DNA of 48,818 bases, taken from contig JAAOMT010000611.1 of NCBI GenBank assembly GCA_016748015.1, forward strand, positions 1 to 48,818, read 5' to 3'. Position numbers and translations under genes: made by a program. How positions within the stretch are numbered: position 1 is the stretch's first letter; each line of letters opens with the position of its first letter. This document shows positions 1 through 48,818 of this stretch, one piece after another. The notes beneath the pieces were generated by a model. It was not told the origin of the DNA, ran no database searches, and worked only from the letters and a program-made list of their open reading frames with translations. The DNA is from Geosiphon pyriformis uo1 (lineage: Eukaryota > Fungi > Glomeromycota).

Positions 1-119
<119 letters not shown>

Positions 120-1199
120 AATAGATGAGGAAGACCAAATTCTTGATTATCATATATAATGATACATGATGACCCTGATTCCGTAATACACTGAAGTGAT
201 GTTTCGAAGTTTCATTCACCCTCAGTTGGCCATACCTTAAAGTAAAGCAACTCCAACATGAACACTTAATTTCCCAACCGATTTATTATTATCATTATTT
301 TGATTACTCAATTTACTAAATTTATTTATATTAATTATTCTTTAACTTATTATAATTTGTCACATATAAAATACATTTTTCATAACTTGAGCTTAAAAAA
401 CCTTGGTAATTCTTTATCATTGAAAATGATTAAAAGTATTGATTTTTGATCTGGATTTACGATTAGTTTTTTTTAACTCATTCAACCATCAATTATAACT
501 CTAATTAAAGAAGGTTTTTTATTGGTAATTTTATTTGATACTTTGAAAATTTCTTGTTATTATTGCCCCAAATCAAACATGACAAAGTTATATCACTGGA
601 TAACTCATCTAGTCAGACAATTTTAGTAAAAAAGAGAGAGAGATATATATATATATATATATGAAGGAAATCTTATGGTTAATTAGTAATGAGGAAAATA
701 TTCTTGCAATATTTTTGTTCCTTTCAAAGAAAATCCTTAAACCACATATTTGTTAACGTCTTTTCATTGGATTTTAGAGTTTATTTTTGGTAGTTAACCA
801 ATCTATAAATTTAAATCTTTTTGATTCATTAATAAATAAATGATTTTCAATTAAATCAATAAGTTGGGCGCTGTAAAAATTATGAATTACTAAACAACCG
901 CAGTTTTTCATTCTTTGAAACTTTTATGTCATCATCAAAATAAAAAATACGTAAAAATGAGCAGTGAAACCAAATTCGGGATAGTAAAATTAATAAAGAA
1001 TTATTTGAAATTCAAAAAAAGTAATTTTTACGGAGTAGGAACGGAGAGTTTGAAAAAGGTTAAAAATTATAAGAGGATAAATATTTTCGCGGGGCCAATC
1101 AATTAATCAAATTTTAATTTTAACCGCAGCACCAGTAATAGGAATTATATATTCGGGGAGATCTCGACATTATACTCTTTTTAAGTTGTTACTTTACCA

Positions 1200-1209
1200 T
1201 GTGTGTCTG

Positions 1210-1262
<53 letters not shown>
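1200..1262. repeat. (GT)n microsatellite
   Basis: Near-perfect GT array; it explains the spurious TH-repeat ORF at 1189-1374. Confidence 0.95.
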
Positions 1263-1265
<3 letters not shown>

Positions 1266-2510
1266 GAAAAAAAAAATCCCAAATCATTCGTACAACTTTA
1301 AATTCTGCATGACATTTATCACTACAGATCATCAAATCCTGCGCCTTAAATTGCAGATTTAATTTTAGTAGCAATTCTTTTGATCTAACCTCTCTTTAGC
1401 AGTAGCAGTGACAGCAGCAATAGTAAAAACCCCAGGAATTGGGAATCAGAATTAATGTTTCTCTGGGGAGAGGGAGAATTACTTGAATGCATGAGATCAT
1501 GATCATTTAAACATCAACTTCCCAAATTTTGCTTTGTGATTGTTGATTTAACTTCCCACATTGTGAATATCATGCATCAAATCTACTATCTTGATATTGT
1601 ACTCGTAGCTCTCAAATTTATGATATTCTTTCTATTGGTGATTCGGACTTTTTGCTTTCTTTCTCCAAGAATTTTTTCCGACTCTTTTGTCTCTTCCCCA
1701 ACTCCATAAACCCAATGAAAATCCCGAAAATACAGTTGATTACTCTTAATGGTATTCATTTTTTAAAAAAATAATAATTTTAAAAGTCAAATCTATTGTG
1801 AATATTTTTTCTTTGTGAATTAGAAAAAAAAAGTAATCTTCCTTACAACGATCATATCTTAAATTTATATATAGCGTAACCTTAAGTCATATAAATAATT
1901 ACAAAATATTATCAACCCATATATTGATTGGAATTGACCCTTCCTACTTTGAGATACCTTTGATTACTTACTTACTTACTTACTTTTTAAAGCATCCTGA
2001 CGTTTGTTTCTCTTTCCTTTATCTCGAAACCGTTATTTTATACTTTTTGGTATACCTCACCTTTCCATTTATTATTTACCAAAAATCTTGCTCCTTCTCC
2101 TTCTTCTCGTCCTCCTTTTTGAGTTTATCTCTGTCAAAAAGTAATAATTCGATAAACCCATAGCTTGAAAAAAGAAAAAAGGTAATTTTTCTATAATTAA
2201 ATTTTGCAATTTTATATTTTTAGTTGGGGGGTCTGCTTTTCATTTCATTTTATTTTTCTATTGGTGTATCATTGGTGCAAGAAGTTGAACAGACCGGTTG
2301 CGCAGGTGGTGCCAATGGTATCAATGGTATTCAATCTTAATTAATCTAAAAGAAGTTTCTCCATTATTGGATCACCAAAGATATTCTATTAATATAATAA
2401 ATAAATTATTTAAACATAGAAATTTTAGCAACTTAATTTAAATCCATTGCCAATAAAGCACTAACTCATATCCTTCCATTTCTCCATTCTATTAGAAATA
2501 TCAACATTAA

Positions 2511-3021
2511 NNNNNNNNNNNNNNNNNNNNNNNNNNNNNNNNNNNNNNNNNNNNNNNNNNNNNNNNNNNNNNNNNNNNNNNNNNNNNNNNNNNNNNNNNN
2601 NNNNNNNNNNNNNNNNNNNNNNNNNNNNNNNNNNNNNNNNNNNNNNNNNNNNNNNNNNNNNNNNNNNNNNNNNNNNNNNNNNNNNNNNNNNNNNNNNNNN
2701 NNNNNNNNNNNNNNNNNNNNNNNNNNNNNNNNNNNNNNNNNNNNNNNNNNNNNNNNNNNNNNNNNNNNNNNNNNNNNNNNNNNNNNNNNNNNNNNNNNNN
2801 NNNNNNNNNNNNNNNNNNNNNNNNNNNNNNNNNNNNNNNNNNNNNNNNNNNNNNNNNNNNNNNNNNNNNNNNNNNNNNNNNNNNNNNNNNNNNNNNNNNN
2901 NNNNNNNNNNNNNNNNNNNNNNNNNNNNNNNNNNNNNNNNNNNNNNNNNNNNNNNNNNNNNNNNNNNNNNNNNNNNNNNNNNNNNNNNNNNNNNNNNNNN
3001 NNNNNNNNNNNNNNNNNNNNN
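2511..3021. other. Assembly gap (N run)
   Basis: Run of N, followed by (AAT)n. Confidence 1.
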
Positions 3022-3056
<35 letters not shown>

Positions 3057-3119
3057 GAGAAATAAACAAGTCCTACCCTCCCCCTACCCCTTCTCCTCCC
3101 CAAAATTTTAATCACTTCA

Positions 3120-6100
3120 ATGTCAAGTGAGGACTTGAACAATATGAAACGGAGAAGAGTTGCGAGAGCATGTGATACTTGTCGACGCAAAAAAGTGCGT
3201 TGTGACGGTGTTCAGGCTGGTTCCGATCCTCCATCTTGCACAAATTGTAAAGCTTACGGATATGAATGGTATGTTTTTTGAATGAATCAAGGTTGGACTG
3301 TCGTTTTTTTCATTTAAAAATTTTCAACTAAAAAATATAGTTTGTTTGTTTGCTTGCTTACTTACTTGTAACCTATCTTTTTCATCATTCCAATTTATTA
3401 CGCTAAAATTTATCTTCTCAAGCTCATTTATTGATGCTCCAAAGAAACGTGGGCCTCCGAAAGGTTATATCGAAGCTTTGGAAACAAGACTCCAACGAAT
3501 GGAATCAATTCTTGGAGGTTTGGTTCAATCAGGAGATTTACCAGAAGGAACAATTTCTTCAAACCTTGAATGGATTAATGTGAACGAAACCAATTTCACC
3601 GGAAAGAATCAACAATCTAAAAATGGTTCCAGCCGTAAATCCTCCAATCCTGATGATGATAGCTCAAAAGATGAACCAATATATACACCTCGTTCAAATT
3701 CCTTATTATCAGCTCATCGAACAGATGGCTATGCCCGTAAATCAAAAGATCGAAAAATCGGCTATTATTCAAACTCAAACAGTGATAGTTCCGACGAGTC
3801 ATTGTCATCCGATAGTAAAGAGGGTTTTGGCGATAATTATGATTTGAATGATAGTATGGGACAATTGGCTATTGATGAAACTGGCCAGACAAGATATTTG
3901 GGAAATAGTTCTGGAATTTTCTTACTAAGAGTTACCAATAGAGTTGCAAATGGACAAATTTTTAAATTTCCTCGTAATGGATGCGAAGTTTACAGGAAGC
4001 CAAACAAACCGACATCATTCGAACTTCCACCTCGTGAATTATGTGATGAAATGTTGGATGTTTATTTTAAACAAGTTCATCCTTTCATACCTATCATTGA
4101 TCCGGAAGAGTTAAGAAAAAAATATCGATCCATTTCGAATAATTCTTCCATACTCATATTGCTCTTTGCAATGTTCGCAATGTCAAAGAGATTTTCAGAT
4201 CCACCGCTTGTTCGTAGGAACCCCGATGACCCAGTATATGCAGGCGAGTCCTTATCCGCTTTTTGATCACAAATCTTTCTTTACAGTGTTTCCCTCGCTT
4301 CCTCTAATTACTTTTTGTATATACATCTTTGAACTTTTAGCCGATTTATTTTTTGAATCTGCCAGAGATTTACTTAAAGAGGAATTCGATGAAGGTCAAC
4401 TAAGCACAGTTCAAGCTCTATTGTTAATGTCTGCTTACCAACAAGGCGCCAAAAATTCTAGGTCTTGGATGTATACTGGGATGGCGATTAGAATGGCACA
4501 AGATATGGGATTACATCGTGATTCCGCTAAATGGAGCCTTGAACAGACAAATGGGGAAGTTCGTAAGCGTGTATGGTGGAGTTGCTATATATCCGATAGA
4601 TTTGTTAGTGCCGGATTGGGACGAGTATGTGACATCAAAAATTTTTTCTGATTATCTGCATTTTCAATTCATTATTATCAATCATTTTTAATCTGATTCA
4701 AATATCTGTCTCTTTTTATTAATAGCCGATGATTATCGATGATTCAGATTGTGATGTTCCATTGCCTACACCCGGTCTTTTACCCGGTGATGAAATGGAA
4801 GTTGTGGATTGCTGGGTTCGAGCTATAAAACTTGTTCAAATCCTTGGCCGGGTTTTAATGCATATTTACGGTATAAAATCAAAACATACAACACATGCAG
4901 CTACTGATTCTGTTCTTGCTGGTTTAGACCGTGAATTGAATTCTTGGCGGGAAGCTTTACCGCCAGACAGCCAATATGACCCTGGAAAGTCTTTTAGCGA
5001 CCTAAAGAATCAAAGATATGGTCTCTTGCATTTAACATTTTACACCACTCAAATTTTATTACATCGACCTCATATAAGAGGGCCAAAATCGAAAGCTCCA
5101 CCTTCCTCAATACCCTCGCTTACCATATGTACAATGGCCGCGAATAATATAACGCACATCACGTATCGGAGCATGAAAGAAGGTCAATTAAAAGTTTTTT
5201 GGAACTTTATCCTTCACTTCTTCTTCACCGCTTCCATTATGCACGTAATTAATGCATTAAGCGGAGACGATCGGTTCCGTGAGGTGGCAAAACATGGCTT
5301 ACGCATGTCATTGAAATGTTTGGAGTATTTGAAAAAATATTGGTTCTCATCAGAAAAATGTATAATGGTCATAAGAGATTTATTATGTGTTCGTAATATT
5401 AGTCTGGATGGATTCAATCCAAATGGAACTGAACATTTTGATCGAACGCGTGGCGAAGATGCAAATTTCGCCAAGGTAGATGGAAACATTGTGAGTTTTT
5501 TACCCGACAGTAGTGAGTTTGATCCTGCACCAAATAGTCAGCATGTTGTAAAATTTGCCCCATCTCCAACTTCTACAATATCTACATCTTCGACGATACA
5601 AACTACGACGAGAGCAAATGAATACAGCACCGCTCTAATGCAACAAATGGCTGCTGCTGCCGCCGCCGCAACCGTTGTCAATTCTCAAAATGAAACGAAT
5701 AATCACACTATTCCCAACACCTCATTAATTTATCAACAGCAACATCATAATCTTCATTACCAAACATCACAGACGAGGAGAACCACTGCACCCATTGCAC
5801 CTTCACAACGATCTCCATCAATTCCTTACGAAAATTCTCCATCACCAGCTTCTTCATCCTCATCCATTTCGAGTTTCATACCATTCGGCAATGAATTTCC
5901 AAATCAAGAAAATGCGTTTTTTCCTCCAAATGCAGATGCATTTTCGGCAGATATAGCCCTAACTTTTGATGATGAGGATCCTCTTGGGAATGGAAATCCA
6001 TTCTGGGATATACCGTCTAATTTCAATTGGAATGAATGGACAGATTATGTGAACGGGATGCAAGGATTACGATTTGCGTCTAACGGTAACGGTTTAAATT

Positions 6101-6180
6101 CTGCCAGGGCTGATTCAATTGCCTCGTCGAATGTCGTTCCTCGGATGCATGGTAACGGAACTGAACCAAGAATTCCATAA
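3120..6180 (+). CDS. Zn(II)2Cys6 (GAL4-type) fungal transcription factor with Fungal_trans middle homology region; exons approx. 3120-3268, 3423-4243, 4341-4624, 4726-6180
   Basis: Exon 1 (not in the ORF track) reads MSSEDLNNMKRRRVARACDTCRRKKVRCDGVQAGSDPPSCTNC...EC and splices to SFIDAPKKRGPPKGYIEALETRL. Middle-homology-region motifs are YFKQVHPFIPII, STVQALLLM, GMAIRMAQDMGLHRD, RKRVWWSCYISDR and GRPMIIDDSDCDVPLP. The C-terminus is acidic/aromatic. Splice phases are consistent. Confidence 0.95.
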
Positions 6181-6773
6181 GGGCTATAAAGGTCATTACC
6201 AAAATACTAACAGTATTATTGACCAACGAGTGATCGAATTATGCCAATGGATCAATCCTTGTTTGGTTTTCGATAAGGTCATTAGTATTTTATATTAAGA
6301 AATTCCAATTCCCACATGAATGAATGTTTTACTATACGATTGTAAATAATACACATTTTCTAAGTCACCACCTCGAGTGATAATGTCCCACTTCTTTTTT
6401 TCCGATAATTTTTTTATATTAGAGTTTTACACACAATATCACATAATATTAACTTTTTTTTGGATAATCTACTTTTTGGTTGAAATCAAGACTGTACAGT
6501 TTAGCAAAAAATAACATTTGCATTTATGATGATAAATTTTTAAAATTATAAAATTATAAAATTGGCAATATTTGTATTGTAAACCTTTTTTTTTAGATGG
6601 CTGTTTTAATTAATATTTATTGAATTAATTGAAACCAAATAAATTTTTAACTGTTGATAATATTCTGAAAAATGACTATAAACATATTAAAACGAATATA
6701 TGTCACACAATGCACATATTTTTACTCGAGGTTAGAAATAAGATTAAGGAAAAAATAAAAATGATATTTTTGC

Positions 6774-6826
<53 letters not shown>
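6774..6826. repeat. (AAT)n microsatellite
   Basis: Tandem AAT. Confidence 0.9.
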
Positions 6827-7707
6827 TAAAAAAATTAAAACAAGTTTTTTTTATATAACTTATGTCAATTTCTTTATCTGATTCAATTTATTTTCGTTTG
6901 GGTTAAAAAGAAAATCTCCCAAAAATAAAAAGAAGGGGTAACACGAAAAATGGATTAAGCCAATATATATATATATTTTTTAGTTAATTTTCATGGTTAA
7001 ACTCCAAATTACTAATCTAATCGGGTACAGCAGTAGCGGGAAATACTAGTGTAACAATAGTTTTTTTGTGACTCCCAATGTTGTCCTACATTGAGTTTAT
7101 CATTGAGATTTTTAAAACTTGACATTTTAATCGAACGCTCGATATAATTTTTTTGACCACACAGTTGTCACCGTCTTTTAAAATGCATTACCCGATAGGT
7201 AGGAATATTGGTCATAAATATTTTGACAATTTTACGGCTAGGTATTGTGACATCCAATTGATTGATTCAATGTTATTTAATAAAAAATGAATTACCAATT
7301 AATTCTTGATTTGGGTTCATTGAGGACCCTAGAAAAAATTCAGGTAAAATTTACCAAAAAAAGTAACAATTAAAAATCATAATTTTTTATCATGATTCAA
7401 TCTAAAAATTTCTTTTGGCCGACAAATATTACACCCACGTAAGCAAATATGCAATGATTTCACCTTTTTAGATTTAACAAATATGGAAATAGAATTGTCG
7501 TTTAGTTCCTTTTGTACAGGTTTAGAAGGAATTTTTTCAAGAGAAAATTCTCAAGTTATTAGTAACAAGGTTATGTATGTATGATATTATGTCATGAATT
7601 TTTCTGAGAAAAGAAAGAAAGATTTTTTTTCTTCTAAATTAGACTAAACAGGAAAATTCGGCGTGAGATTTCAAGTTGGTCTTTTACCTATTAACATTCT
7701 TGTCTTC

Positions 7708-7709
7708 CT

Positions 7710-7800
<91 letters not shown>

Positions 7801-7828
7801 CTATTTCTTTCTTTCTTTCTTTCTTTCT
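7708..7828. repeat. (TTTC)n microsatellite
   Basis: Tandem TTTC; it explains the SFFL-repeat ORF at 7676-7864. Confidence 0.95.
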
Positions 7829-8744
7829 TCTTTCCTTGCTAGAAATGTCAATGGATCATATTAATTTGGTAAAAAAGATTTTTTATCTTTCTTATTGGTA
7901 AGCATGGAAATATTTTATTTCCGTGCAGTTTTAAGTTTGGAATTCATTAATTTATAATTAGATTTTTTTCTTTCAAAAAAAAAAAAAAAAAATTTAAAAT
8001 TAGATTGAGATTCAATTTTCATTTTTTTTTGTACTTTAAAAAGATTTTCGAGTTCAAAAATCGGGAGTGAGGGGGGGGGGGAGGTGGTGGGGAAGGATTG
8101 ATAATTAAAGAAATATATGAACAAATATAAAGATGATTTTATTTTATTTTATAAAATACCATTTTAATTGTGTGATCGTTGTTGATTAGATAGGTTAGGA
8201 TACCCATAGACATTTGAAATGACATCAAGAATTGAAAAAGGTGAAACATCATGGGTCATGCCAAAATGATTAACTTGAATTTCTCATTTCGGGACAATAT
8301 TTGGCCGGAGAAAAAAATTAAGAATAGTTTTTTTCATTTTTTTTTAGATGTATTAGATTTTTAGTTAATGATGATATTAAAAAGATCTTTACCAGAACGA
8401 GAACAATTTTAATAAAAATATAACGATTCGATCGATAAATGAAAAAGTCCTTGCAAAAAAAAATGTTATGATCATGATCAACACAAATTTTTTGAATTTC
8501 CAAATATGGTAAGGAAGTAAATTGTGTGATATATAAATAATTAACATTATTTATATGGTTCTCATATTTTTAAAATTCCAAAAAAAGTTGTTTTGAGTAT
8601 TTAAGATTGGTAGGTTGGTGGGTTAGTGAGTGAGTGAGTGAGTGAGTGAGTGTCAAGAAAATTAAAATAAAATAGTGACGTAATCATTTACTTTTATTAT
8701 TTGTCAAAAAATTTTAATATTAGAAATTTAGAATTTTAATTTAT

Positions 8745-8806
8745 ATTTATTATTATTATTATTATAGATTATTATTATTATAGATTATTATTATTATTAT
8801 TATAGA

Positions 8807-8841
<35 letters not shown>

Positions 8842-8842
8842 G
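8745..8842. repeat. Interrupted (ATT)n array with recurring TATAGATT units
   Basis: Three ATT runs each ending in tatagatt, then a final ATT run. Confidence 0.85.
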
Positions 8843-9394
8843 TTCCCAAATCGGTATTAATCAGCATTTTAAAAAGAAAATGATTCCTTGTCACATTTTT
8901 TTTCTTTTTCAAAATTTGATTCCTTGGCACATTTTTTCTTTTTGAAAAATATTTATTCTCGATTTGAGTCAGAAATTCAGGGTTAATTTTTATTAAATAT
9001 CTTGAAAGAATGATTGGGGGGGGGAATGAGGAGGCTAATTATCTAATATCAAACAAGATGTTTAAGGTTTTTTTTTTAAATTTACAAATTAATATAAAAA
9101 AAATGTCTCCGAAATATATTTTTTTCAAAGATAATATTTATTTATTATTTATTTATTTTTACACGAGATTTGATTATAAACAATTCTTTTTAGAATATTC
9201 TTTCAAAAAATCTATAAAATTCGATGCTTTTTAACTTTTTTAAGAAAAACTAATAAAGTTTTTATTTAAATTCTATAAAAAATCTAAATGTCAAACAAAG
9301 ACTAAACTTGAAAAAGTATATTTATTATAAACTCAAACTAATCTGATTGCATTGAAAATGAGATTCATTTAAAATCTTCTTCCCAAATTGTACT

Positions 9395-9431
9395 TGTTAT
9401 TGTTATTGTTATTATTATTATTATTATTATT

Positions 9432-9480
<49 letters not shown>

Positions 9481-9482
9481 TT
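9395..9482. repeat. Compound (TTA)n(TTG)n microsatellite
   Basis: Directly visible tandem triplets. Confidence 0.9.
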
Positions 9483-9957
9483 TCAAAAATTTAGCCCTTA
9501 AACAAATTTATCTTGTATTTACTGCCATTCAATTTACGATGACGAGAAATTATTATCATTAGTATTGTATTTAGAGCTTAATTGAATGTTTGTTTAGGTT
9601 ATTTGCTTGAAGGGCAATTAAATAAATAAAAAATTATCTCATTTATTGATAGTGACGATAATTGTAACAGTGACAATAACAGTGAAATTAGGAAAGTTTA
9701 AAATGCCTGATTTATTGGTTATGAATGGTGTTTTCTATTTACTATTAGTATACTTGAAAATTTATACAATTAACTTTACTCGATTAGAAAAAGGTTAATT
9801 GTATTATAAAAATAAAGCTTAATATGAATATGAATATTATTATTTATTATATATAATTGGAAAAAATAACTATCAAAATCTTTTTTAAATAAATCTATTA
9901 ATTAATTAATTGTCTAAAAGCTTCCAACAATTTTATTTTTAGGAAGCGAAATTAATC

Positions 9958-9997
<40 letters not shown>

Positions 9998-10460
9998 GAG
10001 TTTTCTCTGATTAATTTTTAGTCTAATATAAAGTGGATTCGAATTTCAATCCTGGACGAAATTGAAACGAGATTTGAGATTGGTCAAGATAATCAAAAGC
10101 CTTGTTTAATGTTTTTTGAATTGGATGTTTTAGGGAATCTCATTATAAACTCTTTGGTTAGAAATTTTCTCTATTAATCAATCAATTTAAGACACTATGT
10201 TTAGATAGTAAAATGACCAATCTTCAAATCTGAAAGAACTCGAAGTGTATATCATTATTAGATTAGATAAGATATCATTACACTGTTCAATTTTAATTTC
10301 AAGATCCGTGTCAAATAATTGATAAGAATGGCAGTTAAGAACGACTAAAAATTTTACATTTTTCAATCAAAAAATTAATTGCCTTTTTAATATTTATAAA
10401 CTTTTTCATAAACCATACTTGTAACTCTTAGTTACTGATGTAAAAATCAAGTATATAAAA

Positions 10461-11392
10461 TCATGCCAAATTAAGATCAACTCTAGGTTTTTTTGCATTA
10501 CTCTGCTCGTGATCATCCTCTTCTGGACGTCCTCGTTTTAAGCCTCTATTAATACCCAAAGTTTGACCTACTTTTGATCCATGAGATGGAGTTTGTAATA
10601 TCTTTATGCCTTTCGTAAAGATTTTTTCTTCTTCATATTCTTGATTCACTTTCTCTTTGTTCTTAATTTCCTCTGCTTCTTCTCCTTCTTCTTCTTCTTC
10701 TTCTTCTTCTTCTTCTTCTTCTTCTTCTTCTTCTTCTCCTTTGCTGCTATTTTCTTTAATTGGTTTAGGGAACTGATATTGCAACATTAAGCTTGCATAA
10801 TCTGGTCTAATCTCAACGATTCCCCCACCATCTTCATGTGAAGCGTATTGAGTATTAATGTCAGGCTAAATTTTTATGGAATAAAGTTTTTTGATTAAAT
10901 TTTAATTTCAAATTGTTACAAATAATAAAAAAGTTTAAATATATTTACAAGCTTTTTCCATCGTAATCCATTCAAATAGATCTCAAATTTCCCTAGCGCT
11001 ATATCTTTTAAAGAATTATTTTGTGGTCCTTGAAATTGAGGAGCCTCATAATTATCGATTTCCTCTCTTTCTTTGTCCTCTTCTTTTTTGGTGTTCTTTC
11101 CCTTATTTTTCTCCTCATAATTATCACCCTGATCCTCATAATACTCATCCTTATTATTACTTTTCCTTTGATAAAAGTTGTAGGCAAACATCTGAAATCC
11201 ACTAGGTTCATTAAGGTTCCATGGGTGAAATGTATTACTTAAGTGGGAGGTCGCTTTAAGGAAAGACTCATTTAAAGAGCCATCCAAGTATTCATCAAAT
11301 CCATTTAGGTCGTAATCAACTTCATAGGGAATATCTTTTATCATAACATTTTTATTTTCTTTAGTTAATTTTGTGCTTTTCATGTTTCCCAT
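10461..11392 (-). CDS. Hypothetical acidic protein (~282 aa) with poly-Glu tract and C-terminal bipartite NLS-like motif; exons 11392-10949, 10865-10461
   Basis: Two minus-strand ORFs join in phase 0 via CTT|GTAAAT...TTTAG|CCT (WKKL-PDINTQY). There is a long poly-E tract, and the protein ends KRGRPEEDDHEQSNAKKPRVDLNLA. Confidence 0.7.
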
Positions 11393-12059
11393 TTGGTTTT
11401 CGCTTTCTGTCAAACTTTTTTAAATTTATAGTTTTATATAGCGGATATTCACAAAATTAAAATTCTCCTTTATCAAGTGTGAATAGGAATTATGGTAAAA
11501 ACCCTTCAGCTGATCTTGTTTACATGTATATCCTAATCATGATTATGATCTAGATAGGTGACTAATAATTTTCTTTCAAAATCACGCGACGACGACGACG
11601 ACGACTAAAAATAATGTTTTATCGGGATGCCGTAAAATTTCCTTTGGTGAGTGAACTTTTGGGCATCGTCACCCTTTGAGGTATTTAAATTTAATTTGAC
11701 TTTAAATTGGTCATGAAGATTAAGAATCATTCAAAAGGATTCCTCTTATAATATTCACTATTACTAATCAGTCGTGACAATCTTTGTTCTATTAGAGTGT
11801 GAATTTTGTATTTAATCCAAGTTATAAAGGCAATTGTGAAATAATAAAATTTTATGTCCTAATCATTCAATTTATATAAAATAATAATCAGTGGAAATAA
11901 TAAATTTAGTAACATAATAATTTTTTATATATACATTTGATAAGAATGAATTCTAAAAACTGGAATTAAATATAAGTGAGGTTTAATTATTTACTTAAAT
12001 TTTTTCTAATTTGCGAAACAAATTTTAAATTTAACTCGAAACTAACTATAGCTAAATTT

Positions 12060-12260
12060 AATGACATTATTATCATAAGAAAAATAATATGATTCATAGA
12101 ATTTATTCTTCGATTAAGGTAAAAGAAGATAAAATGGCGAATTACGGGATTATGGCAAAATTAATAATTTATTCAGGGTTGTGATAAAATACTATATCAT
12201 TTTCTTACTTAAATAAATGACATACTTACACACGTTTTATTCTTGCACACTAATTTATTT
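12060..12260 (+). repeat. Dispersed repeat copy 1 (similar to ~41895-42070), at the start of an AT-rich relic block
   Basis: taaaatggcgaattacgggattatggcaaaattaataattt aligns with taaaatgacgaagtatggtattgtggcaaagttaataattt at ~41954. Confidence 0.6.
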
Positions 12261-14639
12261 TTGCTAACTTTGTCAAAAAAATCTTAATTCGCAATTTTAC
12301 TCCCTTTTCCAATTATGTAAGAACAAAATAAACGAGTAAATTTAATTTTATTTCTTTAAACTAAATACATTATTTTACTAAATGAATGATAATATATATA
12401 TGAAAATAAAAGATTTTTTGAATTTTTATTTAAAGAAAAAATCCATTTGTAATAAAAATTATTTATTTATTATTTTTGAAAATAATAAATGATTCTTTTA
12501 TGGTTAGTTTAGGGAAAAAAAAAAGTAAAAAAATTTTATATCTTTTTTTCACATTTAATAAGACTTTAACATTTTATTCAAATTATCATACTTTATATCT
12601 TAATAAATTTTCAAATAATTATTTGACATGAAATGAATAATTTAAAAAAATCTCTGAAAAATATATATCTGGAAATATAACAAAATCTAAATAAAAATAA
12701 GGTAATATTTTTAACTACAACCAAATTTTTTTTTCTTGCCATTTTTTAATCGTAATTAAAATTAAGAATTTTAATCAAACAAAATTCTTAAATCTTCTTA
12801 AAGTGGTCAAAAAAATGTTATTTTATTAAGGTTATTCCAGAATATTTTTGATTAAATCCCATAAATTTTATGGGCTCTTTTAAATCAATTATTTTTGTTA
12901 TTATTACTAAATTATTTCAATTTATAAGTAAAAAATTGTTCAATTTTAATAACTAGTTTCTGATTTTGCAAAAAGTCAAAAAAATTGGAAAGAACTTCTA
13001 CTTTTAATTCAGATTTATTTTTTGGTTTTTTAAGTTTAGGAATTAAATATAAAACATATTGAACACAAAGATTATAATTGTTACAATATTTGAAATAATA
13101 AAAAAAGAAACAATAATCACATAACTTAGTATGAAGACTTTTTAACTATTTCTTTAATTAAAACAAGTGCTTAATAATAATTTTGGAATTTTTGGAAGTT
13201 TTTAATATATAAAATAAAGTTTGTTTATTAGTGTATTTGGATATTTGCTTAATTTCCAAAATTTTGTTAAGTGTTGTTTTATAAACTTTAGTTAAAACAG
13301 TTTGCTATAGCTTTTTTTTATTATAGAAATAATGCTTAAGTTTAAATAAGATTTAATTATAGACAGTAATTAAAAAATATTTTTTAGTATTCAATTATAG
13401 TATACTAATAAATAATATTATATTTTGCTCTTTTTTCTAAAATATCAATTTATTTGCACTTATTTAGTAAAGTTTTTTATATGTAAAACATGATGTTTCA
13501 TCTTATTTTTATAAAATTTGGAATAATCAAATATTTTTTTTAAAATAAACATTACAATAAAAACAAGTAATTAAATTTTATTTTTTGTTTGATTTACAAC
13601 AAGTTTTTATTAATAAGAATTGTTTATTATATTTTTTGCAGATTAATTAGAATTACCAATATGAATAATTTTATTAACAAAAAAATATTTATTATTTAAA
13701 AAGCTGTTTCTTTTTTTTTCTTATTAAATTGATAAAAATAGTAATTCAGTTTTAAAATTATTGGTTTAAGAAATATTATATGTTTTAAGAATTGGTTGTT
13801 TAAATAAATCTTTAAATTTGATTATAAAAACTTTAATAAGGATAATAATTTTGTTTATTTTAAAAAAAAATTGTTAATTTTTTTAATCAATGTTTTTATT
13901 GTTTTATTAACAGTAATAATTTAAACATTAACAACTTAATTAACTTAACAAGCTAATTTAAACATAACTACTAGTTTTTTTAAAAAAAATATAGTATTAT
14001 AAAAATTCTATATTTTTTAAAAAGTTAATTATTTGAATAATTAGAATTTTTAAAATAATTAAAATAAAAATTAATTGTTGGTTTCTAATTATTAATTTTC
14101 AATTTTGATTATAGTTAATAGCTTATGGTTTAAAATTTTTAATTGCAATTTATTGTAGTATTTAATATTAAAGTTGTAAATAAATTAAAGATGTTTAATA
14201 ATAGTATTAGTGAAAATTATTAAAGTAATTGATATTATTGAAATAAAAACTAATACATTAAAAATAAATAAAATTGGTTGTATCTGTTTTTTTTGGTTCT
14301 AGTAAATTAATTGTATGTTAAATGTATTTATTATTATCAGACAAAAGTTAAGTTATTAATTAACGTAAAATTATTTTTATAATTCTTATTATTAAATAAT
14401 ATATATAATATTATTTTCATTTTTATTACTTATTATTTAACCAAATTATTAAATATTAATATTCAATTAATAATCTGATTTGTATAATGCATAATTAAAC
14501 ACAATAATCAGATTATACAATACTCAAAACTATATTACATTCAAGAACTCTTAGATTCTTTTGAAAAGATTAATGATTGAGATTTTTATAAAACTAATTT
14601 TGCATATTATATATTCAAATTGCTTTCTTAATTAAAAAT

Positions 14640-14960
14640 TTTCTTAATTATTTTTATCACTATACAATACTTGTTTTTATTATTATTTATGAGTCTGTTA
14701 TTCTGACCCATAACAATATATTGCGATTTTTATTTTTACATATATATTTCAATATTAAAACTACTGTAATTAACTTGAATAGCATTGATAATATAACACT
14801 ATTTATACCAATCATTATTCTACTGTTAATGTTGTTAAAATAGCTTTAATGTCTTTTAAGACCTGGTTTGATTATAGATTTTTTACTGAGTCATCTGTAA
14901 AAATAGAGATACTTTCAAGCTCACCAAATTCAATCGACTCTGTAATTTCTCAATTTTTGA
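14640..14960 (-). mobile_element. Degenerate RNase H domain remnant, probably from a non-LTR (LINE-type) retrotransposon
   Basis: Minus-strand translation gives ISIFTDDSVKNL (cf. IYTDGS). After a frameshift it reads LSMLFKLITVVLIL (cf. SSTxAELxAIxLAL) and RITDS* (cf. TDSQ). It lies within AT-saturated DNA at ~12.3-15.2 kb. Confidence 0.45.
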
Positions 14961-15469
14961 TGCAAAGTTTTTGTTTGTTTCACCTGATTCTGTTGTTATA
15001 TTATGGTCATAAGAATAGCTGTACTGGTTGGCCTAATTAAATGATTAACACACATTCAAAAGTGTCTTTTTCATAAATAATTTCTGGCATGAATTAAATT
15101 TTTGATAATGAAGTTTCTTTTTTTAATAGCTTTTAAAATTAATCATACCATTATTATTTTACTTGGAGATAATAATTCGGATGGTTATCATTATTTAGTA
15201 ATTGAAAATGATTTTTGATTCATAAGCACATCTTATTTGGGAAGGGTTAAAATAATTTACAATTATATGAAATTTATCCATTCAAAGTAAAACGTGTTGG
15301 TTATTTAAGCGATTAATTTAATTTATATCCAAAGAAGTTTTGGGAAATCTCATCTTTGTTTCTTTCTAATGTAAGATTTTTCGGTCAAAAAAATTATATT
15401 TTGGTTGCTTTCATAATTTTTATTTTCAAGTTTAATATTTAAAACCTAATTTCTTCCTAATTATCCTGA

Positions 15470-18390
15470 GCAATATTTTTGAAGATTTTTGTCAACGACT
15501 TTAAGAGGATACCCAATACATGAAAATCTTACCACACATTTCACTCCATTTAACAAATCTGTGAACAATTAATGTGTATGGATGAAATTGTTTTCAATAT
15601 GTACAGTAATTCTAAAAAATATGAAATTAAAAAATGATGCAAACAGGCAATTGCTTTCTATCAAAATTTTTTGCATGAGCACAATATTTAGTAAAATGAA
15701 CTTGAAGCATTGCTTTTATATAAAATCTTCTGCTTAATGAGGAGTTTTTAACTTTTGTTTTGATGTTTGCTAAAAATTAATTACAATAAATAATTTCAGA
15801 AAATAAAAAGTTATTAAATTACTGGGTAATGTGATTAATTTAGAAGTGTAGTTGCTAAAATTTTGTGGCATTTTTTTGGCTGCTTGAATACTCTGTTTTC
15901 AAATATCTATTTTCATTTTGTATCTGCTGCTAAAACTAGAAATATAATCGTCAAAGTAATTTATTTATTTATTTATACCTGACCAACTAATTAAAATTAA
16001 GTATATTTCTATTTTGAGTAAAGGTGGTGGTAGTGGTGGTGGTGGTGGGAGGAGGAGAATCATTACAAAATATTGCACAGCGTTTTTGAATTTAAATTAC
16101 TTTTCACCTTATTAGTTAAACTTTAGATTTTTTGAAAGAGCAAGATCAGATTCTCAAAGTGTAAAACCTTCTCTATGAATAATTTGGTTTTTATATAAGC
16201 ATTGAATACTCATTGCTAATTCTTGTGCCACATAAAGCTTTTATATTTTTGAAACGCCTATAATAAATGATTACGCAAAGAATCTTCAAAATTTAAGATC
16301 TAACCTATATTTTGATATATAGAAAAAATGGATAACTAATAATAGATTATTTTCCTAAAAAATGTCAAAGAGACCTATTGCACGAGCAAGAGGTGCTTCC
16401 AATAGACAAGTAAGAGGTACTACACCTCGACGGAGTGTTACACCTCAAAGAAGTTATCATTTGCAAACACAACTAACTGGCTGTAAAGTAGAAATATTAG
16501 TAGCATTATTCTATGAAGGAACCAATCATTGTCATTTCTGAAAAATTAGCTTGACATAGGCTCCTCATCGGCTTCTTCCCCAATCCGCATTGGGCAGTAA
16601 AAATCACATTTGGTAAAGGAGATGTAGATGATTTAATAAGCGCGATCAAGAAGCCACTGCTAGAAATGTTGAAAGATGCTGATGTTACACTCTGCAAACA
16701 TGGTGAAGATACTGACTTACAACCAGGTCTTCCTGTGGACAATTGCTTTAGAAATTCTAGCACAATACCGCTACATGTCATAGTAATGTAAGAGGAGGAA
16801 AAGGTAATTACTAAGCAAATAACATAAAGCATCTGGTAATTTTGCAATGGTTGTGTTAAAGAAAACGTTTGGCATACTGTTAGCAACTTTGACTAACTTG
16901 TATTATTTCATTAATAGGAGCGGATGAAAATGATAAGCAGTTTAATCTTCATGCTAAATCAGATGAATATTGGGTTGATAATTGTTGATAATATTTATGT
17001 CTATCTGTTAACAAACTCTAAAATTTAGCAACAGGTTTGATGGAGAGTATAAAGAAGATAGAGCAGAACTTGGATGAGCAAATCAAGTGCCTAAATGTCA
17101 CTTCGATGATAGTCAGACGATCAGCTTATTTTATATGAACACCGAGAAAAGGCTGAAGCTTTGCGTCCATTACAATGTGCAGCAACAAATTATTTGGATA
17201 ACCTTGGGCGACTTCCAAATGGTTGGCGACAGTCCTTCTCAATTTATGTGGGGGGAGGGTGACGAAAACAGCCATTCAAAACAATACACCAACTATATAA
17301 GGGATACTTTCCTTGGATCAGATTATCTCACCGGATATCAGGTGGTGAACGTTCATGCCAACACTGAGTTCTGGAATATGGGAGTCACTCGTGGTACAAC
17401 TGATGTAGTGGTGTACCAACTGATAACACTTTGTATTTTAGGATGTGGTAACTTTACTCTTTGAACTGAAAAAGATAAATTTTAGTGAGATCAAAGACTC
17501 TTCCAATTCATCTAGTATTCACCAATATAATATTGTTTATTTTAGAATTTTACAGAAACCGATGTAGATCAGGCTATTGGCAAATTGATCGCCACGAATG
17601 AAATCTCAAGCAAGAGACCAGTAGTTATGCTTACAGACTTCCACACAACTTACATAATCTTCTTTTAGATTGCCCTCTCTAAGGATCAATACCTCTCTCA
17701 TACGAGTCCCATCATCTACGGTATCAATTTTAACAACATCCATCAAGCTTCAACATTTGCACGCACTTTGCTGGTTTCCAGTGAAGTTTTATCGGAACAG
17801 TCTGAGCAAATCCAAACTCGGTTACCTCTCTTCGAAAAAAGGGCTATTATTAAAAGTTCAAAATATTAAGAAGTTGTAGATAATGATATAGCCAATCTTG
17901 ACGATTTTGTAGTCGAAATGGAACCAGAGGAGCGTGCTTCATATTAGATCAGGAAAAAGCTGAGGAGATTACTACTGTTTGTACCTCTGATGCATCACGA
18001 ATGGTACTCTACCATAGTCTTGCCGGAGTGATGTTTTTTAAAAGGCTTGTAATACAGATACTTATACCCAATGTTGAATCTCATGTGATTTTTTTGGTTA
18101 TACTAAGGCGGTTGCGTAATGTCAATATCTGATCGTGATAAAATAGCTCACAATTGTATAAAATAAATTTTTGAAAGTGGCGTCTTCATGAGATAGAATA
18201 ATTCATTCGAGCTTCTCGATCTAAATTAAAAATATACATAATGATAAATAATAGTATCGAAATGGAGGTTTGGTTACCTAGAGTAGGTTCAGATAATTTT
18301 GAATATATCACAAACAATAAAGTAAGATATTAAAACCAAATACTTGCAAAAAGAGTAGTCATGTATGGATAGATTAAACATTCATGGCAT
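15470..18390 (+). repeat. Inverted duplication, copy A (partner ~43875-46715)
   Basis: Collinear reverse-complement similarity along the whole length, e.g. 16082-16169 vs 46126-46213 and 18094-18155 vs 44160-44221. Confidence 0.92.
16362..18031 (+). pseudogene. Crinkler (CRN)-like effector pseudogene: ubiquitin-like header plus restriction-endonuclease-fold C-terminal domain
   Basis: The header reads DVDDLISAIKK...LQPGLPVDNCFRNSSTIPLHVIV (HVLV-type end). The C-terminal part reads FMWGEGDE...GTTDVVV...FELKK...DQAIGKLIA...PVVMLTDF, a PD-(D/E)xK-like layout, with tail DNDIANLDDF. Frameshifts and in-frame stops are present. Confidence 0.7.
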
Positions 18391-18975
18391 CCTTTCATTA
18401 GAGAATTTTGAGTGAAAGTATTCCCGAATTCTGACCATGGTAGATTGTGCAAAATCATTTTCATTGAAAAAAAAAAAAAAATCTTCGAATCAATAAAAAT
18501 TTATTAAAATATATTCAAAGATAATTTTCACTTATTCAATTACTCAAAAAGTGTTAAATTTATTATTATAAACTTATTTTTATTTATTTGTTATTTCTGA
18601 ATCAAAAAATAAATTAATTCTTAACCAAATAACATTTAAAATTTTAAATTAGAATTAAATCGACTTGAACTCAAATTTAAGACATTATTAAAATATACTT
18701 TTAATATTTAATGTTGATTCAAACTAATATAAGAAAAATTATTTATTATTTTTTGATTTATGATTTAAAAAACAGATACTTGATTAGTTATCAAAATTTT
18801 TAAATATGAAAACCATAAAAATTTACAAAAAAAAACTGCATCCAATATATATATATTTTTTGACCTTTAATAACTATCTGGGATCACCAGTTACTTGGTC
18901 AATTTACTGAGCGTTTAAAACAAATATTATAAATGTTATTATATCTTTTGTTCAATCAGACTATGAAATGATGCC

Positions 18976-19629
18976 TCATTCTATTTTCTTTTCCTTCTCA
19001 TTCTTTTTCTCATCTTCATCACGATTCCTCAAGATTTCGAAAACACAAGGACCACCAATTAGAAATGTACAACTACACCAAGTCACCCATGTCCAGCCAT
19101 TACTTTCTTCACGTTTCCACAAAACCCAGGCTACGACCAAAGTTTCAATTGAATGAAAGGTAAAAAGTATTAATAAAGATATATTCATCATTGTTTCGCC
19201 AATTATTTCACGAATATTTTCAATCCATCTGGGTGCAGGATATGGATGATAGATTACGGTGAATTGAAATGTGATTAGCAAAAGGACTAGTAGGGTTAAT
19301 GGGATGTTTGGTGTATTGAATTTGGTATATTGCTCTTTTAATGGAGTTCGAGTGTTTGACGATGAAATTGATTGAAAATCTGGGCTTAAATGTGAAAGTT
19401 TAACGTTCCGCTAATTGGTAAAGAGGATTTTTGAAAGGGAAAATTAAATGTGGAATTTTTGAACTCTTTTCGAAAGGTTTACAGATCACTAAATTTCCAA
19501 ATTCAATTATAAAATAACAGCAGTTACCTCAACCACTTTTGTCCATTCTTGATCATCAACATTTTTAGATGAAAAAAAGATTTTTTCATTTTTGGCCGGA
19601 GATGAGCTATGAGATTTCTGGTTAGACAT
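18976..19629 (-). CDS. Small multi-pass membrane protein (~178 aa), TMEM254/DUF4499-like; exons 19629-19528, 19410-18976
   Basis: GAG|GTAACT donor and AATTAG|CGG acceptor, both phase 0. Hydrophobic segments carry H-x-x-E (FHSIETL) and W-x-x-W...TFLIGG motifs, followed by a charged tail. Confidence 0.65.
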
Positions 19630-19759
19630 GGAAAAGATGTGACCAAAACACCAACTGGTTTCAGGGACAAAAAAATGGAAATTAATTAGATGACTATTAT
19701 ATCTCAACTAATAGGTACCATGTCCTTCTATAATTAGTTCACAATAATCCCGCTAACCT

Positions 19760-20057
19760 GATTAGGGTAGATCGAGGAAGGCGATAGATTATGGTGAGAG
19801 GGACATTTTTTCGAGCTTTTATTTCTTTTGCACTTTGTATACCCTCCTTCCACAAATATAACACGGCTTTGGCGTTACATTTCTGTCTTGCAAAACCAAC
19901 ATTTCAAAGTAAGGTTATATATAATATAATTATGCTCTAAAGAATTATCAAACACTTAGCCACTTACCTTGTGTTCCAATTCTATGTTACAATATGTTTT
20001 AGAATGCAAATCGGCCCCGAATTGGTTAGATTGTAAATTTTTTTGTTCCAGACTGTA
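19760..20057 (-). mobile_element. Truncated Tc1/mariner-like DNA transposon 5' end
   Basis: The minus strand begins TA|CAGTCTGGAACAAAAAAATTTAC, a Tc1-type terminus after TA. It is followed by a frameshifted HTH-like N-terminus, KAVLYLWKEGIQSAKEIKARKNVPLTIIYRL. No second terminal inverted repeat was seen. Confidence 0.5.
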
Positions 20058-20900
20058 ACCGGCGAGCTTAATCTAAGTGTTTATGACAGTCACTGAAATC
20101 AATTTAAATTGATAATAAGAAAATTAATCTGTAATTTGATATAACTAAATTTCTTTGTTTAGAACTTTAAAAATCTAGAAATAACCTACAATAGGAAGTT
20201 TGTAGTTTTAAAGTTTTACTAGAAGCCTTGAATAGCTTCAGACATTACCATTTTATCATTCTCCAACCTATACCTTACATAAAGATAGCACTGTTTCACT
20301 TTTTTTCATTTTTAAATACTCTCTATTATTTCAAATTTTTCATTAATTGTTTAACATGGGAATAAAACAAAAGCACAACAGTTTGCATGAATAATAATGG
20401 AAATTTCTTTTTATAATTACTTGTTTTTTATTTAAAAAAAAAAATTAAAAAAATTAACTTTATAAATATTTTCTTAACAAAGAAAAAAAAGTGTTTTTTA
20501 TGAACATTATGAAAAAACTTTGAAATATTTAAAAATTTATTAAAAACATATTAAAAGTCGAGTCATTGTTATGTTTCGTTGTTAAACATGTTCAAAAAAT
20601 ATGTCATTTTTATAGTATTCAAGAATTTATATAAAAAAATAAATTTGTTAAATTTTTAAATTAAATATATATCTAAATTTTTTGGATTTCTTTTTACAAT
20701 TACCAAATTAAAAGTATATATATTACATATTTAAAATTATTATGATTAACTTTAAATTTTTTTTGTATTTCTTTATTTTATATATATATATATATATATG
20801 AATAGATATTTTTGTTTTATTATATTCCAATAGATCATATTTAAAGTATTAATTAAAAATAATTAATGATAAAATTTTAAAGTTCATTCTTTGAAAACTA

Positions 20901-20901
<1 letters not shown>

Positions 20902-20942
<41 letters not shown>
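20902..20942. repeat. (AAT)n microsatellite
   Basis: Tandem AAT. Confidence 0.9.
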
Positions 20943-20943
<1 letters not shown>

Positions 20944-21512
20944 TTACAATTATTAAATTCTGGAACTATTTGGCAGATAAAAGATTTATTTAGTAGTTTT
21001 GCAAAAACCTTTTTGTTCAAATATTATTCATACCAGTTTGAAGGATGTCAAAGAATGCAGAATCATCTTTTGTAAAAGGAAGAAAAAAAGATTAATAAGA
21101 GAAAAAAGTAAATTCACAATTCATTCAGCAGTTCAGGTTCAATCAGTCAAACTAGAGTATCATTTTTGACATATTTCCAACGAAAAAAATATTTATTAAA
21201 TAAAAGTCTTTGATAATTATTTAAAAATTTGATCGAGAATGAAACTGCTGAAAAGTTAAAATACATTGGATAATGTGAAAATTTGTAAAAATTCTCACCC
21301 GAATAAATTCAAAGCTCTTTTTCAACAAAAGAAAAATTTTAAATTCTCTTCCGTGTTTCCTATATCCAAACGTTGATTGAGACACCAATCCCAAAGACAA
21401 AAAGTTTTCAAAATTCACATCCACGCATCCAGAATCAAAAGTCTAGAAAGCATTAGAAAGGATGATCAAAATTATAATCTTTTTTCACCTATCCATACAT
21501 GCATAGATATTC

Positions 21513-22168
21513 TTAATCATTCAGGAGATAGCGAGTGGTGAGTTGGTAAACGGCAAATAGAAAGATGAAAATGATCAGTATTGCTGCGATCGGATTTGGA
21601 CCGGTGAATGGGTTTTGGATTGAATTTTTTGATGAAGGTGATCGAGTTGCGGTTGAAAAATCTGATGGTGGTCTAGTACTTGGCTATGTAATAATTTATG
21701 AATAAAAAGTTTTTTCTTTAGATTGACTGACTGACTGACTGACTTGAATCATAACTTGATTATCATATTAAATGTAGAAATTAATTGAAGAGTTTTCTAT
21801 ATATCTTCAATAATTACAAATCCGTACAAAAAATTTATATTAAAAATAATCACCAATCCTAATGCTTCTTCAGCTTCTTTGGACATATCTTCCAAAACTG
21901 GCCTTACTTCTTCATACCCTTTTAATCTTTGCTTAAACTTAATTTCAATCTCTTCCTCTGTTTCATCTTCGTTTTTAACCATAACAATAAATCCATTGGA
22001 GTCTATACCTGTCATTCGAGCACTAATTGCCATTTTAGCTTCACCAAAGTATTTTGCGTAGGCCAATAGAGTAAAAGGATGTGTATTCATATAAGTTATG
22101 AGACGGGCCGAATGTGATGAAAGTGGATCTGTGATGACATTGGAATTTTTAGATTTTTGACGATGCAT
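21513..22168 (-). CDS. DUF2470-domain protein with prematurely truncated C-terminal membrane region; exons 22168-21854, 21683-21513
   Basis: RLITYMNTH...LLAYAKYFG...SARMTGIDSNGF...IEIKF...EVRPVLEDMSKEA matches the DUF2470 pattern. A phase-0 intron, TTG|GTGATT...CATAG|CCA, leads to exon 2, which has one transmembrane segment and then TAA. Confidence 0.75.
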
Positions 22169-22204
22169 CTTTGCCAAGTGAGAAGCAAAAAGAATAGATT
22201 GGTA

Positions 22205-22249
<45 letters not shown>

Positions 22250-22308
22250 GTGGTTGTGGTGGTTGTGGTGGTAGTTGTGGTGGTGGTTGTGGTGGTGGTG
22301 GTGGTGGT
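22205..22308. repeat. Compound (GAT)n(GGT/TGT)n microsatellite upstream of the DUF2470 ATG
   Basis: Visible triplet array; it reads as poly-His on the minus strand. Confidence 0.9.
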
Positions 22309-23127
22309 AAAGAATCTCGAGCAATTTTTTTTTTTTTTTAAATTTAATAATCTCTAATTGTAATACCACCTGTTTGTCCACCAACCGAATTCAAGAACGT
22401 TTTTTGTAATACCTAATACTTTGTTAGATCATTCCGTATATATGTTGGATATCAATTTCTCCATTTGGAAGTTCCGGGATGTATATCGTATGAAAAAGTG
22501 CTAAACTTGATGACTAATCAGAAAAGTTCACAATCTCAGCTTTTATCTTTTTTGGTTTTTCGGATCATTCATTTGGTCCTTAACCCATTAATTTATCTAA
22601 AATCCAGAAGTTTTTTTAGGAAAGATTATACAGATTTTTTGAAGATTAAAAAATACAAAAAATGCATAATTGATTTAATTTCAAAATTTAGCATAAACTT
22701 TTAGTGAAAATATCAGAATAGAATAGTGGAAAAAGATTTATTGAAAGAGTTTGTTATTAAGAATAATTTGATAAATTTATTAAATAAATATTTAAATTCA
22801 AAATAAATTTAATTTTTAATCCATATTTTTTAATAATATTTTATTATAAATTAATTTTTAATTCATTTTCAGTAATGTCATTCACCACCAAAATTTATTT
22901 TATTCTTTTATTTTCGATTAATTTGTTTTCCATTAATTATTATTTTTTTTTGGTCTTTCATATTTTCGAAAGAAAAGATTTAAGGTATTAAAAAAAAATA
23001 TTTTGAAATTGGTAAAAAGTAATTCAAAGTGTGAACTGAACTATCTTCTCAATGGAAACAATTTTGAACAGCTAATAATTTTAATATAAAATCTATATTA
23101 CACGATAACAGACATTCGGTAAATGTT

Positions 23128-23128
23128 C

Positions 23129-23165
<37 letters not shown>
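23128..23165. repeat. (GAT)n microsatellite
   Basis: Tandem GAT. Confidence 0.9.
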
Positions 23166-23369
23166 GCATGGTACCAAGTACCAATAAAAAGATTTGGCTA
23201 ATTTTATTGGTTAAAAAAACTGAGAAACCGGTTTCTTCATGTATGTATATATTTTATGTAAGTATTGATTTTAACTTTTAAAAACAGTTATCCTTTGTGA
23301 AACTTTAAATATATTTAAATAATGATTGGGGGGGGGGGGTCAACTTTAATTTCGGAAAAAAAAAAAAAT

Positions 23370-24053
23370 ATGAACAAGTCCACATTATCTTCATCATTAA
23401 AACGAAAAGAGAATAATTTTTTTTCGAATACATATAATCGATTACCATCTGCAAAATATGATCTTCCACATGATGATGAAGAAATAGATAGGAATAATTT
23501 TCATCATTATATGATTAGAGCTAAAACTGGAACACTTTTTGAGGCCCCTATTCATGAAAAATTGCGAGAAGGATGTATAATTTTAGATGTTGGGTAAGAA
23601 ATATTTTTGAAATATTTTTTGAAAAAATATTAATATATTTTAATCCAATCTTTTCTGGGAGGAAACTAAAACTATTTTTATCAAAAAACTTAATAATAAT
23701 ATTTACATACATTATTAGTTGTGGTCCTGGCACTTGGATACTAGAAATGGCAGCAGAATATCCGAACTCTAGCTTTGTCGGTTTCGATATCGCGAAAATT
23801 TATCCACAACAAATAAAACCAAAAAATGTTCAATTTTATCAGGCAAATGTTTTAGAAGGTATAAAATTTCCAGAAGAACATTTCGACTACGTGCACATGC
23901 GATTTCTCATTCTAGGAATTCCACAACGTTCTTGGCCATCAGTCATTGACGAATTAATACGAGTAACAAAACCTGGTGGTTGGATTGAATTAGCTGAACC
24001 AGAATTATTATCTACCGTTTTGACCCCAAACTATCGTAGATATTTAACAGCTA
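23370..24053 (+). CDS. Class I SAM-dependent methyltransferase, LaeA/TAM-like; exons 23370-23593, 23719-24053; 3' end lost in gap
   Basis: Motifs include YDLPHDDEEIDR...HY, motif I LDVG|CGPGTW (spliced GG|GTAAG...TAG|T), FVGFDI, FDYVHMRFL and ELIRVTKPGGWIELAE. Donor A|GTAAGT at 24054 is followed by poly-T and the N-gap. Confidence 0.9.
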
Positions 24054-24108
24054 GTAAGTAAAAAAAAAATAAAAAATTTTTTTTTATTCATTTATTTTTA
24101 TGAGTACA

Positions 24109-24150
<42 letters not shown>

Positions 24151-24822
24151 NNNNNNNNNNNNNNNNNNNNNNNNNNNNNNNNNNNNNNNNNNNNNNNNNN
24201 NNNNNNNNNNNNNNNNNNNNNNNNNNNNNNNNNNNNNNNNNNNNNNNNNNNNNNNNNNNNNNNNNNNNNNNNNNNNNNNNNNNNNNNNNNNNNNNNNNNN
24301 NNNNNNNNNNNNNNNNNNNNNNNNNNNNNNNNNNNNNNNNNNNNNNNNNNNNNNNNNNNNNNNNNNNNNNNNNNNNNNNNNNNNNNNNNNNNNNNNNNNN
24401 NNNNNNNNNNNNNNNNNNNNNNNNNNNNNNNNNNNNNNNNNNNNNNNNNNNNNNNNNNNNNNNNNNNNNNNNNNNNNNNNNNNNNNNNNNNNNNNNNNNN
24501 NNNNNNNNNNNNNNNNNNNNNNNNNNNNNNNNNNNNNNNNNNNNNNNNNNNNNNNNNNNNNNNNNNNNNNNNNNNNNNNNNNNNNNNNNNNNNNNNNNNN
24601 NNNNNNNNNNNNNNNNNNNNNNNNNNNNNNNNNNNNNNNNNNNNNNNNNNNNNNNNNNNNNNNNNNNNNNNNNNNNNNNNNNNNNNNNNNNNNNNNNNNN
24701 NNNNNNNNNNNNNNNNNNNNNNNNNNNNNNNNNNNNNNNNNNNNNNNNNNNNNNNNNNNNNNNNNNNNNNNNNNNNNNNNNNNNNNNNNNNNNNNNNNNN
24801 NNNNNNNNNNNNNNNNNNNNNN
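24151..24822. other. Assembly gap (N run)
   Basis: Run of N. Confidence 1.
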
Positions 24823-25550
24823 AAAAATCATGATAATAAGTATTTACCATAAAGGGAATACATAACGTTATTCCAATCATTAATGATGATGATGAAAAAT
24901 TTTTTTGTACCCCCCCCCCCCCCCCCCCCCCCCAAAGCCTAGACTGTACGAAAATTGTGAAATGTATGAAAAATTTTTTTTTTTGTTTTATTTGTTTGGA
25001 ATACGAAAATTACATGCATTTAGAAATTAACATGATCCAGTCTTGAAACAATAAATAAAATCATAATTTGAGATTTTTTTTTGATTTTTTAATTAATTTT
25101 TCAATAAAAAAAAAAGAATTTTAAAATACATGCATATTGATGAGTGAGCTAAATTTTTGAAGCAGATGAAATCAGGTGTATGAACACCACATATATTTAA
25201 ATCATTATATGAGAAATGTTTTTAGCATATGCCTCTACCTACCTACCTGTCACGTCATAAAGCTCGTAACGACGCTTTTTTTTTTCACATTTGTAATAAC
25301 ATACCCCTTGTGAAAATATGGGAATCATTAAAGGAATTGCACTTATTTTAATGCAAAACAGTTTAAATAATAGAATTTTCATATGAATTTTATCAATAAT
25401 AAAAGGAAAAACAGTAGTATCTGGTTTTCAGATTCAAGAAAATAGAACAAGGAAAATATTATTTATTATTTAAAAAGTGAAAAAATAAAATAGGATGATT
25501 CAATTCTCAATATAATAATAAATATAATATTTTTCACATTTCTAAGCTCT

Positions 25551-26864
25551 TCAATCATTATTTCTTGAAATTTCTTCTTCTTTAAACATGACATGGTCGA
25601 AATTTGGTCCCAAATGCTCATCATCAGAATGTGATGCTCTATAATGTTCTATTGCTTCTTGCCAATTTTTTGCCGGATATAAGGCGTTATGGTAATGATT
25701 TCTGGCATTGCAATCCTTAAAAAAGAAATTTTCGATCAAGATTAACAAATTATAATTTTAAAATTAAGATAGAAAAAGAAAATTTACCTCATTCTCATAT
25801 AAAGTAGTCGTATGGTAACATAAATAAATTTTGGGATCAACACAATCACATGGAGGCTCTATCCAAAACTCCTTTTGAAAATGTTTATATAATATCCTAG
25901 GGTCCGCCTTATGTTTTTCAGTGGTTTCTTTTCTGCTTCGATCAGAACCCTCAATTGGAAAGTTAGGTATCCAATCATCACCATGAGTCACTCTCCAAAC
26001 TTTGGTTAACATTGCTTCCGTATTATAAATAAATAAATAAATAAATAATTTCCTACTCGTGGCATACCGAAAGTAATAAAAGTTACTGATGCTTCCATAT
26101 GCACCCTCTTATATTAAAGTGCAGCAAATAAGAAATCAAAATAAATAAATAACCAATTTTTTGTGGGAAAACTTTTTTTAAAAAAAGTAAATTTCATTAT
26201 CAGCTCCAATACCGTAGCCTGTGAATGTATTGTTTTGTTTTTTAAATATTTTTAATTTTTCTCAGAACTTTATACACAAATTTCCCAACTTTTATAGAAA
26301 ACTTTGGTGACCAACGCATGTTCGAAATATGGGTAAGAAATGAGATCCAATTTTAGACTTTCAAGTTCGATTGTGGTCCTTGAGAATATTGCTATACATG
26401 AATTTTTGGGTTGATTTGACTTGTGAATGTTCGTTGATGATTGCTTTCCAATTTATAATTTTAAATACTAACCACACACTTTGTCTGCTAAAAAATGGTC
26501 TGTAAAAACTTGGAAGACTTGACAAGATGCTTTCCATGCAAATCGCACTTTCTGCTAATTCTTTTAAAATACCCTCATCGTCAACAACCCTTTTTATAAA
26601 GTACATGGTCACCTCTCGTTATCAATGAAACTAGTGGTTAGTAGTGACATGGTAAATTAAAGATTCTGAAATAAAAAAAGAAATAAAGAAAAAAAAAAGA
26701 ATTGCTCTAGTGAAAATATGATTCTTTTTGAGGAAAGCGGTATCTTAAAACACTTTGGCTTTCTTTGAAAACTTACTTGTTGTTCACCTTCAACTATGAT
26801 AGGATGAAAATAAGTAAAAAATAATTTAAATTAAAAAGAGAAAAAATAAACATTTAAATCTCAT
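25551..26864 (-). pseudogene. Pseudogene copy of lipase-like gene A (34437-35842)
   Basis: Same ATG context, but CAA->TAA at codon 13, several deletions/frameshifts, and the GT donor after GYGIGA mutated to AT. The last exons are nearly identical to gene A. Confidence 0.88.
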
Positions 26865-27320
26865 GTTTAACTAGATAAAGCATTTATAAATTTCAAAAAG
26901 TTCCCAAGTATATTTAGAAAGAAAATTTTCTCTTAATGGAAAATTAGTATTACTAATAAAAAATAAAAGTGTAATCTTTCATTTTTCTATCTCATTTCTC
27001 TCAATCAACGCACTTTTTATTCTGAAAAATTGTTTACCATGTAATCAGAATTGTAATTGTGTGTGTATGTGTGTAAGAATAAGAGCTATATCATTCACGA
27101 GATCGAAAATACGTTCAAGCAAGAAAATCTCCACAAAGTAAATAAGAACTTATTTGTTTCTGATTCTGATCTGATTTTTTAAAACAACCAATTTAATTTA
27201 ATAGCAATTCGGGATTATAGTATAAATAAGAAAAGGTTTCAAATAGAGAAATTTCTATGAGTCAGTCAGTCAAATTAGTCTTGAATCCAATCGAAAGAAA
27301 TTTGGAAAAACAAAAAAGTA

Positions 27321-27434
27321 ATGTTCAAAGAATTTGTAAGGACATTAAAGCTAGTAAAGCAAATTTAGTTCGGGCAGGGTATTGTTATTTAAAAGATATA
27401 TATTCTTTGGAGCAAAGTAATGAATGAAGGAATA

Positions 27435-27469
<35 letters not shown>

Positions 27470-28718
27470 GAATGATTGATTCATTCGAGATTAATTTTTT
27501 TACACGTTATATTTTCTCATATCCTAATCCATTCAAAAATTCTCTTAACAGCCAACTATAATATTTCCGTTGTCTCTATTAACCATGACAATTCAAAAAT
27601 TACATTTGCTTTTGCTGATATCACTGAAAGTAATTTCAAAACATTGGCAGAAACAACATCCTTCAGATTTCCGGTGGTTAAATTTCCAGATGTAGCTGGT
27701 GCAGGCGTCGCATTTANNNNNNNNNNNNNNNNNNNNNNNNNNNNNNNNNNNNNNNNNNNNNNNNNNNNNNNNNNNNNNNNNNNNNNNNNNNNNNNNNNNN
27801 NNNNNNNNNNNNNNNNNNNNNNNNNNNNNNNNNNNNNNNNNNNNNNNNNNNNNNNNNNNNNNNNNNNNNNNNNNNNNNNNNNNNNNNNNNNNNNNNNNNN
27901 NNNNNNNNNNNNNNNNNNNNNNNNNNNNNNNNNNNNNNNNNNNNNNNNNNNNNNNNNNNNNNNNNNNNNNNNNNNNNNNNNNNNNNNNNNNNNNNNNNNN
28001 NNNNNNNNNNNNNNNNNNNNNNNNNNNNNNNNNNNNNNNNNNNNNNNNNNNNNNNNNNNNNNNNNNNNNNNNNNNNNNNNNNNNNNNNNNNNNNNNNNNN
28101 NNNNNNNNNNNNNNNNNNNNNNNNNNNNNNNNNNNNNNNNNNNNNNNNNNNNNNNNNNNNNNNNNNNNNNNNNNNNNNNNNNNNNNNNNNNNNNNNNNNN
28201 NNNNNNNNNNNNNNNNNNNNNNNNNNNNNNNNNNNNNNNNNNNNNNNNNNNNNNNNNNNNNNNNNNNNNNNNNNNNNNNNNNNNNNNNNNNNNNNNNNNN
28301 NNNNNNNNNNNNNNNNNNNNNNNNNNNNNNNNNNNNNNNNNNNNNNNNNNNNNNNNNNATTTTAAACCTGAATTTTGGATTGATGACGAAAAATCGGATT
28401 GCGAGTGTACAGAAGATGTTTATCCGAAGGTCTATAAATGTTTTAGCAAGCTTTCATACGATGAACATCCGGTAGGAATTTAAAATTGAATATTCCTTAA
28501 AATTTAACGTTCATTTATACTATTATTGTTGTTTATACTCTTAGGAATGTAATGCTCGTAAACATGATTGGGAATTTACGAAAAAAATCAAGAGTGATGG
28601 AAAATCTGATGCCTTCCTTTATGGTCCTTATTTTGGAAAAAGGATGAATAATTGTGAAGGCTTAAATATAAGTAATATCATAGTAACACAACGCAAACGG
28701 AACGATAAATGGTATTGA
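27321..28718 (+). pseudogene. Pseudogene copy of lipase-like gene B (36463-38026), interrupted by N-gap
   Basis: A ~262 nt deletion in exon 1 removes the hydrophobic leader and shifts the frame (stop at codon 16). Downstream exons are near-identical to gene B, with a different last few codons (RNDKWY*). Confidence 0.8.
27717..28358. other. Assembly gap (N run)
   Basis: Run of N; its flanks match 37112 and 37661 of the paralogous copy. Confidence 1.
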
Positions 28719-30959
28719 AAATAGATAAACTTGTTTATTACTTGGTTTCTCCATATGAAAAATTAAATTTTATTGAAGCTTTAAAACCTGGCTATCTTCA
28801 AATGTGGTTGATAATTTTAGGGGTTATCTCGATATAATTTTCTAATCTGAAAAAATATTTAGTTTATAACGATATTTCTCAAAGAAAAGCTTGGAAACAT
28901 CTAAAATATTCATATTTTTTAAAGGTTAATACTTTGTGAAAAAAAATTATTGTATTCTTGGAATAATTCCTTCATCTAATATGCCCTGACAGTCTTATTG
29001 AGAATATGATATAAAATTATTGGAATTCTTTGAATTGTTTGCACCCTTTGTAAGTGATATTTTAATGTTGCCCACTCAATCTACCTTTTTCAAATGATTG
29101 GATAAAAGAGTGAATTGAATTTATGAATAAAATATTTTCTATGCTCGTTTGATACAGGGAAATGATCATGTCCCACAGTTTTCCCAGAGTTTATTATTAT
29201 TATTATTAGGTTGGAAACACGGCGATGTAGCTTTTACGTTAAATGAAATATTTATTTTGGTAAATTGATTGTTAATTTAGTATATTCAATACAATGAAAC
29301 TTATTTGCATATTAAGTTAAAACATCAAAATGAGTGCACTGAATATTTTTATTTTTATTTTTAAATAGGATTTTTCAGAGGGTTTCTCTTTTGTTTATAA
29401 ATTTTTTTAGTGGTTTGTAAACGTTTTAGGAAAAAATCAAGCTTAAATGATTTAGCAAGAATTATGGAGTTTTGGATTTCGTTTTCTATAAGATTTATTA
29501 AATTTTTTTTCCAAGAAACGATAAAAGAGTTATAACTAGCATCAATGAAAAAACATAACAATAGAATTAATCAATTTTGTTTGAAACAATTGGTTATTGC
29601 AAATAAACTATTTCAATATCTTGAAATTATAACTTAAAAAAAAGCGAAACTTTGTATAATTATATGCTATAATGTCTGGGTCAGAAAATCAAGAGGTTAA
29701 GATTTTCAAATCATAAAAAGATAAATTCGCTTTTATTTAATTTGATTCTACATTGTGCTGTCTATGTTAGAAATTTTCACTGGCAGGATATTCTATAACC
29801 TACTATTTCAAGTCCAACAATAAAGTTAAAAGAGTAACATTTTATCTATTTTAAACATAAAAAAAAAAACTTCAGAAATCATAAGCTGTTTTAACAAAAA
29901 GCGATCTTTGAAGTTTAGGTTTTTATCATATGCTAAACACATAAAGTGTCTTTAGCATACTTTTGTTTCTCCTGCTAATTAAAATTTTAAATTTTAAACA
30001 GTATTTTAGTTTTTTATTCTGCAATATATATAAAAAAACTTTTAATAACTATTAAATATAGAAACTTCGAGAGACTTGAAAAGATTGAAAATTCTTCAAA
30101 CAAAATAATAAAATAAAATTCTTTTAAACAATTTTTTTAATATTAAATCATTTTTTTCTTAAATATTTAAACATTGCAAAACTTTCTTTTTTTATTGACT
30201 CTAATTGAAATTAGCATCATTCAAAAAAATCTAATTTTGTATTTTAAACAAATAAATTTCTTTAATTAAATCTAACTGACAGAGATATTGAATGTGGTGT
30301 TAACTATAACATCAACTAGAATTAATGGGGACAAAATCAATTGTAGCTCTATAAAACTTGTTAAATATTTAATTCATTTAAATTATTATCTGCAAAAAAA
30401 ATAAATAAGCTAGAATTCTTTACTTTTCTTATAAAATATAGAGCTGTTAATATTATTGCAATAATAAGATAAAATTTATATTCTCCTCAAAATTCACTGA
30501 AAACCCCTATTTGTTAAAAAAAGTATTATATGATATGCAATTTGATAGAAATTAAATATTTATGATTAATTTAACTTGGAACCCATATGTGAATCAATGA
30601 ATCATTTATTTTGAAAGATACTAATTTCAAATGGAATGGTTAAAACTAATTGATATTTAAGTGCTTCAAAAAACTACTTTTTGGTAATTCAAAGCTCTAT
30701 TTGATTCAAACGTAAAAGTCCAATCAATGTGGCTTAAAATTAACAACAACCATTATGTATTTTAATTAGATCGCGGCATTCCCTTCTCGCTTACTCATTG
30801 TCATAATTTAAACAAAATGAACGAAAGAATAATTTAACCTTTAAAATGAATTATACACAAAATTATTTTCGATGATAATAATAATAATAATAATAATAAT
30901 AATCTTTATAAAAGAGATCTGAAACATCATTGACACGAACGAAATATATATCTTTCTAA

Positions 30960-32715
30960 ACTATAACAAGATATTAAACAAGCATTGAAGAAAGCTGAAA
31001 ATGTGTATAACAGATGCATGGAAAGTTTATGGAGAGTGAGAAGGCAGGTAGATTAGAAAAGTTGAAGAGGAAGCTGATGAAAGGATGATATGAACTAGAA
31101 AAGCCAGAAGATAAGCAGAAAGCAGAGTAGAACGAAATGATGGAGGAGTTGCGAAATGGGGGCAAATACTACATGCAGCAACAACTCAGACAGATAACCA
31201 CTTTGCTGGGAATATAGAGTAGAACTTTTAAATTTACTTTCTTATTCAGAAAATTTATATTATTATTTGTTAATGGAAGAAATATTCATATTTAAGAAAA
31301 GGTTTGGTATATACCGTTTTTACAATAACTAACTTCTGTTGGTTCTGCTATTTTATTTATGTATTTTCACATAGACCTCTCGCTAATCAGAGAGATTGGA
31401 AAAATATGTTTACACTATTTCACTACCTTTTTATGATATGTTTATAAAATAGTTCCTTTATTTCTTATATTTAACTATATTTTATTATTTTGAAGGGACA
31501 CAAACAGAGATAGAAAAAAAATGAACTTATCCAACATCATAATAATCCACCGAGTATAAATTTTCCTCTAGAGCAAAGGAATATTGAAAATGAAGTTTAT
31601 CATGACAGGTTCAATAATCCCACCAACACTTCATAAAAAGATATTATCAAAAATATTTTATGGAACAAACCTTATCACTAACTAATAATAACTTGATTTA
31701 TATAACACCAGTGAAGTTCAGATCTTGGACAATCTGATACAAAACCCTCTAAATGTAGTAACTGTTATGGAAATTAAAATCTCAAAGAGGTTGACAAATG
31801 CAGATATTGAACACATTGCAACTTTTTGTGAAAAACTACTCGAATTACTACCTCGAAGGCTCGAAGTCATTGGTACTATCACTGATTGTCATTACATTAA
31901 GTTTCTCAGAGTTGCTAGGGATATCTAAGGACTAAAACATTTCGAATGTCAACTTTTCACCCAAGAGCATCTTAACTACTCATCAGGAAAAAATCTTCCA
32001 TTAAGTTGGTTTTGGCTTGTTAATTTTTTCAATGCAACGCCTGAACAACGAGATTGGCGTGACCTTGAAGTATTCTATAATAATGACAAAGTCATTCTGA
32101 AAACCTGCATTGAAGAACTTCTTTAACTATGAAGGGAGCAACAAGTTTCAAAATTTTGTAATAAAAATGTAAAGATTTTCTGTCAGCAAAAATACAAATT
32201 CTGTAACAATTAGACCAAAACAACATTGAGCATGTTTCTTCGCTATTTTTATATATTGATAGATAATTTGTTATCCTGTATGCCAGTCAATAATTTATTT
32301 TGAAAAGAAAGAAATTGAAAGTTATCCAGAAAATACATAATCTTTAGAATAAGATATCGAGATTTAAAACATAGAAATATTCTGGATTCGGGAAGCTGGT
32401 AAAATCATCCTATGTACAATCCGCAATGACGAAGAATTTGGATTTACTGGTGGAGTGTGTTGTGCTGCAAATTCTGTTCTTGAACATTTGTGCGCAGGGA
32501 ATAAGTTTTAACCATTTTTTCATAAGGCAAAATATGATCTTGCTAATTTAATTCGTACAATATATATCATGTAAATGATTTTCCAAAAGTGTAAGTTAAT
32601 GAAATTTTTTAATCTAGCTTATGCCAGAAAAATTCAGAGTTTGTGGAAGCAGCACAATTAAGGTTATAGAAGCATATTTACCAGAAGGCCATCAAAGTTG
32701 ACGATGTTCTTTGAT
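30960..32715 (+). pseudogene. CRN-type REase-fold plus protein-kinase pseudogene
   Basis: A charged helical N-terminal remnant is followed by VVTVMEIK...FCEKLLELLPRRLEVIGTITDCHYIKFLRV (REase-like). Kinase remnants are YRDLKHRNIL (~32355) and FTGGVCCAANSVL...YDLANLIRTIY. Multiple stops and frameshifts are present. Confidence 0.6.
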
Positions 32716-34436
32716 ATAGTTCAAAACTCCGAACATAGACTGGTTTAAGACGCAGATAATGGAGATCGTGATTGTCTTAGGAGATTAGAGAAAAATTGAT
32801 GAGATAATTTAAAACTAATGAATAAAATTTTTGCATATTCATAACATATTTTACTTTTTCAAATCTCTAAAATGTTAATTTCACAATTAAAAACAATTTC
32901 AAAAATTATCAATAGCTTATATCAATACCTTTTCAAAAAAGATAATTAAATAAAATATTTAATAATATTAAATACAGTATCAAAATCTATTATTTTAAAA
33001 GAAATTAAAAAGACTTGTTTATCACAAATTCAGCATTTTAAATTTTTGTTTATAAAATTAATAATTATTAATAGAATAAGTATAATAATTATTTTAAAAA
33101 ATAAAATGTAATTGCAAAATTAAAGCCAGTTTTTTTTAAAAAAAATATTATATTTTAAATTGGTATTTCATGTGTGATAAATAGAGGCTTAATTTCTCAA
33201 AGAAATAAAGGAATAAAGTTTGGCTTAACTTAAAATTATACACATGCATGTATAAGAAATTGAAATTATTTATAAGTGTCAAGTTTAGGGGGAAAAATGA
33301 TATTAAATATGTGTGAATAAAACTTAAAAAAAAAATTATCAAAATAAACAAAAATTTAGATTCCAATCTATCATTCGAAAAAGTAACATTCATACAAGAA
33401 ATTATTTTTCATAAAACAACCTAAATTAATGATATAAAATACAATTTTTGTCTAAATAATAGCATTTAAAATATATGTATTAATTAATTTTTTTTCTTTA
33501 AAAATTTTCTATTTTAGCAAATTAATAATTCTAAAACCTAAAACTTAACAATATGATTTTCTATAATAGTATGCAGCATCTTGTCTGTATGAAAATTATT
33601 CTTTGCAATACAATTCTTTTCGAATATTTCAAATAAGGTCAATAAATAAAGTAACTTTATAAAACAGACTATTCCGAAATTAAGAATTTAAAGAAAATAA
33701 CTCATTTTAATTTACTATTATGTATGATATCATAAATAAATATCTAGATTCAGATAATTATATAAGGACTCTATGCAAATTTTTATAAAAGATGATTATG
33801 AGGGCAATGCTTTGATCTAAAGTTTTTTGCATTTCACACCATAAGTTATTTTTCAAGATTTAAATAACATGTGTTCCATATAATATGCTATTAAGGTATT
33901 CACATTCTTTTTTTAATATTGAAGCAAAAGTGGTAAAAATTAAAAGCTTAAGAAATTTATATACAGTATATTTATATTAATGATTTTTTTCAAAAAAAAA
34001 GATATCTAGTTTACCTGCTTCGATACTAAAGTCCGTGAATATATATTTATCTTAAATTTTTATAGGCTTTCTTGGATTATTAAATGACCCAAAGACAATT
34101 GTGGTATCCAAAATTATTTACTGTCACGTCATAAAGCTGGAGACCACGCTCTAATATTCTTCTTTTTTACCCATCTTGTAACAACATACCCCTTGGAAAA
34201 ATATGAAACCAATTAAATAGGATTTAAATTTATTAAATGCAGAGCAGTTTAAATAAAAAATTTTATCAAAAATAAAAGGAAAAACAGTAGTATCTGGTTT
34301 TCGATTCAAGAAAATAGAACAAGGAAAATATTATTTATTATTTGAAAAGAAAAAAATGAAATAGGATAATTCAATTCTCAATCTAATAATAAATATGATA
34401 TTTTTCCCATTTCTAAGCTCTTCAATCATTATGTTC

Positions 34437-35842
34437 TCAAAAAACCGAATTTTTTTCTCCTTCCAGGTTTGGACGGCAAAACTTAAACATGACATGGCTG
34501 AAATATGGTCCCATATGCTCATCATCAGAATGTGATGCTCTATAATGTTCTATTGCTTCTTGCCAATTTTTTGCCGGATATAAGGCGTTATGGTAATGAT
34601 TTCTGGCATTGCAATCCTTAAAAAAGAAATTTTCGATCAAGATTAACAAATTATAATTTTAAAATTAAGATAGAAAAAGAAAAATTACCTCATTCTCATA
34701 TAAAGTAGTCGTATGGTAACATAAATAAATTTTGGGATCTACACAATCACATGGAGGCTCTATCCAAAACTCCTTTTGAAAATGTTTATATAATATCCTA
34801 GGGTCCGCCTTATGTTTTTCAGTGGTTTCTTTTCTTCTTCGATCAGAACCCTCAATTGGAAAGTTAGGCATCCAATCATCACCATGAGTCACTCTCCAAA
34901 CTTTGGTTAACATTGCTTCCGTATTATAAATAAATAAATCATTTCCTATTCGTGGCATGCCGAAAGTAATAAGAGTTACTGATGCTTCCATATGCGCCCT
35001 CTTATAGTCAAGTGCAGCAAATACCGCAATAACTAAGAAATCAAAATAAATAAATAAATAATTTTTTTGTGAGAAAATTTTTATTGAAAAAAAGTAAATT
35101 TCATTACCAGCTCCAATACCGAAGCCAGTGAATGTATAATCATAGAAGTTGTTCCAAAGCTTGTTTTGCTTTTCAAATATTTGTAATTTTTCCCAGAAGT
35201 TGATTTCACAAGTTTCCCACCTTTTATAGAAAACTTTGGCGACCAAAGCATGTTCGAAATATGGGTAAGAAATGAGATCCCATTTTACATTTCCCCCATC
35301 TGTTGTAAAATAACTGAAGTCAAGTTCGTAAGTGCTAAAAGCGATTGTGGTCCTTGAGAATATTGCTATACAAAATTTTTTGGGTTAGATGAATGCTTTC
35401 CACTTTAGAATTTTAAATACTAACCCCACACTTTGCCTGTGTTGTAACCTGCCAAAAAATGGTCTGTAAAAACTTGAAAGACTTGACAAGATGCTCTCCA
35501 TGCAAAATCAGCACTTGATGTTAATTCTTTTAAAGTAGCCTCATCGTCAACAACCCTTTTTACAAAGGTTACACCTGCATGGTCACCTCTTATGGCAATC
35601 GCGTCATCAATAAAGCTAGTGGTTAGTGGTGATATGGTAAATGGATGAATCTGAAAGAAAGAAAGAAAAAAAAAAGAATTTGCTTTAGTGAAGACATAAT
35701 GCTTTTTTGAGAAAAGCGATATCTTAAAACGCTTTGGTTTTCTTTGAAAACTTACTCGTTGTTCACCTTCAACTATGATAGGATGAAAATAAGAAAAAAT
35801 AATTTGAGATAAAAAGAGGAAAAATAAACATTTAAATCTCAT
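34437..35842 (-). CDS. Secreted class-3 lipase-fold protein A, nucleophile Ser replaced (GFGIG); exons 35842-35756, 35650-35425, 35365-35108, 35032-34689, 34616-34437
   Basis: Signal-peptide-like N-terminus. Motifs are FTGFGIGA|VIAVFAALD, ITFGMPRIGN, RVTHGDDWMPNFP, YKHFQKEFWI and HMGPYF. All four introns are GT-AG with matching phases. Confidence 0.88.
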
Positions 35843-36462
35843 GTTTAACTAGATAAAGCATTTATAAATTTCAAGAAGTCCCCAAGTATCTTTGGAAGAA
35901 AAATCTTGCAAATCGCGTTATATTAGAAACAATGTGTTTTCGGCATTTATTAAACTAGATCAAGATTCTTGAACGAAATTCAATTTTTAGCAAAAACTTT
36001 CACCTAAATAAAATGCTTTCCCTTGATGGAAATTAATATTAACTACAAAAAATAAACGAGTGATCTTTCATTTTCTTATCTCGTTTCGATTGCCTCTCTC
36101 TCAATCAGCGTGCTTTTTATTTTGAAAAATTGTTTATCATATGATCAGAATTATGTGTGCGTGTGTGTGTGTGTGTGTGGAAACAAATACATGTACATAC
36201 TTGGGAATAAAAGCGATACAATTCACGAGATCGATAGTTAAAAATACGTTCGACTAAGAAAATCTCCAGAAAGTAAATTAGAAACAAGATATGCGAATTT
36301 AAAACAACCAGCTTGATTAATATTAATCTGTAAAACATTCCCTATGATAATATAAATAAAATTTTTACAAATAGTGAAAATTCTATCAGTCAGTCAAATT
36401 AATCTGGGGAATACAATCGAAAGAAATTTTCTTCAGCAAAACACTTTTGGAAAAAAAAAGTA
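35843..36462. promoter_or_regulatory. Putative bidirectional promoter region between divergent lipase-like genes A and B
   Basis: ~620 bp between head-to-head ATGs, containing a (GT)n tract. It is partly conserved in the duplicated copy (26865-27320). Confidence 0.45.
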
Positions 36463-38026
36463 ATGTCCCAAAAATCCCTAAAGACATTAAAGCACACCTT
36501 CTTATTAGTGAAAATTATTTTCATTATTATTATTTTTTGGATCCTTTTAATACATTTTTTATCTCGACAAACAAATTTAGGATCAAATAACTCAACTCCT
36601 ATTGATTATTATTTTAATTACTCAAAGAAGATTTTATCAGCCAATAAAAATTTCAAAGAACATTTTCACGTTTCAAGACAACAAGGCTTTGATTATGATA
36701 CAAGTTCCTTTGCAAAAACTTTAGTTGAAGATAGGAGCGTTTTAAACCTACTTGCTAGCAAAGCAAATATAGCTTGGACAGGCTATTGTTATTTAAAAGA
36801 TATATATTCTTTGGGGCAAGGTAATGAATGAAGGAATAAATCAATCAATCAATCAATCAATCAATGAATGATTGATTCATTCGAGATTAATTTTTTTACA
36901 CGTTATATTTTCTCATATCCTAATCCATTCAAAAATTCTCTTAACAGCCAACAATAATATTTCCGTTGTCTCTATTAACCATGACAATTCAAAAATTACA
37001 TTTGCTTTTGCTGATATCACTGAAAGTAATTTCAAAACATTGGCAGAAACAACATCCTTCAGATTTCCGGTGGTTAAATTTCCAGATGTAGCTGGTGCAG
37101 GCGTCGCATTTACTTACTACAGTAAATGGAAAAAACGTGTTCAAAAACTCTTTTTCGATCGTTTAGAATCATACTTGATAATACCCGCAAGGAAATTAGA
37201 TTATTCTGAAATGGAAGTGGATTATTCTTATTTTGAATTCACCGGCTACGGCGAAGGCAGTCGTAAGTATTTTATTTGAAAGAAAAGTGAAAAAGACTGG
37301 TATTATCCTTTTCTTTTAATTTTTTTCTTTTAATTAGCATATGCAATTTTTGCTGCTCTTGAATTTGTGGAAAGGTATCGACCGAAAAAAAGACCAATCA
37401 TTGTTACTTTTGGCCAGCCGAGAATGGGAAATGAGATTTTTGTTGCTTATGCTCAATCTCAACTTGAGGTAAGATATAACCTTTTCGAGATTGATTTTTA
37501 AGATGGAATTCTGAATTCTGAATTCAGATTTTTAGGGTTACATTTGTGGATGATTGGCTACCCAATATGCCAATACGAGGAAAAAAAACTTTTGTGAAAT
37601 GGAGTGATGAGAACGAGAGACCAAAAAATTCATTCCCACTAATATATGAAGTGTATAGACATTTTAAACCTGAATTTTGGATTGATGACGAAAAATCGGA
37701 TTGCGAGTGTACAGAAGATGTTTATCCGAAGGTCTATAAATGTTTTAGCAAGCTTTCATACGATGAACATCCGGTAGGAATTTAAAATTGAATATTCCTT
37801 AAAATTTAACGTTCATTTATACTATTATTGTTGTTTATACTCTTAGGAATGTAATGCTCGTAAACATGATTGGGAATTTACGAAAAAAATCAAAAGTGAT
37901 GGAAAATCTGATGCCTTCCTTTATGGTCCTTATTTTGGAAAAAGGATGAATAATTGTGAAGGCTTAAATATAAGTAATATCATAGTAACACAACGTAAAC
38001 GGAAGGGTAAATTCAAGACCTTATGA
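36463..38026 (+). CDS. Class-3 lipase-fold protein B with N-terminal signal/anchor, nucleophile Ser (GYGEG) and catalytic His both replaced; exons 36463-36820, 36948-37262, 37338-37468, 37528-37773, 37847-38026
   Basis: Motifs are FTGYGEGS|PYAIFAALE, VTFGQPRMGN, RVTFVDDWLPNMP, YRHFKPEFWI and FLYGPYFG. Introns are GT-AG and in phase. Confidence 0.88.
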
Positions 38027-39295
38027 AAAATTTTTTATTGTATTCTTCGAATAATACCTTTCATCTTCGTCCTAATTACAATAGCCTGACAACAGTCTTC
38101 ATTTATACTTCTAACTCCTTTTCATAAATGTTCATTGAGAATATAATATAAAATTTTTGGAATTCTTTGAATTGTTTGCACCCTTCGTAAATGATAGTTA
38201 AATGTTGCCCACTCGATGTGCCTTTTTCAAATGATTAGATAAAAGAATGAATTGTAGATTTTCTATGCTCGCTTGATCCATGAAAATGATCATGTCCCAC
38301 ACTTTTACCAGAGTTCATTATTATTATTAGATTGGAAACATTCTGATTCTGAAATCTGTATTGGGTCATTTAATAATTGTGAAGATTGTATTAATCGTTC
38401 GAACCTAGAGTAACAATTAGAAGAAACGAATATGATTGCTTTTCCATGCTAGCCATATTTTGATGTTATTATTTTCAATAAAAATGCCAAATTATCATGT
38501 TTCCGATCGGCTACAAAAATTATGTTTCAGAGGCTCAAAAAAAATATTAATATTCGTGGAAGAAACGGTACATTTATAATAATTATAATTGGATATACAC
38601 GTGGGAACTTTATTTTCATTATTTAACCGGGAAATAAAGTTTTAATAATTAATTATTGCACAAGATTTTAAGATACTCGCAAATCGGTAACTCCACACAA
38701 GTGTTGACTCTTTCGATCAGCTTCCTTTTATCACGCTTAAAGATAATGGTTCACTTCAAAGCTTCAAATTTTTGGCCGAGAAAAAAATAGGAATTCTTTG
38801 GAAAGAACATATTTCAAAAGTGACAAAAAGAAAGATTAAAAAGGGCTGTTGAATCTGAATTTGATATTGGTTATTGGGCACAATATCCTAAACCTTTTCA
38901 AAACAAGGTATTCTAATAAAGGTTATATTCTTTTTTAAAATAATTTTCTTCAAAATTTTGAATAATTCATTAGTTATTAAGTTAATAAAAACACATTTTA
39001 AAAATTGTATTGTAATTATTAAAATTTAACAATTTTCAAGAAACTTGTTTTGATGCTTTCGTAAAATAAACATCCTTGAATTCATTCGCTTCAAAATTTA
39101 ATTCGAGTTTTTTGTAATAAGAATTATTTCATTCATAATTTGCACATTAATACTGGAAAATATTTTTTATTACGTCACAAAAATATAATCTAGAAACAGC
39201 AATCAGTGATACTGTATCTTTGAAAAGTTTTCCCGATAAGAAAATAGATGATCCTTAAATATTGTTAAGTTTATCGATTCTTGTTTGATCGAGCT

Positions 39296-40794
39296 ATGGC
39301 TAATTTTTCAGTTAAAGCCTTTTATTCCATCTTTTTAATTTTCATATTTCAATTTTTTTTTCAAATAAGCCATGATGTTGAATTGCGAAATATTTTTTCT
39401 CGGCCCTTCTTAACTCAAAAATACAAGCACCACCAATTCTTTCACTTTCTACTTTCAGTGACAGGATCTCAAAATGATAGGGCTGATTTTCTCTTGAGGA
39501 GAGCGACATCTCAGTATCCTAAAAAAAGGGCATATAACATTAGCCATAAAGAGGAACTGATAAAATTAGCAATGACAGCTATATATACTAATGCAGCTTA
39601 CTGTGATCCCCATAATCAAATTGGAAAGTTGGTAGAAAATGGGAATAAAGTTACTGGTACAACATGATATTCAGTCTTTTTCATATTTAATTCAGCCATT
39701 TTCCAAAATGGAAGATTAAGAAAATTTTTTTTTATTTAAAAGCTGATGTAGGAGTAGATGAACGAGGTCGTGTAATGGTTGCATATTTTAAAGGTCCTCA
39801 GTTAACAAAAGCAAAATGGATAACCAGAAGAAGCCAACTTGTACCATATCGTGTACAAGGAATGGTGACAAACGCGTTAGTTAAAGTGGATCAAGAATGG
39901 TTTACGGATGTGTCAACTATGATGAATGCATTAGTAGAAAAAATAAATGATAAGATAAAAAGAACTAGGAAAATTTTTTTTTGTGGACATGGCGTTGGTG
40001 GTGGTAAGGGAAATTTTGAGATTTTTTGATGAGCAATAAAAGGTTGTGATAATGGATAGAGGGTTGTGATAATGAGTATGGGTGGTTTTGATGATTGAAT
40101 CTGAAAAAAAATTCCATTAATGTTAAATAATAATGTAATGTCAATTTTTACACAATTCAAAAAAACTCCCCTCCCCCCCCCCAAATAGCTTATGCAGCAA
40201 TAGCAGGTTTATCATTTGCAATTATGAAACTTCTCCAACCATCATCATCATCTGTCGATCCAATTGATCTTTCAATTTATACTTTCGGTCAACCAAGAAT
40301 CGGAAACACAATGTTTGCTAGAATGATGAATGAATTTGTAAAGATTACAAGAATAACTCGTCTAAATGATTACGTTCCACACTTTCCTCCAGTTGAAAGT
40401 GAGCAATCAATTATGCTACATCATGAAAGAGAAATATGGATTGGACCAAAAGATTGTGATTGTACTCGAGATACACTTATATATAATGACGACGTTATAT
40501 GGGATTGCGGAGAATCAAAAAAAAATTTTGAATTAAATCTAGTCCGAATGAATCAATTTATTCAAGAAAAGTTTTGGACTCCTGGTGATATCTTTGCGGG
40601 GGAGAGTCAGGTTAGTTGAAAATAATAATTCTTTTCAAAATTCATGAATTCAAACAAATCTTTTAAATTTATTGAATTAATCAAAAATTTAGGAATGTAA
40701 TTCTGGACAATCGATCTCAGAGGAAAACACAAATAGAGAACATTATGGTCCTTATTTTGGTGTCATAATGAATGATTGTACTGGATATATATAA
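39296..40794 (+). CDS. Secreted class-3 lipase-fold protein C, nucleophile Ser replaced (GHGVG); exons approx. 39296-39656, 39743-40003, 40189-40610, 40693-40794
   Basis: Signal-peptide-like N-terminus. Motifs are YTNAAYC, VMVAYFKG, FCGHGVGG|AYAAIAG, YTFGQPRIGN, RITRLNDYVPHFP, HHEREIWI and HYGPYFG. Introns are in phase. Confidence 0.9.
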
Positions 40795-41894
40795 ATATTA
40801 CTATTTAAGAATACAATTATGAAATAATATTTTCTAATTGGTCTGCAAACTAAAAATTGTGTTTCTTATCATCAATTAGTTTTTTCTTCGTTTGTCCCAA
40901 TTGAAAGTTTGTAAATTGAAGAGAAAAATTAAATTTGAAAAGGTAGAAGAATTTTCACCAATTTTTATATATAATGATAACATCAAGAATCTGATTAAAA
41001 GTTTACCTTCAATAAATCCAATTAATAATGATAAATTATTTCTTTAACATCAATTAGGAAGAATTTAATGAACAAATCATAAAAAAAAAATGAGGCTATA
41101 TTACTGATTTCTTCAAAAGTGTTGCAATTGAGCAAGCAGGACAAGAAAAGTATGAGGGAGGAAATTGAGATTTCATTAGTTCAACGGGAGTCGAACTTGG
41201 GTTCATGAATTTTTTTGCGAAAAGCGATAATACAAAAAGATTGACAAGTGATTTCAAAATTATTTCAGATATGCTGAAAGAACTCAAAAACTCAACTACT
41301 TTGGAAAGTGTAGAGCTGAAATAGCCTGTCATATTCTTTATTCTTACCCTCCCTGTTTTTTTTGATTATTTTATTTTGCTTTTATCATTAAAATTCTTTT
41401 ATTTCTTTGATGCTTAACGGTTTAATCAGCAACCTAATCTCTTCCTTGGTAAAGCGTTATTTGTCACCAACTTGCAATGAAGAAAAAGAGGAGTAAAATA
41501 TCCTTTGGAAAAAAGAACAAGAGAAAAAACAAGACGACTGGTCAAAATAAATATGTCAAAGGCAAAATCAATAAACTGAATATTTTCTATTAGGGCCAAT
41601 TGATTTAGATAAAATATGATTATATCTCCTAATATTACTGTCATTCTCTGCACTAGTACAAGTTGCTCCAAAAGGTTTTAGTAATTAGATATATGATTGT
41701 AGACTTTGGCTCCACAATTGTAATTTAAAAATAATATCAATCACCAAAGATATATCAAAAAATGCTCATTCTAAAAAATGTCAAAATAAGAAATCTAAAT
41801 CAATTTCAGTTTCTGGATCTGAAAAACTTTTTCAGGTTTTTCTTCTAATTAAAACTCAATCAACCAACCAATAATTTTTTAAAATTTAAGAGTC

Positions 41895-42070
41895 CTTACT
41901 ATTTTATTATCTAATTCTAAGAATATTATTCAAAGTTATAAGAAAAAAGGGGGTAAAATGACGAAGTATGGTATTGTGGCAAAGTTAATAATTTGTGTTG
42001 AATTGTAATAAATGAGTATAAAAAATAGCATATTTTTATGCATTTTATTCTCTTATACAAATTTATTATA
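41895..42070 (+). repeat. Dispersed repeat copy 2 (similar to ~12060-12260), at the start of an AT-rich relic block
   Basis: See 12060-12260. Confidence 0.6.
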
Positions 42071-43874
42071 ACTAAAATAGATTAAATATTGCTCTTAAAC
42101 ATGTTTTTTTATTTCAGATAATTTTTTTAAACAAAAAATATTTAATAGTTTTATAAATATTATTAATACAAACGATTAATATTCTTTTTAAAAAGACAAT
42201 AAATTGGACATGATAACTGAAATTATACTGTTTGACTGTTTAATTGTTATTATTAATATAGTATAACTACAGCTAAGATTTTTATTTTAATAAAAAGTTA
42301 AAGAAGTTATGAATAAGATTAATATTTAAAAAAAGTGACATCTGTTTAAAAAAATCATTGAAATTAGTAATAAACAAAAGGCTTTTTGTAAAAACTATGC
42401 ACAGCAAATATTATATGCTTTAAATTTCTATATTTTGTTAAGATATTATAAATTATAATTTAATTGCTTTATTTTATACATTTTTATCACATGTTTGTTT
42501 ATTAAAACCAAAATAATATTGCTTATTAATAATATAAATTTATTAAAAATAATGCACAAAAACATACTGTAAAAATTTATTAAACAAAAAAAATTTAATT
42601 TCAATTTTTACAAAACTTATACAAATTCTAATAATATTGTTTACTTTATTTAAATTTATTTATTTATATATAAGCTTAAAAAAGTGTCTACTTTTTAAAA
42701 GTCATTTAATTTTTTAATTCTGATATTTTTGCTTATACTATGTTTTTATTAAATTTTTTTTTGTTAATTGTTATTTTTTGTTTTATTAATATTTTCTTAT
42801 TTTTATTGAATGTTCTAAATTGGTCATTTTTTGTGTGTTTCTTAATTCAGTAATTTTATTGTTATAACTTGTTCTTAAATTTTTATAATTAATGCTATCA
42901 GTTTTGTATTTATTAATGTTTTGAATTTAGCTTTTTTTTCAATACTAGTTTTTTACTAATATTATTATAACAACCCAACTATAAGCAAAAATGTTTTTCT
43001 TGATTAATATATTTATAAAATTAAAAAAAATCAATATTTGATAGTTTCGCTAAATATAGTCATTTTAGATAATTATTTTTTATTAAAAAAGCAAAACAAG
43101 TTATGATTTAGCATACAATTTTATAAAATAACTATGTAATTGTACTTGTTTTAAAGTTGAATTAATATCTTATATTTAATAAATAAAAATGTTTTATATT
43201 TCAAATTAAAATATAAATATTATAATTAATATTAAAAAAATAATAAATCTGATAATAATTATAATATTATTTTATTAATATTAAATTCTAAATATGATTA
43301 TTAAAAATAAAGTGTTTTTTTAACAAAAACTTTTAATATGTTTTATAAATAGCAAATGTAAAGTTTATTTTAAAAATTTAATTTGTATACAAATTTAAGT
43401 TTAAAACCATATAAATTATTTCAATTATTTTTATTTTAAATATTTAGTTATTAAAATATACTTAAAATTAACTATTAAAATAATAAAAATAACATTAAAA
43501 AAGTACTACCAATTTGCAGAAAAAACTATAATAAAAATTTTAACTCTATTTTATCTTATTTTTTAAATAGAAAGTAATACCACCAAGGAATAACATAATA
43601 TTTTCCTTTATTAACTACAAAGTAATTTTTATTTTAAAACACTGAATTTTATAATTTTATATACTTTATTTAAAATACATATAAAGTCCTAAATTTCAAT
43701 ATTTTTATTAGATATATTATGACCAAAATCTTAAAATATTTTTATTTGAAATTTTCTAAAAATTACCTATTTCAAATTAACAGTTTCATTTTTATGTTCA
43801 ATATTATTAATATGATTAACATATTACTTATTTTTTATGTTAAAATTAAAGATTTATAGAACTATAACATGAAT

Positions 43875-46715
43875 AAATACTATAAATATTAAACCTATTT
43901 ATAAATAACTACTCTTTTTATAAGCATTTTGGTTTTAAAATCATACTTTATTGTTTGTATTATATTTAAAATTATTTAAATTTACTTTAAACAACCAAAT
44001 CTCTATTTAGATTTTATTATTTATTATTTTATATTTTTAATTTAGATTAAGAAGCTTGAATAAATTATTTATTTTACAAAAAAACCACTTTAACGAAAAA
44101 TATTTTTTTTTATATAATAAAGTATTCAAAATGTGTAATTTTTATAAGAAAATCTATATAATTATGAGCTATTTTATTATAATTAAATATTAATATTACA
44201 CAATTATTTTAGTATAACCAAAAAATTAATTGTGAAAAATTTTACTGACTTTATGATGAAGCTTAGATAACAAACTTTATTTTTTCTAAAGAGATTTTAC
44301 AATTATTATGTAAAGTTATTATTTATAAATAATATTAAAATATAAACATCTGTATTACAAATTACCTAAAAACACCACTTTAACAAGACTGTAATAAAAT
44401 ATTATTTACAAAATTATTAAAAGTGGTTATATTATTATCTACAATTTTTAATATTTTAAATTTTTAATAATAGTTTTTTTTTTTCAAAAAAAAATAAGTT
44501 TAAATTTTTTTTAACTGCTCTAAATGCATGTAAATATTACAGCTTAGTAGATATTATTAAACTTGATATCATAGATTATGAGATTTATATAAAAAAAAGA
44601 TTGATTTTTAAAAAGACCAATTTAAAAAAAAGGTAAATTATATGAGAATTTGTAAAAATAACTGGTTTCTTGTTTGAGATTTTATTTACAGTAATCAATT
44701 TGCCAATAATTTATTTACATAAAAAATATTAGTATATATTGAATAAATTAAAAAGTTTTTAATTTTATTAAAATTTATTTTTTCAGCTCAAAAAATAATT
44801 ATAACATTTGAAATACAAAATGTTATCAATTAATATACCATTACATTAATTGTTCTATAAACAACTTTATTATTTCAAAACACAGTATTAGTATAATATA
44901 TATTATCTAATATTTTGATAAAATAATCTGATTTAAAGAAAGTAGTTGATATATTGTGTTGAATAACTGTTTTTATTACTTTCTTCTTACATAAATTAAA
45001 AAGAACTGTTGCCAATTATTTGAAATTATATAAAATTATCGAAATAATTTATTATTATATATTATAATAAATGCAAAGCTTTAGTTTTTTTTGGTGTTTA
45101 TATAAGATAAACTAACTATTTAACTATTATTGAAGTAGTATTTAAGTACTTAATTTGCTTATTTAAGTTTTTTTATATTTTTTTATATTCTTCATTAAAT
45201 CTGTTGCTAAATGTTTAAAGTGTTAACAGATAAACATAAATATTATTACGAATCTTTATCTTATTTAGCATGAAAATTAAACTGCTTATTATTTTTATCA
45301 ACTCTTTATTAAAATAATAGTATAAGTTAGTTAAAGTTGCTAACAATATGCCAAATATTTTCTTAAGTGCTTTATATTATTTGCTTAGTAATTATCTTTT
45401 CTTTTTTTATTATTATGACATATAGTAATATTTTGTCAGAATTTCTAAAGCTATTGTTCACAGAAAGACCTAATTATAACTCAGTATTTTTACTATGATT
45501 GCAAAGTGTAACATCAGCAATGTTTACATTTTTCAATTTTTTTGAATGTCACTTCTTAATCTTTCTTATTAAATTATTGACATTTTTTGGATGCCCAATG
45601 TGAAAGTCACCCAAATTGAGAAAAAAGCTGATGAAAGCTTATGTTAAGCTTCTCAAAACTTATTTTTTCACAAATAATAATGAGTGGTTCCTCTATAGAA
45701 TAATATTAATAATATGTCTACTTTACCACCAGTTAGTTACATTTGCAACTGAGCATTTATTTGAGGTGTAACATTTTATCGAGTAGTAATATCTCTTACT
45801 TGTCTAAGAGTAGTGTCTTTTGCTCGTGCAATAGGTTTTTTGGACATTGTTTAGAAATATAATCTAATATTAGTCATCTGTTTTTTCTATTTATCCAAAT
45901 ATATATTGAATCTCAACTTTTTTCATTAAATTCTAGCAAATTCTTATAAATTTTTAATCTTAATAAGGTTTTGAATAGCATAAACAACATAATTTTCAAT
46001 GAAAAAATCTCTGTGTAATCATTTATCATAAACGTTTCAAAAATATAAAAGCTTTGTATAGCATAAGAATTAACAATGAGTATTCAATGCTTATATAAAA
46101 ATCAAATTATTCATAGAGATTTTGTAGGTTTTACACTTTGAGAATCTGATCTTGATCTTTCAAAAAATTTAAAGTTTAACCAATAAGGTGAAAAGTAATT
46201 TAAATTCAAAAACACTTGCAATATTTTGCAATAATTTCCCTTCCTCTACCACCAACTTTACTTAAATAGAAATATACTTAATTTTAATTAATTGGTCAGG
46301 TATAAATAAATTATTTTGACAATTACATTTCGAGTTTTAGCAGCAGATACAAAATAAAATTAGAGATTTGGACAACGGATTATTCAAACAGCCAAAAAAT
46401 GCCACAAAATTTTAGCAACTGCACTTCTAAATTAATCACATTACCCAGTAATTTAATAACTTTTTATTTAGTGAAATTATTTATTGTAATTAATCTTTAG
46501 CAAAGGATTTTATATAAAAGGAATGCTTCAAGCTCAATTACTAAATAGTTTGCTCATGCAAAAATTTATGATAAAAAGCAGTTGCCTGTATGCATCATTT
46601 TTTAATTTCATTACTGTACATGTTAAATGGAGTGAAATGTGTGGTGATATTTTCATATGTTGGGTATCCTCGAAAATCCTAGAGTCGTTGACGGACATCT
46701 TCAAAAATGTGACTC
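43875..46715 (-). repeat. Inverted duplication, copy B (partner ~15470-18390), heavily G:C->A:T mutated
   Basis: Its reverse complement aligns collinearly with copy A, with several short deletions. Confidence 0.9.
44375..45847 (-). pseudogene. Hypermutated relic of the CRN-like gene (paralog of 16362-18031)
   Basis: ATG at 45847 (atgtccaaaaaacctattgcacgagca, cf. 16362). Recognisable only by DNA alignment with copy A. Confidence 0.75.
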
Positions 46716-47914
46716 TTCTTGGTTTTATCCACTAGTTCGAAATTAATTATTTTATCAATTAATAGGAGGTGCGATTTATTCTTTGCGTACACATCGTTAT
46801 TTGCTTAACCTTTTGGGGCATAACAAAGTTTTCTTTTTTCACTTTATAATGAATGCTATAGCGAAATAAATCTGTTGGGGTTAGAAAACGAGATCAATTC
46901 TTTGAAAATTATTGAACAGCTTAACTTAAGAAATATGATTCAAAAAATGAATATAAGCTTAATACTGTCTAGCAAGTAATGCTTCATAAAACATTGTGTA
47001 TTCATAATCATTAATTAAAAGGATGATTAATTAGAAGAAGATTAATTGGAAAGATGAATAACTAAAAAAAATTATTAAAAATTAAGAGTAGAAAAGTGAT
47101 TAATTAAAATAATATTGACAACCAAAGTTAACAAAAACTGAGAATTGATGACATAAGCAAATTTTGTGAGTTAAATCTATATGGTTTCAATTATGTATAT
47201 AATTTTTCATTAGTTATTAATTATTATTAAATTTGTAAAAAATATATATTTTTTCCTTAGAGATGGCAAAGCTGGAAATTTCAAACTTAGCAAATTTGTT
47301 ATTAGAATTTTTTGTCAATTCAATTTTGATTGAATCTTTTTTTCTGTAATCTATCTAATGATTGTTTATGCAAAAAATGAACTATGACGCTTTAACTTTA
47401 AATAAAATTTATTCATACTGATAAATTATTACAAAAATACAATCATGTTTATAATGTTAAAAAATCTTATTAGGGTTCTAGTTTAAAGATAAACAATTTT
47501 AATATGAAAATTTTTTACAATTCTTGTAAATTTGTAGCTTATTAAAAATATTATTGTTAAACTACTTAATTGAAATTAATATTGAATAGAATCTTTATCA
47601 ATTATTAACGATAATAATGACAAAATTAAAAAATCAAATGCCTTCAATATCCTTGAATTGCTGTGATCACTTGTCAATTTTCATAAAGAATCCGGAAGCA
47701 TAAATATTATGTTTTTTATTTTTGAAACATTGCACGCAAGTTATACATTAAAGGGAAGAAACGGCTTGCAAAAATTGAATGGAATTCAAATCCTGCCAGT
47801 GATTTAAGAATTTTTTCAATGAATTCTGGCATAATAATACCCTTAATAAACAACAAGAGCAACACTTTCAATTCTGATAACTCATCACAAATTTCGGTTT
47901 TTTACTGAAATGCT

Positions 47915-48120
47915 CTATTAAAAGCAGTGAAACAAGGAAATGTAAATGTTCAATATAAACTTGGAGCTTCTTAGTATTATAAAGGGGATGGCATTAATAA
48001 AAACTTTGAGAAATGGTAATTAAAACAGCTGAAGGAAGGAAGAAACAAACAAACAAACATAGATGCGCAATATAAACTTAGATCCTACTATTATAATAGG
48101 GACGTCACACTAAAGAGTGA
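47915..48120 (+). pseudogene. Sel1-like repeat (SLR) gene remnant
   Basis: KAVKQGNVNVQYKLGAS*YYKGDGINKNFEKW* and DAQYKLRSYYYNRDV resemble the KAAEQG-x-x-x-AQYxLG-x-x-Y-x-x-GxG consensus; stops are present. Confidence 0.6.
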
Positions 48121-48818
48121 AAAGAGAGGAATGAGGAAATATACATCCGGAATGTTATTTTTAGATCATGCTATTATCGTTCAAAAGAAGCGATAAATAA
48201 CATTTGAATAAGTTATCACGCTGAAAAAAATCCAAAGAGTACAAACGAAAACGTCAATATCTAAATTTGGATGTTATTTTCAAACACTTAAAAAATTGCC
48301 TCATTTTTAATGCTTTTTAAGAGGTCTAAAAATAAATTGTAGATTATTGCCGTTGAAATTCTTTTGAATTCAATTTCAGTAAAAAATTATCTATTCTAAT
48401 TTTTACATCATAAAATCTAAAATATCTATCATATTGAGTTTTGCATTAAACTTTTATTTCAAAACTTTAAATACTTATATTATTTAGAAAATTTAATTCT
48501 AGAGTGTATCCCATTGATATGCCTATTGGTTGAGATTCAAAGCTAAATGTCATTTTAAAGTGTTTAGATCTCGTTAAATTTTATTCAAATCCGCGGCTTG
48601 TATAGTAATCATGTAAATTTAAGCTCTTGATGAAAAAATTCTCATATTTATTTGAGGATTTGCATTGATAATTAATTCAATCATATCATTATTTATGCTC
48701 AAAATATACAAGCTTTTATTTTGACGGATAAAAAATTTCATCCAAGAACAGTTATAGCAATTGATTTTCAATTTCAAGAATCAAAAGTTTGCATATTTAA
48801 TTTTAGAGACGATAAATT

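Follow-up and report, generated by a model that had tools for sequence, protein, structure and literature searches.

The closest described relatives of the genes reported here are the triacylglycerol lipases of Rhizomucor miehei, Rhizopus and Thermomyces lanuginosus (PDB 3tgl, 6qpp, 6a0w, 1tib), which are secretory proteins, as those of Geosiphon pyriformis probably are. The two groups have a common fold and the same series of motifs: TFGQPRxGN, then RVTxxxDxVP, which bears the catalytic Asp, HxxExWI, a C-terminus rich in Cys, and HxGPYFG, which bears the catalytic His. In canonical class-3 lipases, the FRG[ST] motif provides the oxyanion hole. The Geosiphon family differs from these enzymes in that Gly stands in place of the nucleophilic Ser, other residues replace FRG[ST] and VHxGF, the N-terminus is extended by ~80–100 residues, and copies number in the hundreds. 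Lipase_3-derived domains serve non-hydrolytic roles in the plant proteins EDS1, PAD4 and SAG101, the last of which lacks the triad; however, these proteins reside inside the cell, have an EP domain at the C-terminus, pair as defined heterodimers and occur in small numbers in each genome. Neuroligins, other cholinesterase-like adhesion proteins and dipteran yolk proteins combine the α/β-hydrolase fold with Gly for the Ser of GxSxG and have binding roles, but these are animal proteins of other families (COesterase, pancreatic lipase) with small gene numbers. In powdery mildews, two reports describe RALPH proteins as an extreme expansion of RNase-like proteins without catalytic residues (bioRxiv 10.1101/2023.05.05.539654, 10.64898/2026.08.13.744637); on that description RALPH and the Geosiphon family are both lineage-specific expansions of an enzyme fold, secreted in the former and probably so in the latter, in an obligate biotroph. 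RALPH proteins differ in their RNase T1/F1 fold, small size, plant host and proven effector roles.

The window analysed here is the whole of a 48,818-nucleotide stretch of G. pyriformis DNA (contig JAAOMT010000611.1). Three class-3 lipase genes (Pfam Lipase_3), named A, B and C, lie at positions 34437–40794 (Table 1). Each is spliced and intact; every intron is GT–AG and every reading frame is open. A sequence-only reading of this DNA had described three intact but divergent paralogues, each with Gly at the nucleophile position, together with a degenerate copy of A that also has Gly there. The gene models bear this out: identity between types A, B and C is 27–37%, and the copy of A, at ~25.2–26.9 kb, has stops and frameshifts. 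This pseudogene belongs to a segmental duplicate of the A–B pair, in which a stretch of N (~27717–28358), an assembly gap, breaks up the copy of B. The region between A and B contains a (GT)n microsatellite at ~36150–36190. The N-terminus of A is hydrophobic and signal-like, that of B is strongly hydrophobic and anchor-like, and that of C is signal-like. At least six Cys are conserved in the family, at positions that align with Cys of canonical fungal lipases. A, B and C are probably secreted or anchored, as judged only from the hydrophobic N-termini and the conserved Cys.

Table 1 Features of the A–B–C locus and its local duplicate (positions in the window)
Feature	Position	Strand	Details
Gene A (A-type)	34437..35842	-	5 exons, 364 codons; elbow GFGIGA
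Gene A exons	35842-35756, 35650-35425, 35365-35108, 35032-34689, 34616-34437	-	
Gene B (B-type)	36463..38026	+	5 exons, 409 codons; elbow GYGEGS
Gene B exons	36463-36820, 36948-37262, 37338-37468, 37528-37773, 37847-38026	+	
Gene C	39296..40794	+	4 exons, 381 codons; elbow GHGVGG-AYA
Gene C exons	39296-39656, 39743-40003, 40189-40610, 40693-40794	+	
A/B intergenic region, candidate bidirectional promoter	35843..36462	.	Common to head-to-head A and B; A-type/B-type pairing recurs
Segmental duplicate of A-B pair	25247..29219	.	In window
A' pseudogene, copy of A	~25581-26815	-	Elbow GYGIG; stops and frameshifts
B', copy of B	27341-28712	+	95-100% identical to B in aligned parts (blastn blocks 95.4%, 98.9%)
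A nucleophile-position codon	35118..35120	-	GGT (Gly); RNA contig piece 35108-35249 has no differing letters here
B nucleophile-position codon	37250..37252	+	GGC (Gly)
C nucleophile-position codon	39991..39993	+	GGC (Gly)
A catalytic Asp	34877-34875	-	
B catalytic Asp	37552-37554	+	
C catalytic Asp	40368-40370	+	
A catalytic His	34517-34515	-	
C catalytic His	40741-40743	+	
B codon at catalytic His position	37919..37921	+	Leu; B-type paralogues mostly Arg here
A exon 3 stretch skipped in one RNA contig	35300..35365	-	66 nt, 22 residues; paralogue models keep segment

Spliced RNA contigs confirm two exon joins of A (34616|34689 and 35032|35108) and one of C (39656|39743). Hence both genes are expressed, and the transcript of A carries the Gly codon unchanged. 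None of the transcript contigs covers B. The only contig that spans the exon 2/3 join of A uses an alternative in-frame acceptor at 35299 (joint 35299->35425, CT..AC), and the stretch that it skips encodes a core strand, the homologue of the strand that bears FRG[ST]. The GenBank model KAG9289510.1 shares all internal splice joins of B and C and is wrong in fusing the two genes; no GenBank model was returned for A. The expectation that automated annotation would mislabel such genes as active lipases did not hold, since the GenBank label is “hypothetical protein”.

Membership of the Lipase_3 family was assessed with the PF01764 profile, for which the gathering cut-off is 22 bits. All three genes exceed it: B scores 45.4 bits (its exon 3, 27.4 bits), C reaches 66.6 bits, and exon 4 of A scores 38.3 bits. 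The family profile (seed length 318 positions) matches the Rhizopus, Rhizomucor and Thermomyces lipases with E values of 1e-36 to 1e-31; EDS1, PAD4 and SAG101 are weaker profile and fold matches, and their sequence relationship is far more distant. A, B and C end 10–25 residues past HxGPYFG, with no EP domain, and have secretory-like N-termini, unlike the EDS1 family. For the AF2 models, with a pLDDT of 86.5 for C and 84.8 for B, the top Foldseek matches are 6qpp, 3tgl, 1usw and 6a0w (E 1e-13 to 1e-11), the best structural matches being Rhizomucor lipase and FaeA, with TM scores of up to 0.75. We conclude that the α/β-hydrolase fold and the motif of the nucleophile-elbow geometry are retained.

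The codons at the active site agree with the sequence-only reading in each particular. The elbow is GFGIG in A, GYGEG in B and GHGVG in C, and in the family profile the central Gly aligns on the Ser of GHSLGG in the solved Rhizopus and Thermomyces lipases. The catalytic Asp is retained in all three genes and the catalytic His in A and C, whereas B has lost it to Leu. The segment that is aFRGs in outgroup lipases reads AFSTY in A, AFADI in B and YFKGP in C, in line with shifts in the family from FRG[ST] to YFxG, FST or FAD, and from VHxGF to VDxxW. Thus, A, B and C lack both the Ser of G-x-S-x-G and the FRG[ST] motif expected of an active class-3 triacylglycerol lipase.

The three genes are part of a very large expansion specific to G. 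pyriformis, of ~350–400 elbows. An initial genome screen gave 679–783 candidates, and the genome-wide tally at the nucleophile position is 293 Gly, 41 Ala, 10 Asp, 3 Glu and 45 Ser. The genome has 293 instances of the pattern G-H-G-x-G-G followed by a splice donor, against one for the reversed control; the count is not due to chance. Exon borders lie at family-profile positions 155/156 and 274/275 in nearly all loci, and 147 of 150 exon-3 homologues have no stop. Like other members, A, B and C have a non-Ser elbow and a conserved phase-1 intron, then a YA-type helix, TFGQPR, NDxVP and HxGPYFG, with homologues in Geosiphon only. “Hypothetical proteins” of Geosiphon make up 23/23 close homologues of C, 6/6 of the A type and 10/10 of the B type. 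Every non-canonical relative whose source was looked up is from Geosiphon, in protein databases that hold few Archaeosporales genomes, whereas the matches that have the canonical GHSLGG elbow belong to other fungi and to one insect. A, B and C fall in different subclades of a single Geosiphon-only, Gly-dominated clade; the C subclade (GHGVGG-AYA) comprises ~20 close paralogues, apart from the A and B types.

The proposal that this family is maintained is consistent with the open frames, the transcription of A and C, and purifying selection in the C subclade. There, ω is 0.37 in exon 3 and 0.61 in exon 2, and ω = 1 is rejected for both exons (2ΔlnL of 118 and 25); the value of 0.61, in the N-terminal half, is weak constraint. 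The elbow is the most constrained window (pN/pS 0–0.27), with the helix behind it in the same constrained stretch, and all four Gly codons occur at the elbow position. The highest pN/pS of any 10-codon window is 1.38, in a loop, and none is clearly above 1. The further proposal that Ser loss is ancestral stands in part. A Ser-less ancestor of the clade is favoured by parsimony, by only 7 versus 9 changes, and one A->G change separates the Gly codon from AGY, the Ser codon in canonical Geosiphon lipases; however, the loss has not been permanent. Copies with Ser lie within the clade, those with TCA inside a clade with the Ala codon GCA, which indicates that some copies regained Ser by a GCA to TCA change. 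Members with Ser, Asp or Cys at the nucleophile position could be active.

The A and B types recur together. Besides the pair in the window and its local duplicate, head-to-head A-type/B-type pairs recur at 10 or more loci; they are found on 10 other contigs, 1.3–2.3 kb apart, and adjacent GenBank locus tags confirm four such pairs (001240/41, 010472/73, 004354/55 and 017623/24). Both matched exons are open in nine of these ten pairs, at 38–73% identity, the exception being a pair on contig C630 with one TAG in its A-type copy. The A type has Gly-Asp-His and the B type Gly-Asp-Arg/Leu, Arg being the usual replacement for the catalytic His. We conclude that an A-type and a B-type gene, arranged head-to-head, form a recurrent two-gene unit.

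With a probability of about 0.5, we favour the reading that these proteins, secreted or anchored in the membrane, bind a lipid or fatty-acyl ligand and do not hydrolyse it. The family descends from Rhizomucor-type secreted fungal class-3 lipases. Because Ser is Gly and FRG[ST] is changed, the normal acyl-enzyme mechanism of serine hydrolases would be unavailable; the former active-site cleft would instead hold the ligand, and the conserved His-Asp pair would help to hold its polar head group. Two nucleophile-less relatives among the fold matches of the family are described by their PDB titles as ligand complexes, namely TLL S146A with oleic acid (1gt6) and FaeA S133A with ferulic acid (2bjh), and these Ser->Ala proteins may, by analogy, be taken as precedent for a binding role.

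It is also possible, albeit unlikely, that the proteins are still enzymes; water or a substrate group would then be activated by the His-Asp dyad itself, with Gly giving room at the elbow, for non-canonical hydrolysis or another reaction. Some α/β-fold enzymes, such as cofactor-free dioxygenases, use a His-Asp dyad rather than Ser. Among the Ser-less domains, the Asp position is Asp in 153/155 and the His position is His in 113/126, as against a median top-residue frequency of 0.33 per column, and this conservation leaves room for His-Asp-dependent activity. The strong constraint on the elbow and the following helix points the same way, and Asp (10 copies), Cys or regained Ser at the nucleophile position suggest that the site is still “used”. 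However, the oxyanion-hole motif is lost too, class-3 lipases in which Ser is mutated to Gly or Ala have essentially no activity, and Asp and HxGPYFG may be kept for structural reasons. Moreover, the whole B-type subfamily is intact with Arg or Leu for His, so His is dispensable in at least that branch.

We regard it as quite unlikely that the proteins form a repertoire of secreted pseudoenzymes whose targets, as effectors or decoys, are proteins or surfaces of a partner, whether Nostoc or other microbes, lipid binding being beside the point. In favour of this are the huge lineage-specific expansion, in arrays, in an obligate symbiont, the secretory-like N-termini, a fairly high ω (0.61) in the N-terminal, lid-bearing half, and the parallel with RALPH effectors, also expanded and without catalytic residues. 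Set against this, no 10-codon window has a pN/pS clearly above 1, the proteins are large (~360–410 aa), and the whole active-site architecture is kept except for Ser. A role of the family at the symbiotic interface is speculation.

Whether the A-type and B-type proteins act as a heteromer, as EDS1 does with PAD4 or SAG101, is distinctly doubtful. A heteromer would explain the copying of the head-to-head pair as a unit, and the ten further pairs, the adjacent locus tags of four such pairs, the open exons in nine of the ten despite 38–73% identity, and an N-terminus that is signal-like in the A type and anchor-like in the B type are all consistent with it. However, co-duplication of a two-gene segment yields adjacency without selection, and at the thresholds applied some copies of each type, A and B, seem to lack a partner.

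That the genes are functionless by-products of duplication, in which Ser loss marks dead genes, is very improbable: the degenerate A', the ω of 0.61 in exon 2, the absence of an RNA contig for B, the aberrant-looking splice form of A and a genome that is 64% repeats (PMC9453076) would fit such decay, but open frames in nearly all exon-3 homologues, values of ω that lie significantly below 1 for exons 2 and 3, conservation of the elbow and of the Asp, His and Cys positions across paralogues of 25–35% identity, synonymous variation of the Gly codon, and the transcription and correct splicing of A and C largely refute it for the family as a whole.

The preferred reading, of non-hydrolytic lipid binders, can be extended to the endosymbiosis, although we consider the extension rather improbable. 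Hundreds of secreted lipase-derived binders, some as A/B pairs of one soluble and one membrane-anchored member, would form a lipid capture or recognition system that senses or takes up lipids of Nostoc or the environment. The elbow codon would toggle by single-nucleotide steps (AGY Ser <-> GGY Gly <-> GCN Ala <-> TCN Ser, or GAY Asp) and so repeatedly switch members between cutter and binder. G. pyriformis houses intracellular Nostoc as an obligate partner and is sister to the mycorrhizal fungi; no other endosymbiosis between a fungus and a cyanobacterium is known, and Geosiphon is said to be without a fatty-acid synthase of its own.

Catalytically dead homologues of enzymes are known, usually as single genes or small groups, whereas here several hundred intact copies are under selection and at least partly transcribed. 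For annotation, the genes now stand as “hypothetical proteins”, and the local models are partly wrong. The recurrent head-to-head A-type/B-type module offers a defined two-gene unit for experiments. The regain of Ser through Ala codons raises the question of how readily a serine hydrolase can change from enzyme to binder and back. More broadly, the family opens the questions of what use is made of a lipase fold that is unable to form an acyl-enzyme, and of whether binding proteins take part in lipid acquisition by the fatty-acid-dependent Glomeromycotina.

The lipase-like genes A, B and C, all within positions 34437-40794 of the window (25.5% G+C), were reconstructed with GT-AG introns and open frames throughout. 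The window is the complete contig encoding KAG9289510.1 (GenBank), a deposited protein model in which a spurious intron erroneously joins B to C. This model starts B inside a translated (GT)n microsatellite and so skips the hydrophobic N-terminus of B; at all of the internal splice joins of B and C it is identical to our reconstruction. Protein searches returned no deposited model for gene A. Exons were queried one by one, with B and C taken as sub-ranges of KAG9289510.1 in searches and structure predictions. Searches with A itself used single exons, and its subfamily was reached via the paralogues P0030 and P0173-P0178. Elsewhere on the contig we noted ORFs with Pfam matches and a stretch of very low G+C, listed with the other features in the table.

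Positions of the features discussed (window coordinates, or contig coordinates in the Geosiphon genome searched, G000)
Feature	Position	Strand	Description
Gene A	34437-35842	minus	5 exons, 364 codons; reconstructed
Gene B	36463-38026	plus	5 exons, 409 codons; reconstructed
Gene C	39296-40794	plus	4 exons, 381 codons; reconstructed
KAG9289510.1 (P0001)	36463-40794		deposited B + C fusion
A, nucleophile-position codon	35120-35118	minus	GGT (Gly), elbow GFGIG
B, nucleophile-position codon	37250-37252	plus	GGC (Gly), elbow GYGEG
C, nucleophile-position codon	39991-39993	plus	GGC (Gly), elbow GHGVG
A-B segmental duplicate	25247-29219		A' and B', local copy
Gap in B'	~27717-28358		assembly gap of N
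ORF	3346-4266		weak Pfam match, fungal-specific transcription factor domain
ORF	21797-22384		Pfam match, DUF2470
ORF	23573-24061		Pfam match, SAM-dependent methyltransferase domain
Low-G+C stretch	42001-46000		14-19% G+C
TCA-Ser copy L066	G000:C640:208934-213954		inside GCA-Ala clade
TCA-Ser copy L062	G000:C228:1954-6018		inside GCA-Ala clade

Contigs from one public sequencing run pass over the introns at GT..AG borders, from which we conclude that the run is cDNA-derived, however it is labelled. These contigs confirmed the joins 34616|34689 and 35032|35108 of A and 39656|39743 of C, covered C exon 3 and were consistent with the A exon 1/2 join. At the join between exons 2 and 3 of A, the sole spanning contig takes an in-frame acceptor at 35299, not 35365 (window 35299-35425). 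The resulting form of A is shorter by 22 residues, including a core beta-strand homologous to the FRG[ST] strand, and most A-type paralogue models retain the skipped segment. The 35299 form may represent the main product of A, a minor isoform or a splicing error. A transcript with Ser in the elbow would have spoken against the Gly replacement; the transcript of A keeps the genomic Gly codon. B had zero transcript-contig coverage in the same run, which does not show that B is silent.

Searches with the class-3 lipase profile (Lipase_3, PF01764) matched B at 45.4 bits, C at 66.6 bits and exon 4 of A at 38.3 bits. In each gene a Gly codon stands where the nucleophile elbow of these lipases (G-x-S-x-G) has Ser. 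A profile of 70 family members matched the solved Rhizopus, Thermomyces and Rhizomucor lipases with E values of 1e-36 to 1e-31, aligning the Gly onto the Ser of GHSLGG. The catalytic Asp is present in A, B and C, the catalytic His is present in A and C and replaced by Leu in B, and the FRG[ST] strand motif is altered in all three. The sequence-only reading, which had described A, B and C as intact Lipase_3 paralogues with exactly these substitutions, was thus borne out. With neither the Ser nor the oxyanion motif left, A, B and C cannot, judging from their sequences, use the canonical mechanism of a serine hydrolase. AlphaFold2 gave confident models for C (pLDDT 86.5, pTM 0.85) and B (pLDDT 84.8, pTM 0.88), and the structures closest to both are Rhizomucor miehei lipase, Rhizopus lipase and feruloyl esterase A, in line with the fold that had been proposed. 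All three proteins begin with a hydrophobic stretch, which resembles a signal peptide in A and C and is stronger and anchor-like in B, and at least six Cys are near-invariant across the family; these features fit a predicted secretion of A, B and C.

We searched a Geosiphon genome of 128.3 Mb in 792 contigs (the published assembly comprises 129 Mb in 795 scaffolds; PMC9453076). With Lipase_3 as query, a six-frame search returned 783 candidates at first look and 171 matches with scores; the majority were confined to the half of the domain downstream of the elbow. For a genome-wide tally of elbows we required an exact G-H-X-x-G-G followed by the conserved phase-1 donor, a pattern that leaves out A-type (GFGIGA, ~19 copies) and B-type (GFGES/GYGEG, ~17 copies) paralogues and for which reversed controls gave 0-1 matches. 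Gly occupied the nucleophile position in 293 cases and Ser in 45 (37 AGY and 8 TCN codons), with Ala in 41, Asp in 10 and Glu in 3. Across loci L003 and L026 and the genome pattern matches, the other residues seen were Cys (GHCVGG), Asp (the 10 GHDxGG-type elbows, plus GFDSGG) and the 3 Glu, and some protein models have Arg or Phe. Asp or Cys at the elbow could be an alternative nucleophile.

C exon 3 matched 414 proteins in a library of 1.84 billion; among the best 150 of these, every non-canonical elbow whose source was looked up came from Geosiphon, and the GHSLGG proteins came from Coemansia, Massospora, Neoconidiobolus, Glomus cerebriforme, Ambispora and one insect. In word-indexed searches, all matches except one plant lipase (E 2e-7) were 'hypothetical proteins' of Geosiphon: 23 with C as query, 6 with an A-type domain and 10 with B. 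Look-alikes in the ESM Atlas were generic Lipase_3 clusters only. A metagenome scan with a single protein as query found no relatives, a weak negative since the scan detects close relatives only. A literature search that did not extend to the genome paper (Malar et al. 2021) yielded no mention of this Ser-less Lipase_3 expansion and no relevant text on Geosiphon and lipases.

Canonical Geosiphon lipases encode the Ser with AGY, so that Gly is only one transition away. In a tree of 175 domains, Geosiphon forms one clade against the canonical lipases of other organisms (support 0.64), and the Ser-bearing Geosiphon members are dispersed inside it. The codons are more informative: in the codon-history tree, built on the post-elbow exon only, two TCA-Ser copies (one of them KAG9293174.1) are nested among GCA-Ala copies (clade support 0.987, nesting 0.85). 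Given the AGY codon of the canonical lipases, this nesting indicates that Ser was apparently regained, and the simplest path would run from AGY Ser through GGN Gly and GCN Ala to TCN Ser. The proposal that Ser loss was ancestral stands in part: parsimony favours a Ser-less ancestor, narrowly, at 7 changes versus 9, but Ser apparently returned in the TCA copies. A further copy, L067 on contig C667, has a TCT Ser and stands next to GGA-Gly copies.

Genes A and B are arranged head to head, their start codons 620 bp apart, and the pair has a local duplicate. As had been noted, A' carries the elbow GYGIG and is a pseudogene; our analysis showed stops and frameshifts in it. We rejected B' as a truncated pseudogene, since its absent middle is an assembly gap. 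The duplicate is 99% identical to A over 34506-34905 and 85-92% elsewhere, and 95-100% identical to B; such uneven identity points to gene conversion or to a fault in the assembly. RIP-like mutation of A' was also rejected: 53 GC->AT against 28 AT->GC changes give no clear RIP signature but a slight shift towards A/T, of the kind that a gene decaying in an AT-rich genome should show. Matches to exon 4 of the A type and exon 2 of the B type recur in head-to-head arrangement on 10 other contigs, separated by 1.3-2.3 kb (C577, C702, C549, C654, C361, C639, C630, C640, C536 and C641, the last in tandem form), and four such pairs are adjacent GenBank locus tags. A-type paralogues are 59-73% identical to A and B-type paralogues 38-51% identical to B, which indicates that the pairs are old. 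The catalytic-His position is His in A-type copies (GFGIGA), mostly Arg in B-type copies (GFGES-) and Leu in window B. A functional partnership or heteromer of A and B is a hypothesis only, and co-duplication by itself can account for their adjacency.

Homologues of C exon 3 lack stops at 147 of 150 scored genomic loci. For the 20-21 closest C paralogues, a codon model put omega at 0.37 in exon 3 and at 0.61 in exon 2, which bears the elbow, and omega = 1 was rejected for both (2dlnL 118 and 25), consistent with the earlier suggestion that the family is maintained. The most constrained 10-codon windows were the elbow and the following helix (pN/pS 0-0.27, pS ~0.4), and no 10-codon window among close C paralogues was convincingly above pN/pS 1, the mark of diversifying selection. 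Among Geosiphon domains without the Ser, 153 of 155 retain Asp at its catalytic position and 113 of 126 retain the catalytic His, against a top-residue frequency of 0.33 for a typical column. Open frames, omega below 1, a constrained elbow and conserved Asp/His together argue against plain decay. Fold, elbow geometry, conserved Cys and Asp/His are probably under selection in hundreds of copies of proteins that are probably secreted.

The best-supported reading is that the family consists of putative non-hydrolytic binders, which would hold a lipid-like ligand in the former active-site cleft without hydrolysing it. A precedent for binding comes from two PDB entries of related enzymes mutated to lack the nucleophile, both of which are, by their titles, complexes with a ligand (1gt6, oleic acid; 2bjh, ferulic acid). 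The main rival is that family members are still enzymes with non-canonical His-Asp chemistry; the conservation of Asp and His in Ser-less domains favours it, and the His-Asp pair may well serve either to bind a ligand or in some residual chemistry. A further rival, an effector-like repertoire, would resemble the RALPH pseudo-RNases, and another would be a heteromer of A and B. That the copies are wholesale junk in decay is largely excluded by the open C exon 3 homologues and by omega values significantly below 1. A connection of this family with the Nostoc symbiosis, or with lipid auxotrophy, would be plausible.
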